DNA of 64,000 nt from Macrostomum lignano (lineage: Eukaryota), in assembly GCA_002269645.1 (NCBI GenBank), contig NIVC01001069.1:124001-188000 (forward strand). The letters run 5' to 3'. Under the pieces are notes generated by a model. It was not told the DNA's origin, searched no databases, and was given only the letters and a program-made list of their open reading frames with translations. Made by a program: the position numbers and the translations under genes. This document shows positions 1 to 64,000 of the stretch, in pieces; position 1 is the first letter of the stretch; every line of letters begins with the position of its first letter.

Positions 1-2105
1 GAGCTTGCGCTTCGCCATCGCTCTTTGTGGCTTGAAGCTAACGCCAGCCTCGATGAGCCGGCGGGTGGTTTTAGCAGCCTCGCGACGGACAAAGATGTCC
101 AGAGGCGGGAGGCAAAGAAAGGCGTTGAGGCCGTTATAGGGAGCAGAGAGCGGGGCATTCAGGATCATGCGGCACGCGCGTCCCTGCACCTTTTTGAGGG
201 CTTCGTGGCAGGTTTTAATCTGCAAGGCGCAGGTCCAGACCAGGCCGGCGTAAGTGACGGCCGGTCGGACCATTGCGGTATAGATCCACCAGAGCCGTTT
301 CGGGGTGAGGCCCCAGGTGGTGCCTACGGCTCTGCGGAGCTGCGCAAGAATCGCGAGGGATTTTTTGGTTTTGGCCTGGACGTGAGTGGACCAGCTCAGC
401 CGGTGGTCCAGCGTAACGCCGAGACACTTGGTTTGCTTGCAGGATGGGATTTCCACCCCGTAAAGCTTTAGTGGGCGAATACGCCAGTTAACCCTGCTGG
501 TGAACATGATCGCGACAGTTTTGGTCTCAGAGAGCCTGAGGCCGCACCTGTCCGCCCATTGTTCAGCAGAGCGAATAAAGTTTTGCGGGCTTGGGGACGG
601 CCGGGCTTGGGGATAAAAACCACCTTGGCCTCGGTCCAGGGTTTCGGAACAAAGCCGAGAGCAATGCAAGCTTTCAGAAGCCGGCAAAGGTTCCGCAGGA
701 AACCGGTGCATTTCACCGCCTCCCGCAGGAAGGCTGGCACAACGCCGTCCGGTCCTGGGGATTTGAAGGGTTTGAAGGAGGAGACTGCTTTAGTAACGCG
801 GTCCTCCGTGATGATTGAGTCAGCCAGTACGTGTCCGCCCACTGAGTGATCAGGGGGGTCGGGCCTGGCTGGTTCGTTCGGGAAAAACGCTGTTAGCATC
901 GCTTCCAGTGTTTCTCCTGGGTTCTCAGTGAGCGAGCCGTCGGCTCTCTTGACTGAAGAGAGTTTGGACATTTTGTCCAGGGTGAGGGCTTTAACGATTC
1001 TGGAGGTGGGGCGGGAGCCCTCAAGTTCCTCACAGTATTCGCGCCACTTGTTGGTTTTGGCGTTCCTAACCTGCCTCTTGAACTCGTGGATAGAGTTCAG
1101 GTAGGCGGTTTGGTCGGCCGGGTTTTTAGTTTTTTGGGCCCTGCGGTGAAGCCTTTTGGCTCTGCGACGGAGGTCGCCAAGCTGCGGGTTCCACCATGGG
1201 GCCGACTGTTTGCCTTTATATGCCTTTAGTGGGCATGAGGCTTCGAAGGCAGCAGTGAGCGAGTCCGTAAGTGCGGCCGCAAAATCATCTGCTTCCTCGC
1301 AGGTGTTGATGGAGACTGGAGCGCTAGTGCAACGATGGGTCTCCTCTAGGGCAAGCCTGAAGGCGGTCCAGTCGGTATTCCTAGCATTCCGTTTCCAGTA
1401 AAGCTGGCCTGCGTTTCGAGCGCTGGCCAGCGTGAAAGAGATGAACTTGTGATCGGAGAGGGACGCCTCAGGAAGCACCCGCCACTCCCTAGTGCTCTGG
1501 AAGAGCCTGGGCGTGGCGAGGGTGGCATCCAGCACCTCCGATCGGCGTCCGTTATTGAAGGTAGGGGTACTACCCGAGTTACAGAACTCAAGGGTTGTAG
1601 TAGCAATATAAGCCAGGAAGTCTTCACCTCTCTGGTTAATATCAGAACTGCCCCAGTGGGTATGGTGGGCGTTGAAATCGCCTGCCACAAGCAGCTCATA
1701 ATTTCTGGTGGAGCAGAGCTCGACCAATGTGACAAGCTCCCCTGGGATCATCTCGCCGTCGCCCGGTAGGTAAACCGAGGCGATGAGGGTAGTCCTCCCA
1801 GGGAGTATGTCTTCAGATTGGATGACGCAGATGTCCCTGGTGGACAGGTCCGATCTGAGCCATGCGTTAATAGAACTGGACACCATGATGCAGGATCTTG
1901 GTGTCAGGTTTCCCTCCCGGGTGCCAGCGGTTAAACACTGGTAGCCGGTGGGGACATGTTGGGGCCTGCCCCTTAGCGTCCAAGGTTCCTGGATAAGGAT
2001 AATCTCTGGCGCGTATTGGTCAGTGTGCTTCAAGAGGTTGACCGAAGCAGCAATGCTGTGCTGCAGGTTGACCTGCAAGCAGTGGATGCCCTGGGAGACG
2101 GTCAT
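1..2105 (-). pseudogene. LINE ORF2: APE endonuclease plus RT N-terminus, fused out of frame to the post-catalytic RT region; RT core missing
   Basis: ORF 2105-468 reaches KSPGPDG and WTEAKVVFIPKPGR. At ~586-600 the sequence jumps to QNFIRSAEQWADRCGLRLSETKT in another frame, open from 585 to the window edge. No RPISL, QG or YADD motifs lie between. Confidence 0.88.
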
Positions 2106-2107
2106 GT

Positions 2108-3637
2108 CTACTGTCCAGGGGAGGAGAAAAGCAACTCATTCTCAGCCTCATCGGTGAGAGTTGAGTCGACAGTTTCCATTGGCTCAGGCCCAGCCGCCTC
2201 CCCAGCCGCCGCGGAGGCGGACACGGCGCCCACGGCAGGTGAGTCACCTAGCCGCGCTACACCGCCCTCCCCCCCAGCGACTGGGATACGGCTGCTGCCT
2301 TCGTCTTGCGCCCCGCCGTCGGGAGTCTGAGCTCGGCCGGCAGCGTCCTCCTGGTGGTAATCCCACCAGTTGGAAGGCTGAGCCATGCCGTCGTCCAGTT
2401 CCCTCGGCTGGCTTTTGGTGTTTTTGCGAGCAGCACGAGTCTGCTCGAGGTGAAGTCTCAGAGACTGAGCTTCGTCAAGTGCGCGCTGGATTAGCCCGGA
2501 CCGCCGGTTATTGCGGGCGGTTCTACGTCCGCGCGAGGCGGACTCAGCAGCGCGAATAGCCTTGTTAGGCTCGGGATCGGGCTGCTGCTGCCGCTTGGCC
2601 GGCGGAGCCTGAGCCCCAGCTCCGGGAGCGGCGCGCTTCCCGTCGTTCTTGGTCTCCACCTTTCCCTCCTCACAGCGGAGGATGGTCAGTTGATGGAGAC
2701 CAAGGTGGAGGTTTGTGCCGTGCGGTAGCCGCTTGGCCCATCCCTCCGTCAGGCCGAGGATGACGGTGGCCCCGGTCGTGCCCTTGCGGACCGTGCTGTG
2801 GTACACAAGACCACTGGCGTCGAGATCCGGGTGCCGCTTGAGCAGGAGCTGCCGCAGCTGCTCCCCGGACTTGATCGCACTGTCGGCCGGGACCCAAATC
2901 CGATGGCGGATGGTCTTCGGCCGCTCGCTCTCCAGGGCGAAGGTCAGCTGGCCCAGGTCGCTGTGCCAGTCGAACTTGGGCAGCTGGTCCCGCAGGAGCT
3001 GGGTGCTCTCCTCGGATTTGCACCACAGTAGGATGCACCCGTTCGCCTTGGTGGACTTGACGATGTCCACGAAGACGCCCTCCATGGTTAGGTTGAGCAA
3101 GCCCTCGTCGATGGTGCGCCACGCGACGTCGAGCTGCTCGGGCGTCAGGTCGAAATCCCCGCCGAGGATCATCACGGCGGGTTGCAGCGGCTGCTTGACC
3201 TTGGAGGCGTAGGACTCGGAGGTCTTAAGCGGGGCCGCTTTGTCCTTGGAAGGCGGTAGGCCGGCAGGGTTGCCCCCCTGAGAGTCCGAGGACACGGCGG
3301 TTCCTGACGGCCCAGCCGCGCCACCGGACTCCCCAGAGGGCTTCCCCGCTGCGGTGGCTCACGAAGGCCTCACCGCGGCTTGCCCGCCCTCCGCGGACGC
3401 AACAGCAGCCCGCTTCTCCTGCCGCTTACGATTACGGCGGATATTTCGCTGCCGTCGGGACTCGGCCGTGCGCGGTCGGCTAGTCTGGCGGCCAGGGTGC
3501 TCGGCGGCAGCGTCAGCTGGCCCGGTTGGACCAGGTTGGGCGTTGGTGCTACCAGTGGTAGCTACCGGAGCGGCTGATCCCGGTGGGCCAGTGGCGACCG
3601 GGTCAGTTTCATTGATAAAATTGGCGTTAGTGGCCAT
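2108..3637 (-). pseudogene. LINE ORF1 (gag-like, ~509 codons) interrupted by one in-frame TGA at 3359-3361
   Basis: ORFs 3359..3637 and 2108..3295 share a frame; the sequence reads through as PS*ATAAGKPSGESGG...VSSDSQ. The central globular block (ILGGDFDLT...RIWVP...LHLGLHQLTI) resembles DUF4780-like ORF1 domains of LOA-type elements (inference). Confidence 0.8.
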
Positions 3638-3842
3638 AGCTGAAAAGCGGGGGAGGGCTACTCGTTACGCGAGTTGAGTACCCGACTGGCCGACACCTCA
3701 AGCCAGCCGGTTTGAAAAAAGGACCGCTAGCGACCGGACTACTCCCCGGCCTTCCAGCCCATCGGCACGGTCAAACACCTTAGGCATTAGAGGGTACGTT
3801 AAGCAGCACCACGGCCTGCAGGCTGGCGAGCCAGACCCGCAT

Positions 3843-4127
3843 ACCCAAATTCGGCCGAAGCCACTGGATAGGGTCGCCAGCGCCGGAGCCCAGTCTGTCC
3901 AGCAGCCCTAGGGTCTGCCTTGAACACACGCGGGGACGGGTACCCCTGGGTCGACTTGCGAGACAGCGTGGGGGAGTCTGCGGCTGCCAGAGGCAAATAG
4001 AGGGTGCAGACCTCCCACCAGCCTTGACCTGCTGAAGATAGGGGCAGGCGTGAAGCATCGCAGACCTTAGCTCGTAGGCCTAGTCTGTCTCATTCTTCAC
4101 TGGCGTGCTGAATACACCTTCGCGTGC
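3843..4127 (-). ncRNA. Candidate HDV-like (nested double pseudoknot) self-cleaving ribozyme at the LINE 5' end
   Basis: Minus-strand RNA: P1 GCACGCG (4127-4121) pairs with CGCGUGU (3932-3926), G1-U wobble included. P3 GGG/CCC (3945-3943/3935-3933); L3 UACCCGU; P1.1 AC/GU (3925-3924); J4/2 CGAA (3853-3850); P2 ACCCAG/UUGGGU. G1 is the element/satellite boundary. Confidence 0.8.
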
Positions 4128-4607
4128 GGGGAATTGTGCAACTCTGCTTCTGGTAGTTCTGAGGGGAATTGTGCAGCTGTGCTTCTGGTAGTTCTGAGGG
4201 GAATTGTGCAGCTGTGCTTCTGGTAGTTCTGAGGGGAATTGTGCAGCTGTGCTTCTGGTAGTTCTGAGGGGAATTGTGCAGCTGTGCTTCGGGTAGTTCT
4301 GAGGGGAATTGTGCAGCTGTGCTTCTGGTAGTTCTGAGGGGAATTGTGCAGCTGTGCTTCTGGTAGTTCTGAGGGGAATTGTGCAGCTGTGCTTCTGGTA
4401 GTTCTGAGGGGAATTGTGCAATTCTGCTTCTGGTAGTTCTGAGGGGAATTGTGCAGCTCTGCTTCTGGTAGTTCTGAGGGGAATTGTGCAGCTGTGCTTC
4501 TGGTAGTTCTGAGGGGAATTGTGCAGCTCTGCTTCTGGTAGTTCTGAGGGAAGTTGTGCAGCTGTGCTTCTGGTAGTTCTGAGGGGAATTGTGCAGCTGT
4601 GCTTCTT
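4128..4607. repeat. 35-bp minisatellite (GGGGAATTGTGCAGCTGTGCTTCTGGTAGTTCTGA), ~14 units
   Basis: Direct tandem units. The same family occurs at ~14400-14957 (same orientation) and ~11977-12380 (inverted). Confidence 0.97.
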
Positions 4608-4829
4608 AAGGTGGTGAAGCTCTGCTAAAAAATAGTCTTGAGCCTGATAATTAAGTGTGGAATTTGTTTGGAAAAATCCTATCTTCTGAGCGGGACTGGA
4701 TAATTGTTCTGAGGTAATTGGTCTTTAAGCGCTGCAGCTTGCTTATAAAAGACGGCATGGTTTTCTTTTTTAAAATGAAGAAAACAACCGGGTTTTTTGC
4801 ATCTAAATTATAATCTGTTGTTAGCAGCA

Positions 4830-7800
4830 ATGCAAAAGAGCGGAAGTATTAAGGTGAATTTCGGTAAGTGCTCTGTAGCCGACAAAACAGATTTTATTAC
4901 ACCAAATTATTGCCTGAAATCGCCACAAACCTGTGCACTCGCGTCTTTGTAGATGATTTTCAACTTTCGGCCCAAATACTTAATTCCGTGAGGCGGCCGG
5001 GCAAGGTCAAGTGGTTCGATGTCGCTCGAGGCTTCGGCTTCATCCTGCCGGACGACCGAGGTCGGAATGTCTTCGTGCATCAGGTGTGCTGCGGCGGGGC
5101 TTGAGTAGCCCTCGGTTGCTATGGGGTTTCGTTGAGTAGTTTTGGTTGTCGAGCGTTTCAATTTTTTGTATTAGGTTTGATTGCTATGGTGTCTCTTTGA
5201 GAAAGTTTGGTTGCTATGGGGTTTTCTTGAGTCGGTTTTTTCTTTTTATGGCTTTCCTTGAGTAGTTTTTTATTAGGTTTGATTGCTGTTGTTTTCTTGA
5301 GCCGTGACTAGGTATGGTTGCTATGGGGCTTCCTTGAGTAGGTTTGGTTGCAATGGAGTTTCTTTCAGTAGGTTTAGTCGCTATGTGGTTTTCTTGAGTA
5401 GTTTTGGTTGCAATGGAGTTTATTTCAGTAGGTTTAGTCGCTATGTGGTTTTCTTGAGTAGTTTTGGTTGCAATGGAGTTTCTTTCAGTAGGTTTAGTCG
5501 CTATGTGGTTTTCTTGAGTAGTTTTGGTTGCAATGGAGTTTCTTTCAGTAGGTTTAGTCGCTATGTGGTTTTCTTGAGTAGTTTTGGTTGCAATGGAGTT
5601 TCTTTCAGTAGGTTTAGTCGCTATGTGGTTTTCTTGAGTAGTTTTGGTTGCAATGGAGTTTCTTTCAGTAGGTTTAGTCGCTATGTGGTTTTCTTGAGTA
5701 GTTTTGGTTGCAATGGAGTTTCTTTCAGTAGGTTTAGTCGCTATGTGGTTTTCTTGAGTAGTTTTGGTTGCAATGGAGTTTCTTTCAGTAAGTTTAGTCG
5801 CTATGTGGTTTTCTTGAGTAGTTTTGGTTGCTATTTCACTGGTACATCTTTGAGTTCCACCAAATCTAACAGCATCCCTCTTGAATCTCCATCAAGTCCG
5901 CCATCTGCATGCCGGGATTTCGAAACCTCTGTCCTGACGAGCTGGTGGAGTTTGAGACCCGGGCAGCCGAGAAGGGCCTGGAGGCTCGTCTGGTCACCGG
6001 ACCCGGCGGGGTTCCGTGCCGCGGCGCCGAGAACGTCGGGCAGAGACGGATGCTGAAGTGAGGCTGAATTGATGAGGCTGCAAGTGTGGGACTGAGATGT
6101 ACTTAAATATAATATTTTAACTGGAATTTACTTTAGGGATTCGAATTGGGCTTCTTAAACTAGAAATGAGTGTTATAAAACTCAAAGTAAGAATTGGGAA
6201 ACTCATAGTGAGGATTAGAGAACTCAAAGTGAGGATTAGGGAACTCAAAGTGAGGATTAGGGAACTCAAAGTGAGGATTAGGAAACTCGAAGTGAGGATT
6301 AGGGAACTCAAAGTGAGGATTAGGGAACTCGAAGTGAGGATTAGGGAACTCAAAGTGAGGATTAGGAAACTCAAAGTGAGGATTAGAGAACTCAAAGTGA
6401 GGATTAGGGAACTCGAAGTGAGGATTAGGGAACTCAGTGAGGATTAAGGGAACTAAAAGGGAGGATTAGAGAACTCAAAGTGAGGATTAGGGAACTCAAA
6501 GTGAGGATTAGGGAACTCAAAGTGAGGATTAGGGAACTCAAAGTGAGGATTAGGGAACTCAAAGTAAGGATTAGGGAACTCAAAGTAAGGATCAGGGAAC
6601 TCAAAGTGAGGATTGTGTAGTGAGCCGCTAGTTTAGTGTTTGGCGGGCCCCTTTGTCAGCAGTCAGCAGCCTCGCCCTGGGTTGCTGTCTGCCGCTGGTC
6701 AGCTTCCCGCCCCCTTGGCCGTCTGTTGCTGCCCTTGGCCTGTTCTGCCCTTCTGCGTCTCTGTTCTCAGCCCTCAGCTTCTCTGCTGTAGGCTGTTTCT
6801 GTTTCGTTCCGGTCCCGTTTTGCTCACATGACAGATCTTGCGTTCTTGGAGTCTTAAAGTGCAGTAAACATGTTTACTGCACTCGTTGGCCCTGTTTACC
6901 GGGAGAATCGCGTGCTTTCGGACCTCTCCCTTCTCTAAGGAGAGGAGTGACTCATGTTGCTAAAAATAGCAACTGAGTCACAGCCGCGTGTAGTCTGGCC
7001 GGAGACCTCAAGTGACGTCAGTTCTAAAAATAGAACGAGTCACGAGGTCTTGTGCGTGGGTGTCTCCCGGCTATAAATAGGACCCCTCTCTCCTTGTTTC
7101 CGTCAAGGAGGCTTCTTATCTGCGGAGAATCCACTAAGCTCCCGTGTGCGTCAGTGTCTAACTAAGTGCCCTTTGCGTACACTGAATCTGCTTGTACTGG
7201 TCTGACTGAGACCCCACTAAAGCCCAACCTCAAGCCTACGAGAGGCTAACTCAGCCCTCCCTGAACCAACCAAGCCCGGCAGGTGCTGCTGACGAGACGC
7301 CTTGTACGTTGAACTGCAAATCTGCACCCGGTGCTGAGTTCGTTGACTTCGTTATTTCGTTCCGACGGGAAGCTCACCTCATCGAAGGCCGAGACCTGAA
7401 AGAACTGGTGGCAGCACTACCCACGCTACCGCTACTAAGAGTTAAGAAGGCTTCCGAGTGAGAAGCCGGAGAGCCCAAGTCACTGCGCTGGACAGCAGGA
7501 CCCAAGTCACTTCCGTCTCCCGATCGACAACGCGTTGAAGAAGCTGCCCGAGTATGCTGATCTGCCCGACTACGTCAAGGACTTTCCAATGTCGCCTGGA
7601 CGAGGCGACTGAGTTGGCCAAGGAGCGCCTGCATCTGCATCAGCAACTGCGAGACGAGCACTACTCGAACCTGCCCGCCAGCAAGAAGCTTCAAGCTGTT
7701 GATCTGGTATTTCTCAATAATCCGGCGCTCGAACCGGACGAGGCGGCGAAGTTTCATCGACCGCGCAAAGCACTGTACGAAGTCGTCGAGCCCAAGGGCG

Positions 7801-10800
7801 AGGTCGTCTACAAGATTCGACGTAGACTGCCAAACCCGAGAGCTAGACGAGACGAACTAGTCGTCCATCGCCGGAACCTTCTGCTCGTGCCGGACGCTGA
7901 CTACACGAGGACTTCCGATCCGGAAGTCGACAAGCCAAAGAAGCGTCGGCGACTGCCTGACGTTCCCCACGGCGCAGGACCCGCGACCCTGGCGCCGATC
8001 CCGAGGACGACCAGGACGACCCTGAAGATGACGAGGATGACGGCTACGACGCAAGGCCGGCCTTCCGATGGCACTTCCGGCCTTTGGCGATCCCGGAGGT
8101 GCAGCCAGGAGGTGGACCGGTCACGACACCAGCGAACCAGCGCAGAAATGCACCCTCAACGCTCTGCGAAGCGCACGGAGCGCTCGTCCTCCGAGGAGAG
8201 CCAACGCCAGATTCGTCGCCGAGACGCCTTGGCCCCAGGATTTCCCGGCCAACCCATTGGCGCGGCCGCTGGCCAGTACGAGCCATTTGGCGGCTCTCGG
8301 GATGCGCCCCGCATCCCCCCACAGTATCGAATCGGCTCGCGGCGCAGCAGCCGGCCGGCGTCACCGCCATTAAGGCCCCGTTCGCCGCCCCCTGAGCGGC
8401 GCCCGTCAAGAAGATCGCGCCGCAGGTGCAGGGCTGGACGTCGCCAGACGGACCCTGAGGATGGGGTCAGCCGCGCTTTGGCCGAGATTCGCCAACAGGT
8501 CGAGCCGAACAAGATCGTAAAACTGCGCGGACAGTGCGTGAGCAACACCCGACCGGAGCTGGGGCAGCCTCACCGCCACTGTTTATCGACCTCACCCAGC
8601 CAGACACCCCTGTCCGCCGCCTAAAGGTCGAAAAGGTCGAGGACAGTGCTGGCATCCAAGACGCCGTGTCACGAGGCACCGCTGCGGTGCGGCGGCAGCT
8701 ACAACCGCGCCGACCCGAGGCCCCGGCCCCCGCGGCACCTGCGACGGTGCAGGCGGCCGAACAGCCAGCTCTACAACCGGAGGCACTCGCCGAGGACCGG
8801 AAGCCGACAGCGGAAGCCGCTTGTCAGGCGGACCCGCCCCCGAGGACCGAGCTCCCGAGACAACCGATTGGTCGGGCCTGGCTACGGACCTCCGCCAAGC
8901 TCTCGGCGTCCCTGACTACCCGGCGACAGCGGCCCCGCCCAACTCACCGGAGCTCCCGACGGCCGCCCCGGACGCGGCCGAGACCAAGCCCGCGGTACAG
9001 CGCCAGGCCCCTTCGCTGAGGGACGGTCAGGTAGCGGTCACGCGGTATATTGAGACCATCTATTACTTGGGCCAGCAACTCACGGCCGCGGCCCAAGTCG
9101 GAGTCTTGCCGGACCTGACCGCTTGGCCTCGGTGGGCCGCCGTGAGAGCTCTCAACGACGAAGACCGACAGCGGCTCATGGATGAAGTCTCCCACCTGGC
9201 TGCACCGACGCTCCGCGACCCGCCGTACCCCGAAGCGGCGCGCACGACCGCCCGACTGATCGCGGCGCAAATCGGCGGCCGCACTCCAGAGGTACCGGAG
9301 CTCATCCTGCGCTGCGGTGAACCAGGAACTGACTAACTGTGTATGGTGCCGGCATCCCTAGTGAAATTCTTAGCGCCCTTCTGCTTTAGCGCTCTTGCCT
9401 TTGCCTGCGCTGCCTGCGTATGCTCAGGCGCAATCTGCGCCTTCCGTTGCGTTTTGGGCGAATTTTGCCCGTCATTTGACACGTCCCCTAGCCAGTCTGG
9501 CGCATTTTTCTCCCCCCTTCTTTTGTGCCGAATCATTGGGCTTTGCAATTGACTCCCGCAACCCACATATTTAGGCGCCTCTTACTCATAACAGGGCCGG
9601 CGCCCACCTTTTTCTCCATTCGTCTTACCATTAAATTTTGGGGCAGTAATACGGCTCTCGCCCAGCCGCGCGCGTACGGCCCATAGTGGCCCTCGGTTTT
9701 ATCATGTCCCTTGTCCCAAGGGCTCAGGTACCCTTTTGTCCCCCACGGGCTCTGCAATTATTTGACGCACCCCGGTATTTAGGTGCCTTTTCTCATGGCG
9801 GGCCGGCGCCCCCACATTGCGTTTAATCGCGGCCCTGACCCAGCCCAATCCCGCATTAATTTGACAAGCCTGTAACACCTTTTTGCCAAACAAAATATTT
9901 TATCTTCGCAGTTTTACCTTTTTGAATAAAGGCGCGCTCTGCCTTCACTCCGCCTCTTTATTTGAACGGTGAGAGTGTAGTGAGCCGCTAGTTTAGTGTT
10001 TGGCGTCCCCCTTTGTTCCCTCGCCCTCGCCCTGGGTTGCTGTCTGCCGCTGGTCAGCTTCCCGCCCCCTTGGCCGTCTGTTGCTGCCCTTGGCCTGTTC
10101 TGCCCTTCTGCGTCTCTGTTCTCAGCCCTCAGCTTCTCTGCTGTAGGCTGTTTCTGTTTCGTTCCGGTCCCGTTTTCCTGGAGTTTCCCGTCTTCCTATC
10201 TTGCGTTCTTGGAGTCTTAAAGTGCAGTAAACATGTTTACTGCACTCGTTGGCCCTGTTTACCGGGAGAATCACGTGCTTTCGGACCTCTCCCTTCCCTA
10301 AGAAGAGGAGTGACTCATGTTGCTAAAAATAGCAACTGAGTCACAGCCGCGTGTACTCTGGCCGGAGACCTCAAGTGACGTCAGTTCTAAAAATAGAACG
10401 AGTCACGAGGTCTTGTGCGTGGGTGTCTCCCGGCTATAAATAGGACCCCTCTCTCCTTGTTTCCGTCAAGGAGGCTTCTTATCTGCGGAGAATCCACTAA
10501 GCTCCCGTGTGCGTCAGTGTCTAACTAGGTGCCCTTTGCGTACACTGAATCTGCTTGTACTGGTCTGACTGAGACCCCACTAAAGCCCAACCTCAAGCCT
10601 ACGAGAGGCTAACTCAGCCCTCCCTGAACCAACCAAGCCCGGCAGGTGCTGCTGACGAGACGCCTTGTACGTTGAACTGCAAATCTGCACCCGGTGCTGA
10701 GTTCGTTGACTTCGTTATTTCGTTCCGACGGGAAGCTCACCTCATCGAAGGCCGAGACCTGAAGGAACTGGTGGCAGCACTACCTACGCTACCGCTACTA

Positions 10801-11449
10801 AGAGTTAAGAAGACTTCCGAGTGAGTAGCCGGAGAGCCCAAGTCACTGCGCTGGACAGCAGGACAACCACAGGTACAACAATTGGGGAACTCAAAGTGAG
10901 GATTAGGGAACTAAAAGGGAGGATTAGGGAACTCAAAGGGAGAATTAGGGGAACTCAAAGTGAGGATTAGGGGAACTCAAAGTGAGGATTAGGGAACTAA
11001 AAGTGAGGATTAGGGAACTAAAAGGGAGGATTAGGGAACTAAAAGGGAGGATTAGGGAACTAAAAGTGGGGATTAGGGAACTAGAAGGGAGGATTAGGGA
11101 ACTAAAAGTGAGGATTAGGGAACTCAGTGAGGATTAGGAAACTCTAGGATCTCAGACGGACTGAGGGGCAGCTTGTATTCAAACAGAAAATAAGATCTCA
11201 TTTTAGGGCGAACGAATCTCACCTGCCCGCTAAAGCTCTTATAAGTTTGCTGGTCTGTCGACTCTCCCCAGGTGCTACAACTGCGGCCAGGTGTCTGACC
11301 ATCTCGCCGCCAACTGCCCGCTGGGCCCCTTGCCGAAGTGCTGCTATCGCTGCCGCTCAGTCAACCACCTCGTCAAGGACTGCCCGTTTTGGGGCTTTGC
11401 CACCGCCCCAGCTGGACCGCCTGCGGCTGCTGCCCAGGGATACAATTGA
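4830..11449 (+). CDS. lin-28: Lin-28 homolog, copy A (cold-shock domain plus two CCHC knuckles), 167 aa; exons 4830-4863, 4953-5083, 5897-6057, 11272-11449
   Basis: GT-AG splicing gives an open 504-nt CDS: ...[14 protein letters not shown]...VFVHQ|[11 protein letters not shown]...VEF...[12 protein letters not shown]...K|[15 protein letters not shown]...[14 protein letters not shown]. Introns after VHQ and just before CYNC match known LIN28 positions. The start codon is the least certain part; an upstream exon is possible. Confidence 0.93.
5304..5832. repeat. 60-bp minisatellite in lin-28A intron 2
   Basis: Unit TTTTGGTTGCAATGGAGTTTCTTTCAGTAGGTTTAGTCGCTATGTGGTTTTCTTGAGTAG; identical phase on successive 60-nt lines. 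Confidence 0.96.
6200..6615. repeat. 21-bp minisatellite (GGGAACTCAAAGTGAGGATTA) in lin-28A intron 3, split by the LTR element and resuming at 10881-11145
   Basis: Tandem units on both sides of the LTR insertion. Confidence 0.95.
6616..7501 (+). repeat. 5' LTR (last ~16 bp and PBS lost)
   Basis: Matches 9976-10864; TATAAATA at ~7073; diverges from the 3' LTR after CAGCAGGAC. Confidence 0.9.
9976..10880 (+). repeat. 3' LTR, 905 bp, complete
   Basis: Starts TGTAGTGAG, ends GGTACAACA, followed by TSD ATTG. Confidence 0.92.
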
Positions 11450-11539
11450 TATTTCTGAGCGAGTGCTTTGGTTGAGCGAGAGTGAACTTGAAAACTGGTC
11501 AAGTTGGCGAATGAATGACAATAATAGCGACAGAAAGGA

Positions 11540-11965
11540 GAGAGAGTGACAGGAAGGGAGTGACAGAGAACAGGGAGAGTAAGGAAGACAGTAACAGAGA
11601 ACAGAAAAAAAGTGACAGAGAACAGAAAAAAAGTGACAGAGAACAGGAAAAGAGTGACAGAGAACAGGAAAAGAGTGACAGAGAACAGGAAGAGTGACAG
11701 AGAACAAGAAGAGAGTGACAGAGAACAGGAAGGGAGTGACAGAGAACAGGAAGAGAGTGACAGAGAACAGGAAAAGAGTGACAGAGAACAGGAAGACAGT
11801 GACAGAGAACAGGAAGAGTGACAGAGAACAGGAAAAGAGTGACAGAGAACAGGAAGGGAGTGACAGAGAACAGGAAGGGAGTGACAGAGAACAGGAAGGG
11901 AGTGACAGAGAACAGGAAGGGAGTGACAGAGAACAGGAAGTGTGACTGAGAACAGGAAGAGAATG
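11540..11965. repeat. 21-bp purine-rich minisatellite (GAGTGACAGAGAACAGGAAGG) downstream of lin-28A
   Basis: Tandem units; same family at ~12730-13600 (inverted), ~13660-14060 and ~17860-19420. Confidence 0.95.
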
Positions 11966-11976
11966 ACGAATGAACT

Positions 11977-14957
11977 CTTCAGAACTACCAGAAATAGAGT
12001 TGCACAATTCCCCTCAGAACTACCAGAAGCGCAGCTCCACAATTCCCCTCAGAACTACCAGAAGCGCAGCTCCACAATTCCCCTCAGAACTACCAGAAGC
12101 AGAGTTGCTCAGTTCCTCTCAGAACTACCAGAAGCAGAGTTGCACAATTCCTCTCAGAACTACCAGAAGCAGAGTTGCACAATTCCCCTCAGAACTAACA
12201 GAAGCAAAGTTGCACAATTACTCTCAGAACTACCAGAAGCAGAGTTGCACAATTCCCCTCAGAAATACCAGAAGCAAAGTTGCACAATTACTCTCAGAAC
12301 TACCAGAAGCAGAGTTGCACAATTCCCCTCAGAACTACCAGAAGCAGAGTTGCACAATTCCACAAAAACTACCAGTCGCTATTTTCCTTCGCCACGCGCA
12401 GCAACGATTTCTTTCCATCGTGTAGGCATCCCAAGCGGAGTAGCATAACAGCAATTACCGTATTCAGTGCAATTGTTCAGGTGCAGGTGCGGAGAGCCAA
12501 ACAATTTTTCTTTTGTCAAATGCAATCAGGATTTCGGCAGACAAATGCAAGGCACAAAAAATCCCATTTTATTCCATCAATGCGTCACTCTGCTGGGCTA
12601 CCTCTGCTAGTTAGAGAAAACAACTTTGTTGCTTTTGCAAAGTCTGCTTAGTTAATAAACAGGAAAATTAGTGCTGCCACTGTGACACATCTGTGACAAT
12701 CTCTGTTTAGCGACAGATGTGACACACGTTTTCACTCCCTTTCTGTTCTCTGTCACTCCCTTCCTGTTCTCTGTCACTCTCTTCCTGTTCTCTGTCACTC
12801 CCTTCCTGTTCTCTGTCACTCCCTTCCTGTTCTCTGTCGCTCCCTTTCTGTTCTCTGTCACTCTTTTTCTGTTTTCTGTCACTCTCTCCCTGTTCTCTGT
12901 CACTCTCTTCATATTCTCCGTCATTCTCTTCCTGTTCTCTGTCACTCACTTCCTGTTCTCTGTCACTCTCTTCCTGTTCTCTGTCACTCTCTTCCTGTTC
13001 TCTGTCGCTCCCTTTCCGTTCTCTGTCACTCCCTTCCTGTTCTCTGTCGCTCCCTTCCTGTTCTCTGTCACTCCGTTCCTGTTCTCTGTCACTCTCTTCC
13101 TGTTCTCTGTCGCTCCCTTTCCGTTCTCTGTCACTCCCTTCCTGTTCTCTGTCGCCCCCTTCCTGTTCTCTGTCACTCTCTTCCTGTTCTCTGTCACTCC
13201 CTTCCTGTTCTCTGTCGCTCCCTTCCTGTTCTCTGTCACTCCCTTCCTGTTTTCTGTCACTCTCTTCCTGTTCTCTGTCACTCCCTTCCTGTTCTCTGTC
13301 ACTCTCTTCCTGTTCTCTGTCACTCCCTTCCTGTTCTCTGTCACTCTCTTCCTGTTCTCTGTCACTCCCTTTCCGTTCTCTGTCACTCCCTTCCTGTTCT
13401 CTGTCACTCTCTTCCTGTTCTCTGTCGCTCCCTTTCTGTTCTCTGTCACTCTCTCCCTGTTCTCTGTCACTCTCTTCATGTTCTCCGTCATTCTCTTCCT
13501 GTTTTCTGTCACTCCCTTCCTGTTCTCTGTCACTCCCTTCCTGTTCTCTGTCACTCTCTTCCTGTTCTCTGTCACTCCCTTCCTGTTCTCTGTCACTTCC
13601 TTTCTGTTTTCTAATCCATTTAAAAAAAAAAACAAGGCCGTCTTTAAACAGGAAGAAAGTGACATTCAACAGGAAGAGAGTGACAGAGAACAGGAAGTGT
13701 GACATAGAACTGAAAAAGAGTGACAGAGAACGAACAGGAAGAGAGTGACAGAGAACAGAAAGAGAGTGACAGAGAACAGGAAGGGAGTGACAGAGAACAG
13801 GAAGAGAGTGACAGAGAACAGGAAGGGAGTGACAGAGAACAGGAAGGGAGTGACAGAGAACAGGGGGAGAGTGACAGAGAACAGAAAGAGTGACAGAGAA
13901 CGGAAAGGGAGTGACAGAGAACAGAAAGAGAGTGACAGAGAACAGGAAGGGAGTGACAGAGAACAGGAAGGAAGTGACAGAGAACAGGAAGGGAGTGACA
14001 GAGAACAGGAAGAGAATGACGGAGAACAGGAAGGGAGTGACAGAGAACAGAAAGGGAGTGAAAACGTGTGTCACATCTGTCGCCAAACAGAAGTTTCACA
14101 GATGTGTCACAGCTGCAGCACTAATTTTCCTGTTTATTAACTAAGAAGACTTGCAAATGCAACAAAATTTCTCTAACTAGCAGAGGCAGCCCAGCTGAGC
14201 GACGCATAGATGGGATAAAATGGGATTGATTTTTTGTCTGCCGAAATCCTGATTGCTTTTAACGAAAGAAAAATTGTTTGGCTCTCTGCACCTGCACCTG
14301 AATAATTGCGCTAAATAATTGCTGTTATGCTACTCCGCTTGGGATGCCTACATGATGGGGAGAAATCGTTGCTGCGCGTGGCGAAGGAAAATAGCGACTG
14401 GTAGTTTTTGTGGAATTGTGCAACTGTGCTTCTGGTAGTTCTGAGGGGAATTGTGCAACTCTGCTTCTGGTAGTTCTGAGGGGAATTGTGCAACTCTGCT
14501 TCTGGTAGTTCTGAGGGGAATTGTGCAACTCTGCTTCTGGTAGTTCTGAGGGGAATTGTGCAACTCTGCTTCTGGTAGTTCTTAGGGGAATTGTGCAGCT
14601 CTGCTTCTGGTAGTTCTGAGGAGTATTGTACACCTCTGCTTCTGGTAGTTCTGAGGGAAATTGAGCAGCTGTGCTTCTGGTAGTTCTGAGGGGAATTGTG
14701 CAACTCTGCTTCTGGTAGTTCTGAGGGGAATTGTGCAACTCTGCTTCTGGTAGTTCTGAGGGGAATTGTGGAGCTGCGCTTCTGGTAGTTCTGAGGGGAA
14801 TTGTGCAGCTGTGCTTATGGTAGTTCTGAGGGGAATCGTGCAGCTGTGCTTCTGGTAGTTCTGAGGGGAATTGTGCAGCTGTGCTTCTGGTAGTTCTGAG
14901 GGAAGTTGTGCAGCTGTGCTTCTGGTAGTTCTGAGGGGAATTGTGCAGCTGTGCTTC
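11977..14957. repeat. ~3-kb imperfect inverted repeat (foldback), centre at ~13610-13660
   Basis: Left arm: 35-bp array (inverted), unique ~350 bp, 21-bp array (inverted). Right arm: 21-bp array, unique ~350 bp, 35-bp array. The unique parts are reverse complements, e.g. GTTAATAAACAGGAAAATTAGTGCTGC at ~12651 versus GCAGCACTAATTTTCCTGTTTATTAAC at ~14115. Confidence 0.92.
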
Positions 14958-15186
14958 TTAAGGTGGTGAAGCTCTGCTAAAAAATAGTCTTGAGCCTGAT
15001 AATTAAGTGTGGAATTTGTTTGGAAAAATCCTATCTTCTGAGCGGGACTGGATAATTGTTCTGAGGTAATTGGTCTTTAAGCGCTGCAGCTTGCTTATAA
15101 AAGACGGCATGGTTTTCTTTTTTAGAATGAAGAAAACAACCGGGCCTATTTTCTTGCATCTAAATTATAATCTGTTGTTAGCAGCA

Positions 15187-17777
15187 ATGCAAAAGAGCGG
15201 AAGTATTAAGGTGAATTTCGGTAAGTGCTCTGTAGCCGACAAAACAGATTTTATTACACCAAATTATTGCCTGAAATCGCCACAAACCTGTGCACTCGCA
15301 TCTTTGTAGATGATTTTCAACTTTCGGCCCAAATACTTAATTCCGTGAGGCGGCCGGGCAAGGTCAAGTGGTTCGATGTCGCTCGAGGCTTCGGCTTCAT
15401 CCTGCCGGACGACCGAGGTCGGAATGTCTTCGTGCATCAGGTGTGCTGCGGCGGGGCTTGAGTAGCCCTCGGTTGCTATTGGGTTTCGTTGAGTAGTTTT
15501 GGTTGTCGAGCGTTTCAATTTTTTGTATTAGGTTTGATTGCTATGGTGTCTCTTTGAGAAAGTTTGGTTGCTATGGGGTTTCGTTGAGTAGTTTTGGTTG
15601 CAATGGAGTTTCTTTCAGTAGGTTTAGTCGCTATGTGGTTTTCTTGAGTAGTTTTGGTTGCAATGGAGTTTCTTTCAGTAGGTTTAGTCGTTATGTGGTT
15701 TTCTTGAGTAGGTTTGGTTGCAATGGAGTTTCTTTCAGTAGGTTTAGTCGCTATGTGGTTTTCTTGAGTAGTTTTGGTTGCAATGGAGTTTCTTTCAGTA
15801 GGTTTAGTCGCTATGTGGTTTTCTTGAGTAGTTTTGGTTGCAATGGAGTTTCTTTCAGTAAGTTTAGTCGTTATGTGGTTTTCTTGAGTAGTTTTGGTTG
15901 CAATGGAGTTTCTTTCAGTAAGTTTAGTCGTTATGTGGTTTTCTTGAGTAGTTTTGGTTGCTATTTCACTGGTACATCTTTGAGTTCCACCAAATCTAAC
16001 AGCATCCCTCTTGAATCTCCATCAAGTCCGCCATCTGCATGCCGGGATTTCGAAACCTCTGTCCTGATGAGCTGGTGGAGTTTGAGACCCGGGCAGCCGA
16101 GAAGGGCCTGGAGGCTCGTCTGGTCACCGGACCCGGCGGGGTTCCGTGCCGCGGCGCCGAGAACGGCGGGCAGAGACGGATGCTGAAGTGAGGCTGAATT
16201 GATGAGGCTGCAAGTGTGGGACTGAGATGTACTTAAATATAATATTTTAACTAGAATTTACTTTAGGGATTCGAATTGGGCTTCTTAACGGTAAGCCGAC
16301 GGATGTCCCGAAAACGGGACAAGCAGCCACTTCTGCTTCAGCCGAAAACTTAAAACTAAGCTCTATGGTCAAAACTGCAGCTGCGCTGCACTGCCGTTGC
16401 CGACGGCTGTGTCCCAAAAACGGGACACACTGCTTTATTTTAATTTAAAATAAGTGAAAGTGCTAACAGAACAGAAACAGGATTAGAACAGATAATTTTT
16501 GATTGACACCATAGCAACGGAAAGCTCTTTTTAAGGGTACTCCATAAATATTTACTTAAATTTTATTCAAGGGTGGGGACAAAAAAGGGAGCGGGATAGG
16601 AATGGAGAGAGCAAAGTCAACCGGGGGGTGTGGAAGAAAAAAACATAATGACGAGGTCTGTAACAGTCAGTGCGGTTGGCTGTGCCAGTTTCTGAAGCAC
16701 TGGCCTATGCAAATTGCTGGTTCTCCCGGACAATCAGGGCATATGTACACTGTCTTCTTCGCGATTCGGTTCTCGCTGCACACGCGGCATCGATTGCGCG
16801 GCCGAACATGGGCAGCGTTCAATGGAGCTTTGGTCGGCAAATGCTGTACTGCAGGGCCGTCACCTGCCGGTCCGACTGCTGCAGGACGGCCTGCCCTGAC
16901 AGCGAAATGGCGCCTGCCCCTGCCAGTCTCCTCCACCAAGATGCTGACCGCTTTGCGCAGAAACGCCACGAAAGTCTTGGTACCTCCGTTCTGGCGGTAG
17001 ACGATCCACGAGTTCCGAACCAGAAGCAGCAGCAGGTAAAACGCGAGTTTCTGAAACCAGCGCAGCGTTTTCCGGCTGGCCAGGTAGGGGTTCGCTGCCG
17101 AATCCATACGGTCCACGCCGCCCAAACTCTTCGAGTAGGTGACCACTGTCACTGGCTTCGCGATCACCTGCTGCTCGCCTCCCCGACGGACTCGTGGCAC
17201 GTTCACACAGCCTGCAGCATCTCCTGCAGCCTGCCCAGCAGTGTCCAGGAGATACACGGTCTTTGTTCCGCTGCTCTTCCTGTCCACGAACTTACAAGCG
17301 AGCACCTCAATTAGGGAACTCAAAGTGAGGATTAGGGAACTTAAAGTGAGGATTAGGGAACTCAAAGTGAGAATTAGGGAACTTGAAGTGAGGATTAGGG
17401 AACTAAAAGGGAGAATTAGGGGAACTCAAAGTGAGGATTAGGGAACTAAAAGTGAGGATTAGGGAACTAAAAGGGAGGATTAGAATAAAATATTAGATTT
17501 AGATTTATTAGATTAAAATAAGATCTCATTTTAGGGCGAACGAATCTCACCTGCCCGCTAAAGCTCTTATAAGTTTGCTGGTCTGTCGACTCTCCCCAGG
17601 TGCTACAACTGCGGCCAGGTGTCTGACCATCTCGCCGCCAACTGCCCGCTGGGCCCCTTGCCGAAGTGCTGCTATCGCTGCCGCTCAGTCAACCACCTCG
17701 TCAAGGACTGCCCGTTTTGGGGCTTTGCCACCGCCCCAGCTGGACCGCCTGCGGCTGCTGCCCAGGGATACAATTGA
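15187..17777 (+). CDS. lin-28: Lin-28 homolog, copy B, 167 aa; exons 15187-15220, 15310-15440, 16027-16187, 17600-17777
   Basis: Same exon lengths and splice sites as copy A. The coding differences I saw are one synonymous change (GAC/GAT) and one V>G change (ENVG versus ENGG) in exon 3. Confidence 0.93.
15575..15962. repeat. 60-bp minisatellite in lin-28B intron 2 (fewer units than copy A)
   Basis: Same unit as 5304-5832. Confidence 0.95.
16289..17308 (-). mobile_element. piggyBac (PGBD4-like) transposon fragment: one terminus plus the C-terminal transposase; 5' truncated
   Basis: Starts right after TTAA (16285-16288), where copy A lacks it. Subterminal palindromes TGTCCCGAAAACGGGACA and TGTCCCAAAAACGGGACA. 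Peptide [19 protein letters not shown]...[15 protein letters not shown]...NSWIVY with a Cys-rich tail RCRVC...[22 protein letters not shown] (stop at 16667). Confidence 0.92.
17309..17485. repeat. 21-bp minisatellite (GGGAACTCAAAGTGAGGATTA) in lin-28B intron 3
   Basis: Same unit as in copy A intron 3. Confidence 0.93.
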
Positions 17778-17859
17778 TATTTCTGAGCGAGTGCTTTGGT
17801 TGAGCGAGAGTGAACTTGAAAACTGGTCAAGTTGGCGAATGAATGACAATAATAGCGAC

Positions 17860-19420
17860 AGAAAGGAGAGAGAGTGACAGGAAGGGAGTGACAGAGAACA
17901 GGGAGAGTAAGGAAGACAGTAACAGAGAACAGAAAAAAAGTGACAGAGAACAGGAAGAGTGACAGAGAACAGGAAGAGAGTGACAGAGAACAGGAAGGGA
18001 GTGACAGAGAACAAGAAGAGAAAGACAGAGAACAGGAAGAGAGTGACAGAGAACAGGAAGGGAGTGACAGAGAACAAGAAGAGAAAGACAGAGAACAGGA
18101 AAAGAGTGACAGAGAACAGGAAGAGTGACAGAGAACAGGAAGAGAGTAACAGAGAACAGGAAGGGAGTGACAGAGAACAGGAAGGGAGTGACAGAGAACA
18201 GGAAGGGAGTGACAGAGAACAGGAAGGGAGTGACAGAGAACAGGAAGACAGTGACAGAGAACAGCAGAAGTTTGACAGAGAACAGGAACAGAGTGACAGA
18301 GAACAGAAAGGGAGTGACAGAGCACAGAGAGAGTGACAGAGAACAGGGAGAAAGTGACAGAGAACAGGGAGAGAGTGACAGAGCACAGAAAGAGTGACAG
18401 AGCACAGGGAGAGAGTGACAGAGAACAGGAAGGGAGTGACAGAGCACAGAGAGAGTGACAGAGCACAGAGAGAGTGACAGAGAACAGGTAGAGAGTGACA
18501 GAGAACAGGGAGAGAGTGACAGAGAACAGGGAGAGAGTGACAGAGAACAGGAAGAGAGTGACAGAGCACAGGGGGAGAGTGACAGAGCACAGGGAGAGAG
18601 TGACAGAGCACAGGGAGAGAGTAACAGAGAACAGGGAGGGAGTGACAGAGCACAGGGAGAGAGTGACAGAGAACAGGGAGGGAGTGACAGAGCACAGAGA
18701 GAGTGACAGAGAACAGGGAGAGAGTGACAGAGCACAGGGAGAGAGTGACAGAGCACAGGGAGAAGAGTGACAGAGAACAGGAAGAGAGTGACAGAGCACA
18801 GGGAGAGAGTGACAGAGCACAGGGAGAAAGTGACAGAGCACAGGGAGAGAGTAACAGAGCACATAGAGAGAGTGACAGAGAACAGGGAGAGAGTGACAGA
18901 GCACAGGGAGAGAGTGACAGAGAACAGGGAGGGAGTGACAGAGCACAGAGAGAGTGACAGAGAACAGGGAGAGAGTGACAGAGAACAGGAAGAGAGTGAC
19001 AGAGAACAGGGAGAGTGACAGAACAGGGAGAGAGTGACAGAGCACAGGGAGAGAGTGACAGAGAACAGGGAGAGAGTGACAGAGCACAGGGAGAGAGTGA
19101 CAGAGAACAGGGAAAGAGTGACAGAGAACAGGGAGAGAGTGACAGAGCACAGGGAGAGAGTGACAGAGCACAGGTAGAGAGTGACAGAGAACAGGGAGAG
19201 AGTGACAGAGAACAGGGAGAGAGTGACAGAGCACAGGGAGAGAGTGACAGAGAACAGGGAGAGAGTGACAGAGAACAGGGAGAGAGTGACAGAGCACAGG
19301 GAGAGAGTGACAGAGAACAGGGAGGGAGTGACAGAGCACATGGAGAGAGTGACAGAGAACAGGGAGGGAGTGACAGAGCACAGGGAGAGAGTGACAGAGA
19401 ACACAAAAGAGTGACAGAAC
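17860..19420. repeat. 21-bp purine-rich minisatellite downstream of lin-28B
   Basis: GAGTGACAGAGAACAGGAAGA grading into GAGTGACAGAGCACAGGGAGA variants. Confidence 0.96.
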
Positions 19421-19964
19421 AGATTGTGCAGCTGAGCTACACCCAGAGGACAAGAAAGGACAAAGGTGACGCAGGAGGCAGACAGAGACGGGAGGCAAAT
19501 TTTTCCTGGTTATTTCTCGTACATATAAATCTAAGCAGACTTTACAAAAGCAAAAACCATTTTAGCCTAAATAGCACATGCAGCCCAGCTGAGTGACGCG
19601 TGAATAAAAAATTAGGTAAAATAATTGCCTCCCCGTATTATTTTTGTCGATTTTGAAACCGGTTAAATAGTTTTTTTCAAACCTGGCCCTGAATACTTAA
19701 AAAACTGGTAATTTGTTGTGAATCTTGGTTAAAATGTGCCGGCAATAAACCATCTTCTGATAGCCGCTGAGCTGGTCAAGTCGCTGATTTCAGAACTTAT
19801 TGGAACTGACCAACTCCGATTCAGTGCTGATCTGTCTTCGAATCTCTGAACTTTTGTGATAGCGCGTGTTCCGTCACCGCCCCAGCTGCAGTCCGAGAGA
19901 AATGATTTTCACAGATGAACAGACCCCGATATGCTTGGACTGACACTTATACAGGAAGATGGGC

Positions 19965-20600
19965 AGATCAGACACTGAAACAGACAGACAGACAGACAGA
20001 CAGACACTAAGACAGACAGACAGGCAGGCAGACAGACAGACAGGCAGACAGACAGACAGACAGACAGACAGACAGGCAGACAGACTGACAGAGAGACAGA
20101 CAAACAGAAAGAGACAGATAGACAGACAGACAGACAGACAGATAGAGACTAAGACAGACAGAAAGAGACAGATAGACAGACAGGCAGACAGACAGAGAGA
20201 CAAACAAACACTAAGACAGACAGACAAACAAACACTAAGACAGACAGACAGACAAACACTAAGACAGACAGACAAACAAACACTAGGACAGACAGACAGA
20301 GACAAACAAACACTAAGACAGACAGACAAACAAACACTAAGACAGACAGACAAACAAACACTAAGACAGACAGAGACAAACAAACACTAAGACAGACAGA
20401 CAAACAAACACTAAGACAGACAGACAGACAAACAAACACTAAGACAGACAGACAGAGACAAACAAACACTAAGACAGACAGACAGACAAACAAACACTAA
20501 GACAGACAGACAGAGACAAACAAACACTAAGACAGACAGACAAACAAACACTAAGACAGACAGACAGACAAACAAACACTAAGACAGACAGACAGACAGG
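19965..20600. repeat. (GACA)n microsatellite grading into a CTAAGACAGACAGACAAACAAACA compound repeat
   Basis: Direct reading of the sequence. Confidence 0.95.
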
Positions 20601-21514
20601 CAGTCAAGGAGGGAAACTGACAGATTTCACAGAGAGCAGGCCCTAACATTTCTTTACATCATTAGTCAAGAACGCACAGCTTGCCGTTACGATTATGGGC
20701 GACATCTGCGCGGATTTTTTCACCCTAAAAAATGTTATGATCCTACCTGTACTTTAGAACTGGCCAGAATGCTATATAAATTTTCCAATTGCAGCAGACG
20801 CTCTGTGATAGTTTAATTAGTATGACTAAATTACTTGAATTAAATTATTCCACTTAATAATCGTGAAGTTCAAACTGATAGAAAACAACTTGACTATGAT
20901 AAAATTCAGTCTGAGCTCTGATTTCTTAATTCCAAGCCAAATTGTTTTTTCAGATACCAAGGACTACTTAAGTAAATAGCAGTTTTTCCGTATTAAATAA
21001 CGCATACGGGTCAATAAAGAAATTAAGGTTATATTTTTTAAAGCTTACACAGAGCCGATCGAGCGGGTTTATTACTTTGTCAAACACGGCACGCAAGCCG
21101 TGCACACAGAATAGATTAAAGTACAATAAGTAATAAAAACACGTAATTGAATTGAATAATTGAGCTAAAAAAACTGTTCAACTCCCGGCCCTTAAACTTT
21201 TTCAACCATATGCATTATAGACAATTCACTGTTAAAGAACACCAAATGCATTCAACAGTGCATCTCGGAGAGAACAAACCGGATTATTAGTTTGAGGCCA
21301 AGACAAATTATAAAAAATATGAAACTTAATTAGTGCTCAGTTTGATAAGTCATTCGACCACTATTTAGTAATGAAGAGGTGAGAGATGATTGATGTTATT
21401 AATTAGAGGATATAGGTCAAATGAGTTTTAGACCTCGGCCATTTAGTAAGTGCATTATAGACTACTTTCAATTCAGTAGTATTACAGTTCATAGTCTAAT
21501 TATCTGTCTAATTA

Positions 21515-21783
21515 TTGATGCAGTTAAGTTGCCCGACTTAAAGGCCGAGAGTTCGATTCCCGATCCCACTCGGAACAATTTGTGTCCTTGAGCAAGACGC
21601 GTAACTCTGCATTGCTTCAGTTCAACCCAGCTGTAAAATGGGTGCCAGCATTAGCTGGGGTAATTGAGGGTGTATGGTGACCCCCCCTTCCCCCAGTCCT
21701 TGGACTGAACAGCCGTACGCAGCGGCTGAACTGGCGGTTGCACATCTGCCCATTAGGGCAGGTGTAATCAGTTATTATTATTT
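21515..21783 (+). mobile_element. tRNA-derived CORE-type SINE (5' head degraded)
   Basis: B box GTTCGATTCC (21551-21560). CORE-like GTGTCCTTGAGCAAGACGCGTAACTCTGCATTGCTTCAGTTCAACCCAGCTGTAAAATGGG resembles the MIR core. (TTA)n tail at ~21772-21783. 5' boundary approximate. Confidence 0.72.
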
Positions 21784-21903
21784 ACATACTCGTACTACTT
21801 TCTTTACTTTCTACTGAATGTAAGTAGTAAAACATGATTTTGTGTATATTTTCATAAATTTATTTAACAGTTGTTAGTTTGCGTGCAGTCAATAACGGAA
21901 AAG

Positions 21904-24900
21904 TCAAGAAGCTGCCTCGCTGCCGCCGCCGCCTCGCTTTGATCGCTTGGTGGGAGGCGCCGGGGACGGAGACCGGGACCCGGACTGCGGCGACATGCCA
22001 CCACCGCCACCGGAAGCTCCGACGGCCACTTCGAACTGGTAGACCTGATCGCAGCCTAGATAAGAGTCGCTCATAAAGTACAGAGTGTACTTGTAGTCGC
22101 CGGGATCCGCCGGGGCGGCGAACTCTAATTTCACTTTGGCTTTCTGCTGCAAACTGGTCCGCTTGATGCTAATGAGCGCGTTAGCGGCCGGGTCGCACAC
22201 CACTAGCCACCAGCCTTCTTCGCGTTTCTGCGGGAAATACGGAGCCGCTACTGGCCCAACGATTTCGTCTTCGCGTTCCAAACTGACGGCCAGTTGAACC
22301 GAGCCGCCGGGCTCAACGCGGTCGGAGTCCACCAGCTCGTAGGCGAGCTCAATGTTTGGGTAGCGATTGCAGTAGCGAGCCACGTCAGCCAGCTGCTCTT
22401 TGGTGAGGTCCGACAGCAGCTCCAGCCGGTCGGCGTCCTCCATCTCCATCAGGTCGAATACAGACTCCACTTTGAGCCCCCTGGGTGAAGGGATGAAGAA
22501 GGCCGCGAAAGGGTTAGTGAGATGCCAGTAGATGCCTCCCGAGGGTGGGGATCCCAGGAAAAAATACTAGAGACTCAGAATTTTTGGTGGAAATCCCAGT
22601 TAAGCCAGGGGAGGCATTTTTTTAAGAAGAAATCCTCGGGAATCCCTGGAACGGGAATTCCCGGATGGAACTCTAGGGGAATCTATGGGCGGAGATCTAG
22701 GGGAATCCCTGTGGCGGAGATCTAGAGGAATCTCTGTGGGGCGGGGATCTAGAGGAATCTCTGTGGGGCGGGGATCTAGAGGAATCTCTGTGGGGCGGGA
22801 TCTAGAGGAATCTCTCTGGGGCGGGGATCTAGAGGAATCTCTCTGGGGCGGGGATCTAGAGGAATCTCTCTGGGGCGGGGATCTAGAGGAAAGGGCGGAA
22901 AGCTAGGGGAATCCCTGGGACGGAGATCTAGGGGAAAGGGCGGAAAGCTAGGGGAATCCCTGGGACGGAGATCTAGGGGAAAGGGCGGAAAGCTAGGGGA
23001 ATCCCTGGGACGGAGATCTAGGGGAAAGGGCGGAAAGCTAGGGGAATCCCTGGGACGGAGATCTAGGGGAAAGGGCGGAAAGCTAGGGGAATCCCTGGGA
23101 CGGAGATCTAGGGGAAAGGGCGGAAAGCTAGGGGAATCCCTGGGACGGAGATCTAGGGGAAAGGGCGGAAAGCTAGGGGAATCCCTGGGACGGAGATCTA
23201 GGGGAAAGGGCGGAAAGCCAGGGGAATCTCTGGGGCGGAGATCTAGGGGAAAGGGCGGAAAGCTAGGGGAATCCCTGGGACGGAGATCTAGGGGAAAGGG
23301 CGGAAAGCTAGGGGAATCCCTGGGACGGAGATCTAGGGGAAAGGGCGGAAAGCTAGGGGAATCCCTGGGACGGAGATCTAGGGGAAAGGGCGGAAAGCTA
23401 GGGAAATCCCTGGGGGGGGGGAGATCTAGGGGAATCTCAGGGACGGAGATCTAGGGGAAAGGGCGGAAAGCTAGGGGAATCCCTGGGACGTAAATCTGTG
23501 GTTGACTTAAAGAAGCATGCCCTGTTTGAGATGATAAGAGCTAGACAAATGCACTTACTTGCACTTGTCAATAAGAGCCTGGTCAAAGTGCGGCAGCTGT
23601 TTCAGTATGCTATCCTTGCTCCAGACGGCTTGAACAGCCATCTGTGACAGTTCCATAGCGGCCAGAGCCGGGGCAAGCCAGCCGCTGGAGCTGACAACAT
23701 CAACAGCGGCTTGAATGAGTCGCATAGCTTTCAACAGTACGTCGGCTGTGTCGGTTTGCAGTTCGGCAGGCAGGGCCAGCCGGCACATGTGAGCCTGCAG
23801 CAGTATCTGGGCTTTCACGTGAGGATCGTTGTACTTGGCGCTCTGCATCTTGTGCGGCAGTCGGGGTACAATTTTGCGCAGTGTGTCCTCTTCGTGGTGC
23901 CTGATTGGCAGGTCTTCGAATTCCGCGGCCGAACTGACAATCTCAATTAGGCTGCGTATTTTAGTTTTCGGAGTTAGGAAACCGCTGAACAGCTCGATAG
24001 TAGTGTAGTGAATGTAGTAGTAAGCGGCGATCATGCCCAGGTTGAGCGGCGTGAGGTCCATGTCCTCAACGATTTTGATGCATTTCGAATTCTCCAAGTC
24101 ATCCAGGGTCTGTTCGACTAGGTCGGAGAGTTTCTCGCTCAGGTGCCGGTGGGTCACGCCCTGGGATTTTGTTTGGGGAGATCATTTTGAAGGAAACTGA
24201 TTATCGATTGGGGAAACTGATTATCGATTGGGGAAACTGATTATTGATTGGGGGAAACTGATTATCGATTGGGGAAACTGATTATCGATTGGGGAAACTG
24301 ATTATCGATTGAGGAAACTGTTTATCGATAGGGGAAACTGATTATCGATTGAGGAAATTGTTTATCGATAGGGGAAACTGATTATCGATTGGGGAAACTG
24401 ATTATTGATTGGGGGAAACTGATTATCGATTGGGGAAACTGATTATCGATTGGAGAAACTGATTATCGATTGGGGAAACTGATTATTGATTGGGGGAAAC
24501 TGATTATCGATTGGGGAAACTGATTATCGATTGAGGAAACTGTTTATCGATAGGGGAAACTGATTATCGATTGAAGAAACTGATTGTCGATTTAGGAAAC
24601 TGTTTATCGATTGGGGAAACTGATTATCGATTGAGGAAACTGTTTATCGATAGGGGAAACTGATTATCGATTGAAGAAACTGATTATCGATTTAGGAAAC
24701 TGTTTATCGATTGGGGAAACTGATTATTGATTGGGGGAAACTGATTATCGATTGAAGAAACTGATTATCGATTTAGGAAACTGTTTATCGATCGTAAGCT
24801 TGTAAACTTTTGTCATTACAAAGCTAACCTGCAGATTGTAGTAATTTGGATTCTGAGTCATCCTGCGGTACAAGAAGGTCCAGGTTAGATAGTCTACAGC

Positions 24901-27900
24901 GTCCTGCTTGTTCTCAACAGTTTTAGTTACAATCTCGGCATTGAAATGGTCGTGCAGGCAGTGATCCAGGTGCGACTCTACTGGCAGCGGATCGAATAGA
25001 AACTTCTTGAAGAACTCTCGCTTGCTGGACTGGCAGAATACGAAGGCCTTGCCGATGGCGTCTTTGTCTGGTTAGGGTCAATCATAGAAGCACTTGTAAC
25101 TATTGAACTCTATGATACTGTATGGTACACGCCAGATATTGACAACTTGACTTCATGACACTCCGGTCTGACATTAAAATAAATTAGTCTAACACCGACG
25201 CTACACCTGACACACTGAGAGCTACACCTGACACAGTGAGAGCTACACCTGACACACTGAAAGCTACAACTGACACACTGAAAGCTACACCTGACACACT
25301 GAAAGCTACACCTGACACACAGAAAGCTGCACCTGACACACAGAAAGCTACACCTGACACACAGAAAGCTGCACCTGACACACTGAAAGCTGCATCTGAC
25401 ACACTGAAAGCTACACCTGACACACTGAAAGCTGCACCTGACACACAGAAAGCTGCACCTGACACACAGAAAGCTACACCTGACACACAGAAAGCTGCAA
25501 GTGACACACTGAAAGCTGCATCTGACACACTGAAAGCTACACCTGACACACTAAAGCTACAACTGACACACTGAAAGCTACACCTGACACACTAAAGCTA
25601 CAACTGACACACTGAAAGCTACACCTGACACACAGAAAGCTACAACTGACACACAGAAAGCTACACCTGACACAGTGAGAGCTACACCTGACACACCGAA
25701 AGCTACACCTGACACACCGAAAGCTACACCTGACACACTGAAAGCTACACCTGACACACTAAAAGCTGCACCTGACACACTGAAAGCTACACCTGACACA
25801 CTGAAAGCTACACCTGACACACTAAAGCTACAACTGACACACTGAAAGCTACACCTGACACACAGAAAGCTACAACTGACACACAGAAAGCTACACCTGA
25901 CACAGTGAGAGCTACACCTGACACACCGAAAGCTACACCTGACACACCGAAAGCTACACCTGACACACTGAAAGCTACACCTGACACACTAAAAGCTGCA
26001 CCTGACACACTGAAAGCTACACCTGACACACTAAAAGCTGCACCTGACACACTGAAAGCTACACCTGACACACTGAAAGCTACACCTGACACACCGAAAG
26101 CTACACCTGACACACTGAAAGCTACACCTGACACACTGAAAGCTACACCTGACACACCGAAAGCTACACCTGACACACTGAAAGCTACAACTGACACACT
26201 GAAAGCCACACCACCCTGACACATTAAAAGCAACAACTTTGACACACTGAAAGCTGCATCTGACACACTAAAAGCTACACCTGACACATTCAAAGCTGTT
26301 GCATATGATCCCTAAAGTACAAAGGACACTCACTAGGATGGTTGGCCCTGGACACCATCTGGATAACATCCGTCACCGGATAGTCCTCGTACGAGTGCGT
26401 CTTGCCATTATAGCTCTGCGTGTCCATGAGGATCACCAGCCTCGCGCGGACTCCGATGCTCCAAGCCAGCGACTTGGCCACAACCAGCACCCTGGCGGCG
26501 CCGTCGCGAAACAGACGTTCGACAATGCGCCGATCCGACGGCGAGAGGCCCTCGTGCAGGAAGGCGACGCCGTTGGGGACGCAGACGGACAGAGCCGGCT
26601 CTGAGTCGGCCAGACGCTTGGCGGCGTCGGCGGCGGCCGCGGCGGCAGCGGAGCCGGGCTTCGGCACAAAAGCGTCGACCTGATCGCTGCTGGCGCTCTC
26701 CGAGTGCGCGTGGGTGAACAGATCGACGGCTACGGACTGGGCGAGGCGGCGGGACGGCACGAACACGATGGCGGACTGCTTGGACCGGATGACGGTGGTG
26801 TACAGCGGCCGGAGCATGGCCAGCAGGCGGGTGGCATTGTGAGTCACGTTGAAGCCTTGAATAGCCAGCTGAAGCGGCTGCACGCTCGGATGGAAATTGA
26901 AGGTGTTGCCGGCGTTGACGCCGAGCCAGCTAGCCGCGTCTTTGGCGTTGCTTAGCGAATGCGACAGGGCCACTATGCGGATGCTGTGCTCGATCTGGCT
27001 GCTGATGTAGCGCATGCGGGAGCAGATCACCTCCAGTACGGGGCCGACTTCGCTGCGAATGAGCTGCAATCCGTCAACAATAAATAGTTGAACAGATTGT
27101 ACATTCTTGCGCTGTTTCCAACGCCGCGACAGGATGTCCCAGTGCTCCGGCGTGCTGATCACAACGTGGCCTTTGGCTAGCAGCTTCAAATCCGTGGCAG
27201 TTTCGCCGGTCAGTCGGACTACATTTTTTCCCAGGCGTTCGCCAAATTTTGCCGCCAAATTAGCGTGCGCCAGTTCGGCCAGCTCTTGCCTGCGCGGGGT
27301 GGAATGGGGGAATTATAGCTTATATTTTAGATTACTGTCCCTTTCAGCTACTGTAAGTAGCACAGTGCTATCTAAATAGACAGCATTTGTTAGAAATTGA
27401 AGGGCGATTCTCAAGGACGTCAGAGGGCGATTCTTGAGGATATCAGAGGACGATTATTGAGGATATCAGAGGGCGATTCTTGAGGATATCAGAGGACGAT
27501 TATTGAGGATATCAGAGGACGATTCTTGCGGATATCAGAGGGCGATTCTTGAGGATATCAGAGGACGATTATTGAGGATATCAGAGGGCGATTAGTGAGG
27601 ATATCAGAGGGCGATTATTGAGGATATCAGAGGGCGATTCTTGAGGATATCAGAGGACGATTATTGAGGATATCAGAGGACGATTCTTGCGGATATCAGA
27701 GGGCGATTCTTGAGGATATCAGAGGACGATTATTGAGGATATCAGATGGCGATTAGTGAGGATATCAGAGGGCGATTATTGAGGATATCAGAGGGCGATT
27801 AGTGAGGATATCAGAGGGCGATTATTGAGGATATCAGAGGGCGATTCTTGAGGATATCAGAGGGCGATTCTTGAGGATATCAGAGGGCGATTCTTGAGGA

Positions 27901-30900
27901 TATCAGAGGGCGATTCTTGAGGATATCAGAGGGCGATTCTTGAGGATATCAGAGGGCGATTCTTGAGGATATCAGAGGGCGATTCTTGAGGATATCAGAG
28001 GGCGATTCTTGAGGATATCAGAGGGCGATTCTTGAGGATATCAGAGGGCGATTCTTGAGGATATCAGAGGGCGATTCTTGAGGATATCAGAGGGCGATTC
28101 TTGAGGATATCAGAGGGCGATTCTTGAGGATATCAGAGGGCGATTCTTGAGGATATCAGAGGGCGATTCTTGAGGATATCAGAGGGCGATTCTTGAGGAT
28201 ATCAGAGGGCGATTCTTGAGGATATCAGAGGACGATTCTTGAGGATATCAGAGGGCGATTCTTGAGGATATCAGAGGGCGATTCTTGAGGATATCAGAGG
28301 GCGATTATTGAGGATATCAGAGGGCGATTCTTGAGGATATTGAAGGGCGATTTTTAAGGATATTGAAGGGGGATTCTGAAGGACATCACAGGGTAGAGGG
28401 CAACTCTCATTTAGTTACCTAGCAACCACGTAGACGCAGCGGCCGTTAGGGTTAGCGGCGAACAGGTGCAGCAGGGCGAACTCGGCGCAGACAGACTTGC
28501 CGCTGCCTGGCGGGGCCGCAACCAGCACGTTCTCGTCGAAGTTATACAACGAGTTGAACACCTGGGTCTGGATTGCGTTGAAGAACGAGATGCCAGCGTA
28601 GAGGGCCTCGTACCTTGACGGTGGCAGTTGGGTTAGTTTGAATTGCTTTGCTTGAAAAATAAAAGAAAATACATAGGCTCGTATTCTGCTACAACAGCAC
28701 TGCTGCCGGCATATAGTAGAGTAGAATGGACACAAAAGTTTACTGGAATACATTACGACTTCTGCTTCATAAATGTGTTGCATAAAAGCAGAAGCAGACT
28801 TTAGAAAAAAGAGAAATAAACAAAATGACAGAATGGGACAGTAAATAAGGAAATAAAAAGGTCAAGACAGAAGAGTGTAGAGGAGATGAGAGAGAGAAAA
28901 GGATCGGAGAGGGGAAGAGAGGATATGAGAGGGAGGGGAGATGAGAGAGAGGAGAGGAGAGGGGAAGAGGGGATATGAGATGGAGGGGAGAGAGGAGAGG
29001 AGAGGAGAGAAGGGGAGAAGAGAAGAGAGAGAGAAGGGGAGATGAGAGGAGAGAGGAGAGAGAGAAGAGAAGGGGACGAGAGAAGAGAGAGAAGGGGAGA
29101 TGAGAGGAGAGAAGAGAGGAGAGGAGAGAAGGGGAGAAGAGAAGAGAGAGAAGGGGAGATGAGAGGAGAGGAGAGAGGAGAAAAGGGAGGAGAGAAGAGG
29201 GAGAAGGGGAGATGAGAGGAGAGGAGAGAGGAGAGAAGAGAAGGGGAGGAGAGAAGAGAGAGAAGGGGAGATGAGAGGAGAGGAGAGAAGAGAGAGAGAA
29301 GGGGAGATAAGAGGAGAGAAGAAGTGAACAGAGAGCAGTCAAGTACCAATACAGGAAAGCAGATACCAGAGTGAACAGAGAGTACTAAACCATGAGACTA
29401 GAGCAACAGAGCGCAGCACACTTAGCAGCCAAACCAACACCCCAACACTCACTGAGGATTTCGCAGGGCATTAACGGGCAGCGGCTGCAAATCCAGCAGT
29501 TCAGTAGGCGGCGGGTTCTTCTCCGGCAGGATCATGTGCCGGAATGACACGGGCAGGACGGTCTCCGAGCCCAGCCAGCGGTCAGACACGGCCCGAATAA
29601 AGTACATCGGAGCTAGAGGCTCGTACACAGGCACGTAGAACTTCAACACGTGCTCGTCCTCGGAGAACTTTCTTTTAAGCATGAAATACTCGTGATGCAA
29701 GATGATCTCGGAGTCCACATCCTCGACAAAGATCCAGAAGGCTTGCGATTCGCCGTGCAGGTTGGCGTCCCACTGGAAGTCCGGGGTGATGCACAGCTCG
29801 GCTCGCAGGGAGGACCTGGAGATCGGCTGGATGACAACTCGCAGATCCAGTCGCGGGATCTGATGCAAGCATTTGTGCAGCGATTTTCCCATTGTGGGCT
29901 TGCGAATCAGTTCGCCAAGTTCGTGCACGCTCAGGTCGAAGTAGCGCTCGAATGCGATGTTCTTCTTTTCGAGCTTGCGAATCACCTAGTGAAAAAAGGG
30001 GGGGGTGTGATAATTGACAATTCAGTGAGGACTTTAATGGAATCTGAGCTGACCTCATTTGGGATCTGAGCTGACCTCATTTGGGATCTGAGCTGACCTC
30101 ATTTGGGATCTGAGCTGACCTCATTTGGGATCTGAGCTGACATCATTTGGGATCTGAGCTGACAACATTTGGGATCTGAGCTGACCTCATTTGAGATCTG
30201 AGCTGACCTCATTTGGGATCTGAGCTGACCTCATTTGGGATCTGAGCTGACCTCATTTGGGATCTGAGCTGACAACATTTGGGATCTGAGCTGACCTCAT
30301 TTGAGATCTGAGCTGACCTCATTTGGGATCTGAGCTGACCTCATTTGGGATCTGAGCTGACCTCATTTGGGATCTGAGCTGACCTCATTTGGGATCTGAG
30401 CTGACCTCATTTGGGATCTGAGCTGACCTCATTTGAGATCTGAGCTGACCTCATTTGGGATCTGAGCTGACCTCATTTAAGATCTGAGCTGACCTCAGTT
30501 GGGATCTGAGCTGACCTCATTTGGGATCTGAGCTGACATCATTTGGGATCTGAGCTGACATCATTTGGGATCTGAGCTGATATCATTTGGGATCTGAGCT
30601 GACATCATTTGGGATCTGAGCTGACATCATTTGGGATCTGAGCTGACATCATTTGGGATCTGAGCTGATATCATTTGGGATCTGAGCTGACATCATTTGG
30701 GATCTGAGCTGATATCATTTGGGATCTGAGCTGACATCATTTGGGATCTGAGCTGACATCATTTGGGATCTGAGCTGACATCATTTGGGATCTGAGCTGA
30801 CATCATTTGGGAGCTGACATCATTTGGGATCTAAGCTGACATCATTAATAATAGAAAGTGACATCATAAAAGATTACCAAAAGTAGCCAAAAAGCAACTT

Positions 30901-33900
30901 ACATCCTCGGGAATCTTCTTGAACTGCCTCAGCGGAGACATTGACTGCCACATTCGTTGGGCAATCATTTTGCTAAGCGTCAGCGCCTTCTCGGTTAGCT
31001 GGGCCCAGCCCTTGTGCAGGGCGATCTCGAACAGGGCTCTGACCAGCCTAGCAGCCGACTGAGTGACGTAAACCATATCGCTAGCCAATGAGAACCCGTC
31101 CAGTTTCAACTGGGATATGTAGGCCTGCAGTAGGCAGTTGATCTTGGCGGAGGACTCCTCGATGCCCTCCTTGATTGGCACCGGTACACGTTCCAGCAGT
31201 TTGATCATCTCAACTTTCTCTTCCTCCCGTACAGCAATGTACCTGGATGTTAGCGTTGGGTTGGGTGCATTCTGCTTGCCGGGTTCAGGGCTAGTGGGGA
31301 ATTATTCGGATTGGAATTCGGGCTTGTGGGGAATTATTCGGGTTGGGATCAGGTCTGGTGGGGAATTATTCGGGTTGGGATCAGGTCTGGTGGGGAATTA
31401 TTCGGGTTGGGATCAGGTCTGGTGGGGAATTGTTCGGGTTGGGATCAGGTTTGGTGGGGAATTGTTCGGGTTGGGATCAGGTCTGGTGGGGAATTGTTCG
31501 GGTTGGGATCAGGTCTGGTGGGGAATTGTTCGGGTTGGGATCAGGTCTGGTGGGGAATTATTCGGGTTGGGATCAGGTCTGGTGGGGAATTGTTCGGGTT
31601 GGGATCAGGTCTGGTGGGGAATTATTCGGGTTGGGATTAGGTCTGGTGGGGAATTATTCGGGTTGGGATCAGGTCTGGTGGGGAATTGTTCGGGTTGGGA
31701 TCAGGTCTGGTGGGGAATTATTCGGGTTGGGATCAGGTCTGGTGGGGAATTATTCGGGTTGGGATCAGGTCTGGTGGGGAATTGTTCGGGTTGGGATCAG
31801 GTCTGGTGGGGAATTATTCGGGTTGGGATCAGGTCTGGTGGGGAATTGTTCGGGTTGGGATCAGGTTTGGTGGGGAATTGTTCGGGTTGGGATCAGGTCT
31901 GGTGGGGAATTGTTCGGGTTGGGATTAGGTCTAGTGGGGAATTGTTCGGGTTGGGATCAGGTCTGGTGGGGAATTGTTCGGGTTGGGATTAGGTCTGGTG
32001 GGGAATTGTTCGGGTTGGGATCAGGTCTGGTGGGGAATTATTCGGGTTGGGATCAGGTCTGGTGGGGAATTATTCGGGTTGGGATCAGGTCTGGTGGGGA
32101 ATTGTTCGGGTTGGGATCAGGTCTGGTGGGGAATTGTTCGGGTTGGGATTCTGGTGTTGGGATTAGGTCTGGTGGGGAATTATTCGGGTTGGGATCAGGT
32201 CTGGTGGGGAATTGTTCGGGTTGGGATTAGGTCTGGTGGGGAATTGTTCGGGTTGGGATCAGGTCTGGTGGGGAATTATTCGGGTTGGGATTAGGTCTGG
32301 TGGGGAATTGTTCGGGTTGGGATCAGGTCTGGTGGGGAATTATTCGGGTTGGGATCAGGTCTGGTGGGGAATTGTTCGGGTTGGGATCAGGTCTGGTGGG
32401 GAATTATTCGGGTTGGGATTAGGTCTGGTGGGGAATTATTCGGGTTGGGATCAGGTCTGGTGGGGAATTGTTCGGGTTGGGATTAGGTCTGGTGGGGAAT
32501 TGTTCGGGTTGGGATCAGGTCTGGTGGGGAATTATTCGGGTTGGGATTAGGTCTGGTGGGGAATTATTCGGGTTGGGATCAGGTCTGGTGGGGAATTATT
32601 CGGGTTGGGATCAGGTCTGGTGGGGAATTGTTCGGGTTGGGATTAGGTCTAGTGGGGAATTATTCGGGTTGGGATCAGGTCTGGTGGGGAATTATTCGGG
32701 TTGGGATCAGGTCTGGTGGGGAATTGTTCGGGTTGGGATCAGGTCTGGTGGGGAATTATTCGGGTTGGGATCAGGTCTGGTGGGGAATTGTTCGGGTTGG
32801 GATCAGGTTTGGTGGGGAATTGTTCGGGTTGGGATCAGGTCTGGTGGGGAATTGTTCGGGTTGGGATTAGGTCTGGTGGGGAATTGTTCGGGTTGGGATC
32901 AGGTCTGGTGGGGAATTATTCGGGTTGGGATTAGGTCTGGTGGGGAATTGTTCGGGTTGGGATCAGGTCTGGTGGGGAATTATTCGGGTTGGGATCAGGT
33001 CTGGTGGGAATTGTTCGGGTTGGGATCAGGTCTGGTGGGGATCAGGTCTGTTCGGGTTGGGATCAGGTCTGGTGGGGAATTATTCGGTTGGGATTAGGTC
33101 TGGTGGGAATTATTCGGGTTGGGATCAGGTCTGGTGGGGAATTGTTCGGGTTGGGATTAGGTCTGGTGGGGAATTGTTCGGGTTGGGATCAGGTCTGGTG
33201 GGGAATTATTCGGGTTGGGATTAGGTCTGGTGGGGAATTGTTCGGGTTGGGATTAGGGTTGGGATCAGGTCTGGTGGGGAATTGTTCGGGTTGGGATCAG
33301 GTCTGGTGGGGAATTATTCGGGGGATTGGGAATTAGGTCTGGTGGGGAATTGTTCGGGTTGGGATTAGGTCTGGTGTTGGGATCAGGTCTGGTGGGGAAT
33401 TATTCGGGTTGGGATCAGGGTCAGGTGGTGGGGAATTGTTCGGGTTGGGATTAGGTCTAGTGGGGTTGGGATCAGGGCTAGGTGAAAATTACTTACAGGA
33501 GCAAGGGGAATTACTCAGTTTGGTTTGTGGCAATTGGGAAATTTCTCACTCAAGGACTGTTATGGGGAACTAAATTTAACGTGATAGGGGAACTACAAAT
33601 CAAAGGAAATCAGACACACTCACTTGAACTCTGAGCTAAGCGAGAACACGCGGAACAGTTCAATCTCGCTGAGAGTCTTCTTCATCAACTGATTGTAGGT
33701 GTGCATAGACTCGTGAGTGCAATAATAATGCGACGCGATCCGGCCCAGCTCGGTGCTCTGCAACAGACCGGATCTCCGATCGTACCTGGCCAAACCGCTG
33801 CGCTCCAGACACATGGCGGCCGTGTGAGACAGATCTCGCAGTCGCTGATCCAAGCTCTCGTCTTGTCCGACTCCGTACAGAGCGGGATTCTCGGCCATTC

Positions 33901-36900
33901 GAACGTACAAATAAGTGTAGGTTAACCACTGCACAGCGTCGGCAATGCTGCTCACACTGCCGAGTACAATTTCGGCATTGAGATTGTCGGCTAGACGGGA
34001 GATCATGTGACTCTCAATTGGCAGCTGCTGGTTCATGAGGGACAGATAGTACTGCAGCTCGCTGTGATTGGTGATAAGGACGCCAACGCCAAGGGTGTCG
34101 TATTGGATTCGGCCGGCTCGGCCAAGCATTTGCATGATATCTAGCGGGCTGAGCTCCGTCCAGCGGCCCTTTTCAGGACTGTAGATTTGAGTGCCTTTGA
34201 TGATTACTGTGTGGGCCGGCAGGTTGACGCCCCAGGCTAAGGTGGCGGTGGACACCAGCACCTGTAGGTTCGAGGGAGCAAAGATAATGGAAAATCCATG
34301 GAAATTCCGTGGGAAATGTACATAAGTAAGTCAATAAACGGTTGGAAAATCCATGGAAATTCCGTAGGAAATGTCCATAAGCAAGTCAATAAACAGATGG
34401 GAAATCCATGGAAATTCTGTGGGCAATGTACATAAGTAAATTAATAAACAAATGGGAAATCCATTGGAAATTCCGTGGAAATTCTATGGAAACTCGCGTG
34501 CAATGTGCATAAGAATCCACACAATATATGTACATACATTAGAAAAGTTCTTAGGCATACCTGAATGTGCCGATCGGCGAACAAGTCTTCAACCAGGGTC
34601 CGATCTACTCGAGTCATGCCAGCGTGGTGAATAGCGAATCCATAGGGTAGCAGGTCTTTCAGTTCGAGATTTTTCACCTCCGCAGCTTCTGTACGCAGCA
34701 CCTCAGTGGACAGGGAGCCGGCCTTCAGGAACAGGCCCAGAGTGTCCTTCTCCAAGCAGAGGTCGCGCACGGCTCGAGCAGTTTTGCCAGTCTCCTTGCG
34801 GCTGTGAACAAAGACTAGCACTTGGTTCTTGCCGGCGTGCTCGATCACTTTGTCGTACACAACCTGTCAAATTTTTCTAATCAGATTAGTTTTGGGATAT
34901 TTTTGACAACATTTTAATAGAGATGCACGTCAGACATTATTAGGATAGTTTAAGCCACGCATCCTCAGATCCCTATCATAGGATATTTCAAGCTACGCAT
35001 CCCCAGATCCCATTCTGGGATATTTCAAGCTACGCATCCCCAGATCCTTATCATAGGATATTTCAAGCTACGCATCCCCAGTTCCCATTCTGGGATATTT
35101 CAAGCTACGCATCCCCAGATCCCTATCATGAGATGTATCAAGCTACGCATCCCCAAATCCCTATCATTGGATATTTCAAGCTACGCATCCCCAGATCTCA
35201 TTTAGGGATATTTCAAGCTACGCATCGCCAGATCCCCTATCATGGGATATTTCAAGCTACGCATCCCCAGATCCCATTCTGGGATATTTCAAGCTACGCA
35301 TCCCCAGATCCTTATCATAGGATATTTCAAGCTACGCATCCCCAGTTCCCATTCTGGGATATTTCAAGCTACGCATCGCCAGATCCCCTATCATGGGATA
35401 TATCAAGCTACGCATCCCCAGATCCCATTCTGGGATATTTCAAGCTACGCATTCCCAGATCTCATTCCGGGATATTTCAAGCTACGCATTCCCAGATCCT
35501 TATCATGGGATATTTCAAGCTACGCATCCCCAGATCTCATTGTGAGATATTTCAAGCTACGCATTCCCAGATCCCATTCTGGGATATTTCAAGCTACGCA
35601 TCCCCAGATTCCTATCATGGGATATTTCAAGCTACGCATCCCCAGATCCTTATCATGGGATATTTCAAGCTACGCATCGCCAGATCCCCTATCATGGGAT
35701 ATATCAAGCTACGCATCCCCAGATCTCATTGTGAGATATTTCAAGCTACGCATTCCCAGATCCCATTCTGGGATATTTCAAGCTACGCATCTCCAGATCC
35801 CTATAATGGGATATTTCAAGCTACGCATCCCCAGATCCTTATCATGGGATATTTCAAGCTACGCATCCCCAGATCCCTATCATGGGATATTTCAAGCTAC
35901 GCATCCCCAGATCCCTATCATTGGATATTTCAAGCTACGCATCCTCAGATCTCATTCCGGGATACTTTAGGTGACGCATCGCCAGATCCCATTTTGGGAT
36001 ATTTCAAGCTACTCATCCCCAGATCCCTATCATGGGATATTTCAAGCTACGCATCCCCAGGTCCTTATCATGGGATATTTCAAGCTACGCATTCTTAAAT
36101 CCCATTTTGGGATATTTTAGGCTACGCATTTCCCGATCCTATTTTGGGATATTTCAAGCTACGCATCCCCAGATCCCATTTTGGGATATTTCAAGCTACG
36201 CATCCCCAGATTTTATTCCAGGATATTTTAAGCTACGCATCCCCAGATCCTTATTATGGGATATTTCAAGCTACGCATCCCCGGATCCCATTTGGGATAT
36301 TTCTAGCTACGCATCCCCAGGTCCTTATTATGGGATATTTCAAGCTACGCATTCTTAAATCCCATTTTGGGATATTTTAGGCTACGCATTTCCCGATCCT
36401 ATTTTGGGATATTTCAAGCTACGCATCCCCAGATCCCATTTTGGGATATTTCAAGCTACGCATCCCCAGATTTCATTCCGGGATATTTCTAGCTACGCAT
36501 TCCCAGATCCTTATCATGGGATATTTCAAGCTACGCATCCCCAGATCCTTATCATGGGATATTTCAAGCTACGCATCCCCAGATCCCCTATCATGGGATA
36601 TTTCAAGCTACGCATCCCCAGATCCCATTCTGGATATTTCAAGCTACGCATCCCCAGATCCTTATCATAGGATATTTCAAGCTACGCATCCCCAGATCCC
36701 TATCATGGGATATTTCAAGCTACGCATCCCCAGATCCCTATCATTGGATATTTCAAGCTACGCATCCTCAGATCTCATTCCGGGATACTTTAGGTGACGC
36801 ATCGCCAGATCCCATTTTGGGATATTTCAAGCTACTCATCCCCAGATCCCTATCATGGGATATTTCAAGCTACGCATCCCCAGGTCCTTATCATGGGATA

Positions 36901-39900
36901 TTTCAAGCTACGCATTCTTAAATCCCATTTTGGGATATTTTAGGCTACGCATTTCCCGATCCTATTTTGGGATATTTCAAGCTACGCATCCCCAGATCCC
37001 ATTTTGGGATATTTCAAGCTACGCATCCCCAGATTTCATTCCAGGATATTTTAAGCTACGCATCCCCAGATCCTTATTATGGGATATTTCAAGCTACGCA
37101 TCCCCGGATCCCATTTGGGATATTTCTAGCTACGCATCCCCAGGTCCTTATTATGGGATATTTCAAGCTACGCATTCTTAAATCCCATTTTGGGATATTT
37201 TAAGCTACGCATTTCCCGATCCTATTTTGGGATATTTCAAGCTACGCATCCCCAGATCCCATTTTGGGATATTTCAAGCTACGCATCCCCAGATTTCATT
37301 CCGGGATATTTTAAGCTACGCATCCCCAGATCCTTATTATGGGATATTTCAAGCTACGCATCCCCGGATCCCATTTGGGATATTTCTAGCTACGCATTCC
37401 CAGATCCTTATCATGGGATATTTCAAGCTACGCATTCTCAGATCCCATTTTGGGATATTCAAGCTTCGCATTCCCAGATGCCTATATTATGGTACGATTA
37501 AGCTACAAATTTCAGCTCATTTATTAAATAATTATTAATTCGCACTGCACAACCAACAGACCTGATTCATAACAGCAAATCGTTTAATAGCTTTCTTCTC
37601 CGTAACGCCAATGTACTGCTGCTCCAGCGGAACCGGCCTGTAGGTGCTGTCAAAAAAGTGCAGCCCAGTTTTGACGTTGACGCGCAGAAAGCTGGCAACG
37701 CTAGCGTAATTAGGCAGGGTGGCGCTCAGGCCAACAATGCGAACGGCTTCTTGAGTCGATTCCGAGTTGCGTAGAATCCTAGCAACTACAGATTCGAGCA
37801 CGGGACCTCGTTCGTCGTGCAGCATGTGCACCTCGTCTAGAATGATCAGCCTGACTAGCTGGGTGTACGTCCGCTCCCCGCCTTTGCGAGTGACGATGTC
37901 GAATTTCTCAGGGGTGCACACGATCAGCTGGGTGTTAGCGATCTCCTCCTTGGTGAGCTGATGGTCTCCGGTCAGTTCGTCCACCGTCAGGCCGAAGCAG
38001 GCCAGGCGCTGACGGAAATTGCCAACCATTTCCTGCGAGGAGGGAAGTGGGATATGGGATTTGCGGCTGCCCTGTCCCATGCCTCGATTCTCCTCATTTC
38101 CCATGCCTCGATTCTCCCCATTTCCCATGCCTCAATTCTCCCTATTTCCCATGCCTCAATTCTCCCCATTTCCCATGCCTCAATTCTCCTATTACCCATG
38201 CCTCAATTCTCCTCATTTCCCATGCCTCAATTCTCCCCATTTCCCATGCATCAATTCTCCCCATTTCCCATGCCTCAATTCTCCTCATTTCACATGCCTC
38301 AATTCTCCTCATTTCCCATGCCTCAATTCTCCCCATTTCCCATGCCTCGATTCTCCTCATTTCCCATGCCTCAATTCTCCTCATTTCCCATGCCTCGATT
38401 CTCCCCATTTCCCATGCCTCAATTCTCCTCATTTCCCATGCCTCGATTCTCCTCATTTCCCATGCCTCAATTCTCCTCATTTCCCATGCCTCGATTCTCT
38501 CCATTTCCCATGCCTCAATTCTCCCCATTTCCCATGCCTCAATTCTCCCCATTTCCCATGCCTCAATTCTCCTCATTTCCCATGCCTCAATTCTCCCCAT
38601 TTCCCATGCCTCGATTCTCCTCATTTCCCATGCCTCAATTCTCCCCATTTCCCATGCCTCGATTCTCCCCATTTCCCATGCCTCGATTCTCCCCATTTCC
38701 CATGCCTCAATTCTCCCCATTTCCCATGCCTCAATTCTCCTCATTTCCCATGCCTCAATTCTCCCCATTTCCCATGCCTCAATTCTCCCCATTTCCCATG
38801 CCTCGATTCTCCTCATTTCCCATGCCTCAATTCTCCTCATTTCCCATGCCTCAATTCTCCCCATTTCCCATGCCTCAATTCTCCTCATTTCCCATGCCTC
38901 GATTCTCCCCATTTCCCATGCCTCGATTCTCCTCATTTCCCATGCCTCAATTCTCCTCATTTCCCATGCCTCAATTCTGCCCATTTCCCATGCCTCAATT
39001 CTCCTCATTTCCCATGCCTCAATTCTCCCCATTTCCCATGCCTCGATTCTCCTCATTTCCCATGCCTCAATTCTCCCCATTTCCCATGCCTCGATTCTCC
39101 CCATTTCCCATGCCTCAATTCTCCCCATTTCCCATGCCTCAATTCCCCCCATTTCCCATGCCTCAATTCTCCCCATTTCCCATGCCTCAATTCTCCCCAT
39201 TTCCCATGCCTCGATTCTCCTCATTTCCCATGCCTCAATTCTCCTCATTTCCCATGCCTCAATTCTCCTCATTTCCCATGCCTCAATTCTCCCCATTTCC
39301 CATGCCTCGATTCTCCCCATTTCCCATGCCTCGATTCTCCCCATTTCCCATGCCTCAATTCTCCCCATTTCCCATGCCTCAATTCTCCTAATTTCCCATG
39401 CCTCGATTCTCCCCATTTCCCATGCCTCGATTCTCCCCATTTCCCATGCCTCGATTCTCCCCATTTCCCATGCCTCAATTCTCCTATTACCCATGCCTCA
39501 ATTCTCCTCATTTCCCATGCCTCAATTCTCCCCATTTCCCATGCATCAATTCTCCCCATTTCCCATGCCTCAATTCTCCTCATTTCACATGCCTCAATTC
39601 TCCCCATTTCCCATGCCTCAATTCTCCCCATTTCCCATGCCTCGATTCTCCTCATTTCCCATGCCTCAATTCTCCTCATTTCCCAAGCCTCGATTCTCCC
39701 CATTTCCCATGCCTCAATTCTCCTCATTTCCCATGCCTCGATTCTCCTCATTTCCCATGCCTCAATTCTCCTCATTTCCCATGCCTCGATTCTTCCCATT
39801 TCCCATGCCTCAATTCTCCCCATTTCCCATGCCTCAATTCTCCCCATTTCCCATGCCTCAATTCTCCTCATTTCCCATGCCTCAATTCTCCCCATTTCCC

Positions 39901-42120
39901 ATGCCTCGATTCTCCTCATTTCCCATGCCTCAATTCTCCCCATTTCCCATGCCTTGATTCTCCCCATTTCCCATGCCTCGATTCTCCCCATTTCCCATGC
40001 CTCGATTCTCCTCATTTCCCATGCCTCAATTCTCCTCATTTCCCATGCCTCAATTCTCCCCATTTCCCATGCCTCAATTCTCCCCATTTCCCATGCCTCG
40101 ATTCTCCTCATTTCCCATGCCTCAATTCTCCTCATTTCCCATGCCTCAATTCTCCCCATTTCCCATGCCTCAATTCTCCTCATTTCCCATGCCTCGATTC
40201 TCCCCATTTCCCATGCCTCGATTCTCCTCATTTCCCATGCCTCAATTCTCCTCATTTCCCATGCCTCAATTCTCCCCATTTCCCATGCCTCAATTCTCCT
40301 CATTTCCCATGCCTCAATTCTCCCCATTTCCCATGCCTCGATTCTCCTCATTTCCCATGCCTCAATTCTCCCCATTTCCCATGCCTCGATTCTCCCCATT
40401 TCCCATGCCTCAATTCTCCCATTTCCCATGCCTCAATTCCCCCATTTCCCATGCCTCAATTCTCCCCATTTCCCATGCCTCAATTCTCCCCATTTCCCAT
40501 GCCTCGATTCTCCTCATTTCCCATGCCTCAATTCTCCTCATTTCCCATGCCTCAATTCTCCTCATTTCCCATGCCTCAATTCTCCCCATTTCCCATGCCT
40601 CGATTCTCCCCATTTCCCATGCCTCGATTCTTCCCATTTCCCATGCCTCAATTCTCCCCATTTCCCATGCCTCAATTCTCCTAATTTCCCATGCCTCGAT
40701 TCTCCCCATTTCCCATGCCTCGATTCTCCCCATTTCCCATGCCTCGATTCTCCCCATTTCCCATGCCTCAATTCTCCCCATTTCCCATGCCTCGATTCTC
40801 CCCATTTCCCATGCCTCGATTCTCCCCATTTCCCATGCCTCGATTCTCCCCATTTCCCATGCCTCGATTCTCCCCATTTCCCATGCCTCGATTCTCCCCA
40901 TTTCCCATGCCTCGATTCTCCCCATTTCCCATGCCTCGATTCTCCCCATTTCCCATGCCTCGATCCTCCCCATTTCCCATGCCTCAATTCTCCCCATTTC
41001 CCATGCCTCGATTCTCCCCATTTCCCATGCCTCAGTTCTCCTCATTTCCCATGCCTCAATTCTCCCCATTTCCCATGCCTCGATCCTCCCCATTTCCCAT
41101 GCCTCGATTCTCCCCATTTCCCATGCCTCAGTTCTCCTCATTTCCCATGCCTCAATTCTCCCCATTTCCCATGCCTCAATTCTCCCCATTTCCCATGCCT
41201 CAATTCCCCCCATTTCCCATGCCTCGATTCTCCCCATTTCCCATGCCTCGATTCTCCCCATTTCCCATGCCTCGATTCTCCCCATTTCCCATGCCTCAAT
41301 TCCCCCATTTCCCATGCCTCGATTCTCCCCATTTCCCATGCCTCAGTTCTCCTCATTTCCCATGCCTCAATTCTCCCCATTTCCCATGCCTCAATTCTCC
41401 CCATTTCCCATGCCTCAATTCCCCCATTTCCCATGCCTCAATTCTCCTCATTTCCCATGCCTCGATTCTCCCCATTTCCCATGCCTCAATTCTCCTCATT
41501 TCCCATGATGATTAAACTTCCTTAAATTATCCTCACTTCTAATTTCTAAATCATCCTCACTTCTCTTCCCCAAATAATTCCCACATCTTTTCCCAAATTA
41601 TCGCTACATCTCCTCAAATTATTCCAAATTTTATCCAGAATATTATCATTTTCCCAGTATCTCTGCATCTTTTTCCTTAACTCTCAATCTCTCAATAAAA
41701 ACTTTACCTGAGCTAGCGATCTCATAGGGGCGATGTAGATAATTTTAAAATCGTCTTTAGAGACGGCATTCTCAGCGTCAGTCGCCGCATCCGGGTCCCT
41801 GTGCTGGCCAATGGTCCTCAGCATGGTCAGCAAAGCGCAGATGGTCTTGCCGGATCCTGTGGGGGCGCACAGCAGCATGTTCTCGTCCGACTCCATGGCG
41901 GTTTTCATGATGCGACTCTGCACGCGATTCAAAGCGGACACGTTGCTGGGGAAGGCCGGCTGGCACCAGGCTGGTAGGCTAGATATTTTTATCAGCGATT
42001 CGGTTGCGTCGAACGGCTTGGGCTTTGGAGCGGGCACGTGCACCTGGAGTTCGGGCGGTGGAGTTATTATTATGTAATCTTTTAACTGATTATTAATAAT
42101 TATTATTGTTAATAGTAGTA

Positions 42121-42156
<36 letters not shown>

Positions 42157-42267
42157 CAGTAGTAGTAGTAGTAGTAGTAGTAGTAGCAGTAGTAGTATAG
42201 TAGCAGTAGTAGTAGTAGTAGTATAAGTAATATTAGTAGTAGCAGTAGTAGTAGCAGTAGTAGCAGC

Positions 42268-42301
<34 letters not shown>

Positions 42302-42319
42302 TTAATAGTAGTAGTAGTA

Positions 42320-42367
<48 letters not shown>

Positions 42368-45132
42368 TTAATAGTAGTAGTAGTAGTAGAAGTAGTAGTA
42401 GTAGTAGCAGTAGTAGTAGTAGTGGTAGTAGTAGCAGTAGTAGTAGTAGTGTAGTAGCATTACGCATTTTAGTATACTACTAAAAAAGCTCAAGCAGTAC
42501 TATAATTGGTACTATAAGTAGTAGCACAAGTAAACCGCGGGCCTCACCTCCTCATAACCAGAGCCCTGCTTTCTGAAGCTACCGTCGGGCAGCTGGCAGC
42601 GCTTATTGGCCATCAGATGCGAGCCCTGAGTGAATGCCAGATCTTCCAGATCGAGATCTTTGCCCTGAATGTAGCCGCCAGCCACTGCAGCTGCCACAGC
42701 CTCATCATCAGCCAGCTGCTGTTGCTGCTGCTCTCGAACTGCCGCCGCCGCGGCCGCCGCCGCCGCCGATGACGATGCGTCGGCTGCCTCGCCGCCTTCG
42801 GCTTTGCCTTCGGCGCTGCGCAACTGGCGAAGTATCGGCGCCAGCTTTGGGTCGGCACGCATTCGGGCCTCGATTGCTGACCGTTCAGAGCGAGACTGGG
42901 CCTGGGCGAGTAGGGTGCAGTGCAGCACCATCTGCCTGTTGGGGGGATGGGGATACAATGGGGATTATTATTGAGTGAGCTCATTCTAGGGATAATTTAT
43001 TGGGGATTATTATTGAGTGAGCTCAGTCTAGGGATAATTTATTGGGGATTATTATTGAGTGAGCTCATTCTAGGGATAATTTATTGGGGATTAGTATTGA
43101 GTGAGCTCATTCTAGGGATAATTTATTGGGGATTACTATTGAGTGAGCTCATTCTAGGGATAATTTATTATTGGGGATTAGTATTGAGTGAGCTCATTCT
43201 AGGGATAATTTATTGGGGATTACTATTGAGTGAGCTCATTCTAGGGATAATTTATTATTGGGGATTAGTATTGAGTGAGCTCATTCTAGGGATAATTTAT
43301 TGGGGATTACTATTGAGTGAGCTCATTCTAGGGATAATTTATTATTGGGATTAGTATTGAGTGAGCTCATTCTAGGGATAATTTATTGGGGATTACTATT
43401 GAGTGAGCTCATTCTAGGGATAATTTATTATTGGGGATTAGTATTGAGTGAGCTTATTCTAGGGATAATTTATTATTGGGGATTATTATTGAGTGAGCTC
43501 ATTCTAGGGATAATTTATTATTGGGGATTAGTATTGAGTGAGCTCATTCTAGGGATAATTTATTATTGGGGATTATTATTGAGTGAGCTCATTCTAGGGA
43601 TAATTTATTGGGGATTATTATTGAGTGAGCTCATTCTAAGGATAATTTATTGGGGATTATTATTGAGTGAGCTCATTCTAAGGATAATTTATTGGGGATT
43701 ATTATTGAGTAAGCTCATTCTAGGGATAATTTATTGGGGATTATTATTGAGTGAGCTCATTCTAAGGATAATTTATTGGGGATTATTATTGAGTGAGCTC
43801 ATTCTAAGGATAATTTATTGGGGATTATTATTGAGTGAGCTCATTCTAGGGATAATTTATTGGGGATTATTATTGAGTAAGCTCATTCTAGGGATAATTC
43901 ATCTTAGTAAACGAGCCAATTTGAAGAATAGCTTTGGAAATATTTGGGTCTTTTACGTTATGAGAGCAGTTAATTTCAAGAATCAGGTAGAAATCATTTT
44001 GAAGGTTATTTAACCCCCGGTTACTGACAGCTGTCAGTAATAACAAAGATATTTATAAAAGGTAAAACAGCAGGAGCAACTATACTTAAAGGTTCAGTAC
44101 AAAATGCCTCGTCGCATAATTAGTATCTAAATTCCAAGAAACTTACCGGTTCTGCCGAACCAGTTTAATTAGGTCGAACGCCTCGTAGCCCAGAGCTTTC
44201 ACTAGTCGATTTTCCAGATCCCGATCGTCCCCAGCCGACTTCAACAGCTGCAGGCATTCGGCCGCTTTGGCCTGCGCGGCAACCGGGTCTGTGTAGCGCT
44301 TGGCCAGCTGGCGTTGAAGCCAGAAAGCGTCGACGTCGCGCGGGTGCAGGCCGCCGCTGCCGCTGCCACCAGCTCCGTCATCGGCAGTTTTACGTCGACG
44401 AATTGCGGCCGCCTCGGCGGCGGCAGCGGCACTGGTATTAGTGGCGCTTCTGTCATCGCCTTGGCCTGCCTCGCCGTCTTCGCCTTCGCCGCCTTCGTCG
44501 TCGTCCTCGTCGCTTTCGTTGACTTCGCCGTAGTCGGCTGCGTCGTCTTCGTCGGCGGCGTCTTCGTCGGAGTCTTCGAATTGAATGTTCACCCCGTAGG
44601 TCTCGTCGATGTCGGCGGCCTGTTGGTCACCGGACTCGCCGCCTTGTTGGCCGCCGCTCCAGTCGGTGGCTTTTTTAGACAGGTTCACCAAGAGGGCGTA
44701 CGTGTCCTCTGCCAGGTTGCCTAGCAACGATTCGATTTCGCGTTTTCTCTCTTTGTCGCGCAATTTGTCGTCTTTCATAGCCGCCAGGACCTGAGCGAGT
44801 GGGAGGTTATGAAAGTTATATAGGAGCTTTTGTTAGTAGCTGTCTGTCTTAGTGTCTTAGTGTCTGTCTTAGTGACTTAGTGTCTGTCTTAGTGTCTGTC
44901 TGTCTTAGTGTCTTAGTGTCTGTCTTAGTGACTTAGTGTCTGTCTGTCTTAGTGTCTTAGTGTCTGTCTGTCTTAGTGTCTTAGCGTCTGTCTGTCTTAG
45001 TGTCTTATTGTGTGTCTTAGTGTCTGTCTGTCTTAGTCTCTGTCTGTCGTTTGTCTGTCTTAGTGTCTGTATGTCTGTCAGTCTGTCTGTTTTTCTGTCT
45101 GCAACTACCTACCTATCTATCTACTTATCTAT

Positions 45133-45187
<55 letters not shown>

Positions 45188-45688
45188 ATCTATTTTATCT
45201 ATCTTTTCTATTTATATATCTATCTTATCTATCTATCTATTAACCCACTCGCTAAAGCATTTTCTCACCTCGTCAGCGGCGCCGCACAGGACATCCCTGG
45301 GCTCGTCGCCCAGGCACTCCTGAATGCAGTGCAGCAGGGACTCATAATTCCGCCTTGTCTCCGCAGTTTTCGGCCTATAAATCAATCCGGACATGCCGTC
45401 ATCTTCCGTGGCCAGCACACCGCCTGTGGCTTTCAGTTTGCCAACTTCGTAGCGACGATTCTCGTCACGCTTCTTGCGCTTTGCCTGCTTCTCTTCCACT
45501 CCGGTCGGCTTGGACCTGTAGGCCCGGTCGCCCATTCTCGTGCCTTCCAGTTTGCCGGAAAGCGACTGCACAACGCCTGTGGACTCATCGCGGGGACGCC
45601 GATCGATCAGACTCTTGTCAGCTTGGGTGACAATGTTCGAGTTGACTCGATATTCGAATTGCAGATTCCTGGCCGCTTCACCAGCCAT
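21904..45688 (-). CDS. SNRNP200: U5 snRNP 200-kDa helicase (Brr2), ~2213 aa, 14 exons: 45688-45269, 44790-44147, 42935-42548, 42043-41708, 38032-37562, 34863-34561, 34261-33624, 31242-30903, 29985-29453, 28613-28419, 27289-26334, 25067-24829, 24160-23559, 22480-21904
   Basis: All junctions are GT-AG and phase-compatible (6642 nt). Tandem Ski2-like cassettes ([49 protein letters not shown]; second cassette APPGSGKS) with Sec63 units; N-terminus [18 protein letters not shown]; C-terminal KREEGWW and [12 protein letters not shown]. The exon-10 acceptor is the least certain. Confidence 0.96.
22660..23500. repeat. SNRNP200 intron 13: 27-bp then 45-bp G-rich minisatellites
   Basis: GAGGAATCTCTGTGGGGCGGGGATCTA, then GGGGAAAGGGCGGAAAGCTAGGGGAATCCCTGGGACGGAGATCTA. 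Confidence 0.94.
24190..24792. repeat. SNRNP200 intron 12: 20-bp minisatellite (GGGGAAACTGATTATCGATT)
   Basis: Tandem units. Confidence 0.95.
25195..26290. repeat. SNRNP200 intron 11: 21-bp minisatellite (CTGACACACTGAAAGCTACAC)
   Basis: Tandem units. Confidence 0.95.
27395..28385. repeat. SNRNP200 intron 10: 23-bp minisatellite (GAGGATATCAGAGGGCGATTCTT)
   Basis: Tandem units, homogeneous from ~27830 to 28300. Confidence 0.95.
28870..29335. repeat. SNRNP200 intron 9: homopurine (GAGAG/GGAGA) low-complexity array
   Basis: Almost purely A/G on the + strand. Confidence 0.93.
30040..30846. repeat. SNRNP200 intron 8: 22-bp minisatellite (GGGATCTGAGCTGACCTCATTT)
   Basis: Tandem units. Confidence 0.96.
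31285..33480. repeat. SNRNP200 intron 7: 32-bp G-rich minisatellite (GGGTTGGGATCAGGTCTGGTGGGGAATTATTC)
   Basis: Tandem units. Confidence 0.97.
34288..34500. repeat. SNRNP200 intron 6: degenerate ~54-bp repeat, ~4 units
   Basis: GGAAAATCCATGGAAATTCCGTGGGAAATGTACATAAGTAAGTCAATAAAC variants. Confidence 0.85.
34935..37480. repeat. SNRNP200 intron 5: ~38-bp minisatellite (GGGATATTTCAAGCTACGCATCCCCAGATCCCTATCAT)
   Basis: Tandem units with variant subunits. Confidence 0.96.
38072..41508. repeat. SNRNP200 intron 4: 24-bp minisatellite (CATTTCCCATGCCTCAATTCTCCC)
   Basis: About 3.4 kb of tandem units; source of the spurious 1168-aa ORF. Confidence 0.97.
42110..42460. repeat. SNRNP200 intron 3: (AGT)n microsatellite
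   Basis: Direct reading. Confidence 0.97.
42960..43900. repeat. SNRNP200 intron 2: 42/45-bp minisatellite (GGGGATTATTATTGAGTGAGCTCATTCTAGGGATAATTTATT)
   Basis: Tandem units. Confidence 0.96.
44840..45240. repeat. SNRNP200 intron 1: GTCTTAGT/GTCT compound repeat followed by (CTAT)n
   Basis: Direct reading; reverse-complement relative of the repeat at 20200-20600. Confidence 0.92.
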
Positions 45689-45799
45689 GACTGCTTAAGT
45701 AGTGTAGGAACTGGTGTTTGAATTCTCTGCTTTCACTTGTTATAGTGGTTTTTGCTTGATTATTGCATGAATCATTTAGTGTGGGGTGATTTTAATTAG

Positions 45800-46305
45800 T
45801 TTGGGATGATTATCAATAGTTTAGGATGATTATCAGTAGTTTGGGATGATTATCAATAGTTTTGAATGATTATCAGTAGTTTGGGATGATTATCAATAGT
45901 TTAGGATGATTATCATTAGTTTAGGATGATTATCAGTAGTTTGGGATGATTATCAATAGTGTGGGATGATTATCAATAGTTTAGGATGATTATCAGTAGT
46001 TTGGGATGATTATCAATAGTTTAGGATGATTATCATTAGTTTAGGATGATTATCAATAGTTTGGGATGAGTATTAGTGTGGGATGATTATCAGTAGTTTA
46101 GGATGATTATCATTAGTTTTGGATGATTATCAGTAGTTTGGGATGATTATCAATAGTTTAGGATGATTATCATTAGTTTAGGATGATTATCAGTAGTTTG
46201 GGATGATTATCAATAGTTTAGGATGATTATCAGTAGTTTGGGATGATTATCAATAGTTTAGGATGATTATCAATAGTGTGGGATGATTATCAATAGTTCG
46301 GCATG
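45800..46305. repeat. ~21-bp minisatellite (GGATGATTATCAATAGTTT[A/G]) upstream of the SNRNP200 start codon
   Basis: Tandem units. Confidence 0.93.
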
Positions 46306-46884
46306 ATGGGTAGCATAGTAGCCTATATCTACCAGTGGGCATTGGACATATACACAAATAATTTTTAAATTAGCAAAGCCAAACAAATGAAACATATTTT
46401 CGCCACAAGTTTTATTAATGCAGAACAGATGCAAAGGCAAAGGTAGAAGAAGAGAACAGAGAAACTCAGCCTAGCAACATATATAGCTAAGTGGCAAAAG
46501 CAGACAAACAACAGACAAATTGCTTTTAGTAGCATAAGATATAACAAAGCAGTTAAATATCTACTAGAATAATTCGTAGCTACAATCAGGAGAAAAACGA
46601 TATCATAAAGAACAACCGCGCGAGAGCACTGTGTTTAACAAAACAAAAACATCATCATCAATGTAAGAACGTTGTGCGCGACAGAGTTAACAATGAAAAT
46701 TTACCAGCATCATTTTTTGGCACACAAAGTTGTTTTTTTTTAAAACGGCGTGAAAAATCTGGGAGCAAACAAAGGAATACGCCACAGCCGTGTGAGTTTT
46801 TGCTCAGCTTACATGATAGCTTTGCTTGTAGTGAACAGCCAGTTCGGCTAAATATGTCTTGAAATTTAATTCGTTAGTTAGATA

Positions 46885-47500
46885 ATGGGGAATTACAAAT
46901 CGCTAATAGAGATAAAAGGGAATTACAAATCGCTAATAGAGATAAAAGGGAATTACAAATCGCTAATAGAGATAAAAGGGGGATTACAAATCGATAATAG
47001 AGATAAAAGGGGGATTACAAATCGCTAATAGAGATAAAAGGGAATTACAAATCGCTAATAGAGATAAAAGGGAATTACAAATCGCTAATAGAGATAAAAG
47101 GGGGATTACAAATCGCTAATAGAGATAAAAGGGAATTACAAATCGCTAATAGAGATAAAAGGGAATTACAAATCGCTAATAGAGATAAAAGGGAATTACA
47201 AATCGCTAATAGAGATAACAGGGAATTACAAATCGCTAATAGAGATAAAAGGGGGATTACAAATCGCTAATAGAGATAAAAGGGAATTACAAATCGCTAA
47301 TAGAGATAAAAGGGAATTACAAATCGCTAATAGAGATAAAAGGGAATTACAAATCGCTAATAGAGATAAAAGGGGGATTACAAATCGATAATAGAGATAA
47401 CGGGGAATTACAAATCGATAATAGAGATAACGGGGAATTACAAATCGATAATAGAGATAACGGGGAATTACAAATCGATAATAGAGATAGGGGGAATGAC
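46885..47500. repeat. ~30-bp minisatellite (GGGAATTACAAATCGCTAATAGAGATAAAA) with degenerate continuation to ~47810
   Basis: Tandem units. Confidence 0.93.
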
Positions 47501-48088
47501 AAATGGCTAAAAGGCTGGATAAAAAGAAATTACAAGTCGTTATTAGAATAAAGGGGGTAACAAATCTCTAATAGGGATAAAGGGGAATCACAGAATCACT
47601 CATTAAGATAACGGAGAATTATATATCGCTCATAGAATAAATGAAATTACCTATAGCTATTAAGATAAAGGGGAATTACAAAATCGCTACTTAAGATTAA
47701 GGGGAATTACAAAATCGCTCATAAAGATGAAGGGGAATAAAAAATGGTCATAGAATTAAAGGAGAATTACAAATCGTTACCCGTTGATCTGATTAACAAA
47801 TACAAGGGAAATTAAGGGCAATAGGGTAGATAATTCTACACTCAAAGTACAATAACAAGAAAAGAATTAGATAAAATTGAATCACACAGAAAAAGACAAA
47901 TAAGCAATGTGACTATATGAATCGGTAGTCTGATTAAATCCCGTGCTTAGATTGCAAGGTAAGGTAGGCGATAGGCATTCAATAAATAGGACATGACGCA
48001 AACACATGCATGCAGAGCAGATTACTAATTAACATGTAAGAGAATTTGCAAAGATAACACAATTAGATTACACAGACGCATGCATTAT

Positions 48089-51000
48089 TCAAAGTCCATT
48101 GTAGACACGCTGAGCGGAGTCCTGCTTCAGCAGACGTTTGACAGCCTCTTTATCCTCGGGTGGCAGGGTTAGGCCCTTGGGAAATTCCACATCGAATGTG
48201 ATAAACAGGGAGCCTTTAACATTATTATTCTCATAATTTGGCATGCCTTCGTTGGCTTTGCGAAGCATCGCGCCAGGCCAAGTGACTTTCTCGCGTGTGA
48301 CGCGGACCTTGTGCCCGTCCAGATGTTCGATGTCCATGGAGAAACCATTCAGAGCGTCCACTAGGGTGATGCTCAGGTTGGTGTACAGGTCGTCGCCGCG
48401 GCGTTGGAATCGGGGATGCTTCAGCTGGTGGATGCGAAAGCGGAGGTCGCCCGGCTCGCCGTCGATGTGGGGCTCGCCTTCGGCCACGAACGGGTAGATC
48501 TGGGGGTGGAGGGCGCGGGATTGGCGCTTGTGTGTTGCGGCTTTGACATCATTGCCTGAAATAGTGGACTATTGCCTAAAATATAGGGTGATTATCCAGG
48601 AGTATAGAATTCTTTTCTAGGAGTAGAGATACCGACAACCCATTTTTAGTAGCTCGTATATGGACTAGCCATTTAGCCCCCCCCCCACGATGATTATCCA
48701 GGAATATATGGTGATTATCTATTAGTATAAAGTGATTATCCAGGAGTATAGTATGATTATCCAGGAATATAGGGTGGTTATCTATAAGTATAAAGTGATT
48801 ATCCAGGAGTATAGAATGATTATCCAGGAATATAGGGTGATTATCGATAAGTATAAAGTGATTATCCAGGAGTATAAGATGACTATCTAGGAATATAGGG
48901 TGATTATCTATAAGTATAAAGTTATTATCCAGGAGTATATGCCCATTGTTTTGAGAAGTATGGTGAATTCTATTAAAATTTTTTTATCGAACTCTCTTAT
49001 AATATTAATTTATTAAATTGGACATTGGGCGATTTTTAACATAGCTGATAGGTAAAGAGCGATTATTTCGACAATTTACGAGCTTAGGCAAGATTCCATT
49101 TATCGAAAGAAGACCAACCTGTCCATCTCTCATTCCAGGCTCAATCTCCAACTCCAGCAGCTTCTCCTCCGGAACTAACGTGACATTTTCGCACTCGTCG
49201 CAGACTTCCTCCTGGGTCATCTGGAACCGGCCCGGCCCCAGTGACCTCGTTCGCATCTCGTGCCGACAGTTGCAGCGACGCTTGCCCGGGGCCTTCTTCT
49301 TCACCGGCTTGTTGCGGACAATCTCCACGAAGTTGCCATTGTACAGTTCCTCCAAGGTCACGTCGAGGTCGACCACAACGTCGCCGCCTCGGGGAATCTC
49401 TCGCTCCTGGTTGCCGCCGCCAGTGTGGAATTGAAACATGTCGCCGAAGAACGACGAGAACGGGTCGCTGCCGCCCCGTCCAACGCCGTCCTTCAAGCCT
49501 TCCTCGCCGTGGGCGTCGTAGATTTTGCGCTTCTCCGGGTCCGACAGCACCTGGGGAATTACAAATTGGATTAATGGGGAATTACAATTCGGATAAAAGG
49601 GGTATTAGAAAATGGAGAAATAGGGAAGAAATAATTATAAGATTAGGGAATTACAAATTGCGTTAAATGGGGAATCACAAATTGGGGAATTACAATTCAG
49701 ATAAAAGGGCCATTAGAAATTGGATAAATGGGGAATCAAATGATTGAACAATTAGGGAATTACAAATTGGAAAATGGAAAATCATAAATGGTATTAAAGA
49801 AAAATACAAAATGGATGAAATGGAAATTACAAAGTGGTAATTCAAAACTGAAATTCAAAACAGTAGTTCACCATTTCCAAAAAAACAAATCATTACCTCA
49901 TAAGCAGCATTCAGATCGCGGAACCTCTCCTCAGCTTTGGGATCGTCCCGATTGCGATCCGGGTGCAGCTGTTTAGCCAGGCCTCGGTAGGCCTTCTTCA
50001 CCTGGTTAACAGTGGCCGCCCGTTGCACCCCAAGGATCTTGTAGAAGTCGCGACTGTTAAGGTGTGAAGTTTAATGCTAGTGAAACTTTTTTTGCCATGG
50101 GGTTTTTAAGTATCAGAATTACAGGGGGATAAATAGTGGTAGAACTCTTGACTAAACAGATTGTCAATCGACTTCTTAACCAATTCCACAAAGCCAGCTA
50201 CCATGCTCTCTAGTTTAATGGCATTCATTTCAAGAGCAAACAGAATGTTTTCATGAATCTAACTCCTTGAGCTGCTGGTTTTATTATTCTTGGATCATGG
50301 ATCAAAGTGACATTTACCTAACTAGACTGCTTCATATTGAGTATCTGAGTAACATAGTCAATTTGACAAAGGACCAAATAGCCAGAAGGATGGAGCATAA
50401 CATTCTATGCTTTCAAATGCAATACTGATCAAATAAGCTTGCTCATATTTAGCCAAATATATTTCTATTTTAGATATTTTAACTTAATATAAAATTAAAA
50501 TCCTAATACATCAAATAAGTATAAATATAAAACTTGCCTTGATTAGTTAATTTAATTATATCTAGATTTCAAAATACTTTAGAAAATATTTAACCAAGTT
50601 GCCTTGCTAAACAATTTAGTCCTAATAATTATTCATTATGAGTTTTATGATAAAACAAAGCTTATAATTTAGGTTAGGTGACAATTTTATTTGATAAGCA
50701 ATGGGGCAGGACTGCTAGCTAAATAATAGAAAGCTTATTTGATAGGTGCCAGCTAAAGAAGCACTGTCAATGCATTAACCTTGCTTTATTTATAATGAAT
50801 CTAATTTGACAATGGATCAAATTTTCAGCTAGTATTTTGTTAATTGGGGAGCCATTGCCCTTAGGTCACTTCATTAACTAGCCAATCAATAGACTTCTAA
50901 ATGTGGTCACTTTGTCAATTGTGTATAGGGGCATAACTAGGGAAGGGACACTAGGGACATATCTCCCCTAGGAGATGGACTTTTTTACTGCCTTTGCATT

Positions 51001-54000
51001 TTTGCTTCTATTGCTAACACTGAATAGATTGATGTCTTTGTCCCCCCTGATATAAATCCTAGCTATATATCTGGCTATGCATTATATACATATACCAAGG
51101 TAGAATTCATCCCAAAAACAAAAAACCCATTCTGCATAGAAAGTAAATAAAATAAATGCATGTGTAAAACTTGCATTTTATACTATTAATGCATAATATA
51201 TTTTTAAACTTGCAACCATATTTAAATCTTTCCTTGGCCTTAAATATGTTTGAATTTTCTAAATTATTTAAATTCAAATTCAAATTTTAAATTTAAAATT
51301 GAATTACAACAAAGTAAAAAGGATATTTTAAAAAAATAATGAATAATAATAAATAATTAGCCAATTAATAACTGAATATTACCCTTTAAAAATCATCACA
51401 ATATACTAAATCTCTAAGGTTTGTCTGTCTGACTGGTATTTCAGTCTTCATGACTAAAGACCTTTATACAGAGCTCAATTTTCCAAACACATTTGGCACC
51501 AAAGTAATTACCACACTCCAGATCATGTAGTATATGCCTAAAAATTTGGGTGTGCATTGGCTTTGCATGCCAAAAGTAGGCATGCACAATTGGCATGCAT
51601 CAATCCTAAAAAATAGTGTGTGTGCATACCTGGCATGTGCTTCATAGAATCACGTGACAGTTATTGTGAAATAGAAAAAAGATAAAAATAGGTTTATTTT
51701 AAGTGTAAAGTTCAAGCCTTCCAGGTTTTTAAGCTTGTAATGAAGCATTTAAACAAATCTTTTGCATATACTAATTTTCCACTATAAACTATATTGTTGA
51801 AAAAGCAGAAAAATAAACCAAATTATTTGCCAAAAAAGGTTCATAAAGCAAGTCAAAAAAGGTCACTTATAGTTATCATCACAATATAAAAAAGGTCATT
51901 TATTGTCACAATATAAAAAGGTCATTAATTTTTGCAAAACTGGCATAGTTTTGAGAAATAGGCATGCATTCAATTTTTTGGCATGCATTTATAATTATTT
52001 GATTTTTTTTATGCATGCACCTAGCATGATCCGGACTATGGAGTAATTATAATAAGCTTTAATTAAAAACTTTGTCAATTGCTGCTAATTTTGCCAAATA
52101 GATAGTTTATCAATTGCAAATATTGCTATCCCTACCAAATAATCACTTTGTCAACCATTTGAGGAAATATTAGTTGACAAAGTGATTAGGCTAGCATCCT
52201 AATATAATATGTATTGTGGGTGCGCAACCATATATACTTAACTCTATGTTCAATGTGTGGCCCGTCAGGCACATTGATTTGCAAAATGCATTATGCAATA
52301 ATCTAACATCCAATTTTTCTCACAGTGTGCATATTAATATATATAAATACAGGCCGTGGTCCAGAAAGACTCACTAATTTCTTTTCTAGCAACCAAACCT
52401 ACACATTCAATACACAACAATATGCAACATTTTTAAATGAAATCATGCAACATTTTTGTAATTGCAAAAACCTACATATGTAAACCCTTTAAAGTTGTAT
52501 AGGTTTACTAGAAATATGCTTACAAGTGTGCAAGTTTTTGTCAATACACCAGGAATGCATCTAGGATTTTGTATAAAATTCTATCCTAGGCCTTAGTGTT
52601 CTACTATAATTATGGCTACAGTTCTGGGAAAATTAGGGGTGGCACTTTTTTAAGCAAAATTTGGTTATGGATTGCGGCTACGAAGATCTTGCCAATTGGC
52701 GGCTATAGTTATAGATTATGGAGATTTGGAGCACTATATGTAATTTCCCATAATGTAATATAAAAATTAAAATAATAAATAATTAAATCTATTTTAACTA
52801 AAAAATGATTTTTTAGTAATTCATTATGCAATCAACTTTTATATTCTTTCCTAAAATAGATACATTATTGACTATTGGCCCATAACATATAAAATGTGTT
52901 TATATTTGTTGTACTAAACTAAACAAATCAACTTGATTCAAAAGAGAGTTTTCATTATTCACTTTTTGGCTTGATTGTCGTTGCACTTAAGTCTTTGCAT
53001 TATAACCAAATTATAAGTTTGGTTAAATAAATAGTTTAATGTAGTACAACAAAATATTTATTCAATATTTTTATGCAGATGTCATTTAGCAACAATTTTG
53101 TTATATATAATATGGCCATGGGAAAATTCAGAATATGGAGATTTTACTATCTAAAACATAACCAATTGCGGCTACGGAGATAGCATGATAAATTCGGTAC
53201 AGCTATGGCTATGGAGTTACAAAGGTAGGTGGTAGAACACTACTAGGCCCTAACCTTTAAGCCTAAGGCATCAGGGGCATAGCTAAGAATTTCCTATAGG
53301 GGGATATACCAAGGTGAATTTTCTATGGAGGGGACCAGGATGGAATTATTGCACGAAAATTGCAACATGTTTTTGCAATTGGGAAAATTGCGAAAAATTG
53401 CACAATGCAAAAAAAAATTGCGCACCTGTACAGGCTGCAAAATATGCAACAAAAATTACAAATTATTTTATGACTGTTTGCACAGTTTAAATTACTGACT
53501 TTACAGTATTAAATGTAGAATTACTACAAAAACATAACATTTCATAGTTTGTTATTTACGAACTATTCAAATTTAAAATTTTTAGGCCCTACTTAAAAAA
53601 CAAAGATAATCAGTCTTCTATTTATTGTAACGAGTCGTCTGAAAATGAAAGTATGAGACTATCGCAAAACATTATTATGACAATTGGTAATGCCAAAAAT
53701 TGCACCACTAAATTTTGTTTAAGATTGTAAAAATTGCATTTGGTTCAATATGGAATTGTGCGCCAAAAAAGTCACAATTTTCTGTTTCATATGCTACCTA
53801 GATGCAAGAATTCCATGCTGGTGGGGGGATATGGGGGTGCTATGACAGAGTCACTTGGTAGCATGTATAGCAACAAAGGGCAAAAAAAATTTGGTCAGGC
53901 TCTTCAGGGGGAATACATCCCTACTATCCCCCCTCCCTACACCCTTGTAATGTAAGGTATGTATTAAGCAAGTGGCTATCAACAAAATATCTTGTCACAA

Positions 54001-54244
54001 AAGTGACTGTAATCCAAAACTTAAGCAAGACATTTAGACAAATTGCCTATAGAAGTATAGGGCCAGATCTTTAGTAGGGGGCCTAGGCCCTCCTGTCCTG
54101 AGGCCTCCTTTCAAATGGCATACATGTGACTGATAGGGCCTACATTTAGAAAGTAAAAAAATACTAAATATCTTACCCAGCAAAGCCATAATCAGTTAGA
54201 AGTACAAGAATAATAATGACAATAATATTGATATTCACGCGCAT
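48089..54244 (-). CDS. DNAJB11: DnaJ homolog subfamily B member 11 (ERdj3), 355 aa; exons 54244-54177, 50053-49897, 49550-49119, 48499-48089
   Basis: Signal peptide [23 protein letters not shown]; J domain RDFYKILGV...LHPDRN...AYE|[12 protein letters not shown]; Cys-rich CNCRHEM...QEEVCDEC; C-terminal DnaJ domain ending QRVYNGL. Phases are consistent (1068 nt). Confidence 0.94.
48690..48940. repeat. Degenerate GTGATTATCCAGGAGTATA repeat in DNAJB11 intron 3
   Basis: Imperfect tandem units. Confidence 0.8.
51511..52041. mobile_element. MITE, 531 bp, 8-bp TSD (hAT- or P-like)
   Basis: Imperfect TIRs CCACACTCCAGATCATGTAG versus CCATAGTCCGGATCATGCTAG (reverse complement of the right end). AGTAATTA flanks both sides (51503-51510 and 52042-52049). 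Confidence 0.78.
52594..53242. mobile_element. hAT-like MITE, 649 bp
   Basis: TIRs TAGTGTTCTACTA ... TGGTAGAACACTA; 8-bp TSD CTAGGCCT/CTAGGCCC; internal repeated GGCTAC/GGCTAT motifs. Confidence 0.82.
53274..53948. mobile_element. Possible degenerate MITE (CAGGGGCATAGCT...CTACACCCTTG); a shorter relative lies at ~50925-51075
   Basis: Only partial terminal complementarity; no clear TSD. Confidence 0.4.
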
Positions 54245-55732
54245 TGTTTTTGTAAACTGAAGGTATAGAGTCTAGATTTTACTTTGTTTATGAGCTACAG
54301 AGCTGGGTCTAGCCAATCGAAGTCTAAATGGATTCGCTATAGATTTAACCTATTGTCATTGATATTTTATATTAGGGCCTAATAAATTAGAATTTTAGTG
54401 ACTTTCTAATTCTTATACTAAACCATTTGTTATTAGCTTTAACAACGGCTATTGACTAAATAGACATCAACTACCACTTCGTATCGTGTCAATTCAGCTC
54501 GTTAACTTCGCAGTGAAAAATGACAAAATTTTCTGAAAATAGCATTTAAACTACCGCGAAGTGCGCCAGATCAAGATAAGTACAACAAATATAAAAAGCT
54601 TAGTCTTTAAACTAATATTATTTATTTTAAAACTAACTAATTCGGGTTAAAAAAATTTACGGAAACACGAAAGAAAAACTAATAGATTTAATGAATTTTT
54701 ATCACGATAGGTTTTGGCGCCGTTTTAATTAACACGATAAACACTGCGCGGCCCATTCTGCAGAAACGCAGAAAAGCGTCAAGTCAACGTTTCAACTCAA
54801 TGCCCTTGTAAAAGTTAGACTCCTTTGTGAATGAATTTTTGCCTACCAATGTTTAAAATGCACAACGGGCGAATCAGATTTTTTAAACGCTGCCTAAGGG
54901 CGATTTGTACTCTTTTTATTATGTTTCAAATTCATTCGCAACTCTAGAAAATGTAACAAGCATACATGTAGATGCTCTTCTAAAAGTTAAGTTTAGCTGA
55001 TGACTTTAATTTAGCTATTCAAATAACAATTTTTTTATTAAATGCACTTTCTTTTTGGATATAGAATCATAAATATATAATAGATAACTAGTAACGGACG
55101 AGTTAATACTAATTTTTGTATATTTATTGTACGATAGTTATTGAAAGTTTAAAGTTAAAAAGCACTTCTAGTGATCCTTGGTAAATATTTCCTTAAAATA
55201 ACTATGCAAAATGCTTGAATCGGCAAATTAACAATTTTATTAATTTACAATTAACAGAATTTTAAGTTCATTGTTGGTATAATAATGGTGCCCATTGTAC
55301 AAATATTTTCTTTGAAGACGTCTATCGTTCGTACTTTAAGAATTTTGGAATTGTTATGCATATAGCTGCTAGTTTTAAAATGTGCCTTCAATTGTTTTAC
55401 CACTGTCAGCTCGTAATGTAAGCAAAAACACGTCCACACAAAATATTTTCTAGCATATTTTTATGATAAAGAGAAGGGTGCATAAAAGTAAATGTATTAA
55501 AATTTAAGTAAGTTTTTAATGAGCTATATTACAGTGTTGGTTTTCATTTTTTCGTTTCATCTTTTCTGGTGTACTTTTTTGCAAATACTCGTATGAAGCG
55601 AAAAATTTGTAGATATAGTTACCGATCATATATGATAATTAAACCCAACATACTCTTACCTGGAATTGACTTGGAGAAGAAATAGATTAGCTACTAAAAA
55701 CTAACAGAAAACGAAAAATTTCTTCTCAGGCG

Positions 55733-56470
55733 ATGCGATTCGAAGGCAAGAGATTCCTCATCACTGGCTGCAACCGGGGCATCGGCCGCGACCTCGCCAT
55801 TTCGTTGGCCAAGCAAGGCGCCGAAGTGGTCGCCTTGTGCCGTTCCGGCCTGTCCGATCTACCGGCGGCTTGCCCCGACCCGGAAGCCCGAGCTCGCCTG
55901 CGCCCCGTGCAGTGCGACCTGAACGATTGGTCGGCCACGCGAAGCCTCGTCCTGAGCCTTGGTCGATTCGATGGTGTTGTTAACAATGCAGGCGTTTCCA
56001 AAAATGAGGCAGTCGGTTCCATCACTGAGGAAAATTTGCAAAACTTGTTTCGCGTCAATCTATTCGCCGCGATCAATGTCGGCCAGACGGCCGCCGAGTC
56101 GATGCAGAGCGGCGCCAGCATAGTGAACATCTCATCGCAGGCCAGCTTCATGGCGCTGCCAGGCCATACGGCCTACGCGGCTTCGAAAGCGGCGCTGGAC
56201 TCGGTAACTCGCAGTTTTGCTTCCGAGCTGGGCAAACGCGGCATTCGATGCAATTCTGTCAACCCTGGCGTGGTAATGACGGACATGAGCCGGGCTTATT
56301 GGTCAAATCCGCAGGTTGGCGAGCCCATGCTCGCCAGGGCGCCGCTTGGCCGATTTGCCGAGGTACCCGAAGTTGTTTCCGTTGTTGAATTCCTACTGAG
56401 CGACGAAGCCAGCATGGTTAATGGCGTGGTGCTACCAGTAGAGGGCGGAGTTTCTGTTAACCAGCTCTGA
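55733..56470 (+). CDS. DCXR: Classical SDR, L-xylulose reductase/DCXR-like, 245 aa, intronless
   Basis: TGCNRGIG, NNAG, VNISS, YAASK, NSVNPGVVMTDM, PLGRFAEVPEVV, LPVEGG. DLNDWSAT and WSNP match DCXR-family features. Confidence 0.88.
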   Translation: MRFEGKRFLITGCNRGIGRDLAISLAKQGAEVVALCRSGLSDLPAACPDPEARARLRPVQCDLNDWSATRSLVLSLGRFDGVVNNAGVSKNEAVGSITEENLQNLFRVNLFAAINVGQTAAESMQSGASIVNISSQASFMALPGHTAYAASKAALDSVTRSFASELGKRGIRCNSVNPGVVMTDMSRAYWSNPQVGEPMLARAPLGRFAEVPEVVSVVEFLLSDEASMVNGVVLPVEGGVSVNQL

Positions 56471-57613
56471 TTTATGCTAACTATTACCTAAATTTACTAG
56501 TGGTAAAACGTCAGTACTATATAGTATAATTACCGAAACAGTTTTCTTGTGACTGACTGAGCGACTTGCGTCAGATCGACGTGCAAATTTTCAGTAGAAA
56601 TTAACGTCCTTAATTGATCGCTCTCATGCACTACTTGGGCTCAAATGACTGGATTCCGTATTACTGGGATTACTGGCTTAGCTAGAAAATCAATTAGCTA
56701 CTTTTGATTGATAGTTTCGTAAGAATTATGAATGTGTCGTGTGCTATAATTCCTAATTTCCAAGTTCTTCTTGTTTGCCAATTCGAAACGAGTCACACTT
56801 CCACACAGCATTAATTGATCAGGGAATCGCAATAAATTTCTAATCATCTTGATTATTCTTCCAATAACAGCTTATAAAAAAACACAAAAATATTTACGGT
56901 GACTTGAATTGTATATTTTGCTTTTCGGGGGGGGGGCGATTTCTCAAGATCTGAATTTCACAATGTTTAAAAGATTTAGATGCCTTTAAAGTTGTTTAAT
57001 CCCAGCTATACAAGGGTTTTAAAAATCTGTATCCTCTCTAATGGCATCTCAGGATGAGAGCAGCATTCATTTGGTTGATATAATTTTATGGACTGCAAGG
57101 CTATATCTAACTCGTGCTGTATTAGCTATAGCGTACCTTAGAACGACATGTATAAAGAAAGATATGGCAAATTTGTTAACAAGCGTTTCGTTATATCGTT
57201 TAGCTACATTATGTAAGCGAACTGGTTCAGAGCCTTAAGAGCCTGACCTAGGAATACTTCTACTATCTCACATATTATCTACTACTACGAATCAAGATTG
57301 TAACTATTTTATATTAATTTGGACTTGCTGCACAGATTAGGACTTTCAGTGCAATTTGGTCTGTTTGTGCAATTACGAGTATAGCTACTCGGGCTCCAAT
57401 TGTGCGATAGTGGCTCCTGATAGTGCGTGCGGCTTGGGAGTGCTTGCCAATTCTATTCCTGCAGCAGGGAATGCATGGTTTTGTTGCATAGCTGAATAAT
57501 AGAATAGACAAATATAGATAAATTAATCATTGGTTTTTACTTCATTAGTCAAAGGCAAAGCATTCGAACTAAAAGCCTCTACCAAATGACATGAAGAGGA
57601 TGACATTTAAATT

Positions 57614-58473
57614 TCAATTGAGCACTCCAGCAGGGTCTGCGATCGCCTTCGAATTGCCTTCGGTAGCAGCCGCGGCGGCCAAGCCGGCCCTGCGACTCAT
57701 CTCCTCAATCGAGTAGGTGCTCGTCAGCTCGTTGTAGAGCTCATCCAGCCCAACTTCCTGGTCAGTGGCTTCGCCTTGGCTTTCGCTGGAGTCACCTCTG
57801 CCCAATGAGTTTGCTTTCGATTTCGCTGCCGCCTTGGCTACCGCAACTGCGGTGGTGGCGACGGCTGCACCGGCGGACGTCTTGCCGGCTTTCAGTGCGG
57901 TTCGACCCGGTGCAGCTGCGGCAGACGTTGTCGAGTTCGCAGCCATTGCCAGCGGAGTTAAGGAGCGCCGCCTGGGTGGCTCCGGCTGTTGCTGCTGCTT
58001 GGGCGTCAGTCTGCCGGCTGGAGTCTGCCGACTAGCTGTCGGATTCGGCGTCCGGGCCTGTCGGTTTGGCGACGTCCGGCTGCTGCTGCCGCGGGCGTCG
58101 GTCTTGGACAGAGGCTTCAGTCGGTGTTGCTGCTGCTGCTGCTGCTGGCAACTGCTGGACCGGCGTCGTTTCACCAGCTTCTCGGCTGCCGGACTAAACA
58201 GAGCAACCTCGGGCGTTGTGCAGCCCTGCGCTCTGGCCCACTGCTCCGCCGTTCGACCGGTCCGTTCGTCAGTTTTAGACACAGATGCGTGGCCCTCGAT
58301 GGCCAGCAGCGAAGCGCTTTCGGTGAAGCCGTTCTTAGCGGCAATCAGCATGGCTGTGAAGCCTTCCTTGTTCACGCGGTCAATGTCGAGACCGAGGCGT
58401 CGGAAACATTTGATTAGTATGCCGATGCCAGTGTCGTTGCCAACTCTGGCGCAGTGCATCAGGGGCGTGTTAC
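57614..58473 (-). CDS. Terminal exon of an ankyrin-repeat protein (ANKRD63-like); upstream exons not found in the window
   Basis: Acceptor at 58474-58475, then GNTPLMHCARVGND...KCFRRLGLDIDRVNKEGFTAMLIAAKNG, followed by a low-complexity tail. FRRLGL...DR.N..G.TA recalls ANKRD63 (from memory). Confidence 0.8.
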
Positions 58474-58519
58474 CTGCGAATTAATGCATAAGAGAGGGAT
58501 TGTTTTCATGTGGGAGCGG

Positions 58520-60355
58520 TGGTAAACCATCCAGGTAATTCAAGTGTGAGCTGTGGTAGAGCATCCAGGTGATTCAAGTGTGAGCTGTGGTAAACCATCC
58601 AGGTGATTTAAGTGTGAGCTGGTGATTCAATTGTGAGCTATGGTAAACCATCCAGGTAATTCAAGTGTGAGCTCTGGTAGAGCATCCAGGTGATTCAAGT
58701 TTGAGCTGTGGTAGAGCATCCAGGTGATTCAAGTTTGAGCTGTGGTAGAGCATCCAGGTGATTCAAGTTTGAGCTGTGGTAGAGCATCCAGGTGATTCAA
58801 GTTTGAGCTGTGGTAGAGCATCCAGGTGATTCAAGTGTGAGCTGTGGTAGAGCATCCAGGTGATTCAAGTGTGAGCTGTGGTAGAGCATCCAGGTGATTC
58901 AAGTGTGAGCTGTGGTAGAGCATCCAGGTGATTCAAGTGTGAGCTGTGGTAGAGCATCCAGGTGATTCAAGTGTGAGCGGTGGTAAACCATCCAGGTGAT
59001 TCAATTGTGAGCTATGGTAAACCATCCAGGTGATTCAATTGTGAGCTATGGTAAACCATCCAGGTGATTCAAGTGTGAGCTGTGGTAGAGCATCCAGGTG
59101 ATTCAATTGTGAGCTATGGTAAACCATCCAGGTGATTCAATTGTGAGCTATGGTAAACCATCCAGGTGATTCAATTGTGAGCTATGGTAAACCATCCAGG
59201 TGATTCAATTGTGAGCTATGGTAAACCATCCAGGTGATTCAATTGTGAGCTGTGGTAAACCATCCAGGTGATTCAATTGTGAGCTGTGGTAAACCATCCA
59301 GGTAATTCAAGTGTGAGCTGTGGTAGAGCATCCAGGTGATTCAAGTGTGAGCTGTGGTAAACCATCCAGGTGATTCAATTGTGAGCTATGGTAAACCATC
59401 CAGGTGATTCAATTGTGAGCTGTGGTAAACCATCCAGGTGATTCAATTGTGAGCTATGGTAAACCATCCAGGTGATTCAATTGTGAGCTATGGTAAACCA
59501 TCCAGGTGATTCAATTGTGAGCTATGGTAAACCATCCAGGTGATTCAATTGTGAGCTGTGGTAAACCATCCAGGTGATTCAATTGTGAGCTGTGGTAAAC
59601 CATCCAGGTAATTCAAGTGTGAGCTGTGGTAGAGCATCCAGGTGATTCAAGTGTGAGCTGTGGTAAACCATCCAGGTGATTTAAGTGTGAGCTGGTGATT
59701 CAATTGTGAGCTATGGTAAACCATCCAGGTAATTCAAGTGTGAGCTCTGGTAGAGCATCCAGGTGATTCAAGTTTGAGCTGTGGTAGAGCATCCAGGTGA
59801 TTCAAGTTTGAGCTGTGGTAGAGCATCCAGGTGATTCAAGTTTGAGCTGTGGTAGAGCATTCAGGTGATTCAAGTTTGAGCTGTGGTAGAGCATCCAGGT
59901 GATTCAAGTGTGAGCTGTGGTAGAGCATCCAGGTGATTCAAGTGTGAGCTGTGGTAGAGCATCCAGGTGATTCAAGTGTGAGCTGTGGTAGAGCATCCAG
60001 GTGATTCAAGTGTGAGCTGTGGTAGAGCATCCAGGTGATTCAAGTGTGAGCGGTGGTAAACCATCCAGGTGATTCAATTGTGAGCTATGGTAAACCATCC
60101 AGGTGATTCAATTGTGAGCTATGGTAAACCATCCAGGTAATTCAATTGTGAGCTATGGTAAACCATCCAGGTAATTCAATTGTGAGCTATGGTAAACCAT
60201 CCAGGTGATTCAATTGTGAGCTATGGTAAACCATCCAGGTGATTTAAGTGTGAGATCTGGTAAATCATCCAGGTGATTTAAGTGTGAGCTGGTGATTCAA
60301 GTGTGAGCTGTGGTAAACGATCCATGTGATTCAAGTGTGAGCTGTGGTAGAGCAA
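58520..60355. repeat. 34-bp minisatellite (CATCCAGGTGATTCAAGTGTGAGCTGTGGTAGAG)
   Basis: Tandem units with two main variants; probably intronic to the ankyrin gene. Confidence 0.96.
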
Positions 60356-60654
60356 CTAACTCTAGACTCTAATTAGAAGTTGAATACGTCTCTAGTCCAA
60401 TGGAAACTTTTTCAAATGACAACAAAATTCTAGCTAAGGTGTCTTTAAAAGCACCCTATAAAAAAGCAATTCCATCGCAGTTAATGACTCGGCTTCCGCT
60501 GCTAATTCCTAAGCTAGAGATGTCACATGACATTGCGTGCCAGGTGAATCCAATTTTTTTAGAGGAGCGCACCCGATTGCCTATAGTTATTTGGGACAAG
60601 ATCACGCATTTACTGACAAATCTCGTTGTAGAATACTGTCCGGCACTTTTTCAA

Positions 60655-63600
60655 ATCAGCCGGATCGGTAGCCTCTCAATCAGCTGGATCGGTAGCCTCT
60701 CCAATCAGCTGGATCGGTAGCCTCTCCAATCAGCTGGATCGATAGCCTCTCCAATCAGCTGGATCGGTAGCCTCTCCAATCAGCTAGATCGGTAGCCTCT
60801 CCAATCAGCTGGATCGATAGCCTCTCCAATCAGCTGGATCGGTAGCCTCTCCAATCAGCTGGATCGGTAGCCTCTCCAATCAGCTGGATCGGTAGCCTCT
60901 CCAATCAGCTGGATCGGTAGCCTCTCCAATCAGCTGGATCGGTAGCCTCTCCAATCAGCTGGATCGGTAGCCTCTCCAATCAGCTGGATTGGTAGCCTCT
61001 CCAATCAGCTGGATCGGTAGCCTCTCCAATCAGCTGGATCGATAGCCTCTCCAATCAGCTGGATCGGTAGCCTCTCCAATCAGCTGGATCGGTAGACTCT
61101 CCAATCAGCTGGATCGGTAGCCTCTCCAATCAGCTGGATCGGTAGCCTCTCCAATCAGCTGGATCGGTAGCCTCTCCAATCAGCTAGATCGGTAGCCTCT
61201 CCAATCAGCTGGATCCGTAGCCTCTCCAATCAGCTGGATCGGTAGCCTCTCCAATCAGCTGGATCGGTAGCCTCTCCAATCAGCTAGATCGGTAGCCTCT
61301 CTAATCAGCTAGATTGGTAGCCTCTCCAATCAGCTGGATCGGTAGCCTCTCCAACCAGCTGGATCGGTAGCCTCTCCAACCAGCTGGATCGGTAGCCTCT
61401 CCAACCAGCTGGATCGGTAGCCTCTCCAATCAGCTGGATCGGTAGCCTCTCCAATCAGCTAGATCGGTAGCCTCTCCAATCAGCTGGATCGGTAGCCTCT
61501 CCAATCAGCTGGATCGGTAGCCTCTCAATCAGCTGGATCGGTAGCCTCTCAATCAGCTGGATCGGTAGCCTCTCAATCAGCTGGATCGGTAGCCTCTCAA
61601 TCAGCTGGATCGGTAGCCTCTCAATCAGCTGGATCGGTAGCCTCTCCAATCAGCTGGATCGGTAGCCTCTCAATCAGCTGGATCGGTAGCCTCTCCAATC
61701 AGCTGGATCGGTAGCCTCTCCAATCAGCTAGATCGGTAGCCTCTCCAATCAGCTGGATCCGTAGCCTCTCCAATCAGCTGGATCGGTAGCCTCTCCAATC
61801 AGCTGGATCGGTAGCCTCTCCAATCAGCTAGATCGGTAGCCTCTCTAATCAGCTAGATTGGTAGCCTCTCCAATCAGCTGGATCGGTAGCCTCTCCAACC
61901 AGCTGGATCGGTAGCCTCTCCAACCAGCTGGATCGGTAGCCTCTCCAACCAGCTGGATCGGTAGCCTCTCCAATCAGCTGGATCGGTAGCCTCTCCAATC
62001 AGCTAGATCGGTAGCCTCTCCAATCAGCTGGATCGGTAGCCTCTCCAATCAGCTGGATCGGTAGCCTCTCCAATCAGCTAGATCGGTAGCCTCTCCAATC
62101 AGCTGGATCGGTAGCCTCTCCAATCAGCTGGATCGGTAGCCTCTCCAATCAGCTGGATCAGTAGCCTCTCCAATCAGCTGGATCGGTAGCCTCTCCAATC
62201 AGCTGGATCGGTAGCCTTTCCAATCAGCTAGATCGGTAGCCTCTCCAATCAGCTAGATCGGTAGCCTCTCCAATCAGCTAGATCGGTAGCCTCTCCAATC
62301 AGCTAGATCGGTAGCCTCTCCAATCAGCTGGATCGGTAGCCTCTCCAATCAGCTGGATCGGTAGCCTCTCCAACCAGCTGGATCGGTAGCCTCTCCAACC
62401 AGCTGGATCGGTAGCCTCTCCAATCAGCTGGATCGGTAGCCTCTCCAATCAGCTGGATCGGTAGCCTCTCCAATCAGCTGGATCGGTAGCCTCTCCAATC
62501 AGCTGGATCGGTAGCCTCTCCAATCAGCTGGATCGGTAGCCTCTCCAATCAGCTAGATCGGTAGCCTCTCCAATCAGCTGGATCGATAGCCTCTCCAATC
62601 AGCTGGATCGGTAGCCTCTCCAATCAGCTGGATTGGTAGCCTCTCCAATCAGCTGGATCGATAGCCTCTCCAATCAGCTGGATTGGTAGCCTCTCCAATC
62701 AGCTGGATCGGTAGCCTCTCCAATCAGCTGGATCGATAGCCTCTCCAATCAGCTGGATCGGTAGCCTCTCCAATCAGCTGGATCGGTAGCCTCTCCAATC
62801 AGCTGGATCGATAGCCTCTCCAATCAGCTGGATCGGTAGCCTCTCCAATCAGCTAGATCGGTAGCCTCTCCAATCAGCTGGATCGATAGCCTCTCCAATC
62901 AGCTGGATCGGTAGCCTCTCCAATCAGCTGGATCGGTAGCCTCTCCAATCAGCTGGATCGGTAGCCTTTCCAATCAGCTGGATCGGTAGCCTCTCCAATC
63001 AGCTGGATCGGTAGCCTCTCCAATCAGCTGGATCGGTAGCCTCTCCAATCAGCTGGATCGGTAGCCTCTCCAATCAGCTGGATCGGTAGCCTCTCCAATC
63101 AGCTGGATCGGTAGCCTCTCCAATCAGCTGGATCGGTAGCCTCTCCAATCAGCTGGATCGGTAGCCTCTCCAATCAGCTGGATCGGTAGCCTCTCCAATC
63201 AGCTGGATCGGTAGCCTCTCCAATCAGCTGGATCGGTAGCCTCTCCAATCAGCTGGATCGGTAGCCTCTCCAACCAGCTGGATCGGTAGCCTCTCTAATC
63301 AGCTGGATCGGTAGCCTCTCCAATCAGCTGGATCGGTAGCCTCTCCAATCAGCTGGATCGGTAGCCTCTCCAATCAGCTGGATCGATAGCCTCTCCAATC
63401 AGCTGAATCGGTAGCCTCTCCAATCAGCTGGATCGGTAGCCTCTCCAATCAGCTGGATCGGTAGCCTCTCCAATCAGCTGGATCGGTAGCCTCTCCAATC
63501 AGCTGGATCGGTAGCCTCTCCAATCAGCTGGATCGGTAGCCTCTCCAATCAGCTAGATCGATAGCCTCTCCAACCAGCTGGATCGGTAGCCTCTCTAATC

Positions 63601-64000
63601 AGCTGGATCGGTAGCCTCTCGAATCAGCTAGATCGGTAGCCTCTCCAATCAGCTGGATCGGTAGCCTCTCCAATCAGCTGGATCGGTAGCCTCTCGAATC
63701 AGCTAGATCGGTAGCCTCTCCAATCAGCTGGATCGATAGCCTCTCCAATCAGCTGGATCGGTAGCCTCTCCAATCAGCTGGATCGGTAGCCTCTCCAATC
63801 AGCTGGATCGATAGCCTCTCAATCAGCTGGATCGGTAGCCTCTCCAATCAGCTGGATCGGTAGCCTCTCCAATCAGCTGGATCGGTAGCCTCTCCAATCA
63901 GCTGGATCGATAGCCTCTCCAATCAGCTGGATCGGTAGCCTCTCCAATCAGCTGGATCGGTAGCCTCTCCAATCAGCTGGATCGATAGCCTCTCCAATCA
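60655..64000. repeat. 25-bp minisatellite (GCTGGATCGGTAGCCTCTCCAATCA), over 3.3 kb, running off the window
   Basis: Highly homogeneous tandem units. Confidence 0.98.

Follow-up and report, generated by a model that had tools for sequence, protein, structure and literature searches.

The question raised by this locus is how the LINE on the minus strand, at the beginning of the analyzed window (the whole 64-kb stretch of DNA), comes by its 5' end, and whether the RNA that starts there could cut itself free of its upstream flank. The first ~240-285 bases of the element are predicted to fold as a ribozyme, and we consider it likely that the 5' end of this LINE encodes, at least ancestrally, a self-cleaving RNA with the nested double pseudoknot of the hepatitis delta virus (HDV) family. 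In the mechanism proposed here, the element would not need a precise transcription start of its own, as it would be transcribed by read-through from upstream, in this case via a 35-bp satellite. GCACGCG (4127-4121) would then pair with CGCGUGU (3932-3926) beside the P3/L3 active site, a structured J1/2 of 169 nt would bridge the gap of ~190 nt between the two P1 strands, and a cytosine in J4/2 would cut the backbone 5' of G4127, leaving element RNA with an exact 5' end. The sequence itself shows the parts of the fold, an occurrence beyond chance, the match to the junction and, in one relative, a conserved core; cleavage, co-transcription and the choice of the active J4/2-P2' closing are what we infer in this scheme. 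The features of the locus are listed below in window coordinates; L001 is a related metagenome contig, and two alternative strands are given for the closing of P2.

1-2105, minus strand: ORF2, with an AP-endonuclease (APE) domain (PF14529/PF03372) and the start of the reverse transcriptase (RT), then, out of frame after a deletion, the C-terminal RT part, which continues past the window edge at position 1
2108-3637, minus strand: ORF1, 509 codons, interrupted in frame by a stop (3361-3359); Pfam domains are absent
3638-3842, minus strand: remainder of the 5' UTR, in which 3751-3722 (30 nt), 3693-3676 and 3672-3654 are shared unchanged with L001
3843-3853, minus strand: distal candidate J4/2 (C3853-G-A-A) and P2 3' strand (UUUGGGU, 3849-3843), a descriptor match
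3853-3862, minus strand: GGC-UUCG-GCC hairpin, conserved in L001, which could sequester C3853
3882-3897, minus strand: proximal candidate J4/2 (C3897-A-G-A) and P2 3' strand (CUGGG-CUC-CGGC, 3893-3882), a descriptor match with zero spacers
3898-3923, minus strand: P4 hairpin, UC..GGCAG-A-CC CUAG GG-CUGCU..GA, conserved in L001
3924-3925, minus strand: J1/4 GU, as read from the sequence, the P1.1 partner of L3
3926-3932, minus strand: P1 3' strand (P1'), CGCGUGU, immediately 3' of P3 as the fold demands
3933-3945, minus strand: P3, GGG (3945-3943) with CCC (3935-3933), enclosing the 7-nt L3 UACCCGU (3942-3936)
3946-3955, minus strand: P2 5' strand, ACCCAG (3951-3946) in the distal model and GUCG-A-CCCAG (3955-3946) in the proximal model
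3952-4120, minus strand: J1/2 peripheral domain, 169 nt, from the sequence and a separate fold
4121-4127, minus strand: P1 5' strand, GCACGCG, with 7/7 pairs to 3932-3926; G4127 is G1
4128-4606, no strand assigned: 35-bp satellite array (TRF: period 35, 13.7 copies, 96% matches), directly upstream of the element in the RNA sense, a leader that cleavage would take off

Judged by its coding sequence and its relatives, the element is an APE-RT(-RNase H) LINE. Its 5' UTR measures 490 nt up to the ATG at 3637 and is colinear with L001. ORF1 has no Pfam match and no visible CCHC knuckles. Near 595-590, about 550 bp of the RT core have been deleted, which shifts the reading frame, and L001 aligns as far as window position 595. 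Together, the ORF1 stop and the RT-core deletion mean that the window copy is dead, so that any ribozyme in it would have come down from a master copy that was active. Among named proteins, ORF2 is closest to one of Macrostomum lignano (66% identity of an ORF2 segment over 149 aa) that carries an RNase H. The remaining relatives are 30-38% identical, with RNase H also present in L002 and L004. This combination of APE and RT, with RNase H in the closest relatives (P0006, L002 and L004), would fit clades that bear RNase H, such as I or LOA, better than R1. The first-pass annotation had framed the element by reference to insect LINEs; nothing links it to insects, and the nearest named ORF2 relative is from a flatworm.

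Searches for further copies of the element found none. The core 23-mer has a single occurrence in the window, and blastn of the element against the remaining window gave no second copy. Among 5.8 billion proteins, ORF1 has one relative, P0001, which is encoded on the JGI metagenome contig L001 (4148 bp); protein and profile searches with ORF1 returned none beyond it. Exact-product look-ups for ORF1, the ribozyme-overlapping ORF, a host SDR gene and P0006 yielded no record, and the genome and viral collections contained no copy by DNA pattern or by ORF1 profile. A 26-mer common to the window and L001 gave 0 matches in the metagenome scan, which indicates that L001 itself is absent from the scanned collection. 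The lone metagenome match to the core pattern, L006, lies within bacterial coding sequence of high GC content and was rejected as fortuitous. In L002-L005 and L007, whose ORF2 products share 30-36% aa identity with that of the window, the 5' UTR is absent or unrelated.

On the minus strand, the strands of the predicted fold follow one another in the order P1, J1/2, P2, P3, L3, P3', P1', J1/4, P4, J4/2 and P2', over 4127-3843 or 4127-3889 depending on the closing. The HDV-like descriptor prescribes a G1-Y pair, an L3 of the form U-N-C-N-C-G-N, a C-G pair in P1.1 and a J4/2 of CRRA (PMC6326823). The window copy contains every helix and every fixed position of the published descriptor, including a 7-bp P1, a 3-bp P3, a J1/4 of G-N and, with two candidate places for CRRA and P2', a P2 of at least 5 bp. 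More specifically, P1 consists of the closing wobble G4127·U3926 (G1·U) and six Watson-Crick pairs, U3942 and G3937 occupy the U20 and G25 positions of L3, equivalent to the U20·G25 reverse wobble, a C24 equivalent is present, and C3940 is the cytosine of P1.1. The motif positions given in the first-pass annotation, from GCACGCG at 4127-4121 through UUUGGGU at 3849-3843, were all borne out by our reading, as were the 7-bp P1 closed by G1-U despite the strand gap and a P3/L3 geometry (3 bp and 7 nt) that matches the active-site layout of the CPEB3 ribozyme. In the distal reading, a 70-nt stretch (3923-3854) separates J1/4 from CGAA (3853-3850).

The upstream boundary of the element can be placed independently of this fold. 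The satellite breaks off mid-unit at 4128, after ...AATTCCCC, and a different, GC-rich sequence begins at G4127. The satellite unit would be expected to go on as CCCC|TCAGAAC and the sequence reads CCCC|GCACGCG, which sets the boundary between element and satellite at exactly 4128/4127. G1 is thus the first non-satellite base, and the predicted scissile bond (4128/4127) falls on the junction, in agreement with the cut site proposed earlier, since the TRF periodicity breaks at this very position. Furthermore, over the 550 nt that precede the core, 4127 is the sole site with 7/7 pairing to P1'; GCACGC recurs at 4108, where 6/7 bases pair. With P1' fixed, complementarity to the element's opening 7 nt would arise by chance with a probability of 1.4e-3 if G·U is allowed and 1.7e-4 for Watson-Crick pairs only. 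Because the boundary is set by satellite periodicity and not by the fold, these odds and those of the descriptor multiply, and an accidental coincidence of P1 pairing and a strict descriptor match at the junction is very unlikely.

A different account of the junction would make 4128/4127 a 5' truncation or rearrangement breakpoint whose complementarity to 3932-3926 arose by chance. LINE copies are often 5'-truncated, the window holds a single copy, and L001 falls short of this region, all of which would suit such a breakpoint. We nevertheless give it scarcely any credence: the 7/7 pairing has a chance of only 1.7e-4 to 1.4e-3, and what follows the junction is a complete 490-nt 5' UTR with the ORF1 start, colinear with L001.

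Descriptor searches were carried out at two levels of stringency. The strict descriptor, built from the fixed positions published for HDV-like ribozymes (PMC6326823), was run over both strands of the 64-kb window (128 kb) and returned one core and one full match, both at the 4127 site. In dinucleotide shuffles of the 4127-nt element (n=3000), it found 0.011 cores and 0.0013 full matches per 4.1-kb shuffle. A loose descriptor, which allowed a J1/2 of up to 250 nt and a P4 of up to 150 nt and required only the C-G of P1.1 and CNRA, again matched the 4127 site alone in the window and had no match in L002-L005. It also matches 12% of dinucleotide shuffles of the GC-rich 4.1-kb element, which means that a loose-descriptor match by itself says little.

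Rfam cmscan of the whole window, of 3700-4250 and of both cores after trimming (window and L001) produced no HDV-family match, either at the gathering score or at E<=10, and the lone Rfam match was a chance lncRNA (E=5.9). This silence is to be expected, because the models penalize a J1/2 of 169 nt and pseudoknots are beyond them, and we read the negative as uninformative rather than contradictory. Of the scans proposed in the first-pass annotation, the descriptor pointed to this site alone and the Rfam models gave no match. Ribozymes with a long J1/2 would be missed by covariance-model scans and found by descriptor scans anchored on the 5' junctions of elements.

The only comparison available for the core is L001, in which ORF1 (506 aa) is intact and ORF2, also open, includes APE and RVT_1 domains. 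It is ~73% identical to the window in ORF2 at the nucleotide level, and its ORF1 is 52% identical over the alignment. The alignment runs from mid-J1/2 onward, and the contig begins ~100 nt short of the expected P1 5' strand. Its core reads ACCCAAA GGG UUCUCGU CCC CGCGAGC GU and retains P2, P3, L3 positions 1, 3, 5, 6 and 7, the GU of J1/4, the P4 hairpin (here a perfect 8-bp hairpin, GGCAGACC ACU GGUCUGCC) and a CRRA+P2' motif. The differences in the core are confined to L3 positions 2 and 4 and to two positions of P1' (CGCGAGC in L001, CGCGUGU in the window). The fold sets no sequence for L3 position 4 or for P1', and position 2 belongs to the weaker P1.1 pair; the published fixed positions of L3 (U, C and G) are present in both UACCCGU and UUCUCGU. 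With P1 left out of the strict descriptor, the homologous site is the sole match on L001. Given the sequence of its P1', we predict that elements of the L001 type would begin with GCUCGCG.

The same P1' of L001 is complementary, 6/6, to an internal GCUCGC (76-81), the homologue of the 3' strand in the stem that closes J1/2. We rejected cleavage at this internal site, as every progeny copy would then lack the J1/2 domain, which is conserved and covaries, and regard the complementarity as a competitor or a chance match.

The comparison also bears on P1.1. In the window, C3940-G3925 and A3941-U3924 can both form, whereas P1.1 of L001 consists of C-G and a U·U. The A-U pair had been described as compensatory and covarying. 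Its ability to form stands, but the GU of J1/4 is invariant and only the L3 side differs between the homologues, which makes the A-U a one-sided, pair-improving change and not covariation.

Compensatory changes are present in the J1/2 domain, as they are in the proximal P2 described below. Folded alone, J1/2 forms a closed multibranch domain with an MFE of -57.6 kcal/mol, with a closing stem of 8 bp (4092-4085/3966-3959), an inner stem (GGGAG-G-UCUGC, 4016-4006, with GCAGA-CUCCC, 3981-3972) and an apical hairpin (UGCC-UCU-GGCA, 3995-3985) that is invariant in L001. The stems named earlier within J1/2 are thus present in the sequence, and the linker as a whole closes on itself, with 28 nt between P1 and the closed domain. 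The inner stem contains two double compensatory changes, from UCUGC/GCAGA in the window to GAUGC/GCAUC in L001. This comparison was made with single-sequence folds and pairs registered by hand, because the MAFFT pairwise alignment misplaced the J1/2 stem in RNAalifold.

These data can be set against the possibility that an RNA rich in GC and in helices merely happens to allow an HDV-like reading. Alternative pairings are dense in this region, where ACCC and GGGU each occur twice and nested MFE structures lack P1; the blocks conserved in L001 extend well downstream of the proposed ribozyme; Rfam matches none of it; P1' of L001 could form a simple nested 6-bp stem with 76-81; and the loose descriptor has a false-positive rate of 12% per 4 kb. 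Against this stand the rarity of the strict descriptor in shuffles (0.0013 per 4.1 kb), the independent observation that exactly the element's opening 7 nt pair 7/7 with P1' (p ~1e-3 to 1e-4) and the pattern of change in L3, where U, C, C and G are invariant between the homologues and positions 2 and 4 differ. On balance, we judge a coincidental overlay to be unlikely and retain the ribozyme as the preferred reading.

Several known systems provide precedents for this reading. Among non-LTR retrotransposons, R2, R4, Dong, baggins, RTE and L1Tc have all been described with HDV-like ribozymes whose cut falls on the 5' end or close to it. Baggins is an element of the LOA clade. The earlier statement that no such ribozyme had been described in this lineage therefore fails for LINE clades, given the six elements just named, and may hold at the level of the host lineage. 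Among flatworms, the literature consulted reports HDV-like ribozymes from planarian R2 and twister variants from LINEs of Schistosoma.

A close architectural counterpart is R2, in which the P1-P1' distance ranges from 23 to >700 nt, J1/2 measures 216-498 nt in silkmoths, P4 is highly variable, J1/4 is 0-2 nt, and the Drosophila ribozyme cuts at the exact 5' junction (PMC3774820). A 5'-terminal HDV-like ribozyme on a read-through co-transcript, distant P1 and P1' strands and a long, partly structured J1/2 would be shared with the window element. This likeness is one of architecture. R2 has a single ORF, a restriction-like endonuclease and a 28S rDNA target, whereas the element described here has ORF1 and an APE-type ORF2 and abuts a 35-bp satellite. 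Baggins, RTE, R4, Dong and L1Tc, compared here by description, are non-R2 LINEs with an HDV-like cut at the first nucleotide, and baggins, RTE and L1Tc are APE-type like the window element. Their ribozymes are compact (77 nt for L1TcRz), in contrast to the ~240-285 nt predicted here.

The active-site layout agrees with that of CPEB3, with which it shares a 3-bp P3, a 7-nt L3 of the form U20...C22...G25 and a J1/4 of GU; the 4-nt J4/2 of CPEB3, which starts with the catalytic C, would have its counterpart in one of the two J4/2 candidates. The L3 of CPEB3 reads UUCACGU, from which the UUCUCGU of L001 would differ at one position. In CPEB3, P1.1 is made up of one G-C pair and a U·U (PMC4836649), the arrangement present in L001, whereas the window copy has an A-U instead of the U·U. 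CPEB3 differs in being a 68-nt mammalian intronic ribozyme with a minimal J1/2 that is not part of a mobile element. For the large linker there is a parallel in ribozymes of the drz-Agam-2 type, large HDV-like ribozymes whose structured J1/2 brings P1 close to P2 and makes them faster (PMC4908430). There, a J1/2 helix 'pinches' P1 and P2; the closed J1/2 of the window, with its inner stem covarying in L001, is comparable in kind, although much larger and multibranched. Since it is usual for LINE ribozymes to have a large J1/2 and a P4 that varies (PMC3774820, PMC4908430), the architecture proposed here has precedent.

Both the mechanism and the kind of element are accordingly known already, and the novelty would lie in the family, perhaps in the host group as well, and in how large the peripheral domains are. 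If the RNA cleaves, a new, sequence-unrelated LINE family would join those that set their 5' end by an HDV-like ribozyme, in this case a family with ORF1 and an APE-RT ORF2, RNase H in close relatives and its nearest named relative in the flatworm Macrostomum. This would support the view that promoter-less LINEs repeatedly make use of read-through transcription and self-cleavage, and the flatworm picture of planarian R2 and Schistosoma twister variants would be broadened by an HDV-like ribozyme in a LINE of the APE type.

The least settled part of the fold is its closing. The descriptor scan yields two solutions for J4/2 and P2', a proximal one with C3897-AGA and CUGGG and a distal one with C3853-GAA and UUGGGU, which have P1, P3, L3, P1.1 and the predicted cut in common. 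The distal solution is the one previously proposed. Its J4/2 is CRRA in both sequences (CAAA-UGGGU in L001), and its P2 pairs ACCCAG with UUGGGU and shows no covariation against L001. As noted from the outset, the P2 register of this model is one nt off ideal, and the P2/P3 junction is indeed imperfect in both sequences, where the window has one U too many and L001 a spacer of 2 nt (AA). The UUCG hairpin suspected of covering the catalytic base is likewise present and conserved in L001; C3853 is its last base and can pair with G3862.

In the proximal solution, CUGGG pairs with CCCAG without spacers, and P4 becomes the simple conserved hairpin 3923-3898. P2 continues over a small internal loop into GUCG/CGGC (3955-3952 with 3885-3882), and the equivalent in L001 is GCCG-A-CCCAAA / UUUGGG-CAA-CGGC. 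This longer P2 includes a double compensatory change, from G3946-C3893 in the window to A93-U148 in L001; in addition, U3954·G3883 becomes C85-G158, and L001 has one extra A-U pair. With P3 enforced and L3, P1' and J1/4 held single-stranded, the nested part of the proximal model has a lower energy than that of the distal model, the difference being ~9 kcal/mol for the window and ~4 kcal/mol for L001. On the other side, the proximal J4/2 of L001 reads CGUG and departs from the CRRA rule. From these comparisons, the proximal closing (C3897/CUGGG) appears slightly favored over the distal one (C3853/UUUGGGU). The assignment of catalysis to C3853 and UUUGGGU is one of two candidates and should not be taken for granted: the motif is there and its CRRA is kept in L001, but the C3897 alternative, with its longer, covarying P2 and lower energy, had been overlooked.

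The existence of two closings also feeds the suggestion that the lineage is truly HDV-like and that the ribozyme is a relic in this copy or family, with slow or absent cleavage owing to misfolding and a 5' end set in some other way. The competition between the closings, the UUCG hairpin, the competing GCACGC at 4108 with its 6/7 match to P1', and the dead state of the copy (ORF1 stop and deleted RT) would all be compatible with decay. The core positions of the window copy, however, all conform to the descriptor, and the element still has its 5' end at G1, as would be expected if cleavage had defined the insertion template. We therefore attach little weight to the relic.

The distal strand may have a separate use. 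If the closing is proximal, the distal GGGU is free to pair with the loop ACCC of a CUGG/CCAG hairpin (3880-3877 with 3867-3864), which gives a possible pseudoknot downstream of the ribozyme. In L1Tc, a downstream region has been proposed to switch the structure of the 5' UTR after cleavage (PMC4035085), and the two alternative P2' strands of the window echo this behavior. Taken further, the 5' UTR could be a two-state device with two mutually exclusive closings, each composed of C-R-R-A and a GGG-containing P2'. After cleavage, or instead of it, the distal strand would pair with the ACCC in the CUGG/CCAG hairpin loop, giving an H-type pseudoknot on which the conserved UUCG hairpin would sit as a cap, and the switch would couple ribozyme activity to a downstream role such as ORF1 translation or the binding of an ORF protein. 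We hold such a device to be rather improbable; if real, it would resemble the switch that L1Tc has been proposed to undergo after cleavage, on a larger and more elaborate scale.

The LINE begins with GCACGC, and the motif occurs twice at the start of the element, at 4127-4122 and 4108-4103 on the minus strand, 19 nt apart. The second copy forms six of the seven pairs with the 3' strand of P1 in the candidate HDV-like ribozyme at the element's 5' end, and so might compete with the first copy for this strand or provide an alternative P1.

The DNA pattern of the ribozyme core, comprising 21 specified bases, was scanned against metagenome contigs and returned a single match, at 266-290 of contig L006. 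This match was rejected as due to chance, as it lies inside GC-rich sequence that we read as bacterial coding, and L006 shows no similarity beyond the pattern itself. It illustrates the background level to be expected for patterns of this kind.

The 5' UTR was compared with that of L001, a metagenome contig carrying a relative of the LINE. Overall, the two UTRs are only ~70-77% identical, despite three blocks downstream of the ribozyme that are 100% identical between them:

3751-3722, minus: LINE 5' UTR block, 30 nt
3693-3676, minus: LINE 5' UTR block, 18 nt
3672-3654, minus: LINE 5' UTR block, 19 nt

A possible bulged hairpin, flanked by the latter two blocks, lies just before the ORF1 ATG. 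The blocks and hairpin may represent a translation or protein-binding element.

Around the LINE, several tandem arrays recur:

4128-4606, 11979-12375 and 14398-14958, both orientations: 35-bp satellite
5309-6614 and 15529-17483: 60-bp arrays
10881-14061 and 17310-19418: 21-bp arrays

That all three array types recur points to a duplication of large size, either segmental or inverted. Among the satellite arrays, the LINE adjoins only that at 4128-4606; this 5' junction is the only one visible, the 3' junction lying outside the window.

Other features include long ORFs, a transposase fragment, helicase exons and host-like genes:

7554-9336, plus: long overlapping ORFs with a high content of Arg, Pro and Ser
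16667-17365, minus: C-terminal fragment of a piggyBac-type transposase (Pfam DDE_Tnp_1_7 and its zinc finger)
21904-45688, minus: exons of a Brr2/SNRNP200-like spliceosomal helicase (domains DEAD, Helicase_C, SNRNP200_wHTH and Sec63)
49005-49550, minus: host-like DnaJ C-terminal-domain exon
55733-56470, plus: host-like short-chain dehydrogenase, 245 aa, apparently without introns
57614-58459, minus: host-like ankyrin-repeat protein gene

The Arg/Pro/Ser-rich ORFs, which gave no match in a Pfam search, may be the remnant of another mobile element. Products of the DnaJ-domain exon, the dehydrogenase and the ankyrin-repeat gene were not recorded in the protein collection searched. The helicase exons are scattered across ~24 kb, and the sequence between them consists almost entirely of long arrays of tandem repeats, the repeat period being 20-45 bp; one example is a 24-mer present in 143 copies at 38075-41507.
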